Shown: positions 1 through 62,048 of the stretch, one piece after another
Numbering within the stretch: the first letter of the stretch is position 1
How the letters are laid out: the number at the start of each line of letters is the position of its first letter
NCBI GenBank assembly: GCA_964428205.1
Contig: CAYRXE010000002.1
Span: 1-62,048 of the forward strand
Length of the DNA: 62,048 bases
Direction: 5' to 3'
Origin: an uncultured Candidatus Peribacteria bacterium
Lineage (GTDB): Bacteria; Patescibacteriota; Gracilibacteria; Peribacterales; Peribacteraceae
Made by a program: the position numbers and the translations under genes
The notes under the pieces: generated by a model
Seen by the model: only the letters and a program-made list of their open reading frames with translations
What the model was told of the DNA's origin: nothing
Database searches by the model: none

Positions 1-186
1 ACGACGTTGCCTGCCTTTGGGCCCTTTTCACCGCTTTCCATGTCGAACTGCACGGTCTGTCCGATGGCCAAAGCCTCAAACTGGCCATTGCAGGCGCTGT
101 GGTGAAAAAATACATCGTCCGATCCCTGGACGGCGATAAAACCGAAACCTTTGTCGGTCTTCGTCTTGATGGTGCCTGTTGCCATA
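1..186 (-). CDS. Cold-shock protein (CspA family), C-terminal end cut by window edge
   Basis: Manual reverse translation from ATG at 186-184 gives [62 protein letters not shown]. It has the RNP1-like KGFGFI and RNP2-like VFFHHS motifs of the cold-shock domain. It is absent from the ORF track because it runs off the window. Confidence 0.85.
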
Positions 187-449
187 ACGATAAAAAGAAA
201 AATAAGTAGAGTGTCTTTCGAAGAGCGTCCATATCCATCTCCCTCGGCAAAGCGAATCAAATGACCTTGGAGCGTAGGCTCTTTTGGCCAAGGAAGCCAG
301 GGGTTTACCTCATTCCACCGACTTTTAAAATCCCGAAAAGAACCCGTTTCTCGTAGGAGAAGCAGGTTTGACGGAGTACCGTGACGTAAGACGCATATCG
401 CGCTTCTCTTCCACAACTTCTCATACACAAGAAACACGTTATCTGCAGG

Positions 450-662
450 ATGGTTGACTGTGGCAAGGCCACGGATGGAAAGCAGTACTGCTCAAAACAC
501 ATGGACGTTGAGGAGCGACGCAAATTACCAACTAACCTTCGTGCGGTCATTCGCTCCTCTTGCTGTGCCGCGAAGTGCACAAGCGGAGAGGCACACGAGA
601 ACGGCGAACAGTACTGTTCGAAATGCAAAGAGGCATGCACGTGGACGAAGGTGGTTGCGTAG
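450..662 (+). CDS. Possible small Cys-rich protein (zinc-ribbon/TRASH-like duplication), uncertain
   Basis: 70-aa ORF with a duplicated G(K/E)QYCSK(H/C) motif and a C-x3-C...C-x2-C spacing. The SD is weak and there is a competing antisense ORF. It lies in the spacer that probably also holds the csp 5' leader. Confidence 0.25.
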
Positions 663-681
663 AATGTGCTAGCATCTTGCC

Positions 682-1113
682 ATGCCAAAGTACTTCATCG
701 AGAAATCGATTCTCATTTCGGCTTCGGTCGACAAAGTGTGGGACATCCTCACCTCCGCAGAGTCTGTGCATGAGTGGTCGCAGTGTTTTGGCGTGGCTGT
801 ACACCCTGAGACAGACTGGAATATGGGAAGCGTGATTATTTGGAAAGACGACAACGGTAAAATAAGAGCCCGCGGCATTGTGACGGCGCACGAAGGACAT
901 CAATTGCTACGCATTGCGTTCGAAGATGCGGTCAGTGTCGTTTATCCCATTTTACCGGGCAAGTATTCCGAAACGTACCGCCTACTCGAAGACGGCAACC
1001 ACACCTTCCTCTCGTTCTACGGTGGGGAAGTGAGCAAAGAAGATCAAGCACACCATGCTCCGCTCTGGGATAAGGCGCTCAAGGAAATGAAGAAGCTTGC
1101 CGAAGAGAAGTAG
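682..1113 (+). CDS. SRPBCC / AHSA1 (START-like) domain protein
   Basis: 143 aa. The N-terminus IEKSILISASVDKVWDILTSAESVHEWS is typical of the Aha1/SRPBCC fold. Size and pattern fit a single domain. Confidence 0.8.
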   Translation: MPKYFIEKSILISASVDKVWDILTSAESVHEWSQCFGVAVHPETDWNMGSVIIWKDDNGKIRARGIVTAHEGHQLLRIAFEDAVSVVYPILPGKYSETYRLLEDGNHTFLSFYGGEVSKEDQAHHAPLWDKALKEMKKLAEEK

Positions 1114-1125
1114 AACGTTGGCCGA

Positions 1126-1542
1126 CTATTTTTTCTTACGGTGATGCCCGCATCGACATCCGCCTTTCTCCTTCACCATCCCCTTAAAATAATCTTTCCC
1201 GTAATCGTACGAGAGCTCTTCACCGGGTTTAATATTTCGGATGGCGCTAATGAACACGCGCTTGCCTTCGAGGTTGGCTTCGCAGTTGGGTTTGCACGAA
1301 TGGTTGATGTAGCGCGCGAGGTTCTTACGCGTGGTGCCGTCGATGGTGAAGTTTGTGTCTTCGATATCGAAAAGATACTGACCTCCTTTTTTCTCCGCCT
1401 CTTCATCAGTGATGATTGTGCCCCAGTACTCAATGACAAATTGCTTTCTCTTGATGGGTGACTCTGTAAAAAGACCAAGACCAGCATTGCTCTTTTTTAC
1501 TACGAAATGATGTCTCGAACGTCGAGGTTTGGGATACGACAT
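1126..1542 (-). CDS. Minimal SET-domain protein (putative protein lysine methyltransferase)
   Basis: 138 aa with the SET signatures GLGLF, RYINHSCKPN and ELSYDYG, followed by a short Cys cluster (CRCGHH) and a basic tail. Confidence 0.85.
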   Translation of the reverse strand: MSYPKPRRSRHHFVVKKSNAGLGLFTESPIKRKQFVIEYWGTIITDEEAEKKGGQYLFDIEDTNFTIDGTTRKNLARYINHSCKPNCEANLEGKRVFISAIRNIKPGEELSYDYGKDYFKGMVKEKGGCRCGHHRKKK

Positions 1543-1559
1543 AATGAAGGGAGTGATGT

Positions 1560-1634
1560 TGGCAGCCCCACGGGGAGTTGAACCCCGCTTTCCAGGATGA
1601 GAACCTAGCGTCCTAGCCGATAGACGATGGGGCC
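1560..1634 (-). tRNA. tRNA-Glu (anticodon CUC), CCA encoded
   Basis: The reverse complement folds as a cloverleaf: acceptor GGCCCCA/TGGGGCT, D arm GTCT..AGGAC, anticodon stem CTAGG/CCTGG with loop TTCTCAT, T arm CGGGG-TTCAACT-CCCCG, discriminator G, then CCA. Confidence 0.9.
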
Positions 1635-1715
1635 GCAGAACAAATGATCAGCCGCAACTCTCCAGGTCGCGGGACACCGAGTATAAGGGAGTATAATGGC
1701 TCTGCCAACGCTCCT

Positions 1716-1970
1716 ATGTCTCATTTTGTGTACCTCGCACGGTGTTCCGATGGGTCCCTGTATTGCGGAACCTGCCTGGATCCTGTTGCCCGTGAGGCCA
1801 AACACAACGACGGCAAAGGTGCCAAATACACGCGTGGCAGAAGGCCGGTGAAGTTCGTGTACATCAAAAGAAGCAGGGGACTGAGTGATGCACGTAAGCT
1901 GGAAGCAAGGATGAAGAGGCTCACCAAAGATCAAAAAGAAGAGATCGTTCGCGGTACGCTCAAGCCATGA
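1716..1970 (+). CDS. GIY-YIG nuclease superfamily protein (YhbQ/UPF0213-like)
   Basis: Internal ATG at 1716 of ORF 1644..1970. MSHFVYLARCSDGSLYCGTCLD...KHNDGKGAKYTRGRRPVKFVY matches the stand-alone GIY-YIG fold. TATAAT lies at 1692-1697. Confidence 0.8.
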   Translation: MSHFVYLARCSDGSLYCGTCLDPVAREAKHNDGKGAKYTRGRRPVKFVYIKRSRGLSDARKLEARMKRLTKDQKEEIVRGTLKP

Positions 1971-2941
1971 TGCACCTTCGCTGGTGGACAGTCGGCGCTG
2001 CGATACTCCTGATTATTGTCGGTGGGCTTTGGTACTGGCACACGGCTCCCGATCGTGAACTTGCGCGGTATCTTTCGCTCGAGGAACAAGTGCGCACCAT
2101 CACGCTCCAAGATGGAGCGCCATTGGCAGTGACGTTTCTTCAAGAGCACATCAATCGCGATCCTTCCATCGCGAACTTCTGTCATCCGCTCGCACACGAG
2201 ATAGGGCAGACGGCCGTGGATGAAGTGGGTTTTGAGCATGCACTGCGTTTTGAATTCGACATCTGCGGATCAGGCTACGTGCACGGTGTTGTAGAGAAAC
2301 ACATGAAAGGCATCCCTGATATCGTCGCGTCGTTGCAGAGCATTTGCCCGCCGGAGTCACCCAGGTGTTTCCATGGAATCGGTCATGGCCTCATGCTTCG
2401 TAGTGAAAACGATCTTCCTAATTCGCTCAAGCATTGCCATACATTCACCCAAAAGTGGCAGCGCGTGCAGTGTGCCGAAGGAGTCTTTATGGAGAACTTC
2501 GAGGCGGATTTTTTAGGTCACTCTACGGACTATTTGGATCCTCGTGATCCGTACTTCCCATGTCGCGGTCAGGATGTTGTGGACGAAGGAGTCTGTGCGT
2601 TCTATGTGCCGCGGTACTTCATCGAAACCCGAGGATCGGACTACGACAGCCTTATTGCTTATTGTAATGATGTCCCCGAAGGTCCACGCGATGCGTGCTT
2701 CAAGGGTGTTGGAGACACCGCCATGAAGTTTCGCATCAGCGATCCACTCTTCGCCAAGTCCCTGTGCGAGAAAGTCCCTGCCGATAAACGTCACTACTGC
2801 ATCCAAGGTATGACGAGCTATTTCATCGTGCACTTTGCCTCGGCCAAGAAGGGGAATGAGCTCTGTATCCTCCTTATGGAGCAAGACCGCCCTGCGTGCG
2901 TAAAGATCGTGAAGGAGAGCATGGCGGCATACCCGGGATAG
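1967..2941 (+). CDS. Membrane-anchored hypothetical protein with periodic Cys-x-x-G motifs
   Basis: 324 aa. ATGA start/stop overlap with the upstream gene. One N-terminal TM (WWTVGAAILLIIVGGLWYW), then about 8 repeats spaced roughly 35 aa apart with C-x-x-G-x-G/H cores (CFHGIGHG, CGSGYVHG, CFKGVGDT and others). I recognise no family. Confidence 0.7.
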   Translation: MMHLRWWTVGAAILLIIVGGLWYWHTAPDRELARYLSLEEQVRTITLQDGAPLAVTFLQEHINRDPSIANFCHPLAHEIGQTAVDEVGFEHALRFEFDICGSGYVHGVVEKHMKGIPDIVASLQSICPPESPRCFHGIGHGLMLRSENDLPNSLKHCHTFTQKWQRVQCAEGVFMENFEADFLGHSTDYLDPRDPYFPCRGQDVVDEGVCAFYVPRYFIETRGSDYDSLIAYCNDVPEGPRDACFKGVGDTAMKFRISDPLFAKSLCEKVPADKRHYCIQGMTSYFIVHFASAKKGNELCILLMEQDRPACVKIVKESMAAYPG

Positions 2942-2961
2942 GTGGTAGAATTGGCTCTCAC

Positions 2962-3543
2962 ATGCGCATTCTCGCCCTCCAAACCGATCCGAATAAACTC
3001 AAAGCAGGGTTTATGTCCGCAGACGAGCGCGAGCTTACGACGGCGCATTTTCACTGGTTCAAATTCTTTGGTCCGTTCATGTGGACGGGATTTTTTACGC
3101 TAGGTGTCATTGCTCTGGGAGTGTGGTTGCCCATGCAATTCGAATTCTCGGTGGGCATCGTGGAGCCGATCTTGTTCCTCTTTTGGATCATCGTCGTGTT
3201 TCCCACTCTTCTGCGCGCTTACATTGATTGGAAGTACGACTTCATCGTCATCACCACAGACAAAGTTGTGATTGTTGATCAGTCGTCTATTTTCCGTCAG
3301 CGCATTACACCTATTAACCTCGAGAACGTGTCTGGGGTCTCGACCGAAACACAGTTCTGGAATCTGTTTCGCTTTGGCACGTTGCATTTGGACCTCACCG
3401 AAAGCGCTGGTGCCGAACACACACTTCGCTACGTGAAGCACGCACACGCTGTGGCAACCGCGGTTACTGAGGCGCTCACTATTTTCCAGCGCCGCAAGGA
3501 TCTTCGTCGGTACCCGCACGGAGAGGTAAAAGACGAGGTTTGA
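2962..3543 (+). CDS. Bacterial PH-domain (bPH_2 / YdbT-like membrane-flanked domain) protein
   Basis: ATG at 2962 inside ORF 2896..3543. It has two TM helices and then IDWKYDFIVITTDKVVIVDQSSIFRQRITPINLENV, typical of the membrane-flanked PH-like domain. Confidence 0.75.
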   Translation: MRILALQTDPNKLKAGFMSADERELTTAHFHWFKFFGPFMWTGFFTLGVIALGVWLPMQFEFSVGIVEPILFLFWIIVVFPTLLRAYIDWKYDFIVITTDKVVIVDQSSIFRQRITPINLENVSGVSTETQFWNLFRFGTLHLDLTESAGAEHTLRYVKHAHAVATAVTEALTIFQRRKDLRRYPHGEVKDEV

Positions 3544-3624
3544 TTAAGAACCAATCACCAAATCACAATGACCAATTGGTTATTGGAGCTTGGTGCTTGG
3601 TCATTCCCACGATAAGATTCTCTT

Positions 3625-4905
3625 ATGAGATTATCCACGTTATTCACGAAAACATCGAAAGAACGCGTTGCCGATGCCGATAGCAAGAACGCCGATCTGC
3701 TCGTGCGCGCAGGTTTCGTCTGGAAGACCATGGCTGGTGCCTACTCGTACCTGCCACTGGGTTTGAAGGTGATGCACAAGATCGAACAGATCGTCCGGGA
3801 GGAGATGGATGCCATTGGCGGTCAGGAATTACTCCTCTCTGCATTTGGTCCAAAGGAGTATTGGGAGAAGACCGGTCGTTGGGACCAAAAAGTTATGGAT
3901 GTGCTCTTCCATGTGCCTGGAGCAGGAGACCATGAGTACGCGCTCAACCCTACACACGAAGAAATCATCACGCCGCTCGCGATGCAGTACGTAAAGAGCT
4001 ACCGCGATCTTCCTTTTGCTGCGTATCAAATCCAGACCAAGTTCCGTAACGAGCTTAGGGTAAAGTCCGGCATCTTGCGTGGTCGCGAGTTCCTCATGAA
4101 GGACTTGTACTCCTTCCACACCGACCAAGCAGACCTCGAGAAGTTCTATGCCAAAGCACAAGGTGCCTACATGAAGGTGTTTGATCGCTGCGGCCTTGGC
4201 GATATGACGTATCTCACGTATGCATCCGGTGGCACCTTCTCTAAGTACAGCCACGAGTATCAGATTGTTCTGCCACAGGGCGAAGACACCATTTACGTGA
4301 GTCTGGAAGCCGAAAAGAAGGGTATGCGCATTGCCGTGAATAAAGAGATCTACGAAGAAGGTAAAACCGAGTGCCCTGTCACCGGTGGTAAGGAGTTCCG
4401 CGAAACCCAGGCGAGTGAAGCAGGCAATATCTTCCAGCTTGGTACCAAGTTCTCATCTCCATTTGGTCTCCAGTACAACGGCGAAGACGGCAAGCGCCAC
4501 GATGTGGTGATGGGTTGCTACGGAATCGGCATCAGTCGCTTGATGGGTATTGCTGCCGAAGCATTCTCCGATGACGCCGGTCTCGTGTGGCCACGAAATA
4601 TCTGTCCTGCAGATGTGCACATCGTTGCCATCGCAAAATCTGCCGATGAAGAGTCCTTCAAGAAGGCGACAGAACTCTATGAGCTCCTCACAAAGACGTA
4701 CAAATTAGATTGTCTCTTCGATGATCGCACCGATGTGACCGTTGGTTCCAAGATGGCCGATGCCGATCTTATCGGCGCGCCATACCGCGTGGTGATTTCG
4801 CCAAAGACGCTCGAAAAGAAGGAATTCGAGATCAAAGGCCGTGCCACAGGATCCGTCGAAATGCGCGACGAAGCAGCATTCCTGCGTATGATCGGGGTTG
4901 CGTAA
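3625..4905 (+). CDS. proS: Prolyl-tRNA synthetase, bacterial type lacking the INS editing domain
   Basis: 426 aa with a bacterial-type N-terminus (MRLSTLFTKTSKE..DADSKNADLLVRAGF). Class II motifs are present (FRNELRVKSGILRGREFLMKD; GCYGIGISRL). Only about 45 aa sit where the INS domain would be. Confidence 0.9.
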   Translation: MRLSTLFTKTSKERVADADSKNADLLVRAGFVWKTMAGAYSYLPLGLKVMHKIEQIVREEMDAIGGQELLLSAFGPKEYWEKTGRWDQKVMDVLFHVPGAGDHEYALNPTHEEIITPLAMQYVKSYRDLPFAAYQIQTKFRNELRVKSGILRGREFLMKDLYSFHTDQADLEKFYAKAQGAYMKVFDRCGLGDMTYLTYASGGTFSKYSHEYQIVLPQGEDTIYVSLEAEKKGMRIAVNKEIYEEGKTECPVTGGKEFRETQASEAGNIFQLGTKFSSPFGLQYNGEDGKRHDVVMGCYGIGISRLMGIAAEAFSDDAGLVWPRNICPADVHIVAIAKSADEESFKKATELYELLTKTYKLDCLFDDRTDVTVGSKMADADLIGAPYRVVISPKTLEKKEFEIKGRATGSVEMRDEAAFLRMIGVA

Positions 4906-4938
4906 TTACCCCGCAAAGCTAGGGGTGATTCTGCTGAA

Positions 4939-5349
4939 TCAGAACCAGAAGCCCATCAAGAGCCACGTGACGACGAGTCCAAAGAGGATTCCTCCCACGA
5001 CTTCTTTAAACGAGTGACCAAGCCTTACTTTAAGGCGCTTCCAGCGCTGCAAGCGGTTGAGGATCTCGGCCTGTTCACCAATCGCTCTGCGACTGTGGAA
5101 GGCGTCGTACCACACAATCGCGGCGAACGTGAAGGCGATAGCGAACTCAATCGATTCAATACCCGACGTGTGCTGCACGAGTACCAAGAGAGAGGTGACA
5201 AATGCAGAGTGTGTACTTGGCATGCCGCCACTCTGGAAGAGTTTCTCGTCCCAGTTACCACTCTTCACTCCGTGCCACAAAATTTTCGCAAAGTCAGAGA
5301 GCAGTGCGACGGCGAGTGGAAGGAGGAAGAAGGGGATGTGAGCGTACAT
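4939..5349 (-). CDS. Divergent PAP2 / DUF212 (acid phosphatase/vanadium haloperoxidase-related) membrane protein
   Basis: 136 aa and multi-TM, with the signature GGMPSTHSAFVTSL. Confidence 0.8.
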   Translation of the reverse strand: MYAHIPFFLLPLAVALLSDFAKILWHGVKSGNWDEKLFQSGGMPSTHSAFVTSLLVLVQHTSGIESIEFAIAFTFAAIVWYDAFHSRRAIGEQAEILNRLQRWKRLKVRLGHSFKEVVGGILFGLVVTWLLMGFWF

Positions 5350-5367
5350 AGCATTGAGTAGTGTAGC

Positions 5368-8300
5368 TTACGCGGCGTTCTGGATAGGAACTTCGTAGAC
5401 ATTCTGAGGATTACTAGGCAGCCAGAAGCGGATTTTCACAGCACCCGGGTCTGTAATACTACCTTCGCCAAGGTGTTGTTTTGTCTGGTTGAGTGAGAGT
5501 ACCTCGCTCTTCCTTCCATCTGCATATACGCATTGCCACTTCATACTTGGAAAAGGCAGACGGAAATAGAATTCTTGGGATCTGCGCATTAATGGAGTGC
5601 TAGTTTTTGTGTTCCAGAGCTGTACGTCGAGCGGCTGGTCAATAGTCGTGCCAGTTTTGGCATCTGCGTTCCTTACTTCTTTTTCAATCATCCAGAATGC
5701 AGCTTCATGTTTTTCGTTGATGGTTTTTAGAATAAGACCAATACGATTCCATTCGGTGCGCTGTGCTTGGCGCGCAGGGGAAAGAGATGAGTGCTTGTTC
5801 TCGTAGAGACCAACTCCGGCAGGCTGCCACGTGTTGCTCTTCGTGTCGCTCCATGCCCAAACACTGCCATTGAGTTTTACCGACATGCTCTCGCCTTCAC
5901 CCTGGAAGAGATACGAACCATCAGGCTGTAGCACGCCTCCTTTGAGTTCCATGAGCTTTGTGCCCATTGAAATCTGTTCGTTTTGTTCCAGAGGCCTCTT
6001 TTCATACTTATAAGGCAGGGGATTATCTAAGAGCCAAGACATTTCCAGCTGTTCGAACCCTTCTGAGCCGTGCTCAGGGATGACTGCTAAGTACGCACCT
6101 TTGCCCTCCAGTTCTGTTCGTTGAATCAGCTTCTCGCGAATACCCAAGCGAATACCGTCGTTTTGGAATTTGATAGGTTCGGTGTGAAGAATGCTTCTTA
6201 TCCTGGTTTGAGCCGCAAGCACATCTTCGTAGCGAATACTTCCAGGCTGTTTGAAGAGCGCTTCGGATTGATTGCGCAATTCTGTGCGAAGCATATCGGA
6301 TGCCATCACGATAGCAGTACGCTTGTGTAGGCTGTCACCGGGTCCAATTTTGTCGTAATCGGTTTCTTCTAATCTGCGGCGCAAGAAGTTAACGTCGTCT
6401 TCCACACTCAGGAGCAGCATTTCGCGAATACGTGTCTTGGCAGTCAGTTCCTTACGAGGCTCTACAGAGCTTTTCACAAAATTTATACCATCTGCCAATT
6501 CTTGATGACGATTGTTGAACTGTTGTTCTACAACTGCTTGTTTCTTTTTCCATCGTTCATCAACAGCTGCCCTGCCTTCATCTTCAGGATGATCACCAAA
6601 GTCGCTCAGTTTGTATCCATTGATGTCGTATTCTTCACCCAAACTTTGCGCCTGGCGTCCTTTTGCGCACAAATCTGCAAAGATACGTGCTTTGGCAAAC
6701 ACGTGTTCATCAACACTCGTCTCACCTGATCTACCCACATACTTCATGGCATCCAAAAGGTAGATGTCAAAACGCTTCTTAAAATTTTCTTTTGATTCTC
6801 CCATGCCGGGGTTCAAGCGTGCCGTTTGCACAAGGTATGCTTTGCAAAGCTCGCGAATTTGAGAATCTCCTGATTGCCTGCCAATTTCTGAGGCATCGGA
6901 CCACGAAGCCATAGAATAGAGCGCCGAGCCAAAGCTGCGAGGGTCACTTTCACTTTTTTGACGAAGTTGTACGAGGATATTGGCAGGAGTCTGATTGAGA
7001 TATTCCTTGTACGTACCGTAGACATCGGTGGCAATTGCTTCGACCTGTTTCCAGCCTTCCACTCCTACGCTTATGGCAAGAGCGACTGGGATAAGAACCA
7101 CGCTTGCCGTAGCGGCAACGCCGCTGACGAATGCGAGGGTGCCCACCACAACCGCAACGGTGTTTACGCCGAGGTTCGTGCCATGGATGATCCTTGTAGT
7201 TTCGTACAATTTTTGCAGTTCCTTGTTGCCTGTCTTTTTAACGTGGTCGATCTTGAGTTCGTTATCCATCAAGTCTTGGTATGCCATGTACGCAGCAAAC
7301 ACATCTGCGCCCACACCGAGCATGCGCAAAGCCACAACGGCCTTACTTGCCTTGTTGGCCATGCCCATGACCTTGCCGACTTCGGCCTCCTGGCCAGTGG
7401 CGATAGCTCCTTTAAACAGCTTCAATCCTTCTGGAGAGGATTGTAACTTCGTAATCATTTTTTCTGTTGCACCACCTTCGCGAAGTACTTGGAGAATTTT
7501 GGCGTCGTCTGCATTTGGTCCAAGTGCGAGGAGTTTGCTGTTAAGCGCCTTTGTTCCTTCTACACCTTCAGCAGCAGCTTTTGCGGGTGTTCCTGCTGGA
7601 GCTTTAGCTCCTGGATTTGCAGGAGGGGGTGCTTTGGGTGCGGACTTTGCCGCAGCGCCTGCGGCGGCTTTTTCTGCTTTGGTGAAATCATCGGCTGCAC
7701 CGCCAGCAGCTTTCCACGCAGCTGAGTCTTTGCCTGCCTTAAGGAAGTCGTCGGCAGTGGCTCCTAACGATCGCAACTCCTTGCAAGCAGCTGTCCTCGC
7801 AGCTTCGTCCAGATGCGTGGTTGCGTGCAGGAGATCGTCCATTTCGGCTCCAGCGGCCAATAGCTCTGTTGCGCTATGACCTACTTTCATAAGGTCTTCT
7901 GCCTTCGCAAATTTAACCATGAGCATCTTGTACAGCTCATCTTGGTATGCGATTTCTTTTCCTTTGAATGCATCTGCCCACTTCCAGAACTTCGCAGTTC
8001 TCAGTTTTCCGGGAACTTCTTTTAAGCGCAGTTCTTTCACACGCATTTTGCGTTGCACGAACTCTCTCAGTTGTGTGCGCTTGGTGACAAGATCGGTTTC
8101 ATTTCGCAATGAAGCACCGATTTCGTTTGCCACCTTCATGAGATCTGCATCGGATCCCGTTTCGATGATACCAATGATTTCTGGGCGGATGTTTGCATGG
8201 GCAAGCGCGTTGTTGATGCGTCTTCCTTCGAGGAACCCGAACATTTTGATGATTTTGACGTCGTGTGCGGTTTTCACCATGCCGCGCACCATGTTGATTT

Positions 8301-10524
8301 GCGACAAGCCCGGCGTGATGTTCATGATCATGCGCGTTTTCCAACCTTGATACAAAGGACCTCCTCCAATAGCCATTCTCTTTAACTTAGCGATCCATGC
8401 AGCATTCAAGGAAAACGCTGCAGAAGTAATGGCACCACCCGTCACGTTGACGCCCCAATCACTCCAGTCGCGTGAGGCAGTCATGTTAAAGGGGTTCATT
8501 CCCAGTGCATCCATGGCCAAATCCACCGGCACCATGAAGTACTTGACGGTGTTTCCAAAGGGATCATCGAAGATGTACAGGAAGTTGCCTACCACCATCG
8601 CGACACCTTTGTTTTCGGTAATCTTTTCTCCGGTTTTTCTTGCCTGCTCCTGGTGCTCACGCACTTTATCGAGAGCATTCGAAAGCCAGTAGTTTACAAA
8701 GTTCTCGCCATGGCGCAGGCGCTCAGATAGGGCTTTGAGCTTGGCACGATCCGTAATGGACGGATGTACGCAGAGATCAAATGCCTCGGGCATATCTTTG
8801 GACTTCCAAGTCACCACTTCTCCTGTGTCATCCACGGTGATGTCGAGTGCAGCAAGGCTGGTTTTTAACCCTCTCAGCTGTGTCGCCGTGGTGTCGCTCT
8901 CGCGGTCATCGGTGCAGCGCGTGCGCAAGTAGGTAATGCGGTATTCCTCCAATGCTTGAATCGCTTTTTCACAAGCATCACCGCGTCCTTCGTTGCGCTT
9001 GTCGGTGCTTGTACGCACGCCACGCAGTTGCATTTCCAAATAGTGATGCAGCGCATCCATGCATGCTTCGTTATTTTGTGCGATCAATTCCTCTGGAGTC
9101 ATGCCTACCATTTCTGGAACAGATTCTGAAATCAATACCACAAGAGTTTCCAAGTGCTTCGTGATCCAAGGAATAACCTGCTCTCCGATTTCACCAATTT
9201 TATTCATCAAATCCTTCAAGCCATTGAGTGCAGAACCTGCGGCATCGCCGACGTCTTTTGCGTCCACTCCCATGAACAACTCACCATTCATGCATGCCTT
9301 AGACAACTGGTGCAGGTTTTCGGGGAGAAGAACGTTGTCCTTTAATTTTTTGAGCCCAATGATGGATCCTCCCAAAAGAAACAGTGATAACAGAGGGTGA
9401 TTGATGCCCCATTTGAGCATGGTTTTTCCAATCTCGGCGGCCTTTTTGGCAATACTGAGAGGGGAGGTGAGGATCGACTGAAGAATGTTCAAACGCGCTG
9501 CAATGATTGCGCCAACAGCGACCTCGAACTTGTGTCGTTCCACCCACTTACCCAATTCAAACAAAGCCGTACCCAAATCATCTTCGTAGTTCTGGAGTGC
9601 CACAGAAGCTTTGACGTAATTCACGCCATTGCGACTGACTTCCACTTTGTACTTCTCCTGCATGTCTTTCATGAATTTCTCAAATTGCGGACTCGTCTCC
9701 CCATCTTTGAGTCCAAAGATAGCCGAGATTTCTTTTCTGCCTCCTTCGCCCTTTGTCTTATATACATGTTCTGCTTTTTCGTAGTCTTCTTTCGAGAGTC
9801 CGTACTCCGCCTCTTTGGAACCCGGCAACATGCCCTTCAATTTGCCTTCAAGACCATTGATCATTTTGGCGTACTTATCGAACTTCATGAGCATCTTGTG
9901 TCCTGCGTACAAACCCAGTGCTGCCAAGCCAATGCCCGGAATCCAGTAGATAAGGCTTCCCCAGCCACTTTTCTTGCCCTGAGCCTGTTCTGTGCCAGAG
10001 CCGGTCATCCATCTCCACAGTTTTCTGCCAAGGTATGCGACACCAATGGCTCCCACAGTGAGGGCAGACACTGTTGCAATCTGCTTACCGGACCACTCGC
10101 GAGCATCCCATGTGTGCGGGAGCCAAGCTTCCGCCTCTGCTGCTTTTGCTGGAGCAGAAGGGGCAGAGGCTTTTTCACCATGAACTTCTTTTTCTTCTTC
10201 CGTACGACGTGTGCGCATCTGTTCAATTTTTTCTTGCAGCTGCTTCATGCGTTCATTGGCTCCACCGCGCAATTGATCCAGAACATCGGTACGTGCCTCT
10301 TCCAAAATATCATGCGTTGCCTTGAGAATGAGATTCTTCTGTTCCTTGGTCTCGTTCTTTAACTCCGTTTTCATTAAATCCAACGCCTGCTCGCAGCGCT
10401 TTACCTGCTCTTCGCGCTGATAGGGGGTCTGCTTTGGTCCACGAATGAGCTCATTCACGCTTTCTTGCCCTTGGGACATGGCATTGCGAAGACTTTGTAC
10501 TTCGATGGCTGCAATGGGCGTCAT
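5368..10524 (-). CDS. Giant (1718 aa) orphan membrane protein: coiled-coil head, TM hairpin, further TM blocks, large C-terminal domain
   Basis: Uninterrupted 5.1-kb ORF. It has a K/E/Q-rich N-terminus, a hydrophobic hairpin near aa 155-212, more hydrophobic blocks near aa 335-400 and 1060-1110, and an A/P/K-rich linker. I recognise no enzymatic motif. Confidence 0.85.
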   Translation of the reverse strand: MTPIAAIEVQSLRNAMSQGQESVNELIRGPKQTPYQREEQVKRCEQALDLMKTELKNETKEQKNLILKATHDILEEARTDVLDQLRGGANERMKQLQEKIEQMRTRRTEEEKEVHGEKASAPSAPAKAAEAEAWLPHTWDAREWSGKQIATVSALTVGAIGVAYLGRKLWRWMTGSGTEQAQGKKSGWGSLIYWIPGIGLAALGLYAGHKMLMKFDKYAKMINGLEGKLKGMLPGSKEAEYGLSKEDYEKAEHVYKTKGEGGRKEISAIFGLKDGETSPQFEKFMKDMQEKYKVEVSRNGVNYVKASVALQNYEDDLGTALFELGKWVERHKFEVAVGAIIAARLNILQSILTSPLSIAKKAAEIGKTMLKWGINHPLLSLFLLGGSIIGLKKLKDNVLLPENLHQLSKACMNGELFMGVDAKDVGDAAGSALNGLKDLMNKIGEIGEQVIPWITKHLETLVVLISESVPEMVGMTPEELIAQNNEACMDALHHYLEMQLRGVRTSTDKRNEGRGDACEKAIQALEEYRITYLRTRCTDDRESDTTATQLRGLKTSLAALDITVDDTGEVVTWKSKDMPEAFDLCVHPSITDRAKLKALSERLRHGENFVNYWLSNALDKVREHQEQARKTGEKITENKGVAMVVGNFLYIFDDPFGNTVKYFMVPVDLAMDALGMNPFNMTASRDWSDWGVNVTGGAITSAAFSLNAAWIAKLKRMAIGGGPLYQGWKTRMIMNITPGLSQINMVRGMVKTAHDVKIIKMFGFLEGRRINNALAHANIRPEIIGIIETGSDADLMKVANEIGASLRNETDLVTKRTQLREFVQRKMRVKELRLKEVPGKLRTAKFWKWADAFKGKEIAYQDELYKMLMVKFAKAEDLMKVGHSATELLAAGAEMDDLLHATTHLDEAARTAACKELRSLGATADDFLKAGKDSAAWKAAGGAADDFTKAEKAAAGAAAKSAPKAPPPANPGAKAPAGTPAKAAAEGVEGTKALNSKLLALGPNADDAKILQVLREGGATEKMITKLQSSPEGLKLFKGAIATGQEAEVGKVMGMANKASKAVVALRMLGVGADVFAAYMAYQDLMDNELKIDHVKKTGNKELQKLYETTRIIHGTNLGVNTVAVVVGTLAFVSGVAATASVVLIPVALAISVGVEGWKQVEAIATDVYGTYKEYLNQTPANILVQLRQKSESDPRSFGSALYSMASWSDASEIGRQSGDSQIRELCKAYLVQTARLNPGMGESKENFKKRFDIYLLDAMKYVGRSGETSVDEHVFAKARIFADLCAKGRQAQSLGEEYDINGYKLSDFGDHPEDEGRAAVDERWKKKQAVVEQQFNNRHQELADGINFVKSSVEPRKELTAKTRIREMLLLSVEDDVNFLRRRLEETDYDKIGPGDSLHKRTAIVMASDMLRTELRNQSEALFKQPGSIRYEDVLAAQTRIRSILHTEPIKFQNDGIRLGIREKLIQRTELEGKGAYLAVIPEHGSEGFEQLEMSWLLDNPLPYKYEKRPLEQNEQISMGTKLMELKGGVLQPDGSYLFQGEGESMSVKLNGSVWAWSDTKSNTWQPAGVGLYENKHSSLSPARQAQRTEWNRIGLILKTINEKHEAAFWMIEKEVRNADAKTGTTIDQPLDVQLWNTKTSTPLMRRSQEFYFRLPFPSMKWQCVYADGRKSEVLSLNQTKQHLGEGSITDPGAVKIRFWLPSNPQNVYEVPIQNAA

Positions 10525-10530
10525 AAGGGT

Positions 10531-10749
10531 TTAGAGGGGCTTATTAAAGAGTCCACGAACGAGGTGATACGCGCTTTTTCCAATGCCATGAATGGAACGA
10601 CCTACGACATTGCTCGTAACCGCACCTGCTTCCACTGCTCCGCTCATGAGGCCATTCACTGCCCAGCGCAAACGAGACTGCCTGGAGCCAATGGCACCAG
10701 ATTCTGGAGCGAATTCCTGAGCCTCTGAATGCTTGAGTGTTTCTGACAT
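10531..10749 (-). CDS. Small (72 aa) hypothetical protein within the orphan operon
   Basis: ATG start. It lies 9 nt after the upstream stop and 6 nt before the giant gene. Gly/Ala/Val-rich middle segment (AVNGLMSGAVEAGAVTSNVVG). Confidence 0.55.
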   Translation of the reverse strand: MSETLKHSEAQEFAPESGAIGSRQSRLRWAVNGLMSGAVEAGAVTSNVVGRSIHGIGKSAYHLVRGLFNKPL

Positions 10750-10758
10750 GCGCAGGGA

Positions 10759-12063
10759 TTAGGAAGCGGTTTTTACTTCTTCGAATACATAATCAAGAGA
10801 TGCCTTTTTAGGCTTTGCACCTTTCGCATCAAGGTCGCTCCAGACTTCCAAGTTACCTTGCGAGCGATTGCCGTCTTTCTTTGCCCTGATGAAACTTGCG
10901 GCAAGTTGTTCCTGGTCAATAAACCCGTTGCCAACCATTGGACCAATTCCTCCTTCCAATTTGAGCATAGGCCCGCGCAATGCACCGCCCTCGTAGGTCG
11001 TTGCTTTTTGTAGAACCGAGAAGAGATCAGCCTCTGCGTATTCTCCCTTTGCATCGAGTTTCACTTGATCAGGGTATGCAGTAGCAATGCCTTTCGCTGT
11101 CGCCTTTTTAAGCATGGTATCGAGCTTTACCGAACCCTTGATAGAGTATGGCTTTCCATCAATGACGATGTGCTTCTTCTCTTTAGAGAACTGCACATTC
11201 ACACTCTCTACTCCAAAATAAAATTTCACGGGTGTGGTGAGGTGGAGCAAATTTGTGTTTTTAATTCGTTCGTCGTGGAAATCCACCGAGCTAAGCTTAT
11301 CCATCTTGAGACGCTCTTCTACTGTTTTAGCACCTGCCTTATCTGCCTTATCTTTCTCATCAGCCTCAGTTTTTGCCTGGGCTTCTTTATGTTTGTAGTA
11401 CTTATATCCTCCATAGGTCGCCAAACCCGCAACGATTGCTCCCCATGCCAATTTGCTGCCGTTTGCCAGTTTGTCCCACAGCCATGAAACAGCTTTGTAG
11501 GTAAGGTAACCGGCTGCGAGGAGGCCTGTGCCCACGAGGATCTTGCCGCCGGTGCCGCCGTTTTCCCACATATCTTTCATGCGGTCTCTCACGGCAGGGA
11601 TGGTGCCTTTTTCTTTCGCTTCTTCGAGGAATCCTTCGACACGCTTTTTACCTTCTTGGTAGACCTCGGTTTTTTCGACCTTCTTCACAATTGCTTTTCC
11701 TTCCTCGTAGCCGCGCTGTAATGCCTCATTGCCAGCGTCGACCGTAGTTTCGGTCGCGGGTTTGAGAATATCGGGCATGACTTCCGCAGCTTTCTTTCCT
11801 GAATCCGTTGGGAGCAGAGGCTCTTCGATTTTGTGTTCCTCCAGAGTGGTTTCAAGATCGGTCAGAGCTTCTTTCGTATCCTGCTGCTTTTGCTCTTTGA
11901 GGTGCTTTTTTACAGAGGAACGCAGGGTGCGCAATTCGTCACGGTTCTTGAGCTTCATCTGTGGTACATGCTCTTTGACCGCTTTCGCAGCATCGCGGAT
12001 CTTGTTGGGATCCGTTTCGTTGCCCGTAAGTGTTTTAAGATGTTCGCTCATAGAGTGAGACAT
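10759..12063 (-). CDS. Orphan coiled-coil / TM-hairpin protein (434 aa)
   Basis: Charged helical N-terminal 160 aa, then the hairpin GGKILVGTGLLAAGYLTYKAVSWLWDKLANGSKLAWGAIVAGLATYGGYKYY, then a roughly 190-aa C-terminal domain. The architecture parallels the giant protein. Confidence 0.8.
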   Translation of the reverse strand: MSHSMSEHLKTLTGNETDPNKIRDAAKAVKEHVPQMKLKNRDELRTLRSSVKKHLKEQKQQDTKEALTDLETTLEEHKIEEPLLPTDSGKKAAEVMPDILKPATETTVDAGNEALQRGYEEGKAIVKKVEKTEVYQEGKKRVEGFLEEAKEKGTIPAVRDRMKDMWENGGTGGKILVGTGLLAAGYLTYKAVSWLWDKLANGSKLAWGAIVAGLATYGGYKYYKHKEAQAKTEADEKDKADKAGAKTVEERLKMDKLSSVDFHDERIKNTNLLHLTTPVKFYFGVESVNVQFSKEKKHIVIDGKPYSIKGSVKLDTMLKKATAKGIATAYPDQVKLDAKGEYAEADLFSVLQKATTYEGGALRGPMLKLEGGIGPMVGNGFIDQEQLAASFIRAKKDGNRSQGNLEVWSDLDAKGAKPKKASLDYVFEEVKTAS

Positions 12064-12083
12064 ACGAAATATGAAAGAAATAC

Positions 12084-12884
12084 TTAGGCTTTTGGTTTGA
12101 GAACCTGTGTTCCCACAAGTGCGTAGAGGTTAATTTCTGCAGGCTTCGTTTCATCTACTTTCTTCAGCTCTTCGGCATTTTTAGGATGCTCGATAAACGC
12201 AGCTGCTTTATCGATCGCATACTCAGCTAATGTCTTTTTGCTCTTCGATGACTTCCATTCGTCGTACAGTTTTTGTACGGCATCATCATCATTTTGCTTT
12301 CCCTTACCTTCTGCGAGTTTGAGAGTCTTTGGGAGAGTAGCTTTTACCTTCTTGCGAATGTCAGTTTTTGCAAAATATTCCATGTACAAGTTATCGGCGA
12401 TTTCGGAATGTTCCGAAGCGTCCTTGTAGCCAAGTAGCTTTAAAATGCCTCCTTTGGCCTTTCCAAAGAAACTTACAATTGCCCCCATACCTCCTGCAAG
12501 AGTTTCATTTTCGAGGATGCTCGTCAGAAATCCTTTCTTTTTCGCATCCGCGGCGAGCTCTTCAGCACTTTTATTTTCTGGATTATAGGCACTCTCAACA
12601 GGTGCAGCAGGAGCGGCTGGCGTCGTTTTTTCTACCACATCGATATGTGTATCAAGCTCTTCCAGAGCTTTTGCGACTTCCGTTTTTACCTCGTTCGTTC
12701 CTTCTAGCTTTTTGAGCGTGAGGGTGTGTGTCTTACGGTAGGTGTCGATTTTACCTTTGAGTTCCTTGCGACCCTCAGAAGAGCGCTCATGCACCTTCTT
12801 TTTCGCGGCTTCCTTGTGCTCATGTTGCACATCCGCGTCGGAGAGACGTTCGCCTTTATCGAGCTTCTCAATCAGGTGCGACAT
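12084..12884 (-). CDS. Orphan charged/coiled-coil protein (266 aa), first gene of the operon
   Basis: It starts MSH.. like the next gene. K/E-rich head, a PAAPAAP linker, and the amphipathic Gly-rich segment LAGGMGAIVSFFGKAKGGILKLLGY. Confidence 0.75.
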   Translation of the reverse strand: MSHLIEKLDKGERLSDADVQHEHKEAAKKKVHERSSEGRKELKGKIDTYRKTHTLTLKKLEGTNEVKTEVAKALEELDTHIDVVEKTTPAAPAAPVESAYNPENKSAEELAADAKKKGFLTSILENETLAGGMGAIVSFFGKAKGGILKLLGYKDASEHSEIADNLYMEYFAKTDIRKKVKATLPKTLKLAEGKGKQNDDDAVQKLYDEWKSSKSKKTLAEYAIDKAAAFIEHPKNAEELKKVDETKPAEINLYALVGTQVLKPKA

Positions 12885-12996
12885 ATGGTTGTTGGTATGG
12901 ACCCTTCAAATATTGAAAGGTTTCTCCTTATTATAGCAGTTTTGCCCTTCTCCTTCAATCGCGGTAGGCTCAAGCCGTTTTCCCACTTCATACACT

Positions 12997-13353
12997 ATGA
13001 ACATCCAGCACTTCGAGAAAGGACTCCACTACTCAGACCAGGAGTTTTTGGCTATTGCTCGCAAATTGGGCAAGTTGGCCACCTACTGTAAGCGTGCCAA
13101 GGACGAGGCTTCATTCATTCGCATCGAATCCGAGCGCCGCGATACCAAGAAGGACAATGACCAGGTGCAGGTCGCTATCACGGTCGAATTGCCTCATAAA
13201 ATCCTGCGTGCAGAGTCGCTCAAGCGCCAGGTGCTCGAAGCTGTGGATCGCTGTGTCGACAAGTTGGAGCCTCAGCTCATCAAGTACAAAGAGCTGCACA
13301 TGAACAAAGCTCGCGCTCGCAAGCGCAAGGGGAGTAAGCCTTGGGCAAACTAA
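12997..13353 (+). CDS. hpf: Ribosome hibernation promoting factor / RaiA family (short HPF)
   Basis: 118 aa. The pattern VQVAITVELPHKILRAESLKRQVLEAVDRCVDKLEPQLIKYKE is typical of the sigma-54 modulation/S30EA family. Confidence 0.8.
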   Translation: MNIQHFEKGLHYSDQEFLAIARKLGKLATYCKRAKDEASFIRIESERRDTKKDNDQVQVAITVELPHKILRAESLKRQVLEAVDRCVDKLEPQLIKYKELHMNKARARKRKGSKPWAN

Positions 13354-13372
13354 TCACGCACAAAAAGATCTG

Positions 13373-13398
13373 AGCGACGTTCATCCGTGATCGTCGCT
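13373..13398. terminator. Hairpin between convergent hpf and rplY
   Basis: AGCGACG-12 nt-CGTCGCT, with an A-run before it and a T-rich stretch after it. It overlaps the rplY stop codon. Confidence 0.3.
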
Positions 13399-14075
13399 TA
13401 TTTCTTGTCTTCGGCCTTCGCGTCTGCAGCTGGAGCAGCAGCACCCTCGGCACCTGGAGCGGCAGCAGCACCCTCGGCAGTAGCAGCACCTTCTGCAGGA
13501 GCAGCAGCGACCACAACTTCTTCCTTACGAGGCTCCTGAACCGTAGCGAGTACGGAGTCAGCGTCGTCCAAGATAGCCACGCCCTTAGGCAACTGGATGT
13601 CCTTTACGTGCACCGTATCGCCAAATTGAACAAGACTTACAATAGACACTTCGAGCTGGTGTGGGAGGTCGGATGGCAAACACTTCACGGTAACTTCGGA
13701 GAGTGGCGTGAGGAGGATTGCGCTCAAGTCTTTGACTGCTGGAGATTCACCTGTGAGCGTGACTGGTACCTTCGTTTCGATTTCTTCCTTCATGTTCACA
13801 GCGTAGAAGTCGACGTGGACAGGATCGCTGGAGACAGGATCGAACGTGATGTCCTTAAAGAGGACCGGCACCTTCTTGCTGTTCATATCGAGCTCGACGA
13901 GCGTGCTTTCACCTGCGCGCACGAATGCCTTGTACAAAGCCTGGAGATCACACTGGATAGGTGTGCTCTTTGTTTCGTGTCCATACACCACGCACGGCAC
14001 TTTGCCGGAGCGGCGAAGGACCTTCGCAGCAACCGAAAGGTCGCGGGCCTGTGCTGAAAGAGGCACCATGTTCAT
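13398..14075 (-). CDS. rplY: 50S ribosomal protein L25 / general stress protein Ctc with Ala/Glu/Gly-rich tail
   Basis: RRSGKVPCVVYGHETKSTPIQCD...VDFYAVNMKEEIETKVPVTLTGESPAVKD matches the two-domain Ctc form. The C-terminal tail is PAEGAATAEGAAAAPGAEGAAAPAADAKAEDKK. Confidence 0.9.
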   Translation of the reverse strand: MNMVPLSAQARDLSVAAKVLRRSGKVPCVVYGHETKSTPIQCDLQALYKAFVRAGESTLVELDMNSKKVPVLFKDITFDPVSSDPVHVDFYAVNMKEEIETKVPVTLTGESPAVKDLSAILLTPLSEVTVKCLPSDLPHQLEVSIVSLVQFGDTVHVKDIQLPKGVAILDDADSVLATVQEPRKEEVVVAAAPAEGAATAEGAAAAPGAEGAAAPAADAKAEDKK

Positions 14076-14109
14076 GAGGCCGGTAGGTTAAAGGATTGCT
14101 GGAATGCCG

Positions 14110-14919
14110 TCAACGACCTTTTACAGCGCCTTTTGCAGTCCCAAGGCCCCATTTTGCGAAGTATTTTACCCCGCTGATCAGGTGAATCCTGGCGGTTTTC
14201 TTGTTCAAAAGGCTCAATACGCCACCTTGGCTCAGGCGCTCCCGACGGTCCTTGGCCGTGACTGCAGGCCAGTACACGACGCGCTTTCCGGCTGCCCAAA
14301 TGCGCCTACACAGGTCCGTATCTTCGAAGAAGAGGAAGAACCTAGGGTCGAATCCATTCAAGCTCTGGAAGAAGTCTTTGCGCATTACAAAACACGCACC
14401 GGCAATCCAATCCACATTAACCGGGTCCGTACTTCCACTGATGTATGTCTCTGGCATGTGACTCCAGTGACCCAGGAAGGTGCGCTTACGCAGAATGTCC
14501 AACACGGTAGGGAAGCGACGGGCAGAGTCGCGCACGGTGCCATCGGGGTAGACGAGTCGTGGAGCGATGAGTCCGATCGTTGGGTCTTCCTTCATCTTCT
14601 GGATCATCCGTTCGAGTCCGTTTTCTTCCAGACGGTTATCGGGATTGATCACCATTACGAATTCTCCTTCTGCACGATCAATTGCGTACACATTGCCTTG
14701 GCCGTAGCCCAAGTTTGCGTTCGTCTCGATCAACTTCACGCCCTCAGTATCGCGAAAGCGATTACGCAAGTACTGCATCGACTCATCATCAGAGTGATTA
14801 TCGATCAGCAAAATTTCCAGGTCCTTTGCGATCGTCTGACTCTGCAAAGCCTCGACACACTTAATACTGTCTCGGTAACTTTTGAAATTGAGGACGATGG
14901 CGGAGGCGAGTGCGACCAT
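14110..14919 (-). CDS. Family 2 glycosyltransferase
   Basis: 269 aa with GT-A motifs: ILLIDNHSDDES, VMVINPD and FFLFFEDTDLCRR. Confidence 0.9.
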   Translation of the reverse strand: MVALASAIVLNFKSYRDSIKCVEALQSQTIAKDLEILLIDNHSDDESMQYLRNRFRDTEGVKLIETNANLGYGQGNVYAIDRAEGEFVMVINPDNRLEENGLERMIQKMKEDPTIGLIAPRLVYPDGTVRDSARRFPTVLDILRKRTFLGHWSHMPETYISGSTDPVNVDWIAGACFVMRKDFFQSLNGFDPRFFLFFEDTDLCRRIWAAGKRVVYWPAVTAKDRRERLSQGGVLSLLNKKTARIHLISGVKYFAKWGLGTAKGAVKGR

Positions 14920-15057
14920 GCAGGTAGCTTAGGACAACTGGAGAAAAATGGCGTCAATTCCACTTGTCTTTTGCACTCTGACACGGAAGAATCCGCCAAT
15001 CCTACAGCCCTGCTGTGGGGTTTGTGGTCTTTCATTTCTCTTCAAAAGGAGTTGGAG

Positions 15058-15357
15058 GTGTTCTTTAGACGCCACAACGTCAGCGTCGGTCCTGTCCGTC
15101 TTAAAGGCATGGAGTCCGATGTAGTCCTGACTTTCAGTTTCCGCGCCGAGTCTCCGGATAGGCTTCACCTGACTGCGAGATGTTCGTCGGGAGATGTGCC
15201 TTTCGGAGGACATAACTATCCTCCCGATGGATGGCTTGGTCTTCTGATCAACGTCACCAACGAGTTCTGCAGGCAGAATGAGTTGCCACTCGTTCGGGCC
15301 ATCGCCTGGCCCGATGGGCCTGTCGCCATTCTGCATCACCGACCGCTTCCTACATAA
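15058..15357 (+). CDS. Possible orphan 99-aa protein (alternatively a structured RNA locus)
   Basis: AAGGAG (15046-15051), 6-nt spacer, then GTG at 15058. The frame ends 20 nt before a strong + strand terminator. The translation has beta-like alternation (VVLTFSF, LHLTARC, LLINVTNEF, LVRAIAW). A competing antisense frame exists and I recognise no family. Confidence 0.3.
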   Translation: MFFRRHNVSVGPVRLKGMESDVVLTFSFRAESPDRLHLTARCSSGDVPFGGHNYPPDGWLGLLINVTNEFCRQNELPLVRAIAWPDGPVAILHHRPLPT

Positions 15358-15377
15358 AGGAAGAGATCGGCCACAAC

Positions 15378-15406
15378 GCCGCGTACCAGTGGTACGCGGC
15401 TTTTTT
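15378..15406 (+). terminator. Rho-independent terminator
   Basis: GCCGCGTACC-AGT-GGTACGCGGC (perfect 10-bp stem) followed by TTTTTT. Confidence 0.7.
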
Positions 15407-15480
15407 ATGCTATTATTCAAAACCTTGTTCGCAATTACGCCAGCAAGGATTGTCCCTTCAGTGCATTGATAGGAGGACGT

Positions 15481-15657
15481 ATGTCTCAAGGATCTGCTAG
15501 CAATGGAGGAGTGAACCCCATTGCATTCATTGTTGGAGTGTTCTTGTTGCTTGGCTTCATCAATTGGTCTGCGCATCGTGATGACCCGGACAAGCAACCC
15601 ACGGAGCCCGTTCCTACTGTGGTCGAACCACAGGAGTCCAAACCGCCGGCCGCCTAG
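15481..15657 (+). CDS. Small (58 aa) single-TM protein
   Basis: AGGAGG at 15471-15476, 4 nt before ATG 15481. TM segment IAFIVGVFLLLGFINW. A terminator follows directly. Confidence 0.6.
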   Translation: MSQGSASNGGVNPIAFIVGVFLLLGFINWSAHRDDPDKQPTEPVPTVVEPQESKPPAA

Positions 15658-15677
15658 GCCACCGCACTGATGCAAGG

Positions 15678-15701
15678 CCCCTTCATACGAAGGGGTTTTT
15701 T
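15678..15701 (+). terminator. Rho-independent terminator (shared with convergent hppA)
   Basis: CCCCTTC-ATAC-GAAGGGG followed by TTTTTT. Confidence 0.65.
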
Positions 15702-15759
15702 CGAGCATACCAAAAACGGAGAGCCGAAGCCCTCCGCTAAAGGTTTTGAATGACTGTGA

Positions 15760-17874
15760 TTACACGAACAGCGCTGCCATCGCGAGCGTGAGCGTTGCGA
15801 AGAGCTTGATGAGCACGTGCAAGCTTGGGCCAGCAGTGTCCTTGAACGGATCACCAACGGTGTCGCCCGTCACAGCAGCCTGGTGTGCAGGGCTTCTCTT
15901 GCCGCCGTGTGCACCCTGCTCAATGAACTTCTTGGCGTTGTCCCATGCGCCACCTGCGTTGTTGAGGTAGCAGGCCATGAGCACACCCACGATGGTGCCG
16001 ACCATCAGGAGACCGGCAACCGCAGCCTTACCGAACAAGACACCAATCACGATAGGAGCGGCAACAGCCAAGACTCCCGGCATGATCATTTCTTTGAGAG
16101 CGCTCTGGGTGGCAATGTCGACGCAGGCAGCGTAGTCAGGCTCATCCTTGCCATCCATGATGCTCTTGGTCTTGAACTGGCGGCGGACCTCTTCGACGAT
16201 CACACCGGCAGCACGACCGACAGCGCGGATCGTGAGGGACGTGAAGAAGAAGATCACCATGGCACCGAGGAAGGCACCCACGAATACTTTTACATCTGCG
16301 AGGTTGACCACCGTCAGCTCTGCATCGGTCATGTAGGCCGAGAAGAGCAAGAAGGCAGCGAGTGCAGCGGAACCAACGGCGTATCCCTTGGTGAGAGCCT
16401 TGGTCGTGTTTCCTGCAGCATCGAGCTTATCGGTAATGACGCGCATCTCCTCTGGAGCCTTGCTCATCTCCACGATGCCACCGGCGTTATCGGTAATTGG
16501 TCCGAACATATCCATCGAGAGCACGAAGCCCACAACGGAGAGCATTCCCATGGTTGCAACAGCTGTGCCGTAGAGGCCACCGCTTGCGAGACCCGTCTGC
16601 TCGCCAATCCAGTGGCTCACGAAGAGTGCGATACATACGGTGAGGACAGAGAGACCTGTGGACTCCATGCCAATAGCCGTACCTGCAATCACGTTTGTAC
16701 CGTGACCTGTCGTACTAGCCTTCGCAATAGAGTGCACTGGGCGGTTCTGTGTGCCTGTGTAGTAGTCGGTGATATAGAGGAAGGCGACAGCCGTGAGCAC
16801 ACCAATGACACCCGTGATAAAGAACAAGTTGCCCGTACCCAAGCTCATCCAACCCGTCGTCTCGCCAATAGCGAGCACAGCATCAGCGTTGAGCATGTAG
16901 TGCGTGGTCACATAGAGAGCGATGATTGTGAGAACAGCCGTAACCCAGAAACCGCGAGTCATAGCCTTCATAGGTGCTTCGTCGTTGCTCTTGGCGCGTA
17001 CCGTGTACACACCAATGATGCCGGCGATGAGGCCGAGCGAACCGAGGACGATAGGGAACAAGATTCCTTTGAGACCGAAGACTGGGAAGAGTGCGACACC
17101 AAGCACCATCGCACCGATGTTCTCGGCGGAGATGGATTCAAAGAGGTCAGCACCACGACCGGCACAGTCACCCACGTTGTCACCCACGAGGTCGGCGACC
17201 ACTGCTGGGTTACGAGGATCATCCTCTGGGATTCCTGCTTCGATCTTACCCACGAGGTCCGCACCAACGTCGGCTGCCTTCGTATAAATACCTCCACCAA
17301 GCTGAGCGAACAGAGCTACAAACGAAGCTCCGAAGCCGTAACCCACGATCATGCGTGGGATATCGGTGATTTCCATATTCAATCCAAAGCGATACATCAG
17401 GTACAGCGCGCTAATACCAATCAAGGAGAATGCCATGATGGCGATAGCGGATACCGTGCCTCCACGCAGCGACATTTGCAGAGCGGCGTTCATGCCGTCC
17501 TTGGCAACTGCTGCAGTCTTGAGGTTCGTCTTCGTGGCAACGATCATGCTCACGATTCCCGAGAGACCCGAGAAGAAGCTACCGAGCAAGAAGGCGGCAC
17601 CAACCTCCAGTCCGTAGATCCATCCGTGACCTTCGTAGTCAATGACTCCGTGAATCACCACAATCAACACGGCAACAAGCACCGAGAGAATGGTGATCGT
17701 GCGGTACTGGCGACGTACGAATGCGCGTGCACCGGTCGAGATGGCGCTCGCCACTTTCTGCATGGCAGGCGTACCGTCTGGAGCGGCTTTGACCGCCTTC
17801 CACATCACCACTGCCCACACGAGACCGAGCACGGCCACTGCTGGGGCAAACAGCTCAAGAGAGAACGTAGACAT
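15760..17874 (-). CDS. hppA: Membrane-bound proton-translocating pyrophosphatase, K+-independent type
   Basis: 704 aa with GGGIYTKAADVGADLVGKIEAGIPEDDPRNPAVVADLVGDNVGDCAGRGADLFES. GNTTKALTKGYAVGSAA carries Lys at the position diagnostic of K+ independence. Confidence 0.95.
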   Translation of the reverse strand: MSTFSLELFAPAVAVLGLVWAVVMWKAVKAAPDGTPAMQKVASAISTGARAFVRRQYRTITILSVLVAVLIVVIHGVIDYEGHGWIYGLEVGAAFLLGSFFSGLSGIVSMIVATKTNLKTAAVAKDGMNAALQMSLRGGTVSAIAIMAFSLIGISALYLMYRFGLNMEITDIPRMIVGYGFGASFVALFAQLGGGIYTKAADVGADLVGKIEAGIPEDDPRNPAVVADLVGDNVGDCAGRGADLFESISAENIGAMVLGVALFPVFGLKGILFPIVLGSLGLIAGIIGVYTVRAKSNDEAPMKAMTRGFWVTAVLTIIALYVTTHYMLNADAVLAIGETTGWMSLGTGNLFFITGVIGVLTAVAFLYITDYYTGTQNRPVHSIAKASTTGHGTNVIAGTAIGMESTGLSVLTVCIALFVSHWIGEQTGLASGGLYGTAVATMGMLSVVGFVLSMDMFGPITDNAGGIVEMSKAPEEMRVITDKLDAAGNTTKALTKGYAVGSAALAAFLLFSAYMTDAELTVVNLADVKVFVGAFLGAMVIFFFTSLTIRAVGRAAGVIVEEVRRQFKTKSIMDGKDEPDYAACVDIATQSALKEMIMPGVLAVAAPIVIGVLFGKAAVAGLLMVGTIVGVLMACYLNNAGGAWDNAKKFIEQGAHGGKRSPAHQAAVTGDTVGDPFKDTAGPSLHVLIKLFATLTLAMAALFV

Positions 17875-17986
17875 ACGAGAAAAGGGGAGAGAAATGACAG
17901 ATAATGAACCGACAGAGCCTACCGTACGAGAATTTGGTTGGGAAGGGAACCTGGGTACTCCTTATATATGCAGGGCACGAACTTGG

Positions 17987-19663
17987 TTATCCGCCTAGCT
18001 CCTCCAGTCTTTGCCTGGCAGGGGTGTTTTCGGGGTCCATCTCCAGCGCTGTGCGGTACATCTCCTTCGCCTCCGCAATTCTGCCCTGTTCTTCCAAGAC
18101 CAATCCGAGCAGCTGGTAAAAATGTGCAGAAGGGCGTGCCTCATCGATGGACTGTCGCAGGTACGCCTCGGCGTTCTTCCACTGACCGTCTTGGATGAGC
18201 ATGCTCACGACCGCAATGCGCGGAGCAGGATCCACCATGCTCGATTGTGCAGCGGCTAAGAAATGTTGAAGAGCTTCTTGGTGTTTCCCTTGCTCACGTT
18301 CAATCACTCCAATATTAAAGAGGGTTGTTGCGTCCTGTCGGATTTGCAGAGACTTGTAGAAGTTCTGGAGCGCCGCATCCACTTGTCCCATCTTGTACAA
18401 CTCCGTACCAATATTCGTGTACGCAACGTACGCATTCTTGTGATACTTGATCGTCTGCGTGAAGAGCGAAGTCGTATCGAACCACGTGCGAGCGAGGAAG
18501 AAGGAGAGGATCGAAAGCACGATCATGACCACTGTTGTCGCAGCGAGAACGACGCGCTTTATCAGCATGTCTTGCTCCAGTAATTTGCTGATACCTAAGC
18601 CACAAAGTAAGAAGATGCCAATCACCGGCAAGTACGCATAGCGGTCACTCGTGATGTACACGTCGAGGAGCTCATTGTGGCCCTTGGCGATGTTCGTCAT
18701 TGATGGTGCGAGCAGCACGAGGAACCAGGCGAGAGCAAACAGCGGAGATCGGTTTTTAGTTTTGATCCACACGATCACCGCACCAACAATCAACGCGATC
18801 AGGAGTAACAAGGATCCCAAAATATCCGGAGTCAGAAGCGAGATAGGCTGTGTGTACGGATAGAGGACGGAGAATCCAACGGGATACACCAGATGAACGA
18901 GATGCAACACGACGCTGCGTGCACCCATCAAGATTTTTTCGAAGAAGAATTCATCCGTTGATGACTTGCCGAGACTCGCGATGATCACGAAGAGCACACT
19001 CAGTGCAAAGAAGGGGATCAGCTCTATCCATGTTTTCTTGGTGAGAGGTTTTTGTCGGTACCAATCCAACAGCAGTAAGATCAACGGCAGGAAGACAATC
19101 GACACCTTCGACATCAGACCAAGCGCAAAGGATCCCAAACTCACGGCATACCAGAGCCAAAAACGGCTCCCATCCTCTTTCTTGAGATAGGCCCCCAGAG
19201 AAAGGAGAAAGAAGAATGCAGCGAGGACATCCTTACGACCGCTCACCCACGCAACTGCTTCGACGTTGATGGGGTGGATAGCAAAGAGGAGTGCAGTGAC
19301 GATCGCCGCTACTCGGTTTTTCGTGACGGCAAACATCACCCATGCAACCATCAGTACAGATCCAACGTGGAGGAGGAGATTGACCAAGTGGTACCCAAAC
19401 GGAGAGAGTTCATGGAGTGAGTAGTTGATCTGGAAACTCAGCAATGTGAGCGGGATGTACAACTCCGGGTCGTACGTCGTGAATGCCCGCACAATGTTCG
19501 TCCAGGTCAGGCCGTGTGCTGTTGGGTTTGCTGTCACAAGCAACGCGTCATCCCACACCACAAAGCCATTCATCAAAGACCATCCGTAAATCAGTGCCAA
19601 GACCGCGGCTATTACAGCCGCGAACAGGAAAGACTTTTTGCGCGAAGCGAACAAACGATCCAT
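17987..19663 (-). CDS. GT-C-like polytopic membrane protein with C-terminal TPR repeats (TMTC/PMT_2-like putative protein O-glycosyltransferase)
   Basis: 558 aa. The first loop is FVVWDD (acidic pair). There are about 10 TMs, including LFAIHPINVEAVAWVSGRKDVL, which is typical of the DUF1736/TMTC-like family. TPR repeats occupy the last 170 aa or so. Confidence 0.8.
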   Translation of the reverse strand: MDRLFASRKKSFLFAAVIAAVLALIYGWSLMNGFVVWDDALLVTANPTAHGLTWTNIVRAFTTYDPELYIPLTLLSFQINYSLHELSPFGYHLVNLLLHVGSVLMVAWVMFAVTKNRVAAIVTALLFAIHPINVEAVAWVSGRKDVLAAFFFLLSLGAYLKKEDGSRFWLWYAVSLGSFALGLMSKVSIVFLPLILLLLDWYRQKPLTKKTWIELIPFFALSVLFVIIASLGKSSTDEFFFEKILMGARSVVLHLVHLVYPVGFSVLYPYTQPISLLTPDILGSLLLLIALIVGAVIVWIKTKNRSPLFALAWFLVLLAPSMTNIAKGHNELLDVYITSDRYAYLPVIGIFLLCGLGISKLLEQDMLIKRVVLAATTVVMIVLSILSFFLARTWFDTTSLFTQTIKYHKNAYVAYTNIGTELYKMGQVDAALQNFYKSLQIRQDATTLFNIGVIEREQGKHQEALQHFLAAAQSSMVDPAPRIAVVSMLIQDGQWKNAEAYLRQSIDEARPSAHFYQLLGLVLEEQGRIAEAKEMYRTALEMDPENTPARQRLEELGG

Positions 19664-19686
19664 GGGGATCAGTGTATGATTCTTCT

Positions 19687-22176
19687 ATGCCTAAGGCCAA
19701 GACCGATTCGGCCGAAAACCCCAATCTTGAATCCCTGCGCAAGCGCATAGCCAAAGCGCCGCAGGATGCAGGTGTGTATCGCTGGAAGGACGCAGACGGA
19801 ACCATCCTCTATGTGGGGAAGGCGAAGAATCTTCGTAATCGTTTAAAACAGTACGTCACGGGACCCGCGAGTGCGCATGGTCCGTGGAAGCAGAGTTTTT
19901 TGCGTAAAGTGGCGGACTTCGAAATCACCGTTACGGGTAGCGAACTCGAAGCACTGATTTTGGAAACGAATATGATTAAAGAGAATCGACCCAAGTACAA
20001 CGTGCTCATGAAGGACGATAAGAACTACGTGTATGCACGCGTGACCATCAACGAAACATATCCGCGTGTGGAGTCGGTGCGTTTTTTGAATCTCAAAGAT
20101 GGTGCACTCTACTTTGGGCCCATCCTCAGCAACAGTGATCTGTGGGAAACACTCACTGCCATTAGAACCGTATTCCCGTTTCGCACTTGTAAAATGGATA
20201 TACAGACTGTTTCAGGGGAAAAGATGAATGATGAATTAAGAGAGATGAAAGACGAGAATATTCATCATTCATCACTCATCTCTCATCATTCTCCAGATAA
20301 AAAGATTATTCCCATTGATGTCGTTTGCTCTCACAGAGATAGGCCAACGCCGTGTTTGGATCATCACATTGGTAAATGCGGTGCCCCCTGTGTAGGTCTT
20401 GTGACCCCTGAAGAATACAAACGTGACGTGATCGATGGCGTCATCCGGTTTTTGAAAGGGGATTACGACAGTGTGAAAAATATTCTCACGGTGCGCATGC
20501 AACAGGCCGCTGCCGAGAAGAAGTTTGAACTCGCGGGAAAGTTACGAGATCAAATGACGGCGATGGATCGCTTACAAGGAAAACAAATCATCAGCGATAC
20601 CACAGGAGAAGATGCCGACGTGATTGCGATTGCCATCAAGAGTGGTCATGCACATGTGTGCGTATTGCGTCGCCGTGATGGACGCATAATTGGAGACGAA
20701 GAAGTGGCGCTCATGGGAGTCGCCGAAGAGCCAGAAGTCACACTGGGGGAATTCCTCGCGCAGTTCTACGCCGACCGCGAAATCCCACAGCAAATCATCC
20801 TCTCGCACGAACCACCGGATATGGCTGTTTTGGGCCAGTGGCTCAGCGAAAAGCGAGGTACGAAGGTGCAAATGCTCCTACCAGAACGAGGCACAAAATC
20901 GAAGCTTTTGCAGATGGCAGAAAAGAACGCACTCGAGAAGGCGCGTACGAGTGAACTCAAGTGGGAAGCAGAGGAGAGGAATACGAAAGGTGCTGTGCGC
21001 GAGCTTGCAGAAAAAATCCTTCCCAATTTTACAACAGCGGAGCATGGCGATGCGTCGAAGACGCCGCTGCATCGAATAGAATGCTATGACATCAGTCATA
21101 TGGGAGGGAACGAGACAGTCGCAAGTATGACCGTCGCACTCGATGGCAAGCTCGACAGCAGTCACTATCGCTCCTTTAACATGCGCACGGTCAAGGAGGG
21201 AGACATCGATGACTACCGATCATTGAGGGAGGCGCTGCTCCGTCGACTGCGACGTTTGCATGACGATCTCCCTGAGGAAGAAAAGAGGTGGAATGCGAAA
21301 GGTGTGACCTTTGGCAAAGCTCTCAAAAAAGATGCGGAGTTCATTGCCAACGTGGTGGCAGACAGCCCGGGAGACATAGGGTCCGACGGACTGGAGGATT
21401 CCGTATTTTGGCTCGCCAAAAAGGAAAACGAGATCATCGCCTGTGCGCGGTTTTACGAGTATCCCGGCAAGGTTCTCACGCTGCGCTCACTCTGGGTTTC
21501 TCCCGATCATCGTGGTGAAAAACTGGGGCTCATGTTGCTACGTCGCATGCTGAAGACGGTGAAGAAGGGCAAGGTGTACTTGCACTGCAAAGAAGCTCTT
21601 GGTGAGTACTACGGAGAGATTGGATTCCGCTACGTCATCAAACCGCCAAAACCGTTGCAGGAAAAAATGGATGCGTTTCACAAAGAACATCCCGAAGCCG
21701 AGCCAACGAGTATTTTCCTCTGGGAGGCGTTGCAGCATAAAGTGGATCCTTCTTTTAGTGCGCGTCCCGATCTCCTCGTGATCGACGGAGGCAAAGGGCA
21801 ACTGAGTACCATCGTCGAAGTCCTCAAAGAATTGAACTTGGATATTCCGGTGATTGGTCTCGCGAAGCGTGAAGAAGAAGTGTTCGTCCCCAATAGAAGT
21901 GATCCGATTCTTTTCGAGAAAGATAGCCCGGGAAAATTCCTGCTCATGCGACTCCGTGATGAGGCCCATAGGTTTGCGAATTTGAAGCGTGAGGGCAGGG
22001 GACTCGCCGATGCAAAGCGATCTGCATTGGACAATGTACCGGGTATAGGGCCCGAGACGCGCAAAGCGCTCATGCTTAAATTTATGACGCTCACGGGCAT
22101 TAAGAAGGCTCCGGATAGCGAACTTTTGAAGATTCTCACGCAGGGACAACTGGAGCAGGTAAGAAAACATCTGTGA
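19687..22176 (+). CDS. uvrC: Excinuclease ABC subunit C with two in-frame insertions (low-complexity insert and GNAT-like domain)
   Basis: Start at ATG 19687 (MPKAKTD...). GIY-YIG module (GVYRWKDADGTILYVGKAKNLRNRLKQY), UVR domain (FELAGKLRDQ), endonuclease core (ECYDISHMGG...LLVIDGGKGQL) and a C-terminal HhH (VPGIGPETRKALM). Confidence 0.9.
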   Translation: MPKAKTDSAENPNLESLRKRIAKAPQDAGVYRWKDADGTILYVGKAKNLRNRLKQYVTGPASAHGPWKQSFLRKVADFEITVTGSELEALILETNMIKENRPKYNVLMKDDKNYVYARVTINETYPRVESVRFLNLKDGALYFGPILSNSDLWETLTAIRTVFPFRTCKMDIQTVSGEKMNDELREMKDENIHHSSLISHHSPDKKIIPIDVVCSHRDRPTPCLDHHIGKCGAPCVGLVTPEEYKRDVIDGVIRFLKGDYDSVKNILTVRMQQAAAEKKFELAGKLRDQMTAMDRLQGKQIISDTTGEDADVIAIAIKSGHAHVCVLRRRDGRIIGDEEVALMGVAEEPEVTLGEFLAQFYADREIPQQIILSHEPPDMAVLGQWLSEKRGTKVQMLLPERGTKSKLLQMAEKNALEKARTSELKWEAEERNTKGAVRELAEKILPNFTTAEHGDASKTPLHRIECYDISHMGGNETVASMTVALDGKLDSSHYRSFNMRTVKEGDIDDYRSLREALLRRLRRLHDDLPEEEKRWNAKGVTFGKALKKDAEFIANVVADSPGDIGSDGLEDSVFWLAKKENEIIACARFYEYPGKVLTLRSLWVSPDHRGEKLGLMLLRRMLKTVKKGKVYLHCKEALGEYYGEIGFRYVIKPPKPLQEKMDAFHKEHPEAEPTSIFLWEALQHKVDPSFSARPDLLVIDGGKGQLSTIVEVLKELNLDIPVIGLAKREEEVFVPNRSDPILFEKDSPGKFLLMRLRDEAHRFANLKREGRGLADAKRSALDNVPGIGPETRKALMLKFMTLTGIKKAPDSELLKILTQGQLEQVRKHL
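20223..20284. repeat. Interleaved inverted repeats inside uvrC
   Basis: GATGAATGATGAAT (20223-20236) pairs with ATTCATCATTCATC (20260-20273). GAGAGATGA (20240-20248) pairs with TCATCTCTC (20276-20284). Confidence 0.8.
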
Positions 22177-22255
22177 GTTGCGTCATCTACAATGGCGCTG
22201 ATTTCTTTGCGCTTCGTTGTACGTTTCGTACAATGGAATCCTTCCCCTCGTTTCT

Positions 22256-22630
22256 ATGAAAAAGATCTCCCTCTTGCTCGGTGCACTCGGTGGTGCCATG
22301 GCCGGTTACGTCTTTAGTAATCAAAAACTTCGCAACGAACTTTCCGAAGCAAAAGATGCCGAAGCTGCCGCACAAATCTTGGGTAAGCACATGAAGTCTG
22401 ATGGAAAGAAGATCGGTAAAGAAGTGTGGGACTTTGTGCAGAGTGATGAAGTTCAGAAGAACATCAATCATGCGAAGAAGTACGCAGAGAAGCAGTTCAA
22501 GACTGCGAAGACAGAGGTGCAGAAGTACATGAAGAAAGAAGCCAAGCAGCTCAAGAGCGCGGCTAAGTCTGCAGCAAAGAAAGCGGTGAAGCGTGCAAAA
22601 ACGGGCTTTAAGGACAGGAAGGTGAGCTAA
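22256..22630 (+). CDS. YtxH-like protein
   Basis: ATG 22256. N-terminal anchor MKKISLLLGALGGAMAGYVFS followed by a Lys/Ala-rich helical region. Confidence 0.75.
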   Translation: MKKISLLLGALGGAMAGYVFSNQKLRNELSEAKDAEAAAQILGKHMKSDGKKIGKEVWDFVQSDEVQKNINHAKKYAEKQFKTAKTEVQKYMKKEAKQLKSAAKSAAKKAVKRAKTGFKDRKVS

Positions 22631-22659
22631 TTGACGTAATTGTTAATTAGTATTATAAG
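22631..22659 (+). promoter_or_regulatory. Sigma-70-like promoter upstream of rdgB
   Basis: TTGACG (22631-22636), 17-nt AT-rich spacer, TATAAG (22654-22659). A second TATAAT sits at 22660-22665. Confidence 0.4.
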
Positions 22660-22731
22660 TATAATTACTGAACATCGTTGATGTTGGTCTTTCACTCACT
22701 CCTGTTTCTTTTTTCACGAAGGAGAGTTGGT

Positions 22732-23421
22732 ATGTCCATCAGGCCTCTCAAGGGTCAGGTTGTTATCGCGACGACGAGTCCGGGAAAGCTCAAGGAGTAC
22801 GGTCGTTCCAGCGCTCGCCTCAAGGAATTGGGCGGGACTCTGGAGTTTGTACCGTTACCTCGCAAGCACTCGCTTCTCGAAATCCAAGGCGACAACCCGC
22901 AGCAGATCGCAGCCGCCAAGGCGTGGTACGCCGCCCTCAAGGTCTCACCGACGTTGGGAGCTGGCCTCTATCACTTGCCCATCGTAACCGAAGACGTCCT
23001 CCTTGCCATTCCGGCTTTAGGAGGATTGCCCGGTCCGTATTACGCGGACTGGCACGATCAACGCAAGATCTCCAACTCGCAGATTCTGCGGATGATGGAA
23101 GGTGTCGAAGACCGTCGTGTCTTCGCTACCGCGACTCTTGGGTACGCCAACCCTCGCGATGGGAAAATCTTCCTCTACACGGGAACGTGTGAAGGCAGAC
23201 TCCCTCTCGAGACTCGTGGCTCCGAAGAGTTCGGTTACGACAACATGTTCGAGATGGACGGGCTGACGTTTGCCGAGATGACTCCCGAGCAAAAAGATGC
23301 AGTGTCCTTCCGCGGACGGGTCATGCTTGCTGCGATGAAGGGCGAATGCACGGTTCACGACTGGACCGACATTCTCCCTGAGTACGTGCGCGTGCTGCTC
23401 CCGCAGTTACCGCGAGACTAG
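22732..23421 (+). CDS. rdgB: Non-canonical purine NTP pyrophosphatase (RdgB/HAM1 family)
   Basis: AGGAGA SD before ATG 22732. Motifs: VVIATTSPGKLKEY, TEDVLLAIPALGGLPGPYYADW, FGYDNMFEMDGLTFAEM and SFRGR. Confidence 0.85.
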   Translation: MSIRPLKGQVVIATTSPGKLKEYGRSSARLKELGGTLEFVPLPRKHSLLEIQGDNPQQIAAAKAWYAALKVSPTLGAGLYHLPIVTEDVLLAIPALGGLPGPYYADWHDQRKISNSQILRMMEGVEDRRVFATATLGYANPRDGKIFLYTGTCEGRLPLETRGSEEFGYDNMFEMDGLTFAEMTPEQKDAVSFRGRVMLAAMKGECTVHDWTDILPEYVRVLLPQLPRD

Positions 23422-23497
23422 GACATGTCGTGAATCACCTGTTCAGTGCCGTTTCCTTCATTGGAATCGGCATTTTAATATGCATTTATAGGCTGTT

Positions 23498-25339
23498 TTG
23501 AGCAAATCTTGCATATTGCAATTATTGTGTTTGAGTGTACTATTTTTCGGCATGCTTCCCGAGCTTAATCCAGCGTTGAGCAAGCCTTCCTACAGAGATC
23601 TGACTCTCGTCGATCAGTGGGGTGTGCCTTTGGAGGTAGAAGTACGTTTGCCCGAGGAAGAACACAAAGCGTTGCGAACGTCTCGCGTGGCTTTTCATAA
23701 TGCACTCGAAGCCGTTATTACAGGTGCGTTACATAAAAAAGATCAGGATCCTGCTGCTTTACTTCAAGCTCTCCACAATGCCGAGGCGCAGTACTGGCCA
23801 GACTTGTATAAGCATTTTGGTGATCCAAAGATGCAAGATCTCCTCGCGACTTTTTCGCGCTCGCAGTACGACGTGACTCCTCCGCAACATCCCACGAAGC
23901 ATAACCTTAAGAACAAACTTGGAATTTGGACATCCGGCATGCGCGATATTTGGCCAGGTACGAATGAGCAGGAGCGTGAATTCCGCAGGAAGCACCGTTC
24001 CTATTTCCACTTTCCAGAACGCGTTGCCTCCCTTGGTGGAGTGTTCGTCACGCCACCTGACTGTACAGAAGCTGAGCACGAAGAACTGCAGGACCACATG
24101 CGTAATGCAGATCCGTACTGGCGCACGCCTCCTCGTGTATTCCCAAGCACGACTGTGGGCGAAGCGCGTAAGTTATTTGCGTACTACGAAGAAGATTGGC
24201 CACTCATGGTCGAAACTCCTAACGGAGAAATCCTCTCAGTGTTTGATCAAAAAATGCTGCCAAATGACAACAAGCGGGATAACGAACCCGTCGAAAACTT
24301 CTGCGATGTCGGCAACTTCCATGAGGCACCTGCAGATATTTATCTTCCAGGTGCGTGCTTCGATTACTTAGAAGATAAGGGGCTTGATTACATGATTCGT
24401 ATTAAAGACGGAAAACCTTTGCTCATGACGAAGTCCATTGCTGCGTTTGCTGAGCTCTTGCCACCGTATCAAGCTGATGAAGGCTTGGGATACGTCACGT
24501 ACTTTGGCGTCAGTAACCCGGAAGCCACTATGAAGTTGGCCACAGGCCTGAAGCAAAAAGGAAAACTCGATGCCGCGATTGTCGACACGGCCCATGGTGC
24601 TTTGTTCCAGACAGAAGTTGTGCTGCAGAAACTGCGTGATCTTCTTCCGGACATCCCTCTCGGTGTTGGTGCTGTGAACGATCCTGTCACGCTCCGTCGC
24701 TACCAGCGCATTGCAGACTTCATCAAAGGACCTATTGGTTCTGGTGGAGTGTGTAATACGTATCACACAGGCGTGCGTCGTAAAGATGCCTACGTAGCCA
24801 TGTTGCTCTCTGCTGCAAGTGCAGGAGATGTGCCGCTACTCATCGATGGATTGGGTGGTGGTCGTGATGATCACAAGCACTACCGCGAACAACAGCTGGA
24901 TGACACCTCAGAGTTCACCATCAGTATGGCTTTCCCATGGGTCATTGGTCGTCAGGCAGGAGGTGCACACATTGCTCGTGTCGAATCTGGTAATCCTTTG
25001 GAGGAGTGGAATGGAGTGACTGGAAAATTTGGAAGTGGAGAGGCAAGTTCCAATGCAAACAAGCGCCGTAGAGGAGCGAGAGACAAGCGCTCCAGAGAAG
25101 ATCGTCGCGCCGAAGCAATCCGCACGACGTATTCCGAAGGTGTGAACGACCGCTTCTATCCGCTGCGTAATCCTAAGAACTTGGCGGGTATGTACTACCT
25201 CTTCTCCGCCCGTTTGCGCTCAGCCATGAGTTACACGCTCGGCCTCGTTCCTCGTTTGCCAAATGGTGAATTGCCACCGCCTGGTAAGCACATGCAGATC
25301 TACCAAGAGAGAGCGATTGTTGAGCATCAGGGATCCTAA
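23498..25339 (+). CDS. Divergent IMPDH/GMP-reductase-like TIM-barrel protein with unrelated 300-aa N-terminal region
   Basis: aa 296-613 follow the IMPDH barrel order: AAIVDTAHG, GVGAVND, the catalytic-loop look-alike IGSGGVCNT (Cys codon 24752-24754), PLLIDGLGGG, GKFGSGEAS, YSEGVNDRFYP and LFSARLRSAMSY. The start is either TTG 23498 or ATG 23552. Confidence 0.8.
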   Translation: MSKSCILQLLCLSVLFFGMLPELNPALSKPSYRDLTLVDQWGVPLEVEVRLPEEEHKALRTSRVAFHNALEAVITGALHKKDQDPAALLQALHNAEAQYWPDLYKHFGDPKMQDLLATFSRSQYDVTPPQHPTKHNLKNKLGIWTSGMRDIWPGTNEQEREFRRKHRSYFHFPERVASLGGVFVTPPDCTEAEHEELQDHMRNADPYWRTPPRVFPSTTVGEARKLFAYYEEDWPLMVETPNGEILSVFDQKMLPNDNKRDNEPVENFCDVGNFHEAPADIYLPGACFDYLEDKGLDYMIRIKDGKPLLMTKSIAAFAELLPPYQADEGLGYVTYFGVSNPEATMKLATGLKQKGKLDAAIVDTAHGALFQTEVVLQKLRDLLPDIPLGVGAVNDPVTLRRYQRIADFIKGPIGSGGVCNTYHTGVRRKDAYVAMLLSAASAGDVPLLIDGLGGGRDDHKHYREQQLDDTSEFTISMAFPWVIGRQAGGAHIARVESGNPLEEWNGVTGKFGSGEASSNANKRRRGARDKRSREDRRAEAIRTTYSEGVNDRFYPLRNPKNLAGMYYLFSARLRSAMSYTLGLVPRLPNGELPPPGKHMQIYQERAIVEHQGS

Positions 25340-25354
25340 CCTTTCTCCTAGCCC

Positions 25355-27649
25355 ATGCACGTCCCTCATTCAGTTGTCGTATCGGGCGATGGATACCTCG
25401 ACCAATTTGATGTGCGGGCAGGTGTCTACGATGCAGAAAAGAAAATCTGGCGTGTTCCCGTGCAGATCCATACACCTATCCCCAATAAAACTGCTCTCGC
25501 CCAGCATCTTAGAGCAGGGGATGCCTCGCCGAGGATCAAAGAAACATTGAGCTTCACCAATCGCAGTATTTGCGCGCGTCTGGGTTTCGAAATCGAAAAC
25601 CCGCAATTTGGCGACTCTATCTACATTGATGACCTGCACATGATGGAGGCCACGGGCGTGTTCTACCCAGGCGAGGATATAGACGGCAAAGCCGAAGAAA
25701 GTTCGCTGCCACGCTTTATTGAAAACTGGATGACGAACAACCGCATCCACGTAGGCCGTTTGTTTGCCATCCCCGAAGGGCTCAAGCCATTCGATGCCGC
25801 TCGTGTGAACGAAGAGATGAGGGCGAACAGGCTGAGGTTGCATCACGATTCCGTGGTGATGGAAGACGGTACCATCCTCGTTCCATCGCTCGATTATCAG
25901 TACTACATCATGCATCACCTCATGCCGGAGGATGCTCTTCATAGTGCCCTCATTGGTTCGGGTCGTGGAGGCAGTGATGTGTTACAGCCGGTGGTGCGCG
26001 GCGAAATGCGCGATATCCCGCCGGATACCATGCGTGTGTCTGCGACACAGTTCTCGCTCCTGCGTCACATGGGCATCCTCAACAAGCAGGTGTATGACCT
26101 CCTGAGCCGGAAAGTCGAACCTCGCCTCAAACACGGTAATTCCCGTGTGTGGGACGGAGGAAAAACCTCGGGTAAGTACCCGCGTCAGCTCGAGTTTATC
26201 AACACATCCGACACCGCTGTGTCGCAAAAGGGCATTGCTGCCAGCCTGAACATGTACCCCACCGAAGGCACGCGCATGTTGCGTAGGATGGTCGGTTCTG
26301 CACCCTCCAAAGTAGTGGAAGAAGGTGTGACGTTGGATCACTTCTTAGAAGCGAAGAAAAATCAGGACATGCTGCGTCAGCTCCACACACATAGTCAGCG
26401 CCCAGGATCGTGGGGAATGCTCATGGGGCCGGGAGGCGTGCGCACACTACGCAACTACAAACACGATGTGCATCAGGAACGTGCTCTTATTACCGGTATC
26501 GATACCTTCCTCCAGGACGGTGTGCCGGCAGACTCGCACCAAGGCTCTGAGGGTTTGCAGGCATGCTTGAAGATGTTGAGCGATCCGCGCCAGCGCTGCA
26601 TGCTCTTTTGCAAAGAGATGCCTTCGGCAGCCACGGTGAGCCAAATGATGGCCAGAGGAGTGCGCACGATTGTGACCGATAACCTCAGTAAGACCGCCAG
26701 CAAGCTCTACATGAGCGCTACTCAGGTGGCGCAATACAAAGAGCTCTCTGCGCAGGGTTTGCAGCTATATGTTCTTACAGAAGAAATGATCCGCAAGCAG
26801 TACTACAACATGCTCGTGCGTCTGGAGGCACTCGACCGCATGAAGAAGTGCGATACACGCTTAGTTGGTTACGCCGCGAGCATGGATGGTGTCGATAAGA
26901 TCATGGACCAAGGTCATTTTCCAGAATTCCTAGAGCAGTTTTTGAGCGAACATCCCAATGCCGCTCTCGCAACAGGCGCTTCGAAGAGCGGGGGAATGCT
27001 CTACATGAACCGCATTGCTCAGGCGCTCAAGATGCTCACGATCGGTATCGCCAACGAAATCCCGGGGCAAGAAGCAGGGGACACCACGCTCGATGCCATC
27101 ATGTTCTTTGTCGAAGACGGCATCATCACGCGTCAGGAGCTCATGAATTACATCGGTACCTTGGCTCTGCAGAACATTGGTGCAGAGGGGTCTGATTTTG
27201 AAGGTGCTCTGGAACGCATGATGCTTAAGCTCGGTCGCTGCTCCATGTCACCACTCTTCATGGCCGATCCTGCTGGCCTTGGACCAAATGGTGCGCACTA
27301 CTGGCAACCAAATATGAATCTGCAGCAGCAGCATGCAGCCGAATTGCCCGAAGAGTTATTCGGTCTTGATCCTTCTGGGAAAAAGCGTCGTCTCTCTCGT
27401 TCTCCGTATGTGAAGGACATGTGCCACTTGATTACCGATTACCGCGAGGTGGCTAGGATTTACAGTGAATTCGAAAAGGATCCTATGGCCTACTGGCAAA
27501 ACGAAAAAGAAGGACGATTCGTTCCAAAGAACATCCTCCTCGCAGCACAGGCACGCGTGCTCCGTAACGCCGAGTACACAGGACTCCCCATGCCGGCTCA
27601 TTGGAAGAAGCTTATTGAGGAGGGCGCAATCGAAAAGCTGGCTTCCTAA
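25355..27649 (+). CDS. Large orphan protein with PRTase-like motif and C-terminal LOG/SLOG-like Rossmann domain
   Basis: 764 aa. aa 414-445 (CMLFCKEMPSAATVSQMMARGVRTIVTD) resemble a degenerate type I PRTase PRPP loop. aa 500-705 follow LOG-family order (LVGYAAS, ATGASKSGGMLYMN, TIGIANEIP..E, ITRQELM, NIGAEGSDFEGALE, LITDYREV). It lies 15 nt after the previous gene. Confidence 0.8.
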   Translation: MHVPHSVVVSGDGYLDQFDVRAGVYDAEKKIWRVPVQIHTPIPNKTALAQHLRAGDASPRIKETLSFTNRSICARLGFEIENPQFGDSIYIDDLHMMEATGVFYPGEDIDGKAEESSLPRFIENWMTNNRIHVGRLFAIPEGLKPFDAARVNEEMRANRLRLHHDSVVMEDGTILVPSLDYQYYIMHHLMPEDALHSALIGSGRGGSDVLQPVVRGEMRDIPPDTMRVSATQFSLLRHMGILNKQVYDLLSRKVEPRLKHGNSRVWDGGKTSGKYPRQLEFINTSDTAVSQKGIAASLNMYPTEGTRMLRRMVGSAPSKVVEEGVTLDHFLEAKKNQDMLRQLHTHSQRPGSWGMLMGPGGVRTLRNYKHDVHQERALITGIDTFLQDGVPADSHQGSEGLQACLKMLSDPRQRCMLFCKEMPSAATVSQMMARGVRTIVTDNLSKTASKLYMSATQVAQYKELSAQGLQLYVLTEEMIRKQYYNMLVRLEALDRMKKCDTRLVGYAASMDGVDKIMDQGHFPEFLEQFLSEHPNAALATGASKSGGMLYMNRIAQALKMLTIGIANEIPGQEAGDTTLDAIMFFVEDGIITRQELMNYIGTLALQNIGAEGSDFEGALERMMLKLGRCSMSPLFMADPAGLGPNGAHYWQPNMNLQQQHAAELPEELFGLDPSGKKRRLSRSPYVKDMCHLITDYREVARIYSEFEKDPMAYWQNEKEGRFVPKNILLAAQARVLRNAEYTGLPMPAHWKKLIEEGAIEKLAS

Positions 27650-27689
27650 TCGTTGCTTTTATTTCTTTTATCTTTACCTTCCTATCCAT

Positions 27690-27884
27690 ATGGAAACTGC
27701 AAAACCTATCGATCAGATGGATGCTGAGGAACTCAAGGCTCTTCTCGAAGAAGTTGCTCCCAAGGGCAGGATGCTCAATGGAGATGAAGTCGAGCGCATT
27801 GTCTTCCCGGCTCAAGAGCGCTTGAAGCTGCTCGGTGAAGGAACGAGCGAGTCCGTGAAGGCCACTCTGCTCCCTTCTAACTAA
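27690..27884 (+). CDS. Small (64 aa) acidic hypothetical protein
   Basis: ATG 27690, 40 nt after the preceding stop and on the same strand. Helical-looking sequence METAKPIDQMDAEELKALLEEVAPKG... Confidence 0.45.
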   Translation: METAKPIDQMDAEELKALLEEVAPKGRMLNGDEVERIVFPAQERLKLLGEGTSESVKATLLPSN

Positions 27885-27920
27885 ATCAGTACAAAATTCC
27901 TGCTTAAACAGGGCGTTTGA

Positions 27921-29669
<1,749 letters not shown>

Positions 29670-29808
29670 GGTTCTGGATTGCTCAGGATCCTTCTTCTTG
29701 GCTTTCTAGAGCCATATTCGAAGTGTGAAGAGAAATAGACACATCGGATGATCTGCTCGGGTGCATCACTGCCTTGGATCATGGGGACATTTCTTCCCCC
29801 TAATTTTT

Positions 29809-30234
29809 ATGGCAACTGCCACTGCAGAAAAGCCTTCGCGCTTCGCGCGAAAATACGAGCTCGAGAATCGCACACTCGAACTCGCAACATCCGTACGTCA
29901 GTTCGTGCGCAAGCTCCCTCGCTACATGCACATGAGTGAGGATGTCGTTCAGCTCCTCCGTGCATCCGGTGCCATGGGCGCTGCATACATCGAAGTGAAC
30001 GAAGCTAACGGTCGCAAGGCTGCGCTTGGTCACATTCGCGAGTGCATTCGCCAGGCCAAGGAGACGCACTTTTGGCTTCGCGTGCTCGAGGTTGGTACGA
30101 GCGAGCGCTTGGTTGCCGAAAAGCAGAAGCTCACCGACGAGGCCTTCGCGTTGCTCCGCATCTTCTGCGCCATTCTTGGTAAGGTTGGCACGCGTAAGCA
30201 GGCAGAAGAGCCTAAAGAAGCTGTCACTGCGTAA
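29809..30234 (+). CDS. Four-helix-bundle protein (23S rRNA IVS protein / Avd-like family), divergent
   Basis: ATG 29809, 141 aa. The helix pattern resembles the family: YELENRTLELATSVRQFVRKLP ... LLRASGAMGAAYIEVNEA ... ECIRQAKETHFWLRVL. Confidence 0.7.
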   Translation: MATATAEKPSRFARKYELENRTLELATSVRQFVRKLPRYMHMSEDVVQLLRASGAMGAAYIEVNEANGRKAALGHIRECIRQAKETHFWLRVLEVGTSERLVAEKQKLTDEAFALLRIFCAILGKVGTRKQAEEPKEAVTA

Positions 30235-30245
30235 GGCATCAAATG

Positions 30246-30277
30246 AAAAAGCGCTTCGATTGCTCGAGGCGCTTTTT
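30246..30277. terminator. Bidirectional hairpin terminator between the four-helix gene and pyrK
   Basis: AAAAAGCGCTTCG-ATTGCT-CGAGGCGCTTTTT, with an A-run and a T-run on either side. Confidence 0.5.
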
Positions 30278-30432
30278 CGGGATTCTGGGCGAGCGATTAG
30301 CAACCGCAAGCGCCTGAGCATCCATCACCACCACGGATCATAAATTTGGTGGGAAAGAAATAAACGTGAACAGTGTAAACGGTGAAGGGCTGTTTGTCTA
30401 GCACTCGGTGTTGACGAGTGATAACCGGGAAA

Positions 30433-31290
30433 TTACTTCCCAAATTCGTGTTTACGGCCCAATTCATCGCGGTGGTACTTGCCGAACTCTTCAATGAGCA
30501 AGCACTTGTCGTTCTTTACCACCGGTCCATCGGTACAGATCCTGATTCCTAGGGGATCGACTGTGCAGTTGCCGCAAATGCCGTACCCGCACTTCATGTA
30601 GCGCTCCAGAGAGAGCTGGCTTGGGACCTGATACTTGTGCGTGATCTCCGAGACGCGCTTCAACATCATCTCCGGGCCACAGGCGAAGACTTGGTCGACA
30701 GGAAGACAGTCATGCTTCTTGCCGTGCTCTTCGCGCGGGCAGCTTTCGAGCATCTTATCCAGTACATCTACGTTGAATCCTTTGTATCCCACGGAGCCAT
30801 CATTGGTCGCAATGTGCAGTGATACGTGTGGCAGTGCTTCCATCTCTTTGAGATACAACAAGTGCTCCTTACTGCGTGCTCCCACAATCACTTCTAGTGT
30901 GCAGCCATGACCAACAGTTTCCTTGGCGACGAAGTACATAGGCGCTGCTCCGTATCCACCGGCGACGAGCACAATGTGCTGACCCGGTTCCCACTCGTAG
31001 CACGTGCCAAAGGGGCCACGGAGTCCCACAAGATCTCCCACTTGGCACTTGGCGAGTTCGTTTGTCATATCTCCCACCGCAAAGAACGTGATCTTGGTCT
31101 CGGCACCATCGTCGTAGGCGACGCTCATGGGGTTTTCATCTACTCCTGGGAGCCACACCATCACGAACTGACCTGGCTTTGCTCCCAAAGATCCATCGAA
31201 CGTAAACGTGCGGACCATTTCGGTTTCCTGCTTAATATCTTTGATCCTGTACGTCTTGGGGAGCCTGCTTTGGAGGGGGATGGTGGACAT
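30433..31290 (-). CDS. pyrK: Dihydroorotate dehydrogenase B electron-transfer subunit
   Basis: 285 aa with an FAD/NAD-binding fold and the C-terminal 2Fe-2S motif CGYGICGNCTVD. Its start overlaps the pyrD stop (TAATG). Confidence 0.9.
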   Translation of the reverse strand: MSTIPLQSRLPKTYRIKDIKQETEMVRTFTFDGSLGAKPGQFVMVWLPGVDENPMSVAYDDGAETKITFFAVGDMTNELAKCQVGDLVGLRGPFGTCYEWEPGQHIVLVAGGYGAAPMYFVAKETVGHGCTLEVIVGARSKEHLLYLKEMEALPHVSLHIATNDGSVGYKGFNVDVLDKMLESCPREEHGKKHDCLPVDQVFACGPEMMLKRVSEITHKYQVPSQLSLERYMKCGYGICGNCTVDPLGIRICTDGPVVKNDKCLLIEEFGKYHRDELGRKHEFGK

Positions 31291-32264
31291 TAGGATTTGG
31301 CGTGAGTCATAGAAGTACCTTTGATACCGCGGTTGAGGAGTTCCTTGTGCATGCCTCCGATCAAATCACTCACATCCCAGACACCTTCGTTGGTGCACCA
31401 GTACTGCATCTCGTCCGTGACTTTTTTAAAGACATCCAATCCGCGATCGCCAACGGCCGTACCGATTCCCACGAGCGTTGCTCCTGCGAGCATCATCTCA
31501 ATGGCGTCTTCACCGGTGTACACACCGCCTGTTCCGATGATCGGCACCTGACTGTGGATGGCTTCGTACACCTCCGCGACACAACGTACGGCAATAGGCT
31601 TAAGTGCCGGACCCGAGAGACCTCCTTTGTGTGCAGCCAAGATTGGCATGCGGCTACGCAGATCGATCGCCATGCCTGGTCCTACGGTATTGATGGCGCA
31701 GATGCCATCGGCACCGGCATCCACGCAAGCCTTGGCGACCTCACCAATGTTTGGCACGTTTGGCGTGAGCTTTGCAAACACGGGGATGCCATTTGCCACC
31801 TTCTTTACGGCCTTGATGATGGCGCCTGCTTCTTTGCCGTCTTCTGCAAAGAGCTTCCCACGGAGCTTGAGGAAGGTGGGCGTCGACATGTTCACTTCGA
31901 AGAAGTCCGGCTTGAGTGGTGCAATGGCTGCTGCAACGGTGGCGAATTCCTTCGCTTCCAATCCAATGATGTTCGCAATCAGGGGAACCGGCTTGTCTTT
32001 GTTATATGCCGAAATCTCCTGCACGGCTTTTTCGAGTCCGGCATCCGGTACGCCAACAGCGTTGAGCGTCCAGTGCTCCGTCGAAATGATTGTGGGGTTC
32101 TTGTTGCCCTGATGTTCCACCGGCCACAGAGACTTTGTGGTGATTCCGCCTGCTCCGTTTTCTGCAATCAACTTCCAGCTCGTCGCGGTGATGCCCATGA
32201 TGCCCGAAGCGAGCACCGTGGGGTTCTCGAAGGTGACGCCGTGGACGGTCTGGCTCAGGTTCAT
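31290..32264 (-). CDS. pyrD: Dihydroorotate dehydrogenase B catalytic subunit
   Basis: 324 aa. ITTKSL, NAVGVPDAGL, NMSTPT, INTVGPGMAIDL, GGLSGPALKPIALR-like and IGTGGV motifs of class 1B DHODH. Confidence 0.9.
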   Translation of the reverse strand: MNLSQTVHGVTFENPTVLASGIMGITATSWKLIAENGAGGITTKSLWPVEHQGNKNPTIISTEHWTLNAVGVPDAGLEKAVQEISAYNKDKPVPLIANIIGLEAKEFATVAAAIAPLKPDFFEVNMSTPTFLKLRGKLFAEDGKEAGAIIKAVKKVANGIPVFAKLTPNVPNIGEVAKACVDAGADGICAINTVGPGMAIDLRSRMPILAAHKGGLSGPALKPIAVRCVAEVYEAIHSQVPIIGTGGVYTGEDAIEMMLAGATLVGIGTAVGDRGLDVFKKVTDEMQYWCTNEGVWDVSDLIGGMHKELLNRGIKGTSMTHAKS

Positions 32265-32271
32265 CGAGAGC

Positions 32272-32299
32272 AGCTTAGAGCTTTTAGCTTTTAGCTTCT
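32272..32299. repeat. Tandem heptamer repeat (AGCTTNN x4)
   Basis: AGCTTAG AGCTTTT AGCTTTT AGCTTCT, directly upstream of pyrD. AGCTTAGAGCTTTT matches, as an inverted repeat at 13 of 14 positions, AAAAGCTATAAGCT at 32785-32798. Confidence 0.8.
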
Positions 32300-32420
32300 A
32301 GAGGTTCTTTGAGCGCAAGGAACTTACTTCTATCGTAGACTCAGCCTTAGAAAGGCACCCATAAATTTTGAGGTACATACCTGGGTTTTCCTACAAAAAG
32401 ATCCTTGAGACAATTTTTAC

Positions 32421-32795
32421 ATGATTAATTCTTATCGCGACCTTTTGGTCTGGCAAAAAGCAATTGAGTTAGCCAAAGCAACGTATGACTTAACCGCCAA
32501 ATTTCCTTCAGAAGAAAAATTTGGATTAGTTTCACAAATGCGCAGAGCAGCTGTTTCTATACCATCAAATATTGCTGAAGGCAGATGCAGAGGAACTCGA
32601 AAAGACTTTTTACAGTTTCTCAGGATTGCGTATGGATCCGGAGCAGAACTAGAAACGCAGATGCACATTGCAGAACGACTGGGTTTTTCTAAAGATTTTT
32701 CCACTTCTTCCATAAGTGCACATATGACAAGCGTTATGAAAATGCTGAATTCTATGATTCATTCTTTATCTAAATCTGAAAGCCAAAAGCTATAA
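32421..32795 (+). CDS. Four-helix-bundle protein (23S rRNA intervening-sequence protein family)
   Basis: YRDLLVWQKAIELAKATYDLTAKFPSEEKFGLVSQMRRAAVSIPSNIAEG...FLRIAYGSGAELETQ is the canonical family pattern. The gene is visibly more AT-rich than its neighbours. Confidence 0.85.
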   Translation: MINSYRDLLVWQKAIELAKATYDLTAKFPSEEKFGLVSQMRRAAVSIPSNIAEGRCRGTRKDFLQFLRIAYGSGAELETQMHIAERLGFSKDFSTSSISAHMTSVMKMLNSMIHSLSKSESQKL

Positions 32796-32806
32796 GCTTT
32801 CGCGCC

Positions 32807-33151
32807 TTACTTAATCATTCCGCCCATACCCTTTGGCACTCCTTTCCTGTGCAGACGCATGTAGGCCAGGTGACAGAGGAAGCCACCCAAAATCATCGCC
32901 ATGCCGAGGATCATCTGCCACTGAATGCGCGTCGTACTCTCCAGCTCTGCAGCACTGTGCGCAGCTCCCGTGAGCGATGCCAATTCATCTCCATTCAAAC
33001 TGCACTGACCAATAGCTTCGGTGGTGCTACCCAAGAGACTTGCGATACAAAGTTCTCCCTGTGCGGCAAAGAGGATAGCCACGCCACTGAGCAAAAACGC
33101 TGCCGTGAACGCGCGTGTGACTGAAAAGTGTGGATGATGCGTATGTGTCAT
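32807..33151 (-). CDS. Small two-TM hypothetical protein
   Basis: ATG 33151 (MTHTHHPHF...). TM segments AFTAAFLLSGVAILFAA and ILGMAMILGGFLCHLAY. The longer ORF start would collide with rlmI. Confidence 0.5.
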   Translation of the reverse strand: MTHTHHPHFSVTRAFTAAFLLSGVAILFAAQGELCIASLLGSTTEAIGQCSLNGDELASLTGAAHSAAELESTTRIQWQMILGMAMILGGFLCHLAYMRLHRKGVPKGMGGMIK

Positions 33152-33201
33152 TTCCCTTATAGTATAGCAGAAAGGGCTGTTTCCTGCTACAGTATCGCGC
33201 C

Positions 33202-34410
33202 ATGGCATATCCCGTCTTAACCCTCAAACCCGGCTCCGAAATCCACCTGCGTAATCGCCATCATGCGATCTTCCAGAGTGCCGTATCCAAACCACCAGAG
33301 GTCGAACCCGGTGGCATCGTGGAAGTACGCGCTGCTGATACATCCTTCCTGTGTTTTGCGACGTACAACGCAGGTGCGTACATCTGCGGAAGAGTGATCA
33401 GCTTCGAAGAAGGGGATCCGCTCCAGGCTATTCGCACGCAACTCGAACGCTCCATCGCACTTCGCAAAGAGTTCTTCGCGAACGAAGACACGAATGCGTA
33501 TCGCTTGGTGAATGCTGAGGGCGACTTTATCCCAGGACTCATTGTGGACCAGTACGGCGATGTCGTGGTGCTCCAGTCCACAACTCTGGGCATGGATAAG
33601 CTGCGTGATTTTATTGCCGATGCACTGATGGAGATCGTGAAGCCCAAAGCCATCTACGAAAAATCGACCAGCACCTCTCGTAAGAAGGAGGGTGTAGATG
33701 ATATCGAGCAGTGGATCAGAGGAGACGTAAAAGATGTGCACCCCGATAACGTTACCGAGGATGGAAAGTTGATCGTGAAAGAGCGGGGGATCCACTACGT
33801 GATTGATCTCGTGGGCAGCCAAAAGACAGGACTCTTCTTGGATCAGCGCGAAATGCGTTCGATCGTGAAACAGTTCGCCAAAGACCGTACCGTACTCGAT
33901 TGCTGCAGCTACGTAGGAGGCTTTGCGCTCAATGCATTAGCCGGAGGAGCCAAGGCAGCGGATGCCGTGGATTACGACAAAGAGGCCATTGCTCGTGCGG
34001 GCAAGAACATCGAAATGAATGGCATCGACCTCACGTACTTTGGTTCCTACGCCGAGGACGTGTTCGTGTTCCTGCGCAGGCGTCCACTCCCACGTGCATA
34101 CGACTTCATTATTTTGGATCCACCTGCCTTTGCAAAAAGAAGTTCTGATATTGAGCAGGCCAAGAAGGCCTACACCGATATGAACCGTTCCGCGATGATG
34201 GCATTGCCACCAGGATCACTCCTGCTCACGTGTTCGTGCTCGTACCACGTTGATATTCAACTCTTCCAGACGATAGTCTTCCACGCTGCGCGCCAGGCAA
34301 AGAGAAATGTGAGGATTCTCCAGCGACACCACCAAGCATACGATCATCCCGTGAACTTGTATCACCCGGAGGCGGATTATTTGAAGAGTTTGTTGCTCTG
34401 GGTCGAGTAA
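33202..34410 (+). CDS. rlmI: Class I SAM-dependent rRNA methyltransferase, RlmI/RlmK-like (PUA + MTase)
   Basis: 402 aa. AYRLVNAEGDFIPGLIVDQYGDVVVLQ, LDCCSYVGGFAL and FIILDPPAFAK. Confidence 0.85.
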   Translation: MAYPVLTLKPGSEIHLRNRHHAIFQSAVSKPPEVEPGGIVEVRAADTSFLCFATYNAGAYICGRVISFEEGDPLQAIRTQLERSIALRKEFFANEDTNAYRLVNAEGDFIPGLIVDQYGDVVVLQSTTLGMDKLRDFIADALMEIVKPKAIYEKSTSTSRKKEGVDDIEQWIRGDVKDVHPDNVTEDGKLIVKERGIHYVIDLVGSQKTGLFLDQREMRSIVKQFAKDRTVLDCCSYVGGFALNALAGGAKAADAVDYDKEAIARAGKNIEMNGIDLTYFGSYAEDVFVFLRRRPLPRAYDFIILDPPAFAKRSSDIEQAKKAYTDMNRSAMMALPPGSLLLTCSCSYHVDIQLFQTIVFHAARQAKRNVRILQRHHQAYDHPVNLYHPEADYLKSLLLWVE

Positions 34411-34490
34411 CCCGCTTCGAGGTATAGGGAAACATGCCTCTTAGAGGCTTGAAATTTTTGGAGGGCGAGAGTACATAACGCCCCAACCTT

Positions 34491-35564
34491 ATGAAGACGT
34501 ACCGTCCTCAATTCGAGCAGCTCGAAAACCGCAACATGCTTGCAGGTAATGCACTCAATCAACTTGCAGGACAATATCCTATTGATGCACACGAGATGAC
34601 AGCTCAGTACGTTGCGCTGGAACAGTCAGGCGTGAGAAATGAGGTCGCAGATGTGATGACAAAGGTTCCTGCTTCAAAAGAAGGTCGCTCCGTCGACACG
34701 GCACCACAGCATCCACATATCAGCGTGCATGTGGAGGAAGGAGACCATGGTCCAGAACTTCTCGTACATTTTGATGCCATGCCACCGGCACATGCCGTTC
34801 TCACAAAGGAGCTTCATGTGATTGGCCAGGTTGTTGCTGTGGCTGGAGAGGGCGAGCTGCATATGTCTTTACCTCACGAATACGGCACGTACACGCTCTT
34901 TTTCCAAGGGGAGGATCATGAGGTGATTGCGACGGTAGATATCGTGGTGGATGAAAGCGGTGTGCACACAGGAGAGGTAGAAACTCCGCACGAAGAGCAT
35001 GAGGAACACCCCCATCTTCCTCATGATGAGCATCACGAGGAGCACGCAACACATGAGGAGCACAAAGAGCATCCTGCACACGAGGAGCATGGCGTTCATC
35101 ACCATGAACACGTGTATCACGAACCGCACGCTCATGAGCATAACCACGTGCATCATCTCCATGAGCACGAGCATGACGAAGAGCACGACGAGGATGAGCA
35201 CGGTAAAAAGAAGCACAAAGAGGGCGACAAAGAAGAGCATCCTGCGGAAGAGAAGAAGGCTACAGAAGATAAGAAGCCCGAAGCTGCTGCAAAGGAGCAG
35301 CCTGCGATGAAGAGCAATCCCGAGAAGAGCGACGTGAAAACGCAGGGCGAAGAAGCAGCAAAAGAAGTACCTCCTGTATCCATTGCTCCAGAGTTCGTCG
35401 ACACCGTCTTTGCTGACTATCCTGAGCAGAAGAGCGAAAAGGTAGAAGCAGCAATTATTCAAAGCAACGATGCGCTCATTGCTGCCGGTCTCACGAGTGC
35501 TGCGGCCCTCGCCTACATGAGGCGTCGCCGTCGCAAGTCCGTGGAGCAAATCATTGCATCATAA
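34491..35564 (+). CDS. Exported His/Glu-rich protein with C-terminal hydrophobic anchor and basic tail
   Basis: 357 aa. N-terminus FEQLENRNMLAG. About 90 aa of HEEH-type repeats (nt about 34980-35250). C-terminus LIAAGLTSAAALAYMRRRRRKS. Confidence 0.75.
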   Translation: MKTYRPQFEQLENRNMLAGNALNQLAGQYPIDAHEMTAQYVALEQSGVRNEVADVMTKVPASKEGRSVDTAPQHPHISVHVEEGDHGPELLVHFDAMPPAHAVLTKELHVIGQVVAVAGEGELHMSLPHEYGTYTLFFQGEDHEVIATVDIVVDESGVHTGEVETPHEEHEEHPHLPHDEHHEEHATHEEHKEHPAHEEHGVHHHEHVYHEPHAHEHNHVHHLHEHEHDEEHDEDEHGKKKHKEGDKEEHPAEEKKATEDKKPEAAAKEQPAMKSNPEKSDVKTQGEEAAKEVPPVSIAPEFVDTVFADYPEQKSEKVEAAIIQSNDALIAAGLTSAAALAYMRRRRRKSVEQIIAS

Positions 35565-35619
35565 AATCGACTACTCATTGCTGAGTAGCCGACGCATGCA
35601 ACTGCTCTAAGGTTATTTA

Positions 35620-36348
35620 CTAAGCCATAGCCGCTACTGGTGTGCGGTTACGCTTTCGCTGTTGGGCCCACAGCATAGTCGCGAGCCCGATCATGCCCAT
35701 GCCGAGAAGGATTGCTCCTCCTGGTACTGGCACAGCCACGACGTTCGCAAAGACCGTAGTCTCCGCAATCGTCTCTTCATTGCTGTACGCGCCAAATTGA
35801 ATGGCGTACTGACCCGTTACGTTTGGATCAAACAAGGGAGCACCCAAGCCCTGCCAGAAGGCGAAGTCTAGGTGCCAGCTTTCGCTTACAGCCCACGGAG
35901 TCGTGTCGTTAGACCACGATCCATTGGCAGGATTAGTGCGAAACGCTGACCCCCAAAGGTTCACTGGGAGGATCAGGTCTGTAAAACTGATGGCGGCAGA
36001 TGGATCGAAATCCGCCCGCACACGTAAGTATGTCGTAGCAGGATTTAAATTGAGCGAGCCTGGATCAAACTGTAAATCGAAACTCCACCAGGGCGAAATG
36101 CCGTTGCCGGCTAATCCTGCCTGTACGAAGTACTCATTTCCAACCTGACCTAGGAGTGCTCGACTATCACGCGAACCAATTTGGATACCAGTTTGCGAAC
36201 CACCCGCACCGTTATTCACAGTGAAGTTGACGTTCGGTATTCCGGTGCCGGCTAGGAAAGTCCCGTCGGCCTTGGTCAGATTAATAAAGTCTCCGAAGCA
36301 ACACTGATTAGCGATCAGTAGGACCGCTAGTGCGAACAAACGACGCAT
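35620..36348 (-). CDS. Secreted protein with PEP-CTERM-like sorting tail
   Basis: Signal peptide MRRLFALAVLLIANQC. The C-terminus VPVPGGAILLGMGMIGLATMLWAQQRKRNR fits the PEP-CTERM layout, with VPVP in place of VPEP. Confidence 0.8.
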   Translation of the reverse strand: MRRLFALAVLLIANQCCFGDFINLTKADGTFLAGTGIPNVNFTVNNGAGGSQTGIQIGSRDSRALLGQVGNEYFVQAGLAGNGISPWWSFDLQFDPGSLNLNPATTYLRVRADFDPSAAISFTDLILPVNLWGSAFRTNPANGSWSNDTTPWAVSESWHLDFAFWQGLGAPLFDPNVTGQYAIQFGAYSNEETIAETTVFANVVAVPVPGGAILLGMGMIGLATMLWAQQRKRNRTPVAAMA

Positions 36349-36496
36349 TGCCTTATCTCCATTCCATAGGGAAAACGTGCCGGTAGAGAGCCCTCTCTAC
36401 TGGCTATTCGAAAGAACAGTTGCCGGAGCATTTAACACTACTCTGGTAGTTCCGTAAAGGCTTGGGGGGGGCCAAAACTTAAGGATTTTCGTGCAC

Positions 36497-36530
36497 ATAA
36501 AAGCGGAGCTCTCGAGTAAACGAGAGCTCC
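36497..36530 (-). terminator. Rho-independent terminator of the M15 peptidase gene
   Basis: GGAGCTCTCG-6 nt-CGAGAGCTCC (10-bp stem) followed on the minus strand by GCTTTTAT. Confidence 0.6.
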
Positions 36531-36555
36531 TAGGTTGGTTCTTTTCACAGGCTGG

Positions 36556-37776
36556 TTAGGCAACGTGTCCGAAGTTCTTCTCCACGAGTTGCCACGCCGA
36601 GTCGCCCGTACGGACGGCCATACGTTTTTCCGGTTTCATTCGGAGCAACGAATGGCAGGTGTTGCCGGCGTTCGGGTGCTTGTCCGACAGGTTTGGCTCG
36701 GCCATGAGGACGTTGCCATCAGTGCTGTAGACAATGTTGCCAAGCTGGAAGTGCCAGTTCTCGCCGGCCTGGGTAGGATCACCCGGGTCGTAGAAGCTGC
36801 CACCCGCAGTCATGAACGCGTAGTAGCGTATGCGATTTGCGACTCGCATGATTTCCCAGTCCGATTTTTTGAAGGCATCGGGAGTTGGGAAGCCAAGCTT
36901 TTGCAAGTGCGTCGTAAGCCGAAGATCGGACTTGGCGAGCGCGACATACGCATCGAAGTTATCGCCCTCGAGATACATCATCCCCGAAATGGGGTCGGCG
37001 TAATCGAAGGGGACGTGCGACAGAGGAACAGTCTTGCCATTCAGTTTTCCACGAACCATCAGATCGACAGCACCTCCGCCCGAGTGGGCGTTCCGGTTGC
37101 CGTTGAGCTTGATGCCGCGGCCAGCAGCGCGTCCAAGGTTGTTGTTTACACTGTGGAGGATGTAATCCCCGACAGCTTCATCCAGCGTCCCTGTGATGAG
37201 TTTCGCATCGATTGCATCTTGGAGATCCTGCGTGAACTCTTTGTCAGCCAAGAGTTGTACCTTGGTGACGTCGAGTTCTGCGCTAGGAGCCAAGCGCACC
37301 CAGGAGAAGGTTAAGTCGGCCATGCGGCCGTACTTCACCTGCTGCCAAGGCACGAGGCTGTCCAGCTTGAGGCCGTCGATTCCGGCGAGTTCCGCCATCG
37401 TCTCGGTGAAGCCCGCAGCTTGTCGCATGGGAGTTCGATACCCATCAACGAGTTGAAACTGCATGTTGCCTCCGGTGATTCGGTAGACCAACTTGTCGAG
37501 TGCTACCAAGCCTTCGGCGAACGTTTGGCGAAGCAAGAATTTGCCATCGCGAACACCTCCAGGAAGCACGCGCTTGCGGCCGCCGTAGATGTCTTTGCCA
37601 TCGTAGTCCCCAGTGCAGAGCACCATGTTCCCGACGTCGATCATCGGTTCTTCAGACGGCACATCGGGAACGTCCCGATAGCCATGATCATCACCGTCGA
37701 GAGCCCCTGTGATAGGGTTCGTCTTGATGTTGATCGGGATACTCGCCCAAGCATCTGGTTTCAGTCTCACGCGCAC
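36556..37776 (-). CDS. Zn D-Ala-D-Ala dipeptidase/carboxypeptidase-like protein (peptidase M15, VanX-like), long form
   Basis: GTG start at 37776 with GGAGGTG 5 nt upstream. H-x6-D motif in NAHSGGGAVDL and E-x2-H in GENWHFQLG, as in VanX/DdpX. It has about 140 extra N-terminal residues. Confidence 0.8.
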   Translation of the reverse strand: MRVRLKPDAWASIPINIKTNPITGALDGDDHGYRDVPDVPSEEPMIDVGNMVLCTGDYDGKDIYGGRKRVLPGGVRDGKFLLRQTFAEGLVALDKLVYRITGGNMQFQLVDGYRTPMRQAAGFTETMAELAGIDGLKLDSLVPWQQVKYGRMADLTFSWVRLAPSAELDVTKVQLLADKEFTQDLQDAIDAKLITGTLDEAVGDYILHSVNNNLGRAAGRGIKLNGNRNAHSGGGAVDLMVRGKLNGKTVPLSHVPFDYADPISGMMYLEGDNFDAYVALAKSDLRLTTHLQKLGFPTPDAFKKSDWEIMRVANRIRYYAFMTAGGSFYDPGDPTQAGENWHFQLGNIVYSTDGNVLMAEPNLSDKHPNAGNTCHSLLRMKPEKRMAVRTGDSAWQLVEKNFGHVA

Positions 37777-37962
37777 GAAACACCTCCTTTTGGGAAAATA
37801 GTTATTTTTCCTTTCGCACAGTCGGTTGTTTTATTACCAGCCGATGAACGAAAAGAACTTGCTGGATTTTGACAAATATTAGTAAATATGTCAATACAAC
37901 TATATAGGCTTAAAGCACGATAAAACTAATTAAATTGCCAATCTAATACTTTTACCACTCCT

Positions 37963-38214
37963 TCATTTCAGAGATTCCCGTAACATCTGCCTTAAGGATG
38001 ATTTGCCTTTATTTGTCTTGAAATACAATTCACGTCTTTCGGCATCGAGTGGGTCTTTGAATGCCTCATAAAATAGTAATTCAAATGGGCGCCGATTCCG
38101 CGTCGAAGTATTTCTTCCTTGTTGATGCTCCTCAAAGCGTCTGCGCAGATCTTTTGTAGATCCTATGTATAGCTTCTGATCTTTGAGGCTCCGAAGAACG
38201 TAGGTGTAATGCAT
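37963..38214 (-). CDS. GIY-YIG nuclease superfamily protein (second copy, divergent)
   Basis: ATG 38214. MHYTYVLRSLKDQKLYIGSTKDLRRRFEEHQQGRNTSTRNRRPFELLFYE. It sits in an AT-rich stretch. Confidence 0.8.
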   Translation of the reverse strand: MHYTYVLRSLKDQKLYIGSTKDLRRRFEEHQQGRNTSTRNRRPFELLFYEAFKDPLDAERRELYFKTNKGKSSLRQMLRESLK

Positions 38215-38267
38215 ACAACCAGTATGTTTCAAATAATGGCACCGTGAACCACATTGGATTCACGGTT

Positions 38268-38392
38268 TGCCATGAACCACGCGCACACAGTTAAATGGAG
38301 AGCAAAAATCAGTTCTCTCTCGTTATGGATCTTGATGGGTATTGGCATAGCCATGAATCCAAGCTCGCGCAGCGAGCGCGTGGTTCATGGCA
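38268..38392. repeat. 17-bp perfect inverted repeat enclosing 91 nt, with nested hairpins
   Basis: TGCCATGAACCACGCGC (38268-38284) pairs with GCGCGTGGTTCATGGCA (38376-38392). A third degenerate copy, GCCATGAATCCAAGCTCGCGC, is at 38350-38370. A separate 7-bp hairpin CCGTGAA/TTCACGG is at 38242-38265. Confidence 0.85.
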
Positions 38393-38505
38393 GCCCCGAG
38401 GATTCTAGACGCAAACTCCCTCATCGACACAGCCATAGGCTGGTACAAAGTCCTGAAAAATATCGCAACCGTCGCAACTGCCTGATAGTTTCGATCCTTC
38501 GCCAT

Positions 38506-39639
38506 TTACGGGGTTCCGCCCGATGACTCCTGCCATATGCTGATTCCGTTTGGCATCTTGCCAACCTCTATGCGCCTGATTTCCGCGTCTGTGGAGGTAT
38601 TAATAACAGAAACGTCATTGCTAAGGAGATTAGTGACATACACTTCTTTCCCATCGGGAGAGACCACCACTCCATGAGGTGCATCTCCAGCCGGAATGTC
38701 CTTCACAACGCTGCGAGAAAGGAGATCAATTTTGTACACGGTCTTTCCGGTGGGTTGCTCGAAGTAGTAGCCCTGATCCGCGACGTACAGGAAGCGGCTG
38801 TCAGGAGTCGGGTAGAGCTGAATCGGTCCCTTCGATTCTTCTGGCAATTCAATGTAACTCACTTCCTTCGTTGCCGTTTCTACAAGAGCAATCTGCTTGG
38901 TGTCGTACAGGGAAACAGCCGCCCACTTCCCATCCGGCGTAACTGCCGTCTGCACGGCATTACCTTCAAGAGGAATTGTCGTAACTGTGTCTGTTGCCAG
39001 ATCGAGGACGCCAACCGCTTTTCCCCCTAAGAGGGCGACATACGCTGTCTTGCCATCGGAACTAATACGCAGGCCATGTGGCTCGCTACCCTCTGAGACC
39101 ATCACTTCTTTGACCAGCTCCAAGCGTCGTGCATCAATCTTGTAGATCGTGTTTTTCTCCTGTGCAGTGGCGTACGCGAATGAACCGTCCTCTGCTACGA
39201 CAACGTGTGCGAGATGTGCTCCGGTATCGAGAGGAATGCGCCTTATAATCGTATCAGTGTGGGGGTCAATGACGATTACCTGATCGGGCATTGTGTTTTC
39301 ATCGCCGTGCTCATTCCCGCTACCGTGCTCCCCGTTTTCCTCATGTCCGCCTCCTTCTTCGGAATGGCTGAGATTTGCCGTCACCCACACTGTTTTCCCA
39401 TCAGGAGCTACCTGCACGTTGTGAGGTGCGAACTCGCGGTCAATCCCATCCGCCTGCTCGGAAAGATCCACGGTCTTCATGACCGAACCTGTCACCGGAT
39501 TGAGAACAGCAATATGGCCTTCTCCCTCGGCTGCCACGTAGATTTTCTGGGAGACTTCACTATCAGCGACTGGACTTGCGGAACAGGCTGCAAGAAAGAG
39601 AGCGAGAAAGGCCGACGAAGCACGCGAGAGAAGTTTCAT
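38506..39639 (-). CDS. YVTN-family beta-propeller lipoprotein with His/Glu-rich insertion
   Basis: Lipobox LFLAAC. Repeated propeller blades include a literal YVTN (EVYVTNLLSNDVSVI). The insertion HSEEGGGHEENGEHGSGNEHGDEN maps to nt about 39285-39363. Confidence 0.85.
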   Translation of the reverse strand: MKLLSRASSAFLALFLAACSASPVADSEVSQKIYVAAEGEGHIAVLNPVTGSVMKTVDLSEQADGIDREFAPHNVQVAPDGKTVWVTANLSHSEEGGGHEENGEHGSGNEHGDENTMPDQVIVIDPHTDTIIRRIPLDTGAHLAHVVVAEDGSFAYATAQEKNTIYKIDARRLELVKEVMVSEGSEPHGLRISSDGKTAYVALLGGKAVGVLDLATDTVTTIPLEGNAVQTAVTPDGKWAAVSLYDTKQIALVETATKEVSYIELPEESKGPIQLYPTPDSRFLYVADQGYYFEQPTGKTVYKIDLLSRSVVKDIPAGDAPHGVVVSPDGKEVYVTNLLSNDVSVINTSTDAEIRRIEVGKMPNGISIWQESSGGTP

Positions 39640-40148
39640 GGCTGTTTAGCTGAAGAATCGGGTGAAGGCGCTGGCAGAATTGTAGCATTCTGCATCGCCG
39701 CAATGAGCTTCTCACTCCATTTCTGAACCCGCTCCTCCTGTCCATAGGGCTCATTTACAATAATGAGTGGCATGAGGAGCGGTTTCGCATGTGACAGTTT
39801 TACAAATTGCATGAAACGCTCTGTGCAGCGTGTTGTAAAATAATAGCGGTCATCGCCTAAACAGATAAGAACTATAGGCTTCCCTGATAGATCAACATCC
39901 TTGCTACGTTCAAAAAGAAGCTGGTGCATGTACATATTGAGCTGCCCTTCAACACCACCATAGTTCCATGTGCCAGAACCCAGAATGAGAACGTCTCCCC
40001 TTAGTAGGTCTTCTCGTTTAGCTTGTTCTGCCCTTTGTCTTTCGATTGTCAGTTCGGGTGCTTTTTGTGCAAGAAATGCGACCAGTTCATCAACAACGTA
40101 TTCAGTGTGGCCGCTTGTGGAGGCGTAAATAATGTGTAGAGAGGGCAT
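39636..40148 (-). CDS. Flavodoxin-like protein
   Basis: ATG 40148. IIYASTSGHTEYV (FMN phosphate loop) and LILGSGTWNYGG. Its stop overlaps the propeller start (ATGA). Confidence 0.8.
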   Translation of the reverse strand: MPSLHIIYASTSGHTEYVVDELVAFLAQKAPELTIERQRAEQAKREDLLRGDVLILGSGTWNYGGVEGQLNMYMHQLLFERSKDVDLSGKPIVLICLGDDRYYFTTRCTERFMQFVKLSHAKPLLMPLIIVNEPYGQEERVQKWSEKLIAAMQNATILPAPSPDSSAKQP

Positions 40149-40149
40149 G

Positions 40150-40797
40150 TCATGCAGGTAGGCGGTTAGAGCGAAGGACAAAGACGGAACCGAGCGCATT
40201 CAGCGCGAAGGCAGTCAGTGCCATCATAGGAATCGTGATGTACCCGAAGTTGAAGAAGGGCGTGCGAGCACAGGAGACTCCTGTCTGGTCACAGGGTTTT
40301 GTGAGATCAGGGTCTAGCGGGTTCAATGCAAGTTGTACCTGCTCACCGTAGTGCCATGCCGCTATCAAGAGGCCGATGATCGAGAGCATAAGGATATAGG
40401 GAGCGATCCCCCTGTCTTTTTTCCAGATTGCATATGCCAATAGGAAGACCTGTGGGTACATGAATATTCGCTGAAACCAGCAGAGCTTGCAGGGCGTCCA
40501 TCCTGCAATTTCTGAGAAGAAGAGACTGCCGATCGTCGCAGAGAGTGAGATTATAAGCATCAGTAGAAGTGCATGTGAGCTGATCCAAGCTTTGGCCGAA
40601 GCGAACATACCCCCTCTTGTGACGAGCATCACAAGGAAAAGCAGCGAGAGCAGTTGCCCTGCAACAGTAAGAACCGAGAAAAATGTGACGACAGGGAATG
40701 GTGACATAGAAATCGGTGAAGTACCGCAAAGATACACGGGAAATACAGGAATGGGTAGTGTAAAGAACCATCGATTTCGGCTCATAGCCGATAACAT
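40150..40797 (-). CDS. DsbB/BdbC-family disulfide oxidoreductase (canonical core from ATG 40608; ORF stays open and hydrophobic up to 40797)
   Basis: FSEIAGWTPCKLCWFQRIFMYP (CxxC), a second Cys pair KPCDQTGVSC, and four TMs. Its stop lies 1 nt before the flavodoxin start. Confidence 0.7.
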   Translation of the reverse strand: MLSAMSRNRWFFTLPIPVFPVYLCGTSPISMSPFPVVTFFSVLTVAGQLLSLLFLVMLVTRGGMFASAKAWISSHALLLMLIISLSATIGSLFFSEIAGWTPCKLCWFQRIFMYPQVFLLAYAIWKKDRGIAPYILMLSIIGLLIAAWHYGEQVQLALNPLDPDLTKPCDQTGVSCARTPFFNFGYITIPMMALTAFALNALGSVFVLRSNRLPA

Positions 40798-40818
40798 CCA
40801 CTTATTAAGATTGATGAA

Positions 40819-41379
40819 ATGACTACTTTGAGTAGAATGGAAAACATGCAAACACTCGAAGCTATCAAGACACGCAGGGCAGTACGCGGATGGAGTGACA
40901 AGGAGGTCGCCGATGACACGCTTCAGCAGATTTTGGAGGCGGGCAGATATGCCCCAAGCCCTCTTAACTCCCAACCGTGGCATTTCACGGTCATTCGGAA
41001 CACAAATACAATCAAGAAGCTCATGGAGAAGGCTAATCATGGGTCTTTCCTTACGGCGGCCAAGGTCGTTATTGTCGTGACGGTAAGCCAAGAAGCAAAG
41101 GTGGATCAATGGCTCTCAGAGCATGAGCAGCACATTTACAGCGGTGTCTGTGCGATGGAGAACATGTGGCTCGCCGCATGGGATATGGGTCTCGGCGTGT
41201 GTTGGGTAACAGTAGACGAGAAGACGACACGGGAACTCCTTGGTCTTCCCGACAACCATAAGCTTCTCGGAAGCCTCGCGCTCGGATATCCTTCAACTCC
41301 TGCTAGACCTCGTACCGACAAAGATCGGAGACCTCTATCAGAGATGGTATCTTACGAAGAATTCGGGAAAGGTGCCTGA
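40819..41379 (+). CDS. Nitroreductase family protein
   Basis: LEAIKTRRAVRGWSDKEV..ILEAGRYAPSPLNSQPWHFTVI. Confidence 0.85.
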   Translation: MTTLSRMENMQTLEAIKTRRAVRGWSDKEVADDTLQQILEAGRYAPSPLNSQPWHFTVIRNTNTIKKLMEKANHGSFLTAAKVVIVVTVSQEAKVDQWLSEHEQHIYSGVCAMENMWLAAWDMGLGVCWVTVDEKTTRELLGLPDNHKLLGSLALGYPSTPARPRTDKDRRPLSEMVSYEEFGKGA

Positions 41380-41395
41380 TCTGCACGAATTTAGC

Positions 41396-44300
41396 CTATA
41401 GGTTTTCAAACTCACTAATGAAACCACGCAGGATAAAGGAATTTCGAAGTTCATCGGCCTTTTTTCTGGCCGCATCATCACCACTACTCAGGGCTTTGCG
41501 GATGATCTCTTGTGCCTCTTTCATGTACCCATGCAAACCCCACTCTGCACTATCCTTCCCATTCGCAATCATCTCTAGACACTCAACACAGAGCAACGGA
41601 TGACGGTCTGTAAGCTCAGCCAGTTTCTGGGCCACTTGGTGGTCCATCTCTATATCCTCAGCAATAGTCAGAGCCTCTTTTAGCTGTTCAAGTGACCACT
41701 TCTCCTCGAATTTCCCCGATATAATCCACCATCCGAATGACATCATCTCTTTACTAAAGGCTTTTGGGTCAGGACTCTTCTTTGCGATATCTAACCTATG
41801 GTTCCACAAATCCATAGCGAGTTTCAGTTCTTCAGATTTAGGCTCACTGTCGCGTTCAAACATCTGCCCTATGCATCCTATGGCAACTCCTCTCAACTCA
41901 TCAGATGCGCTTTCAAGAAATCGGGGCAAAAGACCATCTGAGGAATCGAGTGCTATGTCACCAGAGATATATAAAGCCATAAGATGTCCCGCTAAATGTT
42001 CATCAGGCTCTCTAAGCTGACGAGGGTTAATATTGGAAGTAGTACCAATGAGTCCGACTGCACTCGCATATTGTGTCTTCAAGCCCTCGAAAACCGTGCC
42101 AAATACTCTATTTAGAATATAGCTAAACCATGCTGCGTCTCTCAGATTTTTCTGTGAGGGGTCTGTAGGAAAGATTTTGTCAGCAGAACCTCGCGCCCAC
42201 GAACGATCTAAGTAGTGAAGCGAGGGGAAATAAAGCCCGTACACTGACCTCACTGCGAGTGAGGGGTCAATTTCAGGATTTAGATGTCTATCAAGTATCT
42301 GCTTCACCTCTGACATCTGATTAAAAGAGCCGGCTGCACGAGCTGTCTCATCGATATTTAGTCCTCTGAAAAGCCAAAGTGCGTAGAGAATGACATTCTC
42401 TATTGATTGGCCACGCACAGAGTTTATTGCAATGTGACGAGGGTCAAATTCACCGCTTTCTAATTTCTCATGATCAGGTTTTGGGTCTGGGTCTTCAGCG
42501 AGTTTCTCAATGATCTCCCAAACCTCTTTTCTCAGTGATACCGGAATCTGTTTATCGTGTTCTCTTATGCCGTCTTCTATAAGTCTCGCTATTTGCATGC
42601 GGCACCAGTTCCAGCTTGGGTCGATGTCAAAAGACCTAGGATCCCTACCTGGAATTTCGTGTCCTTGGTCTATAGCCCAAGAGCACAAGCCGAGAACATT
42701 CGTCCAATCGAACGACTTTTTCTTCAGGGCTTTCTGAAAACCATCGAGTAATGATCGAACATATGTCGCCTCAAGTCCCCTAAACTCCATTGCATGCTTC
42801 GCGTAATACTCTGGGTCTTCGACTACTAAAGCTGCCAGCTCTCCTCCTAAGCCCCTTGGCGTAGGGTCGTCCCATTCTCCTGAAGGCTGCCACGTTCTTA
42901 GATGTTCAATCAGCTTTTCAAGGCTAAGTGCCTTCAATTCATCGCGAGTTAATGGCGTCCTTTCTCCGGTACGAGTGGCAAAGCGGGGCGGCTCCTCGTC
43001 TTCGGGCTCACCATACTTTGTAATGAGTCTCTCGCACTCTGTCTTCAGAGCACCTTGTAGGACAGAACGAAAAGGGAATAGACGATCTAATTTCCATTCT
43101 TCGACATATTCTACAACTTCATCATCTGTTAGTTCCGCGCCCCAAAATTCGCGATGCCGCTTCTTCTTCGCCTCAACATCTGGTCCAGTATCTGTAGATT
43201 TGAGAAGTGCCTCTACCTCAGCTTGAGTAAGGAGTTTTGCGTGAACATTAGCTAGAAGATCATATTCTCTCCTGATCCCATCGTCCCCCAACAAGGCCTC
43301 ATCGCCTAGGAACTTTGCGACCAAATCTCTCGGAGGATTACTCAGCTGACTAAGAATAAATAAGGCGATGCGTCTGTGTGCTGTCCACTTACGTTTCATA
43401 AGCACATCAATCACAGGCTCGATATTGGCTGGGTCTTTGTTCACAAGAGATACCCCTGCATCGCGAACTCCTGTCATCAGGTTGTTGCAGAATTCTCTCG
43501 TGAAGTGGCGTTCTTCTCCGGCTATATGATGTCGCCAGATCTTTGAATGATCTGTGTATGGTTCGGCCTTTTCATACTTCTGCATCATCTGACCTAAACC
43601 CTCAGCCAGCGCACCACAGAGGATTTCAAACGCAGGTATTCCAACGGTATTGATAACCTCGGGCATCGCTGAATCGATAACGGCATCAAAGGAGTACATC
43701 TCAATAACCGCCTGAGGGTCACGCTTTAATTCCGCTTGCTCTTTAGTTTGAGGAGCTACTCGAATAACCAACTTAGTTAATTCCAATGCCTCTTCAGCGC
43801 ATCCTCCTTTGGCAATGTGCTTTAGGAAATCTGGAAGACGATGATGTATCAGGTTATTCGGCAGAGATATCCACTGCTCTACATACTTTGCTAACCGCGC
43901 TGCCTTTGATGCGGGAAGAGCCGTGGCGGCTATTAGAATATCTCTCACCACGAGGATGTTCTTTGTCTCTGACACACTCTCAAGTATCTGTGCCACCTCT
44001 TCGCTCACTTCCTCCTCCTTCGCTACTCGCGCAAGATACTTCAATGCTGGCCAATAGTTAGCATTCCCGTTTGATTCAATTCCAGGTGGGTCGTCGAAGA
44101 ATCCTGCTTTTCTTAGTGGCACCACCCATTTTGGATGACTTAAATTTTCAAAGAAGTATCGCATTAGAACAGGACTATTTGGAATGGTGCTCTTCAAGAG
44201 CTTCAAATCTTCCTTCGAGGGTTCCGCGTGCTTAAGAATTTCTGTTAATTGCTTAACAAATAGGCTGTATCTGTGTTCAAGTTCCGTAAGTAGAATTCTG

Positions 44301-44848
44301 AGAAAATCCTGAAACTCTTTCCAAATTCGCCGAAGCTCATCATCAATTGGCTTTGGCTTACCAAGAGCATTGCGATGCGCGCGCTTATGAAGGCGTCGCT
44401 TGGGCTTCAGCAGACTGAGCCAGAATTTTCCAATTGGCCCATCTTTATCCCAACCATATGAACGTAGTATTAATCGGATTTCTGCTCTGTGCTTCCCATC
44501 CTCCTCACCTCCGGAATATTTTTTGATCTTTTCACGCATCCAATTAAACAACTTTGAAATCCAGTTCTGCTTAGAGGCTTCTGCAGAACTTTCTATTGGA
44601 CCAAGGCATATATCCCTCAGGGCACTCTCCAGCTCGCGTAACATATGAGCAACAAGGTGGGAGGTGTGTTCAAGAGGTGGATTTAGAGTCATCATCCGAC
44701 AGACATCCTTGAAGGCAGAAGCAGGTCCAAGTCCGGCAACTTCAAGCAGACGTTCGTATAGATCTAACTGACTTTGATCTTCAAACTGATAGTTCTTCTT
44801 ATCATCAGGTAGTGCCGATGCCGGAACTTCATCAGCCATATTATCCAT
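41396..44848 (-). CDS. Large (1150 aa) orphan, all-helical soluble protein (island cargo)
   Basis: Uninterrupted 3.4-kb ORF, visibly more AT-rich than the flanks. No TM segment and no catalytic motif recognised. The N-terminal segment HLVAHMLRELESALRD faintly resembles DUF4145-type modules. The rest looks like HEAT/ARM-type helical repeats. Confidence 0.85.
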   Translation of the reverse strand: MDNMADEVPASALPDDKKNYQFEDQSQLDLYERLLEVAGLGPASAFKDVCRMMTLNPPLEHTSHLVAHMLRELESALRDICLGPIESSAEASKQNWISKLFNWMREKIKKYSGGEEDGKHRAEIRLILRSYGWDKDGPIGKFWLSLLKPKRRLHKRAHRNALGKPKPIDDELRRIWKEFQDFLRILLTELEHRYSLFVKQLTEILKHAEPSKEDLKLLKSTIPNSPVLMRYFFENLSHPKWVVPLRKAGFFDDPPGIESNGNANYWPALKYLARVAKEEEVSEEVAQILESVSETKNILVVRDILIAATALPASKAARLAKYVEQWISLPNNLIHHRLPDFLKHIAKGGCAEEALELTKLVIRVAPQTKEQAELKRDPQAVIEMYSFDAVIDSAMPEVINTVGIPAFEILCGALAEGLGQMMQKYEKAEPYTDHSKIWRHHIAGEERHFTREFCNNLMTGVRDAGVSLVNKDPANIEPVIDVLMKRKWTAHRRIALFILSQLSNPPRDLVAKFLGDEALLGDDGIRREYDLLANVHAKLLTQAEVEALLKSTDTGPDVEAKKKRHREFWGAELTDDEVVEYVEEWKLDRLFPFRSVLQGALKTECERLITKYGEPEDEEPPRFATRTGERTPLTRDELKALSLEKLIEHLRTWQPSGEWDDPTPRGLGGELAALVVEDPEYYAKHAMEFRGLEATYVRSLLDGFQKALKKKSFDWTNVLGLCSWAIDQGHEIPGRDPRSFDIDPSWNWCRMQIARLIEDGIREHDKQIPVSLRKEVWEIIEKLAEDPDPKPDHEKLESGEFDPRHIAINSVRGQSIENVILYALWLFRGLNIDETARAAGSFNQMSEVKQILDRHLNPEIDPSLAVRSVYGLYFPSLHYLDRSWARGSADKIFPTDPSQKNLRDAAWFSYILNRVFGTVFEGLKTQYASAVGLIGTTSNINPRQLREPDEHLAGHLMALYISGDIALDSSDGLLPRFLESASDELRGVAIGCIGQMFERDSEPKSEELKLAMDLWNHRLDIAKKSPDPKAFSKEMMSFGWWIISGKFEEKWSLEQLKEALTIAEDIEMDHQVAQKLAELTDRHPLLCVECLEMIANGKDSAEWGLHGYMKEAQEIIRKALSSGDDAARKKADELRNSFILRGFISEFENL

Positions 44849-44918
44849 GTCAACTTATCATGAACTGGTTCTCTGTCTATGTGCTTTCTTTCCAGCAGTG
44901 GGAAGCCATAATTTTTCT

Positions 44919-45311
44919 ATGCGAACGACTCCCAACAAGCGCAGCAAATCCCTAGAGGACAAGATCATGAAGCATATCAGGAATGGCGCGACACTCTCCG
45001 ATGCTCCTAAGCTCGAAGGAATTGATGAGTCCTCCTTCCGTCGATGGCGAAAGTGTAAAAATGATCAGGCTACCGGAGAGGGTACCCTTCGAGATAAACG
45101 ATGTTGGGACTGTGCGAACTGTGATCTGCAAAGACGATGTGATGAGGCTGAAGTCGGCTTCAAGCAGGAGTGCATTCAGACCGTACATAAAGCGATGACT
45201 AGGAATTGGAAAGCAGCGGCGTGGTTTCTTGAGCATCGTTATAGAAATGATTACAGCCTCAAATCTACAGTCGAGGCTACTGCGGAAGTAGATGTGATCG
45301 ACCGAGGATGA
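44919..45311 (+). CDS. Phage-type HTH protein (terminase small subunit-like)
   Basis: ATG 44919. IRNGATLSDAPKLEGIDESSFRRWRK (HTH) and the C-terminal WKAAAWFLEHRYRNDY motif, which I associate with phage small terminase/HTH proteins. Confidence 0.6.
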   Translation: MRTTPNKRSKSLEDKIMKHIRNGATLSDAPKLEGIDESSFRRWRKCKNDQATGEGTLRDKRCWDCANCDLQRRCDEAEVGFKQECIQTVHKAMTRNWKAAAWFLEHRYRNDYSLKSTVEATAEVDVIDRG

Positions 45312-45327
45312 GGAGATCCAAGCCGAG

Positions 45328-45526
45328 GTGGTTGTGGAGTACTGCGTCCACTTCCTGTTGAACGTACACAAACTCTGGGAGAAAGCAGCTACAGAGGACA
45401 AGTATCGCCTGCAATCGCTTTTGTTCCCGGACGGAATTTCACCCGCCCATCTTGAGGGCAAGCAAACCCCGAAATTATCTCCTGTGCTAGAGACAATCTC
45501 TGGTTTGAAGAATGGTCGAAAGCGTT
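45328..45526 (+). pseudogene. Possible C-terminal remnant of a site-specific (serine) recombinase
   Basis: LWEKAATEDKYRLQSLLFPDGI resembles recombinase C-terminal tails (..LQKLIFPEGI..). There is no catalytic part, and the ORF reads through into the tRNA antisense. Confidence 0.3.
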
Positions 45527-45601
45527 TGGCAGGCCCACGGAGAATCGAACTCCGATTAGCGGACTGAAAACCCGCTGTCCTAACCGTTAGACGATGGGCC
45601 C
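45527..45601 (-). tRNA. tRNA-Glu (anticodon UUC), CCA encoded
   Basis: The reverse complement is GGGCCCATCGTCTAACGGTTAGGACAGCGGGTTTTCAGTCCGCTAATCGGAGTTCGATTCTCCGTGGGCCTGCCA. Anticodon stem GCGGG/TCCGC, loop TTTTCAG. Confidence 0.9.
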
Positions 45602-45655
45602 GTAAAAGAACGTGCGGGGAGTGTACCAGCGGTATCTCCGCTTTTGGAGAGCTCT

Positions 45656-47233
45656 TTAGAACTTTCTCCAAGGCATCTCAATCTCGTCCAAAGGCACGTC
45701 ATCCAGGGCTTTTGGAGCCTCTCCAGCACTTGCAGCCGGTGGGGCGACAGCAATATCGGCGTCGCCACCGCGGTGGAACAGACCCAGGATGGCTTTGCGC
45801 TTTACGAAGGCGTAGGCCAGTAGGAGCAAGGCAAGGAGGCTACCTGTTGCAACCAAAAGCATGGGGCGCATTTGATCAAAGCTACTTTCGGGAGCGGCAG
45901 GCAACACACGCCTACAGTCGGTACCACACACGCTGCCTGGCGAACCGTTGGCCGGACCACTGTCACACTCTTCGCCATCATTCACGATGCCATCACCGCA
46001 CACTGCAGGGCCGGCAGGGGCGCTGCTGACTTCGGATGAAGAAGCAGCTTCGCTCGAGAGAGAAGACTCAGACGATGATGCGACAACCGAAGACGAACCC
46101 GTTCCCGTCGTGGTGCCTGTTCCGGTTGCAACCGAACTCACTGCACTGCTGCTCGAGACGGCATCTCCACCCAAGCAACGCACAGTCGTCCACACAGGTT
46201 CTGTTTCATTATCCGTCTCATCATTTTCTACAACGTTACCCGTGATAGTTGCATACGCCTGTACCGACCTCTGTACGCAGCTCGGGGAGGGGAGGAACAC
46301 GAAGTTGAGCTGGATCACCTTGGCTTCTGCCGGGCTCAAATCAATGCCCGTACAACGAACCGTCACACCGGTAAGACGGCAGGTGCCACCGCCACTTGCG
46401 GCTTCCAAGTTAAAGCCGCCGTAGCCTCCGTAGTTCACCAGGTAATCGGTTACCACAATGTTCTGTACCGGTTGAGATGAGTAGTTCCGAATGATCATGC
46501 GGAAGATGGCGTTTTGTCCTGTCTGCACGGCGAGCGGACCTTCCATGGCAATGCTCAAGCCCGTACGTGCAACAGAAGAAGCTGCAGAAGATGCGCGGCT
46601 GCTGCGTGCGCTGCTTGCCGGAGCGCTACTCGCAGGCGTGGAAGCAGTGCTACTTCCGCCGCCAGTGGTTCCTGCAAAACTCGATGATGCGGTGACTGCT
46701 TCGCTGCTGCTGGATCCCGTCAGCTGTTCTCCGGATCCCGAAGCCTGACACGCATCCAAGAACTGCATGGTGCAGCCACCGGAACACATGCCGTCTTCAT
46801 CACAACTTGGGGGCGTGCAGTAGTTACCACATTGCTGTGCCGTAAAGACACGCTCAACCATCAGCTCATCTCCACTACCGGTCTTGCGGTAGTACTCTGC
46901 AGCTTCGGGTTCACACTCTTCGTTTAAGTCCGAGTTGATCACACCATCTCCGCAGTAGCGCAGACGACACAGTGCCGAGCAGGCGTTTCCCGGCTTACCG
47001 TTGTTACTGCCGTTGTCACATTCCTCATCGGTATCCAACTTGCTGTTTCCACAGGTCGACGGTGCACTTGTGCTGCTTCCTTTAATGAGAGGACAACCTG
47101 TGTACCCGTACGGCTTACCGTCACAGTCATCAGCGATACTCGCAAAGAAGAAGCCCGTCTGCTGGGCGAGAACTCCCACGAGGAGTCCTGCTGTTAGTAC
47201 GAGAGCTAGTGAGAGGCCGTGGGCCTTCTTCAT
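45656..47233 (-). CDS. Surface protein with Cys-rich CGDG..EECD repeats, DUF11-like domain, Ser/Thr-rich linkers and C-terminal TM
   Basis: ATG 47233 with signal peptide MKKAHGLSLALVLTAGLL. Repeats CGNSKLDTDEECDNG, YCGDGVINSDLNEECE and VCGDGIVNDGEECDSG. TM segment LLVATGSLLALLLLAYAF. Confidence 0.8.
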   Translation of the reverse strand: MKKAHGLSLALVLTAGLLVGVLAQQTGFFFASIADDCDGKPYGYTGCPLIKGSSTSAPSTCGNSKLDTDEECDNGSNNGKPGNACSALCRLRYCGDGVINSDLNEECEPEAAEYYRKTGSGDELMVERVFTAQQCGNYCTPPSCDEDGMCSGGCTMQFLDACQASGSGEQLTGSSSSEAVTASSSFAGTTGGGSSTASTPASSAPASSARSSRASSAASSVARTGLSIAMEGPLAVQTGQNAIFRMIIRNYSSQPVQNIVVTDYLVNYGGYGGFNLEAASGGGTCRLTGVTVRCTGIDLSPAEAKVIQLNFVFLPSPSCVQRSVQAYATITGNVVENDETDNETEPVWTTVRCLGGDAVSSSSAVSSVATGTGTTTGTGSSSVVASSSESSLSSEAASSSEVSSAPAGPAVCGDGIVNDGEECDSGPANGSPGSVCGTDCRRVLPAAPESSFDQMRPMLLVATGSLLALLLLAYAFVKRKAILGLFHRGGDADIAVAPPAASAGEAPKALDDVPLDEIEMPWRKF

Positions 47234-47316
47234 ATGCAGGCGAGTGTACCAGCAGCCTACTCTTCGTGCATCAAGTCCTATGGTGCCATCCATCATTTTG
47301 GGTTTAGGATTGGTTC

Positions 47317-48297
47317 ATGGATGCCCAGCACGTCATTTTCGTTGATGTAGACCCCGAGGATCGAGCGTTGGTGGAGTCTCGATTCCCAGGTGCGCGAATC
47401 CATTCTCATCTATCAGAGCAGGATCTTCGCAAAGAACTCTCCGGAGCCGAGGTACTGTCGGTCTTCATTCAAACACCAGTGAAAAAGCCTTTGTTGGATG
47501 CCTGTCCGTCATTGCGATTGGTGTGTACGCGCTCCGTTGGCTTTGACCACATTGATCTCGCAGCCTGCAAAGAGCGAGGGATTGTCGTCTGTAACGTACC
47601 GGACTACGGATCTCACGTGATTGCCGAGCATGTCTTTGCCCTCCTCCTTTCCAATGTTCGTCATATAGAAGAAGGAAGTGCGAGAGTGGAAGGCGGTCAG
47701 TTTGATTATCACGGTTTGCGAGGTATGGCATTGCGCGGCAAGACTATTGGTATCGTGGGGACAGGAAAAATAGGCAGAAGGGTGGCGCAAATGGCTCATG
47801 GCTTTGGTATGCGCATTATCGCGTCCGATGTTTGCAGGAACACCGATCTCGAAGATTTGTTGGGTGTGAAGTATGTCGCTCTCGATGATCTTCTCAAAGA
47901 AGCAGATGTCATCACACTGCACGCACCCGATCTCCCCGAAACACACCACATGATCAATGCCAAGTCCCTCGAGGGAGTGAAGCAAGGCGCCATTCTCGTG
48001 AACACCGCGCGCGGCGGATTGATTGATTCTCAAGCGCTGCTGGCAGCACTCAATGCCGGCAAACTGCGTGCAGCGTTGTTGGATGTATTGGAGCACGAAC
48101 AAAACTTTGCCGAGAATAAAGAACTTGTGACACACCCTCTCGTTGTCACGACTCCGCACATTGCGTTCTATGCCGACGACAGCATGCGCAACATGTATCT
48201 CGATTGTTTCGATTCCATCGATCAGTGGAGTACGGGCAAGACGCCCGATCATGTCGTACGTCCCCAGCCAATTGTGTGTGATGTCAAACCGGCATGA
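47317..48297 (+). CDS. D-isomer-specific 2-hydroxyacid dehydrogenase
   Basis: GKTIGIVGTGKIGRRVAQMAHGFGMRIIASD (NAD fold), LVNTARGGLID and TPHIAFY. Confidence 0.9.
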   Translation: MDAQHVIFVDVDPEDRALVESRFPGARIHSHLSEQDLRKELSGAEVLSVFIQTPVKKPLLDACPSLRLVCTRSVGFDHIDLAACKERGIVVCNVPDYGSHVIAEHVFALLLSNVRHIEEGSARVEGGQFDYHGLRGMALRGKTIGIVGTGKIGRRVAQMAHGFGMRIIASDVCRNTDLEDLLGVKYVALDDLLKEADVITLHAPDLPETHHMINAKSLEGVKQGAILVNTARGGLIDSQALLAALNAGKLRAALLDVLEHEQNFAENKELVTHPLVVTTPHIAFYADDSMRNMYLDCFDSIDQWSTGKTPDHVVRPQPIVCDVKPA

Positions 48298-48341
48298 TGA
48301 CGCAGGGGATGCCCATCTGATACCATCAGTTCTCGATACCT

Positions 48342-48797
48342 ATGACGTTTGAGCAACGATTCCACAGCCCCGGGTTTTCTCTCATAGAGCTTCTCTTGGT
48401 GATCGCCATTATGGCGCTCCTCATGTTCGTGACACTCCTTGCACTCAACCCCACAAAGCAACTCGCTGATGCACGCAATGCTCAGCGTCAGACAGATGTG
48501 AACGTGATCATCAATGCCACGCACCAGTATCTGGTTGATAACGACAACCTTCCTATTGGAATTCCTCTCAGCACCAGCGCAGAAATTTGTCGTTCCGGAG
48601 CTGCAGGTCAGCCTTGTACCAATGGCGTGCAACTCGATCAACTGATCCCGACCTACATTGCCGATATGCCGCACGATCCCTTGGCACCTACTACGGGAAC
48701 GGGAACTCGCTATTGGATTGTGAGGGATCCTGCCGATCGCGTAACCGTGGTGGCACCGTATGCGGAGAGAGGAAAAAATATTTACATGACACGCTAA
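48342..48797 (+). CDS. Type IV pilin-like / pseudopilin protein
   Basis: Prepilin leader ending in G, then FSLIELLLVIAIMALLMFV (N-methylation motif with Glu5). Confidence 0.85.
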   Translation: MTFEQRFHSPGFSLIELLLVIAIMALLMFVTLLALNPTKQLADARNAQRQTDVNVIINATHQYLVDNDNLPIGIPLSTSAEICRSGAAGQPCTNGVQLDQLIPTYIADMPHDPLAPTTGTGTRYWIVRDPADRVTVVAPYAERGKNIYMTR

Positions 48798-48801
48798 TCC
48801 C

Positions 48802-49314
48802 GTGCTGGCCTGGGTCTACATTGGCCTGGCAACACTCCTCACGGTTGGGCTGATTATCACGGTGATCCATCACTGGATTTTGGAGACTCCCTACGTGCGC
48901 ACGTCAAAGTCTGTTGCTCGATCTATGGCTACTTTCGTGGGTTTGGAACCGGGGCATTCTGTCTATGACTTGGGAGCAGGGGATGGATCGATTCTCCTCG
49001 AGGCCAAGAGTTTGCAGCCGAAGATTCACGCAACAGGCGTAGAGGTTGTGCCTCTCGTGTGGTTCCTCGGATGGCTCCGCACGCGTGCCAAAGGTATTCA
49101 CTTCCTCCTCAAAGATGCGCGGAAGGTGAACCTCAAAGATGCCGATGTGCTCTTCTTGTACATGACCCCGCACATGCTCAAAGAGCTCACACCCGTGTTA
49201 GGGACTCTCAAGAAAGGAGCCAAAGTAGTCTCACGCGCGTTTCACCTCCCTGGTCGAACACCGGATGCAGAGCGTACGGAACACGGGGCTAAGATGTTCC
49301 TGTACCGTTTTTAG
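48802..49314 (+). CDS. Membrane-anchored class I SAM-dependent methyltransferase
   Basis: GTG start, N-terminal TM, motif I VYDLGAGDGSILLEA. Confidence 0.75.
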   Translation: MLAWVYIGLATLLTVGLIITVIHHWILETPYVRTSKSVARSMATFVGLEPGHSVYDLGAGDGSILLEAKSLQPKIHATGVEVVPLVWFLGWLRTRAKGIHFLLKDARKVNLKDADVLFLYMTPHMLKELTPVLGTLKKGAKVVSRAFHLPGRTPDAERTEHGAKMFLYRF

Positions 49315-50728
49315 TTCGGATCTTCCACGCGGCGATCAACCCGTAACTCACCACAATCCAGAGGAGTCCTGGCTGCCATTCAATGCTCGCTCCAGGGATG
49401 TTTGCGATCACTTGGGTCACCCGTACCACCCATTGCGTGAAGGGGAGACTCGTCAGGGCAACGATAGATCCCAGCGCCGGGGAGATGAGCCCCAGCAACG
49501 TCGCGATGGCACCGGTTGCCATAGCAAAGGGAATAGCGGGGAGAATGAGGAAGTTACTGAGGGGAGAAATGATCGAAAGTCTCTCGAATGCAAACAGGAT
49601 CCACGGGCTCGTGAGCACTTGAGCGGCCAATGTCGTACGTACGCTCTCTTCGATACCCATCACGTGAGGAAGAATCCTCTTAGTCCACGGTGCAATCAGC
49701 TCCGAGAACTCCATGAGTCCTGCAAGCGCAAGAAAGGAGAGGTGAAACCCGCTGTCCCACCAGAGTTGGAGGGGATTCCAAGCGGCCATACCGGCGAGTG
49801 TCCACAGCATGGAGAGTCGGAGGATCTGTTCACGACCAGAAGTAAGTGCGAGGAGCCCCAGTAATCCCATGATGCATGCTCGTACCACCGAGGCACTCGC
49901 TCCGGTGAAGAGCGTAAAGATGATCAGCACTGCCGCGCACGGGAACACACGCACCTTGAGGGGTAACCAGAAGAAGATCGCACTCAAAAGCAGCAAGATC
50001 ATCGTGATGTTGTACCCAGAGATGGCCAAGATGTGCGTGAGGCCTGTGGTTTTGAAGTCTGCTTGGAGGCTACTCGGGATCATTCCTCGAGAACCGGTGA
50101 GTAAACCGATGATCAGAGACGCATCTGGTTCCGGGAAGATACTATTGATGGTCTTTTCGACGTGCATCTTACTGCCTTCGAGTGCTCTAAACGGACTCCA
50201 GGAGCCAGATTTACGGCTTACCATAGCCATATTCTCCAGAGCGCATTCCATGCCTTGGCTACGCAGGTAATGCCCATACGAATCATCCTCAAGCGGCAGA
50301 ATCTTGCCCCTCACAAGCATCACATCACCGTACTGGAGACCAAGAGAATCACGTGTTTTCGCAAGAAGTGTCATGCAGGTATGCCCATCATCGTGAGTGC
50401 GAGTGCGTTCCAAACGAATCAGGTACCCATCGATGCGACGCTCACTGCCAAGCACCCTTGCTGTCATCTCCACTGGTCCTTCGGTGATCACTTTGGCGAG
50501 ACCAGGCATCACAAAGCTCGCTCGAAAGAGTGCGAGTACAGCAGCACCAAGAATCACACCGCTGATGAGGCCATACGATCTCTCCCACGCGATCAAGAGG
50601 GCTACCCACACACTCGAAAGTACGAGTATCACCCACACATACTCCGTGAGCGAGGGGACAACGCAGGTGACGAGCAACATCACCACAAATGAGAGCAGTC
50701 CGAGGGAGATGAGAGAGGAGTTCTTCAC
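49289..50728 (-). CDS. comEC: ComEC/Rec2 competence channel protein, short form without metallo-beta-lactamase domain
   Basis: 479 aa. TGLTHILAISGYNITMILL is the core competence-domain signature. The protein is multi-TM. It overlaps the convergent methyltransferase gene by 26 nt. Confidence 0.85.
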   Translation of the reverse strand: MKNSSLISLGLLSFVVMLLVTCVVPSLTEYVWVILVLSSVWVALLIAWERSYGLISGVILGAAVLALFRASFVMPGLAKVITEGPVEMTARVLGSERRIDGYLIRLERTRTHDDGHTCMTLLAKTRDSLGLQYGDVMLVRGKILPLEDDSYGHYLRSQGMECALENMAMVSRKSGSWSPFRALEGSKMHVEKTINSIFPEPDASLIIGLLTGSRGMIPSSLQADFKTTGLTHILAISGYNITMILLLLSAIFFWLPLKVRVFPCAAVLIIFTLFTGASASVVRACIMGLLGLLALTSGREQILRLSMLWTLAGMAAWNPLQLWWDSGFHLSFLALAGLMEFSELIAPWTKRILPHVMGIEESVRTTLAAQVLTSPWILFAFERLSIISPLSNFLILPAIPFAMATGAIATLLGLISPALGSIVALTSLPFTQWVVRVTQVIANIPGASIEWQPGLLWIVVSYGLIAAWKIRTKNGTGTS

Positions 50729-50817
50729 CTCAAGAGCATCTCAGGTACTCACTCACAATTATCATATGAGATGCATGTATTCTTTACTTAACGCTCTAAA
50801 AATCTGACATGCTAAAC

Positions 50818-50847
50818 AAAAAAACGGTTCTCACTTTCTCAAGAACG
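50818..50847 (-). terminator. Weak terminator after rsmA
   Basis: On the minus strand, ACGTTCT..AGAACCGT forms a hairpin with one bulge, followed by TTTTTTT (A-run 50818-50824 on the plus strand). Confidence 0.4.
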
Positions 50848-51654
50848 TCATTGTGCATTCCAAGCTCGTGCCAAGGTGATCCATTCTTGGACCGTGAGCG
50901 TCTCGGGTCTGCGCGTACTTTCGATGTCGCAACTTTTGAGCAGTTCATCACCATCCGGGAGTGAGCCGAGCGTGTTTCGAAGCATCTTTCGCTTCCCGCC
51001 AAACCCAAGCTTGAGCAATGTGGTCACGCGTTCAATCACGTCTGGTTCTGCGAGCGGCTTGTTGTAGCAGTTGATGTGCAAGACCGCAGAATCGACCTCC
51101 GGAGGAGGCATAAAACACTGTGGTGGTACTTCCAAAATCATCTCGGCCTTGCCGTAGAGCCCTACGATGATCGTCAGGAGCCCTGCGTGCTTTTCGTCAC
51201 AGATCTTTTGTGCGACTTCCTTCTGAATCAGCAGTGTGAGGGAAGTCGGAGGCACAGGGGACTCCATGAAGACATGCCTGATGAGCGGCGAGGTGATGTG
51301 ATAGGGGATATTGGCCACAATCTTGTATGGCTCCACCGGCATAGGGGTTTGCAGGGCATTCCCTTGGACGATGGAAAGGTGATTCTGATCTGCTTTTATG
51401 AACCACTTCATGAGCGTCGTCATGCGTGCATCGAGCTCAATAGCGGTCACGTGCTTAGCCTTCTCGAGAAGGAGTTCTGTGAGGATGCCCACTCCTGGTC
51501 CAATCTCCACCACGTGATTCGTAGGCTCCACATCGGCTGCTTCCATGATGGCTTCTAAGACTTCTTCATCACGCAAAAAGTGCTGCCCAAGATCGGTGTT
51601 CAGGCGAATGTTATTACTCTGGAGAAACTGCCGAAGGCGGGCGTCGAGATCCAT
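50848..51654 (-). CDS. rsmA: 16S rRNA (adenine1518/1519-N6)-dimethyltransferase
   Basis: LGQHFL, VVEIGPGVGILTE and NIPYHITSPL. The start is placed at ATG 51654 (MDLDARL), about 20 aa before GQHFL. The ORF remains open to 52014. Confidence 0.85.
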   Translation of the reverse strand: MDLDARLRQFLQSNNIRLNTDLGQHFLRDEEVLEAIMEAADVEPTNHVVEIGPGVGILTELLLEKAKHVTAIELDARMTTLMKWFIKADQNHLSIVQGNALQTPMPVEPYKIVANIPYHITSPLIRHVFMESPVPPTSLTLLIQKEVAQKICDEKHAGLLTIIVGLYGKAEMILEVPPQCFMPPPEVDSAVLHINCYNKPLAEPDVIERVTTLLKLGFGGKRKMLRNTLGSLPDGDELLKSCDIESTRRPETLTVQEWITLARAWNAQ

Positions 51655-52226
51655 GGGAGAAGATTGACAGTCGTGACGAGCGCAGTAAAGTAGCGGCCGC
51701 TCCTTATTCATTAAAGGCATATAAAACCGCTTTTCACCTGCATCTGGACGTTCCGGATGCAGATGATCAGTGGTAGGAGGATCCATGATTACGACATTCC
51801 AGAAGGCGTTGTCGCCGGAAGAGTTCATCGCGAAGTTCGATAAGTTGCCAGGCAGGCTCAAAAATCGCCCGCCGTTCAACACGTCACGAGCAACCATCCT
51901 TGCCCAATATACTGCTGCAGAAAGGGCGAGGAGGACCGAGATGACGGCGCAGCTCTTCGCTCGTCTCGATAAACGGTAAGTGGATACATGCCTCTTGCCT
52001 TTTGCCCCACCCACATGCGGTGGGGCTTTTTCTTGACCCTCCTCGGAAGAGGCCTAAAATTCGCCAAATCTTCAATTTGATCTTTCATATATAGCTTTCG
52101 CCCGTCATCTGAACCTCATATGGATATGAGGGTCTGTCTCCTCAGCTCGCAGGAGATAGCGCCCCATCCTGGGGTGCAGATGTGCGAGTGATTCGTCTTC
52201 TTTTTTGGAGGTGTCCCGTGTCCAAG

Positions 52227-52454
52227 ATGGACAGACCTCAGTTCCTCAGGTTGGCCAAGCAGCTGTTCAGTGCGTTGCACGAAGCAGCCGAGGTCGACTC
52301 GGATGTCCCGGAATCGTTTGAATTCCATGGCGTCTGGTACGACTACGATGCGCCACTAGTTGCACTCTTTGATTCGCTCGACAATAAAGTCGAGCTCGTC
52401 ACGGCGGTGCAAGCGAGGTTGAAAATCCTTTGTGAGAGACTGGTGCCTTGTTAA
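52227..52454 (+). CDS. Small (75 aa) hypothetical protein
   Basis: GGAGGTG upstream. The ORF ends 25 nt before a strong + strand terminator. Confidence 0.5.
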   Translation: MDRPQFLRLAKQLFSALHEAAEVDSDVPESFEFHGVWYDYDAPLVALFDSLDNKVELVTAVQARLKILCERLVPC

Positions 52455-52479
52455 AAGAGCATACGAATCATTTCCTAGA

Positions 52480-52508
52480 CCGCCCCCTTCGGGAGGGCGG
52501 TTTTTTTT
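52480..52508 (+). terminator. Rho-independent terminator
   Basis: CCGCCCCC-TTCG-GGAGGGCGG followed by T8. The T-run overlaps the pcrA stop codon. Confidence 0.7.
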
Positions 52509-54771
52509 AATCGATCTTCCTCAGTGGCGCGATGCTCAGTGCGAAGGTTTTCTTTTGTCCGTTATCAAACGTGATGGTTGCGACATCTCCGCGCAGGGCG
52601 ATGATGGTGCCTTCGCCAAAGGAAGGGTGCGCAATGCGCATTCCTACGGCAAATTCTGCGTCCTGTGAGGCATCGTCATAGCCCATGTCCTGGTTAAACT
52701 CGGCCGAAACATTCTGCTTGAAGGTCTCCACTTTGCCACCGCCAAAGGCTTTTCTGCGACCGCTCTCGCTGGCCCACGCAAACGCACTCAAGAGCTCGTC
52801 ACTGCGACGTTCAATCTGTGCATCCGGAAGATCATCCAAGAATCTACTTGGTGCATTGCTCTGCACTTGGCCGTACAAGTTGCGACTGCGGGTGAAGAGC
52901 ATCTTCAAATGCTTCTTGGCGCGCGTCATGCCTACGTACATCAACCTGCGTTCTTCTTCGAGTTGTGCTTTATCGAACAGCGCATTGCTGTGTGGGAAGA
53001 TTCCTTCTTCGCAACCCGCCATGAACACGCTCTCGAACTCCAAGCCCTTACACAAGTGGAGCGTCATGAGCGTCAATGCGTCATCTTTTGCCGTCGTGAG
53101 CTTGTCGACCTCCGAAACCAGCGCCACTTCTTCCAAAAAGCTCGTGAGAGATGCATGTGGTTCCAGTCCATCGTACTTGTGCATCACACTCAGGAGTTCC
53201 AGCACGTTGCCGTAACGCTCTTCACCTTCTTCGGTGTCGTCGCGGAGCCATTCCTCCATGCCAATGGCCTGTAAAAGGCGCTCTGTGAGGCCAGAAACAA
53301 CCTCTCGCTGCGATTCGCGACGGAAGTGCTCAATCGTCTCGGTGAACTGCTTGAGGCGTACTTTTGCAGGCTCATTCACGGCATCAATCTGATCCACCTC
53401 CGTCAAACTCGTCCACAAAGACTTCTGTTCACGAGATGCATACGCCTGGATGTGGCCAAGGGTTGTGTCGCCGAGTTTACGAGCGGGAACGTTGACGATT
53501 CGCAGGAGCGAAAGTGTGTCCTGAGGATTTAAGATCGCATACAAGTACGCGAGAACGTCTTTTACTTCTTTGCGTGCGTAGAATTTCATGCCGCCCAAGA
53601 TGCGATAGGGGATGCCACCACGTAAACATGCTTCTTCGATCAAGCGTGACTGTGCATTGGTGCGATACAACACCACTTGGTCCTTCAAACTCACGCCGTC
53701 CTGCTTGAGTCTTTGTGCTTCGCGCACAATGTCCTCGGCTTCGGCGCGTTCGTCGCGCACTTCTTGCACGATCGCCTTGGGACCTTCCTTCTTTTCGGTC
53801 CACATCTGCTTCGGTGGGCGGTTAGGGTTATGCGAAATCACGGCATTACTCGCATCCAAGATCACCTGAGTGCTGCGATAGTTCTGTTCGAGCTTCACTT
53901 CGAGGGCATCGGGGTATTCCTTCTTAAACTCCAAAATATTGCGGATATCGGCCCCTCGGAAGGAGTAGATGGACTGGTCTGGGTCTCCAATCACGCAAAT
54001 ATTGCGGTACTTTTGTGCGAGCAGGCTGATCAACAGGTACTGCGCGTGGTTTGTATCTTGATACTCATCCACATTGATGTACTGCCACGTCTCTTGGTAG
54101 CGATCCAAGACGTCTGGCACCTCGCGGAAGAGCTTCACCGTCTCCAAAATGAGGTCATCGAAGTCGAGCGCACTCGCCTCACGCAGTGCTTCCTGGTATT
54201 TCTTGTAAATCGTGATGGCCGTATGCATGTGCACGGTCGTTGCCTGCCTCTCCGCCTCAATAGGGGACAAGGCTTCGGACTTAAAACGACTGATGTAGCT
54301 CATGGCAGCACGCGGCTTCATTTCTTTTTCGTCGATCAGCAGTTTTTTGAGAACCATTTTAATCAGTTTTTCCTGATCATCACTGTCGTAGATGACAAAG
54401 CTCTTGCTGCCACCAATATGCTCAATCTCCTTACGCAAAATTCTCGCACACACCGAGTGGAAGGTGCCCATCACGGGGAGTTTTCCAACGCCACGCTCAA
54501 AGGTGTAGCCGTCCTGCACGTCTTGCAGATGCAGGAGGCTCTTGATGCGCTCTTTCATTTCCGAAGCAGCCTTATTCGTAAAGGTAACCGCGAGGATTTG
54601 CCAAGGGGGCACGCCCTGTTCGATCAAATAGGCGATCCTATGAGTAAGCGCTTTGGTCTTTCCGCTGCCTGCACCAGCCAAAATAAGGGCTGGGCCCTGA
54701 ATATTCAATACCGCTTCACGTTGCGGTTCATTGAGGCCTTGCACGATGCTCGTATCGTCAGTTTTCGTCAC
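52507..54771 (-). CDS. pcrA: ATP-dependent DNA helicase PcrA/UvrD
   Basis: 754 aa. ALILAGAGSGKTKALTHRIAYL (Walker A), YINVDEYQDTN and the later SF1 motifs VTLMTLHLCKGLEF and YVGMTRAK. Confidence 0.95.
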   Translation of the reverse strand: MTKTDDTSIVQGLNEPQREAVLNIQGPALILAGAGSGKTKALTHRIAYLIEQGVPPWQILAVTFTNKAASEMKERIKSLLHLQDVQDGYTFERGVGKLPVMGTFHSVCARILRKEIEHIGGSKSFVIYDSDDQEKLIKMVLKKLLIDEKEMKPRAAMSYISRFKSEALSPIEAERQATTVHMHTAITIYKKYQEALREASALDFDDLILETVKLFREVPDVLDRYQETWQYINVDEYQDTNHAQYLLISLLAQKYRNICVIGDPDQSIYSFRGADIRNILEFKKEYPDALEVKLEQNYRSTQVILDASNAVISHNPNRPPKQMWTEKKEGPKAIVQEVRDERAEAEDIVREAQRLKQDGVSLKDQVVLYRTNAQSRLIEEACLRGGIPYRILGGMKFYARKEVKDVLAYLYAILNPQDTLSLLRIVNVPARKLGDTTLGHIQAYASREQKSLWTSLTEVDQIDAVNEPAKVRLKQFTETIEHFRRESQREVVSGLTERLLQAIGMEEWLRDDTEEGEERYGNVLELLSVMHKYDGLEPHASLTSFLEEVALVSEVDKLTTAKDDALTLMTLHLCKGLEFESVFMAGCEEGIFPHSNALFDKAQLEEERRLMYVGMTRAKKHLKMLFTRSRNLYGQVQSNAPSRFLDDLPDAQIERRSDELLSAFAWASESGRRKAFGGGKVETFKQNVSAEFNQDMGYDDASQDAEFAVGMRIAHPSFGEGTIIALRGDVATITFDNGQKKTFALSIAPLRKID

Positions 54772-54897
54772 TGGTGGATGGTAGCGGACACCTTGGAAAT
54801 ATTCATGTGAATCGCGGCTGAGAGAGCCGCTCTCAAATATTTATTTTTATATTCGAGAGCGCGTCTCGCACGCGCGATCCTGGAAAAATTTCACCAA

Positions 54898-56049
54898 TTA
54901 CATGCGTGATGCCGTGAGCTTCTTCGCTGCCGTTTCGAATGCTTCCTCAGCAACCGTGATGGGTCGATCAATCGCGAGGGGAGTCACCGTGCCACCAACA
55001 GCTCCGTCGGTAAGACGCACGACATCTTTATCGATCTTACGGAATTCGATGTACGCCTCGTTATACTGATTGACGGTCGTTCCCATGCTTTTGCCAAGTT
55101 TTTGCATAAAGGACTCGTAGTTCAAAATGTGCTTTCCAAGCGTTTCGACGTTCTTCTGGATCTCATGGACCGACTCCTGCATGCGGAACGCCTTGAGGCC
55201 TTGTAAGACCGTCTGGAGGTAGGCAAAGAAGGTAGCGGGCGAGACAATCACCACCTTTTTCTCAAACGCGTACTCCACGAGGTTCCTGCGGTTAATCTCG
55301 GTGCCGCCTACGTCGTTGACCAAAAGGTCGTAATAGATGCCTTCTGCAGGCAGGAACATGAAGGCGAAGTCTGTGGTGCCATCGCTTGGGCGGATGTACT
55401 TCGATGTTTCATCAATGCGCTTCTTGAGGTCCTCACGGAAGCCTTTCTCCAGCAGATCTTTCTTCCCTTCATCACTCACACTCATGAGCGCGCTGTATTT
55501 ATCCAACGGAAATTTCGCATCGATGGGGATTACTTTCTCCTGGAACAACACCACGGCGTCGACAATGTCTCCGTTACCAAATTTATACTGCAACTGGAAC
55601 TGACCTGGCTGCAGCACATGACCGAGCATGGTCTCGAGCCAGTACTCACCAAGGAGTCCACGGCCCTTTGGCTGTTTGAGGATCTTCTGAAGGTCCTGCA
55701 GCTGCTCCGAGAAGCCCAAGACCTGCTTGTTGGTCTCATCAAGCTTGGTCAGCTTCTCCGTCACCTTCTGAATAATGCTCGCACTGTCTTTGAACTGTGC
55801 CTGGAGCGTGCGCGAACTCTCCGTCATTCCTTTACTCAGCATGTCGCCGATTTTATCCATACGCTCCTGCACGTTTTTTTGATTCTTCTCACGACTGTCG
55901 ACCACTTCTTTACGTAGGTTTTCGAGCATCTCTCTCATGAACTTCATTTCTTTGTCGTCCGTTTTTGCGGTGGGAGTTGTGATGAGCTTCCACGCGACGA
56001 AGGCCACACCGGCCGCAATGATTCCGAGGAGAATGTAGAGAGGGGTCAT
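54898..56049 (-). CDS. rmuC: DNA recombination protein RmuC
   Basis: ATG 56049. N-terminal TM, coiled coil, then IPIDAKFPLDKY...FAFMFLPAEGIYYD, typical of RmuC. Confidence 0.85.
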   Translation of the reverse strand: MTPLYILLGIIAAGVAFVAWKLITTPTAKTDDKEMKFMREMLENLRKEVVDSREKNQKNVQERMDKIGDMLSKGMTESSRTLQAQFKDSASIIQKVTEKLTKLDETNKQVLGFSEQLQDLQKILKQPKGRGLLGEYWLETMLGHVLQPGQFQLQYKFGNGDIVDAVVLFQEKVIPIDAKFPLDKYSALMSVSDEGKKDLLEKGFREDLKKRIDETSKYIRPSDGTTDFAFMFLPAEGIYYDLLVNDVGGTEINRRNLVEYAFEKKVVIVSPATFFAYLQTVLQGLKAFRMQESVHEIQKNVETLGKHILNYESFMQKLGKSMGTTVNQYNEAYIEFRKIDKDVVRLTDGAVGGTVTPLAIDRPITVAEEAFETAAKKLTASRM

Positions 56050-56262
56050 GGGTCGAAGCCTACCACATGGTGTACGAATGTCCACTTCCACAGGTGTTTG
56101 TGAACACAAGAATGTCTCCATCATCCTTGCGTAGGGTCTTTGGATGCATATAATTGGCGTCTGTCCGCGCTGTAGGGGTGGCACTGACCCTCCTTCGGCC
56201 CGGCGCTAATTCTTTTTGTCTATTTCGCGCCCGAGTATGGGCGCTCTCATCCCCCCGATTGT

Positions 56263-56538
56263 ATGGCACTCAAGCGCAAGCGCTCCCGCAAGAAGAAGCT
56301 CATCGAGAAGCACCAGACGCACGTGAAGGACACGGGTTCCCCCCAGGTCCAGATTGCGATCCTGAGCAAGCGCATCAACGAGCTCACCGATCACCTCAAA
56401 GACCACAAGAAGGACCAGTCTGCCCGCAAGGGTCTCCTTGGTCTTGTCGCACACCGTCGCGACTTGCTCGTGTACCTCAAGCGCAACAAGCCAACGCAGT
56501 ACGAGAAGGTACTCGAGGCAAACGATCTCAAGCGCTAA
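56263..56538 (+). CDS. rpsO: 30S ribosomal protein S15
   Basis: TGSPQVQIAILSKRINELTDHLKDHKKDQSARKGLLGLVAHRRDLLVYL. Confidence 0.95.
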   Translation: MALKRKRSRKKKLIEKHQTHVKDTGSPQVQIAILSKRINELTDHLKDHKKDQSARKGLLGLVAHRRDLLVYLKRNKPTQYEKVLEANDLKR

Positions 56539-56552
56539 ATCCTTTCGATACT

Positions 56553-56582
56553 AAAAACGCCCCAGTGTCGGGGCGTTTTTTT
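56553..56582. terminator. Bidirectional rho-independent terminator (rpsO and the convergent giant gene)
   Basis: AAAAA-CGCCCC-AGTGTC-GGGGCG-TTTTTTT. Confidence 0.75.
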
Positions 56583-56597
56583 GTACCTGTTATTTCC

Positions 56598-59500
56598 TCA
56601 TAACCTCAGCACATTCACGACCATGTCGTCCGAGCCCCACTTGGCTCCGTCATTCGACCTCAAGCGGAACACATACACGCCTGTCTGACGGAACTTCACG
56701 AGTGGATCCAAGATGTTCGTGTTGCTAAAGCTCGCCTTCGAAGGACCGGTGATCTGCGACCAGATGTAGGTGAGTCCCGGAGGAAGAGGCAGACCGTCAT
56801 CGGTCACCACGCCCTTCATTTGCGCAGCACTTCCAAGCTTGATGGTTTGATCCGGACCGGCATCGACCGTGGGTGGCATGTTGTAGCGATTCACTCCCAC
56901 AACAATGTCGTCGGTCACCTGGATTTCGCCGTCATTGGCATGCAGGCGGAAGACGTAGGTTCCCACTTCTGTGAAGCGTACGTACGTCTGCAAGCCACCT
57001 GGGTTACTCAATTCTACGAGCGGTCCGCTCACCTGACTCCAGGCAATGCCGAGGGATCCGGGAGGTACCGGCAGTCCATCGTCGCTTGCCTGACCACTGA
57101 GGAGAATGGTTGCCGGGTAGGACGAGGCAAGCATCACTTTGCGATCTTTTCCTGCGTTCACTTTGGGCGGCATGTTCCTGGCAGCGGATTTTACGGTGAC
57201 CAACATGTCGTCCGTTCCAGAGAGCTCTCCGTCTGTACCGGTGATACGAAGGGTGTAGATACCCGCGGTCGAGAACTTTGCGATGGTCTGGAACTCGGTT
57301 GGGTCACTAAACGTGACAGACCCCGGGCCAGACACTTTCGTCCACGCAGGGACGACTGCTGCCGGAGGATTGGGCAACCCATCATCGCTGCTCTTACCAG
57401 AGAGCTTTGCGGCGTCTGGCAGCACAATCACCTGGTCATCTCCTGCAGAAAGAACAGGTGGCTGGTTCTTTGGTTCCGGCTTCACAACGACCGTGCGCTC
57501 ATCAGAGGCAGAGAGTGCGCTATCGCTCACAGAAAGCCTGAGAACGTATGTGCCATCGGTCGAGAAGCTCACGGTCGTGGCAATGTCACGATTGTTTTCG
57601 AACGTGACTGTGCCCGGACCCGAAACTTTGGACCACTCTGTCGTCAGAGTTGCCGGAGGATTTGGCAGGCCATCATCACCAACCATGCCATCAAGGCTCA
57701 AGTGAGAGGGCAAGGTGATGGTTGAGTCAGCTCCTGCATTCGCTTGGGGCGGGAGGTTATTTACTGGCTTGGGTTTGACGATCACCGTCATGGTGTCACT
57801 GCCCATCAACTCGCCATCATCACCAGTCAGCTTGAGCACGTACGTGCCTGCCGTGCTAAAGGCAGCATTCGTTTGTGCAGAATCCATTGGCTGGAAGACC
57901 ACACTTCCCGGTCCTGAGACTTTGTCCCAACTGATGAGAACAATCCCGGGAGGAACAGGGAGGCCGTCATCTTTTACCGTGCCGTTGAGAGGGGCTGTCT
58001 CTGGCAACGTGATCGTCATGTCATTTCCTGCAGTAGCTTCTGGTGGTTGATTGGCAGCGCTCTGATTGCTCACGGTCACGTGCACAGGAGCAGACCACAG
58101 CGGAGTGCCTGCACTGTTGACCAATGCAAATGCGTCGAGCGTGTGCTTACCGTTTGCCACCTTTGTGGTATCCCACGCATAGCTGTAGGGCTTGCTGTTA
58201 TCTGCAGCGCCTACGTTGACACCGTCGACGCGGAACTGCACGTGAACGACATTCGTATTCGTTTCGGCAATGATGTTCCTGATGCCCGAGACTGTGGAGT
58301 TCTCGAGGGGATCCGTAATCCACAGATACATCATCGGCTGAGATGAGTTATTGGAAGAACTCGAAGAGCTCAGCGAACTCGAGGATGAAGAGCGAGCAGT
58401 GGAACTCCATGAAGAAGAAGCAGAGGACTTCGATGAAGACGACGATGTTCCTGGGCCTGGTGCCGGTGCAGGCGCTGGGCCACCTGTGGAACTGGAAGAC
58501 GAAGACGATGATGAACTCGAAGAGGATGAGCTTGAAGATGAGGACGACGAAGAGCTGCCACCGCCAGGTATGACGGTGAGAATCGCTGTATTCGAGACCG
58601 CGCTTTGTGCGCCGTTGGAGTAGTTCTGCCCCACATGCACGCGAATGTGCAGGTTGTTCATCGTTTGATCGACATTATTAATTTGGAGAGTGTCTTCGAA
58701 CGTGCTGCCGTTGCCGTAGTAGTTCACCCATGAAGTGCCACCATCTGTACTCTTGTACCATGTGTAGAAGTAGTTTTCCTTTGCGCCTCCTGGCAACACA
58801 GAGAACGTTGCCGTGCCCCCTACGGGGACGGTGACGTCTTGTGGGTGAGAGCTCACTGTGGGGGCTCCGGTTTTGAGCACCATCAAGAGGGCATGTGCAG
58901 ACGTTGCTGTTGCGCTTCCGTTCATGGCTTTTACTCGGAAGAGTGCATTAGCATCGGCCAAGCTTGTGGTGATGGCGTATGTTGATGATGTTGCTCCATT
59001 GATGGTCGACCAGCTCGCGCCATTGTCGTTGCTGCGCTCCCATTGATAACTACTTGCGCCAGAAGCTTCTACCGCGAATGTTGCCGTTTGTCCTTCGAAC
59101 ACTTGCCATGGCATAGGTGGTTGCTTGATGGACACACCCGTTGGAATATTCAGCTGGAAGACGTAGATGGAAGGCGGATACCCACAGCATCCTACTTTGT
59201 AGTCACTGCGCTTCATCACGAAGACACGTTTGGTAACGGGATCATAGGTGATGCCGCCGGCGTAACGATGTTGACTGCCCGGGCTCAGCTGGTCGTCTCT
59301 CCACTGGTACTTTGGTTGTATTTCCCAAATCTGCTTTTGACCAAGGGCGACGGATCCGAGATCGTTCAGATCCCACACGCTCCACCAGAAGCCGTACTTT
59401 TCATTCACGATGGTGCTCTGGCGGTATGTCTCGCGACCTTCGGTACGACCGCGACCACAGAGAAGTCCCTGGAACTCCACCTCCGATACCACAGTACAAA

Positions 59501-60512
59501 GTTGTCCTCCTGCATCCATCCACGTTGGGTAGCCAATATTCCCTACTGCGGCCCATGCGTCATTTTTTTGCAGGTAGTTTGCTGAGCGATGTTCACGATC
59601 GGGGTTCGTGTAGGCAACGCCGTTTTGCGGATACCCCACGAGACGGGTACTTGGCAGAGGCGTTCCCGTACCGGTTGTCGTCGAAGGAGGATTCACCGCC
59701 GCAAGCGCGATGCCTTTGGAGGCTGAGGCGTTAATAGAGAAGCCGACACCGCCACATCCTATAGCCAAGTTTTTACCGCCCGTGAATTGATTGGCGAACC
59801 ACTGCGGAAGCTTGAAGGTGCAACCGCGAGTCCAGTGCGCATTCGTGCCTTCCAAGCCCCATGGGCCATACGATTCCATCGTGTTGTTTGCGTCATTGAG
59901 TACTGTGAAGCCGAATGCAGGCTTACCCTGGTAGTTCTGCGTGTCATACCAGTTGCCGTAGTTCCAGTAGAGACGAGATGTCGTCTCGTCGAAGAACAGG
60001 CCATGCGTCTCACTTCCTGAGCTGAGATTGCAGTTCCATGCGTTGTTGTATATTTCACACTTATGTCCTTGGTAGACGTCTCCCCATGCCTTTACCACTG
60101 TTGCTACAGGAAAAGGATCTGTCACGGTTTGCCCCGGATAATTTACTTCGTAGACTTTGCCTCCACCGTACGCGTGTGCAGTGGAGAAGAATCGCAGTCC
60201 TCCATTTACCCTGCGCATGGCCAGCCCTCCATTCGTAAAGCTGCTCGTCGGGTAATTAGACAATCCGGGAATAGAGTCGGGAATTTTGAACTTTCCCATG
60301 TACGTAAAATTTGAAGCATTCAATATGGGTGCGCCTCCGAATCCACCACTCGACGAACTGCCCCCCGTCTGACCTGTCAGCGGCATACTCGGCATTGAGC
60401 CCGGCCAGAATGTGTTGGCCGTTATCACTCCTATAGAAACAATGACCGCAATCACAGCGTCGCGCTGCGGTATAGCTGTCCGCAACGTGTCGCGGACGAA
60501 AGACAAGTTCAT
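56598..60512 (-). CDS. Giant secreted/cell-surface protein: unknown N-terminal domain, Ig-like domains, poly-Ser linker, five PKD-like DDGLP repeats
   Basis: ATG 60512 (MNLSFVRD.., TM/signal AVIAVIVSIGVI). The ORF track start at 60578 is also possible. Domain order was read directly from the translation. Confidence 0.85.
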   Translation of the reverse strand: MNLSFVRDTLRTAIPQRDAVIAVIVSIGVITANTFWPGSMPSMPLTGQTGGSSSSGGFGGAPILNASNFTYMGKFKIPDSIPGLSNYPTSSFTNGGLAMRRVNGGLRFFSTAHAYGGGKVYEVNYPGQTVTDPFPVATVVKAWGDVYQGHKCEIYNNAWNCNLSSGSETHGLFFDETTSRLYWNYGNWYDTQNYQGKPAFGFTVLNDANNTMESYGPWGLEGTNAHWTRGCTFKLPQWFANQFTGGKNLAIGCGGVGFSINASASKGIALAAVNPPSTTTGTGTPLPSTRLVGYPQNGVAYTNPDREHRSANYLQKNDAWAAVGNIGYPTWMDAGGQLCTVVSEVEFQGLLCGRGRTEGRETYRQSTIVNEKYGFWWSVWDLNDLGSVALGQKQIWEIQPKYQWRDDQLSPGSQHRYAGGITYDPVTKRVFVMKRSDYKVGCCGYPPSIYVFQLNIPTGVSIKQPPMPWQVFEGQTATFAVEASGASSYQWERSNDNGASWSTINGATSSTYAITTSLADANALFRVKAMNGSATATSAHALLMVLKTGAPTVSSHPQDVTVPVGGTATFSVLPGGAKENYFYTWYKSTDGGTSWVNYYGNGSTFEDTLQINNVDQTMNNLHIRVHVGQNYSNGAQSAVSNTAILTVIPGGGSSSSSSSSSSSSSSSSSSSSSSSTGGPAPAPAPGPGTSSSSSKSSASSSWSSTARSSSSSSLSSSSSSNNSSQPMMYLWITDPLENSTVSGIRNIIAETNTNVVHVQFRVDGVNVGAADNSKPYSYAWDTTKVANGKHTLDAFALVNSAGTPLWSAPVHVTVSNQSAANQPPEATAGNDMTITLPETAPLNGTVKDDGLPVPPGIVLISWDKVSGPGSVVFQPMDSAQTNAAFSTAGTYVLKLTGDDGELMGSDTMTVIVKPKPVNNLPPQANAGADSTITLPSHLSLDGMVGDDGLPNPPATLTTEWSKVSGPGTVTFENNRDIATTVSFSTDGTYVLRLSVSDSALSASDERTVVVKPEPKNQPPVLSAGDDQVIVLPDAAKLSGKSSDDGLPNPPAAVVPAWTKVSGPGSVTFSDPTEFQTIAKFSTAGIYTLRITGTDGELSGTDDMLVTVKSAARNMPPKVNAGKDRKVMLASSYPATILLSGQASDDGLPVPPGSLGIAWSQVSGPLVELSNPGGLQTYVRFTEVGTYVFRLHANDGEIQVTDDIVVGVNRYNMPPTVDAGPDQTIKLGSAAQMKGVVTDDGLPLPPGLTYIWSQITGPSKASFSNTNILDPLVKFRQTGVYVFRLRSNDGAKWGSDDMVVNVLRL
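56601..58055 (-). repeat. Five tandem 94-99-aa domain repeats (PKD/Ig-like)
   Basis: Each unit reads PP...AG.D..I.LP....L.G...DDGLP.PP.......W..VSGPG.V.F.......T...FS..G.Y.L.L...DG.......D...V.V. The copies are diverged, not identical. Confidence 0.8.
58342..58556 (-). repeat. Ser-rich low-complexity linker including a 23-residue homopolymeric Ser run
   Basis: The Ser23 run (58488-58556) mixes all six Ser codons (AGC TCT TCG TCC TCA AGT). It is followed by GGPAPAPAPGPG and more S-rich sequence. Confidence 0.8.
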
Positions 60513-60919
60513 ACGCAAAGAGGAGTAAGGGGGATTAACGCTCTTTATACAGTGAGAGAAAATTCCTGAACAAGTCATTTGTTCTCAGCTTGTCTTTCAC
60601 AGAAGCGATTTGTGTTGTGAGGTCATCTTCGTGGATTTCCAAATCTCTCCTGATTTTTCCGCTTAAAGGAGAAGTGGCACCGACGAAAAATCTGACATGC
60701 AACACAAAAAGTCCGTGTGCACCTCATCATCACACGCTCAACACAGAGGTGGAATTTCCTTTTTTGGCTGACGACAGCTATACTGTACGCAGTTCCTTCC
60801 GCACACCGCCTCTTTTCATCTTCCTGGGTTTACGTCTGAGCGCCCGCCGGGCATTCGTATGTGAATCCAAGATAAAGAGAGAGACATGAGCGGAAAGGGC
60901 ATCCTTTCCTCCTTATCGT

Positions 60920-62048
60920 ATGTCCAAATCATCTTCTGTTTCCGAGTACTCATTGGAGCTCGGCGACAAAACTCTCATCTTTAAGATGGGACAACTCGCT
61001 GGCCAAGCCAGCGGAGCCGTCGTTGGCCAAATGGGCGACACGGTCAGTCTCGCGACGTTCACTGCTGCTGCAAAGGAGCGTGATGGCGTCGATTTCCTTC
61101 CACTCTCCGTTACGTATCAGGAGAAGTATTACGCTGGTGGAAAAATTGCTGGTAGCCGCTTTCGCAAGCGTGAAGGTCGTCCTTCCGATGACTACGTGCT
61201 CCTCGCACGTGTGATCGATCGTGGTCTTCGTCCTATGTTCCCAAAGCACATGCACCGCGACATCCAGTTGATGCTCACGGTCTTGAGTTACGACATGGAG
61301 AATGAGCACGACATCGTCTCTGCAAACGCCGGTAACTTGGCAGTGGCAGTCAGTGACTGTCCTTCTGATGGTCCTCTGGGCACCGTCAGAGTCGGCATGA
61401 TCGATGGTCAACTCGTCCTCAACCCTTCACGCGAAGCACGCCTCAAGAGCGACCTCGATATGTTCGTTACCGCCTCACTTGAGCGCGTCGTGATGATCGA
61501 AGCTGGTGCAAATCAGCTCCCAGAAGCAGAAATCCTCAAGGCTATTGAGTTCGGCAAAAAGTGGGCACAGAAGATCGCCAATTTCTTCAAAGATATTCAA
61601 GAGAAGGTAGGTAAACCTAAGTTCGAAGTTGCTGATCCATATTCTCACGAAGAGGGATACGCCTTCCTTAAGGCATGGGCTTTGCCAACCGTTTCCAATG
61701 CCATCAAGTCCGACATGGCAAAGGGTGCACGCCGCGCGATCTTCAACGATCTCATGGCGCAGGCGAGCGACAAGCTCAAAGAAAAATTCCCTTCGACCGA
61801 AGCAAATGCCGAAGAGATGAGCAAGCTCTACGCATACGGATCCGCCCTCGTCGACAAAGTCATCAAGGGCGAAATGCGCCGCTTGGTGTTGGAAGAAGGT
61901 CTTCGCATGAGCAGCCGCAAGATTGATCAGATTCGTTCACTCGAAGCCATTGTCGATATCCTCCCAAACCGCGTACACGGTTCTGCACTCTTTAACCGCG
62001 GTGAAACACAGGGTCTCACGACCTGCACACTCGGTGGTCCTGGCGACA
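60920..62048 (+). CDS. pnp: Polyribonucleotide nucleotidyltransferase (PNPase), N-terminal 376 aa, continues past window
   Basis: Manual translation from ATG 60920: MSKSSSVSEYSLELGDKTLIFKMGQLAGQASGAVV...DFLPLSVTYQEKYYAGGKIAGSRFRKREGRPSDDYVLLARVIDRGLRPMFP. It is absent from the ORF track because it has no stop in the window. Confidence 0.9.
   Translation, partial: MSKSSSVSEYSLELGDKTLIFKMGQLAGQASGAVVGQMGDTVSLATFTAAAKERDGVDFLPLSVTYQEKYYAGGKIAGSRFRKREGRPSDDYVLLARVIDRGLRPMFPKHMHRDIQLMLTVLSYDMENEHDIVSANAGNLAVAVSDCPSDGPLGTVRVGMIDGQLVLNPSREARLKSDLDMFVTASLERVVMIEAGANQLPEAEILKAIEFGKKWAQKIANFFKDIQEKVGKPKFEVADPYSHEEGYAFLKAWALPTVSNAIKSDMAKGARRAIFNDLMAQASDKLKEKFPSTEANAEEMSKLYAYGSALVDKVIKGEMRRLVLEEGLRMSSRKIDQIRSLEAIVDILPNRVHGSALFNRGETQGLTTCTLGGPGD

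Follow-up and report, generated by a model that had tools for sequence, protein, structure and literature searches.

A four-gene operon of Candidatus Peribacteria encoding a hairpin-bearing giant helical protein with conserved and variable parts

What kind of system is encoded by four tightly packed genes transcribed away from hpf in the genome of an uncultured Candidatus Peribacteria bacterium? Like other bacteria of candidate phyla, Peribacteria are tiny and have not been cultured, and the majority of their large proteins lack annotation. In the stretch of DNA analyzed here (62,048 nucleotides, termed the window in the following), the genes reside on the minus strand and appear in the ORF list as A266 (266 aa, 12084-12884), B434 (434 aa, 10759-12063), C72 (72 aa, 10531-10749) and a giant of 1718 aa (5368-10524), with gaps of 20, 9 and 6 nt in between. 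This layout and the divergence from hpf (ribosome hibernation factor, plus strand, 12997-13353) had been noted in a preliminary description and were reproduced exactly, coordinates and gaps included. The hpf orthologue in a sister genome (locus L001) is 94% identical and bears PF02482. A sigma-70-like promoter, recognized by consensus match only (TTGAAG, 17-nt spacer, TG-TATAAT; minus strand, 12930-12958), precedes the A266 start by about 45 nt, within the 112-nt divergent intergenic region between hpf and A266, and no minus-strand terminator-like site was found between 12884 and 5368. Together with a gene order that recurs in related genomes, the single upstream promoter-like site and the lack of an internal terminator-like site support the earlier suggestion that the four genes may act as one conserved multi-protein, membrane-associated unit. 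A fifth gene on the same strand, absent from the preliminary description, encodes a DUF212 (PF02681) membrane protein (4939-5349, minus strand) and starts 18 nt past the giant's stop. It is possibly co-transcribed with the operon. With 97% identity to the sister-genome copy it evolves like a housekeeping gene, and it probably does not belong to the system.

Searches against Pfam, NCBIfam, PHROGs, PADLOC and PDB sequences yielded nothing significant for the operon proteins, in line with the initial impression that they match no known family. PADLOC did not match any of five proteins, and neither nuclease, ATPase and protease nor other effector domains were detected in the operon with Pfam and NCBIfam. 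The only echoes, all of them weak, came from coiled-coil/amphipathic-helix proteins such as stathmin and apolipoproteins. A phage tail tape-measure or other phage structural protein was considered and rejected, as there is no PHROG match, the best hit in BFVD has an E value of 2.1, and the neighbors are housekeeping genes with no prophage context.

According to AF2 secondary structure, the giant is almost entirely alpha-helical. From the N-terminus on, it is composed of a coiled-coil-like head, hairpin 1, a conserved 'mid' domain with hairpin 2 inside, short AG-type repeats with an Ala/Pro linker, a module termed hp3 and a variable C-terminus. Hairpin 1 (aa 148-207, hydrophobic blocks aa 148-166 and 189-207; 9904-10083, minus strand) carries the flanking motif DxREWSGKQIAT…WIPGIGLAALGLYAGHKML and is the best-conserved stretch among closer relatives, with about 48% identity even to the relative P0005. 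Its loop is rich in K/R (mean of 7.3 in about 24 residues versus 2.7 and 3.4 in the flanks). Hairpin 2 (aa 335-391; 9352-9522, minus strand) includes a conserved HP motif (H376, P377). The surrounding mid domain of about 650 aa has 34 positions conserved at 80% or more, mainly Gly, Pro, aromatic or aliphatic; the sole polar ones are H376, E479, S600, R622 and K715, and a catalytic-type motif is not apparent among the conserved positions. Hairpin 3 (aa 1112-1155; 7060-7191, minus strand) is a 44-residue uninterrupted, uncharged hydrophobic stretch, 41-58 residues long in relatives, which we read as a probable hairpin with a tight turn in a region of low pLDDT. About 560 residues follow. Hairpins 2 and 3 and this remainder bear out the earlier observation of additional hydrophobic blocks and a long C-terminal part. 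An AF2 model of aa 125-1300 was unusable (pLDDT 44). As read from the sequences, all four proteins lack an N-terminal signal peptide.

The short repeats of the type 'L-x-A-A-G-x-x-A-D-D-F' and the Ala/Pro-rich linker behind them occupy aa 875-1000 (7525-7902, minus strand). The repeats give weak matches to PF25296 Decapeptide (17 versus a cut-off of 45) and to the DotG repeat, both below threshold, and one relative, P0003, carries PF25296 in its precomputed annotation. All that is shared with DotG/IcmE of T4BSS (NF033900) and with PF25296 are 'AG-x-x-x-x-(D/E)-L' repeats. An identity as DotG/IcmE was rejected, because the match reaches 17.6 bits versus a cut-off of 750, is confined to aa 875-958 and is not accompanied by any other T4SS component.

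The hp3 module (aa 1005-1296; 6637-7512, minus strand) is compact and all-alpha, and is both the best-conserved module of the giant and the family's universal signature. It features the pattern G-x-x-G-D-x-F…N-x-x-L-x-x-L-Y…L-P… around the hydrophobic stretch, with D1074, N1100 and P1146 as nearly invariant residues, and was found in 128 of the 151 relatives retrieved. With an hp3 HMM of 97 sequences the giant reaches 1.6e-67; as its own hp3 segment is among the 97, the value is no independent measure. An AF2 model built from 36 sequences reached a pLDDT of 78.8 and a pTM of 0.64, with low confidence over the hydrophobic stretch. When Foldseek, suggested in the preliminary description as a check, was run with this module, it returned no fold match in the PDB (best E 0.8, TM < 0.3), and none was obtained in BFVD (best E 2.1). 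The family is defined here by an hp3-containing giant together with a small protein of 70-100 aa encoded directly upstream, and this combination is present in the operon.

The small partner, C72, is a soluble protein rich in small and basic residues. It is 74% identical to a 72-aa protein of the sister genome (dN/dS = 0.12), and in 10 of 14 other distinct loci the gene just upstream of the giant encodes a homologue. An HMM made exclusively from the small proteins of other loci placed C72 at the top of the 579 ORFs of the window (E 1e-3). C72 and the giant are the invariant core of the system.

The two remaining proteins are far less constant. B434 consists of a K/E-rich helical head of about 170 aa, a Gly/Trp/Tyr-rich helical hairpin and a C-terminal domain of about 200 aa containing VNVQFSKEKKHIVIDGKPYSIKG, which looks beta-rich from its sequence. 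The hairpin (aa 176-226; 11386-11538, minus strand) was read from the sequence and aligned with that of a 217-aa protein in L001, to which the N-terminal half of B434 is 31% identical (E 8e-21). Its helices are weakly hydrophobic and stay below the Kyte-Doolittle cut-off of 1.4; as in hairpin 1 of the giant, they are paired, with loops of about 8-24 residues. Proteins of similar layout occur in L011 (355 aa), L017 (435 aa), L018 (346 aa) and L014 (770 aa). A266 is K/E/A-rich and Cys-free, and combines a coiled-coil-like head with a Gly-rich amphipathic segment (about aa 128-150); it has neither a TM segment nor a signal peptide. BLAST, HMM and hhalign found no homologue for it, the A-like proteins of related loci included, and it is tentatively assigned to the system by its position. 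Positional equivalents are present in L001 (264 aa), L002 (364 aa), L008 (366 aa), L009 (385 aa), L011 (392 aa) and L018 (338 aa). The case for A266 as a real gene is made by ORF length, composition and this equivalent position only. The operon had been termed a paralogous apparatus, and B434 and the giant had been said to share an architecture. The resemblance in layout holds; homology is not detectable, as BLASTP aligned none of A266, B434 and the giant with another, and when the profile of the B family was compared with that of the N-terminus of the giant, only 12 columns aligned, at 53% probability. On these grounds paralogy is not supported.

An exhaustive HMMER search retrieved about 179 clusters of related giants (E <= 1e-3), all of them unnamed, and every named record derives from Peribacteria/Peregrinibacteria. 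In the sequences searched, the operon appears to be confined to Peribacteria. The 151 giants retrieved have a median length of about 1390 aa and hairpins at similar positions; the family is rare and patchy and falls into singleton clusters. The order A-like, B-like, small protein, giant recurs in related genomes, as the preliminary description had proposed to examine, and coiled-coil proteins of the A and B types are encoded upstream in most loci, having diverged beyond recognition. With synteny present and no characterized system matched, neither of the two findings that had been named as speaking against an apparatus of its own kind was made. The system usually resides in the same slot, in at least seven distinct loci with hpf as the conserved left border and DUF212/ProRS on the other side, near L25, GT2 and H+-PPase, a constancy that favors vertical inheritance over a mobile element. 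In L004, L006, L007 and L014 hpf is not adjacent. In L011, L017 and L019 the giant is directly followed by a gene for a PD-(D/E)XK (Cas4-like) nuclease, which in L011 and L019 separates the giant from DUF212.

Comparison with the sister genome revealed a mosaic. Housekeeping proteins are 89-97% identical, and the conserved stretches that BLASTN aligns are 2961-5352, 7661-10727 and 12920-13344, the intervals between them having no match. The first 900 residues of the giant are 83-97% identical to the orthologue in L001 (dN/dS 0.02-0.15), which shows purifying selection on this conserved chassis. Two segments of about 2.2-2.3 kb each behave differently. Variable cassette 1 (10728-12919, minus strand) comprises A266 and B434 and has no nucleotide match to the sister genome; variable cassette 2 (5368-7660, minus strand) encodes aa ~955-1718 of the giant, 22-35% identical to the sister orthologue. 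The boundaries are sharp: C72 and giant aa 1-955 are conserved, and A266, B434 and giant aa 955-1718 fall to 22-35% identity. Inside the giant, the recombination boundary lies in the repeat/linker region, BLASTN identity ending at 7661. Against P0002, the N-terminal part of the giant is 90% and the hp3 module 31% identical. The hp3 modules of the two genomes are nearer to other family members than to each other, nor are the C-terminal halves of the two giants mutually closest, and this, together with the sharp drop in identity, points to cassettes having been replaced by recombination between close relatives. A diversity-generating retroelement was rejected as the source of the variation: no template/variable repeat pair involving 5368-12884 exists anywhere in the window, there are no tandem arrays of note, and a reverse transcriptase was not found among the scanned ORFs of the window.

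How can these features be combined? With due caution, and arguing from architecture, we favor a helical scaffold that is lineage-specific, non-enzymatic and anchored in the membrane, with a chassis that stays constant and modules that can be exchanged. A vertically inherited, Peribacteria-specific operon (candidate phylum Peregrinibacteria) would then encode an almost all-helical complex with the giant and soluble C72 as its core, in which two or three hairpins would pin the giant's approximately 1700 residues to the cell membrane. B434, with its head, own hairpin and small C-terminal domain, and A266, with its head and amphipathic segment, would serve as accessories. As signal peptides are lacking and the hydrophobic elements are all hairpins, the large domains would by default be cytoplasmic; the excess of K/R in the hairpin-1 loop misfits an N-in/loop-out hairpin according to the positive-inside rule and renders the topology of the giant uncertain. 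The constant chassis would be formed by C72 and giant aa 1-955, the exchangeable cassettes by A266, B434 and giant aa 955-1718, and their exchange suggests that these three parts interact, either among themselves or with an external partner that changes rapidly. Most likely, the assembly would be a structural membrane scaffold or tether, cytoskeleton-like or envelope-organizing, possibly marking a pole or a site of cell-cell contact as the terminal-organelle proteins of Mycoplasma do. In Mycoplasma pneumoniae, HMW1, HMW2, HMW3 and P65 are non-enzymatic cytoskeletal scaffold proteins of this organelle. Likened by description only, HMW-type proteins share with those studied here that they are operon-encoded, lineage-specific, very large and helical/coiled-coil with Pro-rich linkers, and Mycoplasma shares with Peribacteria a small genome and dependence on partners; HMW proteins differ in not being anchored by hydrophobic hairpins. 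A scaffold is disfavored by the wholesale replacement of cassettes at a fixed locus, which is seen more typically in exposed, partner-recognizing or conflict proteins than in internal scaffolds; the weak hydrophobicity of the B434 hairpin also counts against it.

It is conceivable, though we consider it doubtful, that the proteins or the C-terminal half of the giant leave the cytoplasm as a partner-directed effector or contact apparatus, whose hairpins would insert or form a pore in the membrane of a host or neighbor and whose variable cassettes would set partner specificity. The replacement of A266, B434 and the giant's C-half between sister genomes, the inferred symbiotic lifestyle of Peribacteria and the concentration of strain variation in very large proteins of Ca. 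Peribacter riflensis (PMC4736985) would fit, as would hp3 as a compact helical module around an uninterrupted hydrophobic stretch. The lack of signal peptides and of a secretion-system gene in the operon or its conserved neighborhood speaks against export, as does a Cys content that is low or nil, in contrast to the Cys-rich exported giant proteins described for Peribacter (PMC4736985). The layout of such an effector could be Inc-like, as had been suggested in the preliminary description, or colicin/Bcl-2-like, with the hairpin inside a soluble helical bundle. Inc proteins (e.g. IncA) likewise have a bilobed hydrophobic hairpin anchor instead of ordinary multi-pass topology and long helical/coiled-coil domains on one side of the membrane, and are lineage-restricted and fast-evolving. 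A bilobed hydrophobic domain of about 40-60 residues, as is characteristic of Inc proteins, is indeed present, best at aa 1112-1155 and not in the segments originally quoted. The analogy stops at shape: there is no sequence or profile similarity, Inc families are absent from the Pfam matches even at E <= 1, the relatives belong to Peribacteria/Peregrinibacteria and not to Chlamydiae, and no T3SS gene occurs among the ORFs scanned in the 62 kb of the window. Nor is a T3SS known from CPR bacteria. Inc proteins are moreover type III secretion substrates of about 100-400 aa with the hairpin near the N-terminus, unlike the operon proteins with up to 1718 aa, up to three hairpins and a head of 150-170 aa before the first. 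A host-contact role as such is conceivable. With colicin, Bcl-2 and diphtheria-toxin T domains, hp3 shares the all-alpha module of 200-300 aa, the long uncharged hydrophobic hairpin and amphipathic flanking helices; it differs in being internal to the giant and in having neither a Pfam Colicin match nor a co-varying immunity gene. A colicin-type domain was rejected since Foldseek retrieved no ten-helix bundle, nor any Bcl-2 or other match. Polymorphic toxin/CDI loci (CdiA, Rhs) also combine a conserved N-terminal with a recombining C-terminal part, a sharp boundary and a fixed locus. The giant's variable part, in contrast, spans about 760 aa and still holds the family's conserved module, toxin or delivery domains are not recognized by Pfam or NCBIfam, and in place of a downstream immunity gene the two upstream genes co-vary, with DUF212 nearly unchanged.

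Phages instead of partner cells might drive the exchange. We regard it as quite improbable that the operon is an anti-phage or conflict system, i.e. a membrane-anchored sensor/effector for abortive infection or superinfection exclusion with variable modules tracking phage proteins: sharp mosaic diversification, the PD-(D/E)XK gene in three loci and the rare, patchy occurrence of the family are compatible with it, but no PADLOC model matches, the window's operon lacks an effector domain, the chassis is under ordinary purifying selection, and the locus sits in a housekeeping region syntenic across genera and not in a defense island. Protection of the membrane in stress or dormancy, co-regulated with hpf, by amphipathic K/E-rich helices that coat it like PspA, LEA proteins or apolipoproteins has a similarly slim chance. 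It would draw on the shared divergent region, on the adjacency to hpf kept in at least seven loci and on weak apolipoprotein-type matches of A-like proteins and the giant's head; these matches reach no threshold and are what compositional bias typically produces, the adjacency may reflect nothing more than synteny and is missing in four loci, and the conserved mid domain and cassette exchange would be left unexplained. That fast-decaying, low-complexity ORFs persist here by chance is extremely improbable. The missing homologue of A266 and accessory proteins diverged beyond recognition could be quoted in its favor; the low dN/dS over 900 codons of the giant and in C72, the 179 related clusters with conserved modules and the conserved gene order contradict it. 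It seems rather unlikely, finally, that the locus between hpf and DUF212 represents a previously undescribed apparatus for cell-cell interaction or membrane insertion, in which a constant chassis (the small protein and the N-half of the giant) would carry specificity cassettes (A, B and the C-half with its hairpin-in-bundle module) that recombination exchanges in the course of adaptation to different partners or enemies. Such an apparatus would work without a known secretion system and with a fold absent from the PDB.

For Peribacteria, the locus represents a lineage-wide system at a fixed position, with a recognizable signature (hp3 and its small partner) and without relatives in the known families and folds. 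It also evolves in an unusual way, as the chassis is kept and two cassettes are replaced between genomes that share about 90-97% identity in their housekeeping proteins. It offers a trackable marker for strain-level differentiation of Peribacteria and a well-delimited object for proteomics, cryo-ET and structure prediction. Variable modules facing a partner cell or phage would make it a specificity system of a new type; with internal ones, it would be a new family of bacterial membrane scaffolds.

The operon under study comprises four genes on the minus strand, which encode, in order of transcription, A266 (266 aa, 12084-12884), B434 (434 aa, 10759-12063), C72 (72 aa, 10531-10749) and a giant protein of 1718 aa (5368-10524). 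The ORF listing of the window exactly reproduces the tight packing claimed in the preliminary description, with gaps of 20, 9 and 6 nt between successive genes and hpf (12997-13353) transcribed in the opposite direction. A putative sigma-70-like promoter, a good sequence match (TTGAAG, 17-nt spacer, TG-TATAAT), is located at 12958-12930 on the minus strand, and a scan of the coding strand found no terminator-like hairpin in the operon interior. A fifth gene on the same strand, absent from the earlier account, follows 18 nt after the giant gene and encodes a DUF212 membrane protein of 136 aa (4939-5349).

None of the four proteins scored above threshold against Pfam, NCBIfam, PHROGs or PADLOC, and PDB sequences, searched with the single proteins and with the family profiles A1, A4 and A6, yielded nothing beyond compositional matches of the stathmin and apolipoprotein kind, i.e. 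coiled-coil or amphipathic-helix noise. These searches agree with the initial statement that none of the proteins could be matched to an enzyme, transporter, secretion or cell-division family. Twenty-seven diverse relatives and ten neighbour proteins likewise gave only sub-threshold repeat and coiled-coil noise against the family libraries. The sole recurring library echo stems from a short AG-type repeat at aa 875-958 of the giant, with 17 bits against PF25296 (cut-off 45) and 17.6 bits against the repeat region of DotG/IcmE (cut-off 750). Literature searches did not find the family described. No family, fold or operon described so far matches the system, the putative function of which is read from architecture alone.

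Inspection of the four sequences revealed no N-terminal hydrophobic signal segment, and A266, B434 and C72 are devoid of cysteine. The giant features three hydrophobic elements, hairpin 1 (aa 148-166 and 189-207) and hairpin 2 (aa 335-391), and hairpin 3 (aa 1112-1155), an uninterrupted stretch of 44 uncharged residues. B434 contains a weaker, Gly/Trp/Tyr-rich helix pair at about aa 176-226. The common architecture noted earlier for B434 and the giant is real as a layout but does not attest common descent: A266, B434 and the giant did not match one another in BLASTP, the hairpin-1 HMM did not match B434, and when the B-family profile was compared with that of the giant N-terminus, just 12 columns aligned, at 53% probability. 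On these grounds, the proposed paralogy of B434 and the giant was rejected. In the mid domain, which lies between hairpin 1 and the repeats, 34 positions are conserved to at least 80%, mostly Gly, Pro and aromatic or aliphatic residues; H376, E479, S600, R622 and K715 are the only polar ones, and a catalytic-type motif was not seen among the conserved positions. Residues D1074, N1100, P1146 and A1229 are near-invariant in the module around hairpin 3 (hp3 module, aa 1005-1296).

AF2 predicted giant aa 125-1300 to be almost wholly helical from five sequences, with a pLDDT of 44 that renders the model unusable and the Foldseek output derived from it meaningless. For the hp3 module, 36 diverse sequences led to a model with a pLDDT of 78.8 and a pTM of 0.64, predicting about 15 helices packed into a compact, all-alpha fold, with a confidence that falls only across the hydrophobic stretch. 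Foldseek found no match for this model in the PDB (best E 0.8, TM < 0.3) or in BFVD (best E 2.1).

Word-indexed protein searches uncovered only four or five relatives; the A1 profile added one new protein and the A4 profile none, a low yield that is probably due to candidate lists swamped by low-complexity words. An exhaustive HMMER profile search of 1.84 billion representatives, with a query (A2) made from giant aa 125-1300 and four orthologues, retrieved 179 clusters at E <= 1e-3 and 101 at E <= 1e-30. None of the clusters carries a name, and each of ten that were checked holds one to three sequences. The 151 proteins retrieved have a median length of about 1390 aa and reach a maximum of 2376 aa. 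When 185,579 species genomes were scanned for motifs, four loci emerged, three of them labelled Peribacteria, Peregrinibacteria or Peribacteraceae; the scan used hairpin-1 motifs alone and therefore under-counts the family. When the profile was split by module, hp3 was present in 128 of the 151 proteins and forms the universal signature, the 650-aa mid domain occurred in 58 and hairpin 1 was recognized in 44. The giant family is thus modular, since hp3 is near-universal while hairpin 1 and the mid domain are limited to subsets and the remaining members contain middle domains of other kinds.

The order of the four families, on which the preliminary description had asked for comparison, recurs in related genomes. 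Among 14 distinct loci besides the window, ten encode a C72 homologue of 68-99 aa directly upstream of the giant, as judged from alignment and HMM scan. An HMM built without the sequences from the window and from L001, the locus of the sister genome, ranked C72 first among 579 window ORFs (E 1e-3; runner-up 0.17). An A-like protein, with a helical head, a central amphipathic segment and sometimes a small C-terminal domain, is usually found upstream of the small gene, and one or two B-like proteins, with a helical head, a hairpin and with or without a C-terminal domain, are often present upstream. The respective arrangements encode proteins of 264, 217, 72 and 1759 aa in L001, 392, 355, 79 and 1497 aa in L011, 338, 213, 346, 80 and 1342 aa in L018, 364, 83 and 1533 aa in L002, 366, 81 and 1771 aa in L012 and 385 and 82 aa followed by the giant in L009. 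Divergence of the accessory proteins is very rapid. The only recognizable relative of B434 is the 217-aa protein of L001 (31% identity), and a pooled B-family HMM was too diffuse to find B434 itself. A266 had no recognizable relative at all; even when hhalign was run against a profile built from seven A-like proteins, no homology with the A-like proteins elsewhere could be detected. By inspection, a short motif of the B434 C-domain, VNVQFSKEKKHIVIDGKPYSIKG, is shared by the 346-aa B-like protein of L018, by the A-like proteins encoded in L009, L011 and L012, and by a 197-aa protein of L008.

Seven or more distinct loci share the same borders, with divergent hpf on one side, DUF212 and ProRS on the other, and L25, a GT2 glycosyltransferase and an H+-PPase nearby. 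This fixed home indicates that the system is a long-standing chromosomal resident and not a mobile element. DUF212 was considered as an immunity-like partner and rejected, as it does not co-vary with the giant and is separated from it in some loci. It is sometimes preceded by a PD-(D/E)XK gene (Cas4-like, PF12705), which is situated directly downstream of the giant in L011 (11020-11805), L019 (12914-13735) and L017 (9649-10191), is 38% identical between L011 and L017 and is missing from the window. Several relatives feature a 7TM_transglut (PF14402) and ATP-grasp/MATCAP (PF14397, PF08014) pair between L25 and hpf (L002 4038-8086, L018 400-4463, L019 2315-6211) that is missing from the window and L001. 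A conserved 71-aa ORF between hpf and the A-like gene (L009 7833-8048, L011 3587-3802; 80% identity) is without counterpart in the 112-nt hpf/A266 intergenic region of the window. One genome (GCA_964562645.1; L016 1-12806 and L014) contains two giant systems back to back; one strand encodes proteins of 770, 135, 127 and 2376 aa, the opposite strand proteins of 714 and 1601 aa. As the 714-aa and 1601-aa products fall into a cluster with a 2324-aa protein that is intact in another sample, this giant is split or frameshifted in its assembly.

Further genes in the window deserve mention. UvrC (GIY-YIG and UvrC RNase H domains; 19483-22176, plus strand) carries a GNAT acetyltransferase domain inserted at about aa 637-716; the fusion is also found in L001 (1-1585, gene table) and, judged from sequence alone, in an 801-aa homologue in L006 (17325-19730), and this unusual architecture seems conserved in the lineage. 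A protein of 1326 aa that combines four K319L-like PKD domains with Big_7 and Ig domains (56598-60578, minus strand) is probably a surface or adhesion protein. Large ORFs without Pfam match reside at 23498-25339 (613 aa) and 25355-27649 (764 aa) on the plus strand and at 41396-44848 (1150 aa) and 45656-47296 (546 aa) on the minus strand. The 546-aa product, with 4.2% cysteine and a signal-like N-terminus, is reminiscent of the exported, cysteine-rich proteins described in Ca. Peribacter. A DsbB-domain protein is encoded nearby at 40150-41109, as is a lactonase-like beta-propeller at 38506-39639. A protein with a pseudopilin-type N-terminal methylation motif (48342-48797, plus strand) and the competence protein ComEC (49289-50728, minus strand) represent type IV pilus/DNA-uptake equipment typical for CPR bacteria; no connection between them and the operon was apparent. 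A direct repeat beginning AAAAATCTGACATGC occurs at 50798-50841 and 60686-60729, about 9.9 kb apart at intergenic-looking sites, and may be a shared regulatory motif. Two minus-strand tRNA-Glu genes (1560-1634 and 45527-45601; anticodons CTC and TTC) are 74% identical to each other.

Flanking proteins identify the source of L001 as a close relative of the window organism, with amino acid identities of 97% for DUF212, 95% for PPase, 94% for hpf (the L001 orthologue carrying PF02482), 93% for L25, 92% for ProRS and 90% for GT2. Within the operon, nucleotide similarity to L001 is limited to 7661-10727 (83% identity), i.e. to C72 and giant aa 1-955, which we term the chassis. Two stretches gave no alignment, 10728-12919, which covers A266 and B434, and 5353-7660, which extends from giant aa 955 to its stop codon; similarity returns at 12920 (promoter, hpf) and below 5352 (DUF212). 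Codon analysis gave 83-97% amino acid identity and a dN/dS of 0.02-0.15 for giant aa 1-900, compared to identities of 22-35% for aa 1000-1718 and 27-35% for A266 and B434; dS is saturated in these variable parts, such that dN/dS cannot separate positive selection in situ from recombination. The window hp3 module is closest to that of P0095 (33.6%; 30.6% with P0002, the giant compared as that of L001), while the L001 module has its nearest relatives in P0037 (39.7%) and P0048 (37.2%). Neither C-half is the other's closest relative, a result that favours replacement over selection in situ. Against the more distant L002, N-half (34.5%) and C-half (29%) have diverged to a similar degree. Taken together, nucleotide blocks, codon identities, hp3 nearest relatives and the L002 comparison indicate that two cassettes of about 2.2-2.3 kb, A266 plus B434 and giant aa ~955-1718, were replaced through recombination. 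Their edges coincide with borders of genes or domains, and the boundary inside the giant falls within its repeat and Ala/Pro linker region. DGR or shufflon-type repeats were considered as a source of variability and rejected, as none were found, and repeats of other types do not account for it either. Since a conserved block separates both variable blocks, either two events or selection of matched sets would be involved. We infer that A and B interact with the C-half of the giant and C72 with its N-half.

What stands of the apparatus proposed at the outset is a conserved membrane-associated multi-protein unit; its paralogous nature does not, and the parallel to Inc proteins is analogical only. 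As the absence of signal peptides coincides with hydrophobic elements solely of the hairpin type and no enzymatic signature, our tentative default is a hairpin-anchored helical scaffold complex that would face the cytoplasm. The loop of hairpin 1 is richer in K/R than its flanks (7.3 versus 2.7 and 3.4), which fits poorly with a simple N-in/loop-out hairpin, and replacement of cassettes typifies proteins facing partners or enemies. Because of these two observations, a partner-directed, membrane-inserting role, in principle Inc-like or colicin-like, deserves consideration even though we regard it as rather unlikely. A role in defence is improbable, and we give just as little credence to a stress role linked to the neighbouring hpf.

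Anantharaman et al. (2016; PMC4736985) noted that strains of Ca. Peribacter riflensis differ above all in their very large proteins, and the pattern of the window operon fits this variation. That study stressed exported, Cys-rich proteins, whereas the operon proteins are not of this type. The chassis-and-cassette mode of evolution is directly testable, in an orphan system that is lineage-wide in a poorly understood group.

What the first reader, a model, noticed from the sequence alone, without database searches (positions are those of the whole stretch)
23498..27884. Pair of large, highly divergent nucleotide-enzyme-like proteins (IMPDH-like barrel, then PRTase-like + LOG-like) between rdgB and pyrG
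Seen directly, gene 1 (613 aa):
- Its C-terminal 320 aa follow the order of IMPDH/GMP reductase barrel motifs: AAIVDTAHG, GVGAVND, a Cys loop IGSGGVCNT (compare GPGS(I/V)CTT), LLIDGLGGG, FGSGEAS, SEGVNDRFYP and ARLRSAMSY.
- Every motif is strongly diverged, the flap is replaced by a K/R-rich insert, and there are 300 unrelated N-terminal residues.

Seen directly, gene 2 (764 aa, 15 nt downstream):
- aa 500-705 follow the LOG (TIGR00730-type) Rossmann layout, with the PGGxGTxxE motif degenerated to IGAEGSDFE.
- aa 414-445 look like a degenerate type I phosphoribosyltransferase PRPP loop (MLFCKEMPSAATV...ARGVRTIV).
- About 400 N-terminal residues match nothing I know.
- A 64-aa acidic ORF follows.

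Context: the block is co-directional with the ITPase gene rdgB upstream and pyrG downstream.

Inference: IMPDH-like, PRTase-like and LOG-like folds all act on the base or the N-glycosidic bond of nucleoside monophosphates. The pair could therefore be a novel nucleotide salvage, editing or signalling module. SLOG/LOG-type domains are also used as nucleotide sensors in conflict systems. The domain calls rest on motif order read by eye.
Basis: partly seen in the sequence, partly recalled or inferred. Interest (0 to 1): 0.7.

Follow-up and report, generated by a model that had tools for sequence, protein, structure and literature searches.

The report
Hypervariable IMPDH-like and LOG-nucleosidase gene pair
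Two adjacent genes in a probable Peregrinibacteria (candidate phyla radiation) genome encode a very diverged GMP-reductase/IMP-dehydrogenase-type enzyme and a large undescribed fusion of dUTPase/dCTP-deaminase-like domains with a LOG-type nucleotide nucleosidase, and this pair has been swapped for very different versions between otherwise near-identical genomes.

Summary
**Verdict: the finding is real and only partly read correctly.**

- **Gene 1 (23498-25339):** a full-length but extremely diverged, CBS-containing member of the IMPDH/GMP reductase family, closest to the GuaB1 type. Its N-terminal 300 residues are not unrelated. They hold the first barrel strand, a lineage-specific insert and the Bateman-domain region.
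- **Gene 2 (25355-27649):** a member of an unannotated family (95 clusters at 50% identity, mostly 740-830 aa).
  - Residues ~496-705 are a type-II LOG-like phosphoribohydrolase domain. The catalytic Arg593 and Glu616 are invariant.
  - The N-terminal ~300 residues are not orphan sequence. A high-confidence AlphaFold model matches dCTP deaminase/dUTPase folds, with a Dcd-like motif and a conserved Glu280.
  - The proposed PRTase loop is not supported.
- **Co-occurrence:** the two genes are neighbours in all nine other loci found for the window's clade. The wider gene 2 family lacks gene 1 and instead always sits just upstream of pyrG in Peregrinibacteria.
- **New observation:** in a relative whose flanking proteins are 77-98% identical, the block rdgB-gene1-gene2 is replaced, exactly at gene borders, by versions only 21% and 34% identical.
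- **Likely role:** a regulated nucleotide-pool module combining a GMP-reductase-like enzyme with a gated NMP nucleosidase. The cause of the hypervariability is unexplained.

The parts
22639..27646 (+). Variable cassette: rdgB + gene 1 + gene 2. It has no nucleotide similarity to the close relative L094, although both flanks align.
   Evidence: blastn: window 16769-22638 aligns to L094 2-6220, and window 27647-35350 to L094 10251-18252, at 74-88% nt identity. Nothing aligns in between. Flanking proteins are 77-98% identical; gene 1 is 21% and gene 2 34% identical.
22678..23421 (+). rdgB/Ham1-type non-canonical purine NTP pyrophosphatase (probable start ATG near 22732).
   Evidence: Pfam Ham1p_like E 2.5e-33; NCBIfam TIGR00042 E 5e-28. 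Present upstream of gene 1 in L001, L002, L004, L093 but absent in L094, L092, L008.
23498..25339 (+). Gene 1: strongly diverged CBS-containing IMPDH/GMP reductase family protein of GuaB1 type (613 aa from TTG; more likely 595 aa from the ATG at 23552).
   Evidence: NCBIfam GuaB1 E 1e-12 (aa 174-454 to model positions 62-338 of 479). PDB 1vrd E 7e-7 and 7oy9 (mycobacterial GMP reductase) E 3e-5. Aligns over its full length to the orthologue in L008, which scores E 5e-118 to GuaB1.
24116..24487 (+). Gene 1 residues ~207-330: diverged Bateman (CBS pair) region.
   Evidence: Aligned to the CBS region (residues 101-200) of T. maritima IMPDH 1vrd. Orthologues in L092, L094, L008 and L093 carry weak or faint Pfam CBS hits.
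24503..25336 (+). Gene 1 residues 336-613: catalytic barrel core, with Cys419 (24752-24754), Thr421, Asp450, Glu547-Gly548.
   Evidence: These residues are invariant in seven orthologues that share only 18-42% identity with the window protein (A9). Codons checked.
25355..25738 (+). Gene 2 residues 1-128: beta-rich domain carrying the motif TNRSICARLG (family GRSGxxxxG). This resembles the Dcd GRSSLARLG motif and dUTPase motif 2.
   Evidence: hhalign of the 67-sequence sub-alignment against a dCTP deaminase alignment: E 7.8e-5, probability 62%, 20 columns. Ser71 is nearly invariant.
25739..26269 (+). Gene 2 residues 129-305: dCTP deaminase/dUTPase-like beta-barrel. It carries H260..D267..G273..R277-x-x-E280..N283, and Glu280 is at 26192-26194.
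   Evidence: Foldseek on the full-length model (query ranges are not reported): 2qlp_A (M. tuberculosis Dcd:dUTPase) E 9.4e-5, TM 0.64; 4dhk_A E 2.5e-4; viral dCTP deaminase/dUTPases. Placement at residues 129-305 rests on hhalign to E. coli Dcd: E 0.022, pairing RQLEFIN with VLEFYN, and colinear over Dcd 1-166 at E 0.08. E280 is kept in 64 of 68 and R277 in 63 of 68 family members.
26270..26839 (+). Gene 2 residues 306-495: alpha/beta linker region of unknown fold.
   Evidence: No Pfam hit even at E 10 for five members. hhalign to PyrE gives E 0.12, the same as unrelated segments. Modelled with high confidence, but no separate fold match could be obtained.
26840..27469 (+). Gene 2 residues 496-705: type-II LOG-like phosphoribohydrolase (NMP nucleosidase) domain. 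Arg593 is at 27131-27133 and Glu616 at 27200-27202; the motif is IGAEGSDFE.
   Evidence: Family profile against PDB: LOG 9us2 E 4.6e-16, 5wq3 1.7e-14, 1wek 1.3e-10. Foldseek: 3qua, 7w2i, 5wq3 with TM 0.7-0.8. R593, E616, G612 and M548 are invariant in 68 sequences. The R-to-E spacing of 23 equals Arg155-Glu178 of Cg1261 (PMC5379747).
27470..27649 (+). Gene 2 residues 706-764 plus stop codon: conserved helical C-terminal tail (DPxxYW ... TG.P.P).
   Evidence: Conserved across the family (P710 in 67 of 68). Only chance-level matches otherwise (LigA, E 0.2).
27690..27884 (+). 64-aa acidic ORF (pI 4.6), outside the variable cassette. Probably not part of the module.
   Evidence: 86% identical in L094. 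The small ORFs at the same position in L001, L004, L092 and L093 are unrelated.
27942..29669 (+). pyrG (CTP synthase; probable start ATG at 28020). It is the conserved downstream neighbour of the whole gene 2 family in Peregrinibacteria.
   Evidence: Pfam CTP_synth_N E 3e-116. pyrG follows the gene 2 homologue in L001, L004, L008, L012-15, L017-20, L028-30, L092-94.

Best explanation
The block is a lineage-specific nucleotide-pool module of Peregrinibacteria-type (candidate phyla radiation) bacteria.

**Gene 1.** It is a strongly diverged but probably active member of the IMPDH/GMP reductase family, of the CBS-containing GuaB1 (GMP reductase) type. Such enzymes use an active-site cysteine to attack C2 of a purine nucleoside 5'-monophosphate and are regulated through a Bateman domain.

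**Gene 2.** It is a multidomain nucleoside-5'-monophosphate nucleosidase.
- Its type-II LOG-like domain uses the conserved Arg/Glu pair to hydrolyse the N-glycosidic bond, giving free base plus ribose 5-phosphate.
- This core is fused to one or two dCTP-deaminase/dUTPase-like beta-barrels. These bind, and possibly deaminate or dephosphorylate, a (deoxy)pyrimidine nucleotide.
- In logic it resembles E. coli PpnN, where nucleotide-binding flanking domains gate a LOG-type core.

**Together.** With the ITP/XTP pyrophosphatase RdgB upstream and CTP synthase downstream, the products would interconvert and dispose of surplus or aberrant nucleotides.

**Shown versus inferred.**
- Shown: the folds, the conserved catalytic residues, the gene order and the cassette replacement.
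- Inferred: substrates, activity of the Dcd-like module and the regulatory logic.
For: **Gene 1**
- GuaB1 profile E 1e-12. PDB IMPDH and GMP reductase matches include the Cys loop.
- There is a continuous series of orthologues up to one scoring E 5e-118 to GuaB1.
- C419, T421, D450 and E547 are invariant across seven orthologues sharing only 18-42% identity with the window protein.

**Gene 2**
- The family profile hits LOG structures at E 4.6e-16. 28 of 45 members hit PF03641.
- The AlphaFold model has pLDDT 94.6. Foldseek finds LOG at TM 0.7-0.8, PpnN, and dCTP deaminase/dUTPase (E 9e-5, TM 0.64).
- R593 and E616 are invariant in 68 of 68 sequences; E280 is kept in 64 of 68.
- Dcd motif matches come from hhalign.

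**Context**
- The IMPDH-family gene lies upstream in all nine other loci found for the clade. Two of them add adenosine deaminase and a CBS-less IMPDH in between.
- pyrG lies downstream throughout Peregrinibacteria.
- The 15-nt gap between gene 1 and gene 2 holds no terminator-like site.

**Literature**
- GuaB1 is a CBS-containing GMP reductase (PMC9790621).
- LOG catalysis uses an Arg/Glu pair, and type II LOGs are hexamers (PMC5379747).
- PpnN is a LOG-type core gated by nucleotide-binding flanking domains, with GMP as preferred substrate (PMC6717881).
Against: - No activity data exist.
- Gene 1 falls below the curated cut-offs of every IMPDH/GMPR model (Pfam 24.1 bits against 25.6; NCBIfam 48 against 549). 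It carries extra inserts near the phosphate-binding loop, and the flap alignment is unreliable, so its substrate could differ from GMP or IMP.
- In the window's clade the LOG motifs are degenerate: GAEGS instead of GGxGT, and GASKSGGM instead of GGGPGxM.
- The Dcd-like assignment rests on a predicted structure plus weak profile matches (E 8e-5 over 20 columns; 0.02-0.08 over the domain).
- The pyrG adjacency may simply be inherited gene order within one lineage.
- Ordinary housekeeping enzymes are not expected to be replaced by 21-34% identical versions between close relatives.
Confidence: 0.5

Rival explanations
1. The cassette is under conflict-driven selection. It would be a nucleotide-depleting or nucleotide-cleansing immune or counter-defence module, directed against phages or used in the symbiont-host relationship. 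It sits at a fixed chromosomal site, and its alleles are exchanged and diversified.
For: - The cassette is replaced exactly at gene borders between genomes whose flanks are 77-98% identical in protein: window vs L094, and L004 vs L093.
- The gene 1, gene 2 and pyrG relationships are incongruent.
- dCTP deaminases and LOG/SLOG-type or other nucleosidases are known defence effectors (own knowledge; reviews found).
Against: - Neither protein, nor two other family members, hits PADLOC.
- The same architecture occupies the same site, next to pyrG, in every Peregrinibacteria locus seen. Patchy defence islands behave differently.
- There are no sensor, abortive-infection or mobile-element genes nearby and no border repeats.
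- Family members in Desulfobulbaceae and Opitutaceae lie among housekeeping genes.
Confidence: 0.2
2. Gene 2 is chiefly the lineage's dCTP deaminase or bifunctional dCTP deaminase:dUTPase. It would make dUMP for thymidylate synthesis from the CTP-derived pool. The LOG domain would serve as an oligomerisation or regulatory scaffold rather than as a nucleosidase.
For: - The best non-LOG fold match is the bifunctional Dcd:dUTPase of M. tuberculosis.
- Residues equivalent to Dcd Asp128 and Glu138 (D267, E280) are conserved.
- The gene always precedes pyrG.
- Type II LOGs form trimers of dimers (PMC5379747). By inference, this symmetry would suit a trimeric dUTPase-like enzyme.
Against: - The Dcd motifs are split between two separate beta domains and match weakly.
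- The LOG catalytic Arg and Glu are the most invariant residues of the whole protein. That argues for LOG catalysis, not a scaffold role.
- No Pfam DCD or dUTPase model detects any member.
Confidence: 0.12
3. One reading: a three-fold module (IMPDH-like barrel, type I PRTase-like domain and LOG-like domain) that acts on the base or glycosidic bond of NMPs and uses PRPP.
For: - The IMPDH-like and LOG-like parts are confirmed.
- hhalign does place aa 411-424 on the PRPP loop of PyrE, but only at E 0.12.
Against: - E 0.12 in a one-to-one comparison is also reached by an unrelated segment of the same protein.
- No PF00156 hit for any member, even at E 10.
- No PRTase among the top 50 Foldseek matches.
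- The acidic pair and the TG motif are not conserved in the wider family.
- The segment is only ~85 residues, too short for a PRTase core.
Confidence: 0.04
4. The two proteins in the window's clade are decaying or non-catalytic relatives (pseudoenzymes). They would be kept for a structural or regulatory role, for example binding nucleotides or PyrG, which would explain the fast sequence drift.
For: - Motifs are degenerate in the window clade.
- Gene 1 is below all curated thresholds.
- Pairwise identities are very low even between close relatives.
Against: - Reading frames of 570-800 codons are intact in every locus.
- The catalytic residues of both folds are exactly the ones that stay invariant.
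- Drift in place cannot produce 21-34% identity while the flanking proteins stay 77-98% identical.
Confidence: 0.1

Closest known systems
PpnN (YgdH) of E. coli, a (p)ppGpp-activated nucleotide 5'-monophosphate nucleosidase (PDB 6gfl, 6gfm; PMC6717881)
   Same: - A LOG-type Rossmann core is embedded in a larger protein whose flanking domains bind nucleotides.
- It is recovered by Foldseek at E ~2e-5.
- It acts on the guanylate pool, as the neighbouring GMP-reductase-like gene would.
   Different: - The flanking domains are not PAG1/PAG2 (DUF4478/DUF3412): there are no Pfam hits, and superposition outside the core is poor (TM 0.34, rmsd 13-15 Å).
- Gene 2 is 764 aa against 454 aa for PpnN.
- The N-terminal module is dUTPase/Dcd-like.
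- The LOG core is closer to type II LOGs.
Type II LOG phosphoribohydrolases (Cg1261 5wq3, TT1465 1wek, S. coelicolor 5zi9; PMC5379747)
   Same: - These are the best sequence-profile matches (E 1e-14 to 1e-10).
- The fold is the same.
- The catalytic Arg and Glu are the same, with identical 23-residue spacing.
   Different: - Known type II LOGs are ~210-260 aa single-domain proteins.
- Here the domain is the C-terminal third of a 764-aa protein.
- In the window's clade the PGGxGTxxE motif reads IGAEGSDFE.
GuaB1, the CBS-containing GMP reductase of mycobacteria (PDB 7oy9; PMC9790621, PMC13249884)
   Same: - It is the best-scoring curated model for gene 1 and for its less diverged orthologues.
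- It has the same barrel plus Bateman-domain layout and a catalytic Cys loop.
   Different: - GuaB1 was described as specific to Actinobacteria (PMC9790621). Here the gene is in a candidate-phyla-radiation lineage.
- All orthologues carry a ~70-residue insert after the first strand.
- The window protein has further inserts (for example GGGRDDHKHYREQQLDD) and scores only 48 bits against a 549-bit cut-off.
dCTP deaminase and bifunctional dCTP deaminase:dUTPase (E. coli Dcd; M. tuberculosis 2qlp; B. thailandensis 4dhk)
   Same: - Beta-barrel fold match (E 9e-5, TM 0.64).
- A motif equivalent to HxxAxxIDPGxxGxxxLExxN with the catalytic Glu, and a GRSSxxRxG-like motif.
   Different: - The two motifs lie ~190 residues apart, in two separate beta domains. 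This suggests a tandem duplication with complementary motif retention.
- That arrangement is reminiscent of monomeric herpesvirus dUTPases (own knowledge). Weak Foldseek matches to herpesvirus dUTPase-related proteins appear.
- No sequence model of the family detects it.

Membership tests
IMPDH/GMP reductase family (Pfam PF00478; NCBIfam GuaB1 TIGR01303/NF005869) | Profile match above the curated threshold | tested here: not met
   Pfam 24.1 bits against a gathering score of 25.6. NCBIfam GuaB1 47.9 bits against 549. The E-values are nevertheless significant (1e-12, 2e-5), and the orthologue in L008 scores 395 bits. Homology is therefore secure, but equivalog membership is not.
IMPDH/GMP reductase family | Active-site loop with the catalytic Cys, followed by Thr (GxGxGSxCTT) | tested here: met
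   IGSGGVCNT aligns to GPGSICTT of 1vrd and to the loop of 7oy9. C419 and T421 are invariant in seven orthologues.
IMPDH/GMP reductase family | Ribose- and phosphate-binding Asp-Gly (IADGG), GxGS and xEG motifs in order | tested here: met
   D450-G451, G514 (SGEAS) and E547-G548 are invariant in A9. The order matches the 1vrd alignment as far as it reaches.
IMPDH proper (as opposed to GMP reductase) | Arg-Tyr dyad of the mobile flap that activates water | tested here: inconclusive
   In A6/A9 the RY of the L008 orthologue (KRRYD) falls opposite RRRGA (window), RNERP and KAKM. The flap is too diverged for a reliable alignment.
GuaB1-type GMP reductase | Bateman (CBS pair) domain inserted in the barrel | tested here: inconclusive
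   Residues 207-330 align to the CBS region of 1vrd. Pfam CBS is weak in orthologues and absent for the window protein.
GuaB1-type GMP reductase | [quoted passage not shown] | not testable with these tools
   Requires an enzyme assay.
LOG family (Pfam PF03641, TIGR00730) | Profile match | tested here: met
   The window protein alone has no hit. The family profile against solved LOGs gives E 4.6e-16 to 1e-10. 28 of 45 family members hit PF03641, best E 2.9e-10.
LOG family | Rossmann-like LOG fold | tested here: met
   Foldseek of the pLDDT 94.6 model: 3qua, 7w2i, 3sbx, 5wq3 with TM 0.70-0.80 and probability 1.00. A phage LOG protein matches at E 5e-7.
LOG family | PGGxGTxxE motif with catalytic Glu, and the catalytic Arg 23 residues upstream | tested here: met
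   R593 and E616 are invariant in 68 of 68 sequences, with spacing 23 as in Arg155-Glu178 of Cg1261. In the window the motif is degenerate (IGAEGSDFE). The wider family has GGxGTLEE.
LOG family | Phosphoribohydrolase activity on a nucleoside 5'-monophosphate | not testable with these tools
   Requires an enzyme assay.
dCTP deaminase/dUTPase superfamily | Beta-barrel (dUTPase-like) fold | tested here: met
   Foldseek: 2qlp_A E 9.4e-5, TM 0.64, 184 columns; 4dhk_A E 2.5e-4; viral dCTP deaminase/dUTPases E 5e-4 to 7e-3 with probability ~1. This rests on a predicted structure.
dCTP deaminase/dUTPase superfamily | Sequence-profile relationship and family motifs | tested here: inconclusive
   - hhalign: GRSS motif E 7.8e-5 over 20 columns; catalytic-Glu motif E 0.022; whole domain E 0.08.
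- No Pfam or PDB sequence hit.
- The Dcd alignment used was of low diversity.
dCTP deaminase/dUTPase superfamily | Homotrimeric active sites closed by a C-terminal arm; dCTP or dUTP turnover | not testable with these tools
   Requires multimer modelling with coordinates, or experiments.
Type I phosphoribosyltransferase (Pfam PF00156) | PRPP-binding loop within a five-stranded PRTase core | tested here: not met
   No Pfam hit at E 10 for residues 300-505 of five members or for 45 full-length members. hhalign to E. coli PyrE gives E 0.12, equal to noise. PRTases are absent from the top 50 Foldseek matches.
PpnN-type nucleosidase | PAG1 (DUF4478) and PAG2 (DUF3412) domains flanking the core | tested here: not met
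   No Pfam hit for these domains in any member. PpnN superposes only on the core (TM 0.34).
Known anti-phage defence systems (PADLOC-DB 2.0) | Match to any defence protein model | tested here: not met
   No hit at E 0.01 for rdgB, gene 1, gene 2, the small ORFs or two other family members.

The most novel reading that the evidence does not exclude
The cassette would be a new kind of hypervariable nucleotide-enzyme module, built on a previously undescribed protein architecture: tandem dUTPase/dCTP-deaminase-like barrels fused to a type II LOG nucleosidase. Its alleles, together with a co-travelling GMP-reductase-like gene and rdgB, would be exchanged between Peregrinibacteria under diversifying selection. 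That would mean core nucleotide-pool enzymes serve as a front line in phage or host conflict in candidate-phyla-radiation bacteria.
Probability: 0.2. Interest if true: 0.8.

Novelty: new variant of a known kind. Interest (0 to 1): 0.62.

Why it matters
- **An unannotated enzyme family.** Gene 2 stands for a family of ~95 sequence clusters. No Pfam, NCBIfam or PDB sequence search recognises the window protein. The family can now be read as a LOG-type nucleotide nucleosidase fused to dUTPase/dCTP-deaminase-like domains, and I found no description of this combination in the searched literature.
- **A wider range for GuaB1-type enzymes.** Gene 1 extends the CBS-containing GuaB1-type GMP reductase lineage, described as specific to Actinobacteria, into candidate-phyla-radiation bacteria, and to an extreme of divergence that still keeps the catalytic residues.
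- **Relevance to a reduced metabolism.** These organisms have reduced metabolism and depend heavily on nucleotide handling. A dedicated, regulated nucleotide-degrading module next to pyrG bears on how they balance or scavenge nucleotides.
- **Unexpected allele replacement.** Core-looking metabolic genes are replaced by 21-34% identical versions between near-identical genomes. If selection drives this, it points to nucleotide metabolism as a target of biological conflict in this group.

Tried and rejected
- **Single-sequence searches of gene 2** against Pfam, NCBIfam and PDB sequences gave nothing. Only family profiles worked.
- **First AlphaFold run** with three sequences was useless (pLDDT 37.5). 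It was replaced by a 68-sequence run.
- **Word-indexed homologue searches** returned only 2-3 relatives per gene. The exhaustive profile search was needed.
- **GTDB scan with the close-clade alignment** found nothing, and the 45-sequence alignment was too diverse for that tool. The scan with the large clade worked.
- **Sequence-level detection of the Dcd-like domain** failed with Pfam at E 10 and with a sub-alignment profile against PDB sequences.
- **The last homologue search, for E. coli Dcd,** listed only relatives of 85% identity or more. The resulting Dcd profile was therefore shallow.
- **PRTase hypothesis:** tested and rejected.
- **PpnN-type flanking domains:** rejected.
- **Defence-system membership:** no PADLOC hit.
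- **Riboswitch or other RNA element** in 19000-31000: none in Rfam at E 0.1.
- **Repeats at the cassette borders:** none. There is no GC anomaly either.
- **The 64-aa ORF as a conserved third component:** rejected, because the small ORFs at that position are unrelated in most loci.
- **Neighbourhoods of family members outside Peregrinibacteria:** uninformative.

Full report
**1. What is in the sequence**

The + strand carries the following genes, in order:

| Gene | Coordinates | Note |
|---|---|---|
| uvrC | 19483-22176 | has an inserted GNAT domain |
| Lys-rich ORF | 22217-22630 | 137 aa |
| Ham1/RdgB gene | 22678-23421 | |
| Gene 1 | 23498-25339 | 613 aa |
| Gene 2 | 25355-27649 | 764 aa, 15 nt downstream of gene 1 |
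| Acidic ORF | 27690-27884 | 64 aa, pI 4.6 |
| pyrG | 27942-29669 | |

- pyrK and pyrD follow on the opposite strand.
- No terminator-like site lies between gene 1 and gene 2.
- No Rfam family matches between 19000 and 31000.
- GC content is even across the region.
- The public gene call for gene 1 is 595 aa, which starts at the ATG at 23552. Orthologues favour that start.

**2. Gene 1**

*Profile matches.* All fall below curated cut-offs but are statistically significant.
- Pfam IMPDH: E 2e-5, residues 339-451.
- NCBIfam GuaB1: E 1e-12, residues 174-454 on model positions 62-338.
- PDB: T. maritima IMPDH 1vrd (E 7e-7, residues 207-451) and the mycobacterial GMP reductase GuaB1 7oy9 (E 3e-5, residues 173-446). 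IGSGGVCNT lies on the GPGSICTT Cys loop.

*Orthologues.* Genes at the same position in related contigs form a graded series.
- Those in L008, L094 and L092 are fairly ordinary GuaB1-like proteins. L008 scores E 5e-118 to GuaB1 and has GIGPGSMCTTR, ADGG, GMAS and AEGIS.
- L093 is intermediate.
- The window, L004 and L001 proteins are the diverged extreme.

*The N-terminal 300 residues are part of the family fold.* The multiple alignment shows:
- YRDLTLV corresponds to the canonical N-terminal TYDDVFLVP strand.
- A ~70-residue insert, shared by the whole series, follows it.
- SRSQYDV corresponds to SRDEVD.
- ERVASLGGVFVTPPD corresponds to the strand before the Bateman domain.
- Residues ~207-330 align to the CBS region.

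*Conserved residues.* S120, R121, H366, G391, K410, G416, C419, T421, D450, G451, G488, G514, E547 and G548 are invariant across the seven proteins. These share only 18-42% identity with the window protein, and some pairs are barely alignable by BLAST. Retention of the catalytic Cys/Thr loop and the ribose/phosphate contacts argues for a working enzyme of the covalent-Cys type.

*IMPDH or GMP reductase.* GuaB1 was shown to be an NADPH-dependent GMP reductase with a CBS domain and was described as specific to Actinobacteria (PMC9790621). Whether the window protein reduces GMP, oxidises IMP or does something else cannot be decided. The flap that would hold the IMPDH Arg-Tyr dyad is too diverged to align reliably.

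**3. Gene 2, the LOG part**

*Single sequence and close relatives.*
- The single sequence has no Pfam, NCBIfam or PDB-sequence match.
- The word-indexed search found only two relatives. JGI names one of them 'predicted Rossmann-fold nucleotide-binding protein'.

*The family.*
- An exhaustive profile search found 95 cluster representatives at E ≤ 1e-3. Most are 740-830 aa and match over most of their length.
- A 68-sequence alignment has the consensus HGKGPGxM ... RQxxMD ... GGxGTLEE.
- Its profile hits solved LOG enzymes: 9us2 at E 4.6e-16, type II LOG 5wq3 at 1.7e-14, 5zi9 at 6e-11 and 1wek at 1.3e-10. Type I LOGs score around 1e-5.
- 28 of 45 members hit PF03641 on their own.

*Structure.*
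- With this alignment AlphaFold gives a confident model: pLDDT 94.6, pTM 0.92.
- The earlier three-sequence attempt had failed.
- Foldseek places LOG structures first (TM 0.70-0.80), followed by PpnN.

*Catalytic residues.*
- M548, R593, G612 and E616 are invariant in all 68 sequences.
- R593 and E616 align with the catalytic Arg and Glu of LOGs. They have the same 23-residue spacing as Arg155 and Glu178 of Cg1261 (PMC5379747).

**4. Gene 2, the rest of the protein**

*Fold evidence for a dUTPase/Dcd-like module.*
- The same Foldseek run also returned the bifunctional dCTP deaminase:dUTPase of M. tuberculosis (2qlp_A, E 9.4e-5, TM 0.64 over 184 columns) and a Burkholderia dCTP deaminase (4dhk_A, E 2.5e-4).
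- The viral library returned a dCTP deaminase/dUTPase (E 5e-4) and several dUTPases with probability near 1. It also gave weaker matches to herpesvirus dUTPase-related proteins.

*Sequence evidence.*
- hhalign of the residue 120-310 sub-alignment against E. coli Dcd pairs HLAARxLDGxRTTG..RQLELxN with [22 protein letters not shown] (E 0.022). This puts Glu280 on the catalytic Glu138 of Dcd.
- Against a (shallow) Dcd family alignment, residues 141-290 are colinear with Dcd 1-166 (E 0.08).
- Separately, residues 62-81 (TNRSICARLG; family GRSGxxxxG) match the Dcd GRSSLARLG motif at E 7.8e-5.
- E280 is kept in 64 of 68 members, R277 in 63, D267 in 53, and S71 in at least 90%.

*Reading.* My inference is two tandem dUTPase-like beta domains (residues ~1-128 and ~129-305) that keep complementary halves of the Dcd/dUTPase motif set.

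*Middle region and the PRTase call.*
- Residues 306-495 and the C-terminal tail have no recognisable relatives.
- The proposed PRPP loop (residues 414-445) is not supported. There is no PF00156 hit. hhalign to PyrE gives E 0.12, the same value an unrelated segment reaches. No PRTase appears in the listed fold matches, and the acidic/TG signature is not conserved in the wider family.

**5. Distribution and gene context**

*Taxonomy.*
- A scan of GTDB species genomes with the largest clade of the family returned MAGs labelled Candidatus Peribacteria, Peribacterales or Peregrinibacteria.
- It also returned Desulfobulbaceae and Desulfurivibrionaceae. More distant hits came from Opitutaceae/Verrucomicrobiota, one Saccharibacteria MAG and one Bradyrhizobium.
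- The window's pyrG is 70-79% identical to that of the Peribacteria MAGs. The window therefore probably comes from that group.

*The conserved neighbour is pyrG.* In Peregrinibacteria loci the family gene lies immediately upstream of pyrG, and uvrC lies a few kb further upstream.

*The IMPDH-like partner is clade-specific.* An IMPDH-family gene precedes the family gene only in the window's own clade, but there it does so in every locus found.

| Locus or contig | Gene order upstream of the gene 2 homologue |
|---|---|
| L001, L002/L003, L004/L005, L093 | rdgB - gene 1 |
| L092, L094 | gene 1, without rdgB |
| L008 and the JGI contig of P0003 | GuaB1-like - adenosine deaminase - CBS-less IMPDH |

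The partnership is nevertheless specific to one clade, not to the whole family. Outside Peregrinibacteria the neighbours are unrelated housekeeping genes.

**6. The unexpected part: cassette replacement**

*Window versus L094.* L094 is a close relative of the window.
- blastn aligns window 16769-22638 with L094 2-6220, and window 27647-35350 with L094 10251-18252, at 74-88% nucleotide identity.
- Protein identities of flanking genes: H+-PPase 94%, TPR protein 77%, UvrC 78%, the 137-aa ORF 89%, the 64-aa ORF 86%, PyrG 98%, PyrK 97%, PyrD 96%.
- Between these flanks nothing aligns at the DNA level. The window has rdgB, gene 1 and gene 2 (5.0 kb). L094 has a more canonical GuaB1-like gene and a gene 2 homologue (4.0 kb, no rdgB).
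- Gene 1 is 21% identical and gene 2 34% identical.
- The right border coincides with the stop codon of gene 2. The left border lies just after the end of the upstream ORF.

*A second pair.* L004 and L093 behave alike: PyrG 93% and UvrC 76%, but gene 2 47%, RdgB 43%, and gene 1 barely alignable.

*Incongruent relationships.*

| Window gene | Closest locus | Identity |
|---|---|---|
| gene 2 | L001 | 60% |
| gene 1 | L004 | 42% |
| pyrG | L094 | 98% |

*Other observations.*
- Across 105 locus pairs, gene 2 identity correlates poorly with pyrG identity (r = 0.28).
- There are no border repeats, no compositional anomaly and no PADLOC hit.
- In-place drift cannot give 21-34% identity next to 98%. 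The block must have been exchanged among lineages, or be under strong diversifying pressure, while its catalytic residues stay fixed.
- I have no established explanation for this (notebook).

**7. Mechanism proposed**

*Shown.*
- Gene 1 is a homologue of IMPDH/GMPR enzymes with an intact Cys active site.
- Gene 2 carries an intact LOG catalytic pair and a dUTPase/Dcd-like module with a conserved acidic pocket.
- The two genes travel together in one clade, with rdgB or with adenosine deaminase plus IMPDH.
- The whole family sits next to pyrG.

*Inferred.*
- Gene 2 is an NMP nucleosidase that releases base and ribose 5-phosphate.
- Its N-terminal nucleotide-binding module either feeds it, for example by (d)CTP deamination or dephosphorylation, or gates it allosterically. 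PAG domains gate PpnN in this way in response to (p)ppGpp (PMC6717881).
- Gene 1 converts GMP to IMP or a related step. RdgB returns ITP/XTP to the monophosphate pool.
- Together they would trim or recycle purine and pyrimidine nucleotide pools.

*Probabilities.* About 0.5 for this reading, 0.2 for a conflict-driven role, and the rest for the alternatives listed.

**8. Comparison with known systems, and novelty**

- The closest known systems are PpnN, type II LOGs, GuaB1 GMP reductase and bifunctional Dcd:dUTPase. Each shares one element with this module, and none shares the architecture.
- Literature searches for a LOG plus dCTP-deaminase combination found only general defence-system papers.
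- I rate the finding as a new variant of known kinds: a new multidomain architecture built from known folds, and an extreme GuaB1-type variant. The allele-replacement pattern is unexplained and raises its interest.

Noticed in passing
window 19483-22176 (+): The uvrC gene carries a GNAT acetyltransferase domain (Pfam Acetyltransf_1, residues 637-704, E 5e-10) inserted between the two halves of its C-terminal RNase H-like endonuclease domain. The same insertion is listed for the orthologues in L004, L005, L093 and L094.
   Followed up: partly
window 27690-27884 (+): A 64-aa acidic ORF (pI 4.6) is 86% identical in the close relative L094 and lies outside the replaced cassette. The small ORFs at the same position in L001, L004, L092 and L093 are unrelated in sequence.
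   Followed up: yes
window 32421-32795 (+): A 124-aa protein of the 23S rRNA intervening-sequence protein family (PF05635, E 1e-37; weak bAvd-like match) lies next to pyrD. The DNA around it (32265-32807) does not align to L094 by blastn, although L094 has a gene of the same family there.
   Followed up: partly
window 23498-23551: The first 18 codons of gene 1, counted from the TTG, are probably not translated. The public gene model and the orthologues start at the ATG at 23552. Likewise rdgB probably starts near 22732 and pyrG at 28020.
   Followed up: yes
L008 344-4297 and the JGI contig of P0003: In one sub-clade, the gene 2 homologue is preceded by a GuaB1-like gene, an adenosine deaminase gene and a CBS-less canonical IMPDH gene. 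This is a fuller purine-interconversion set than in the window.
   Followed up: partly
L023-L027, L032-L090: Members of the gene 2 family also occur in Desulfobulbaceae/Desulfurivibrionaceae. More distant members occur in Opitutaceae and other Verrucomicrobiota and in one Bradyrhizobium. Their neighbours are unrelated; in Bradyrhizobium a PRTase-domain gene lies two genes away (L032 2578-3585).
   Followed up: partly
window 5368-10524 (-), 41396-44848 (-), 56598-60578 (-): Three very large ORFs (1718, 1150 and 1326 aa) were seen in the ORF list but not examined.
   Followed up: no
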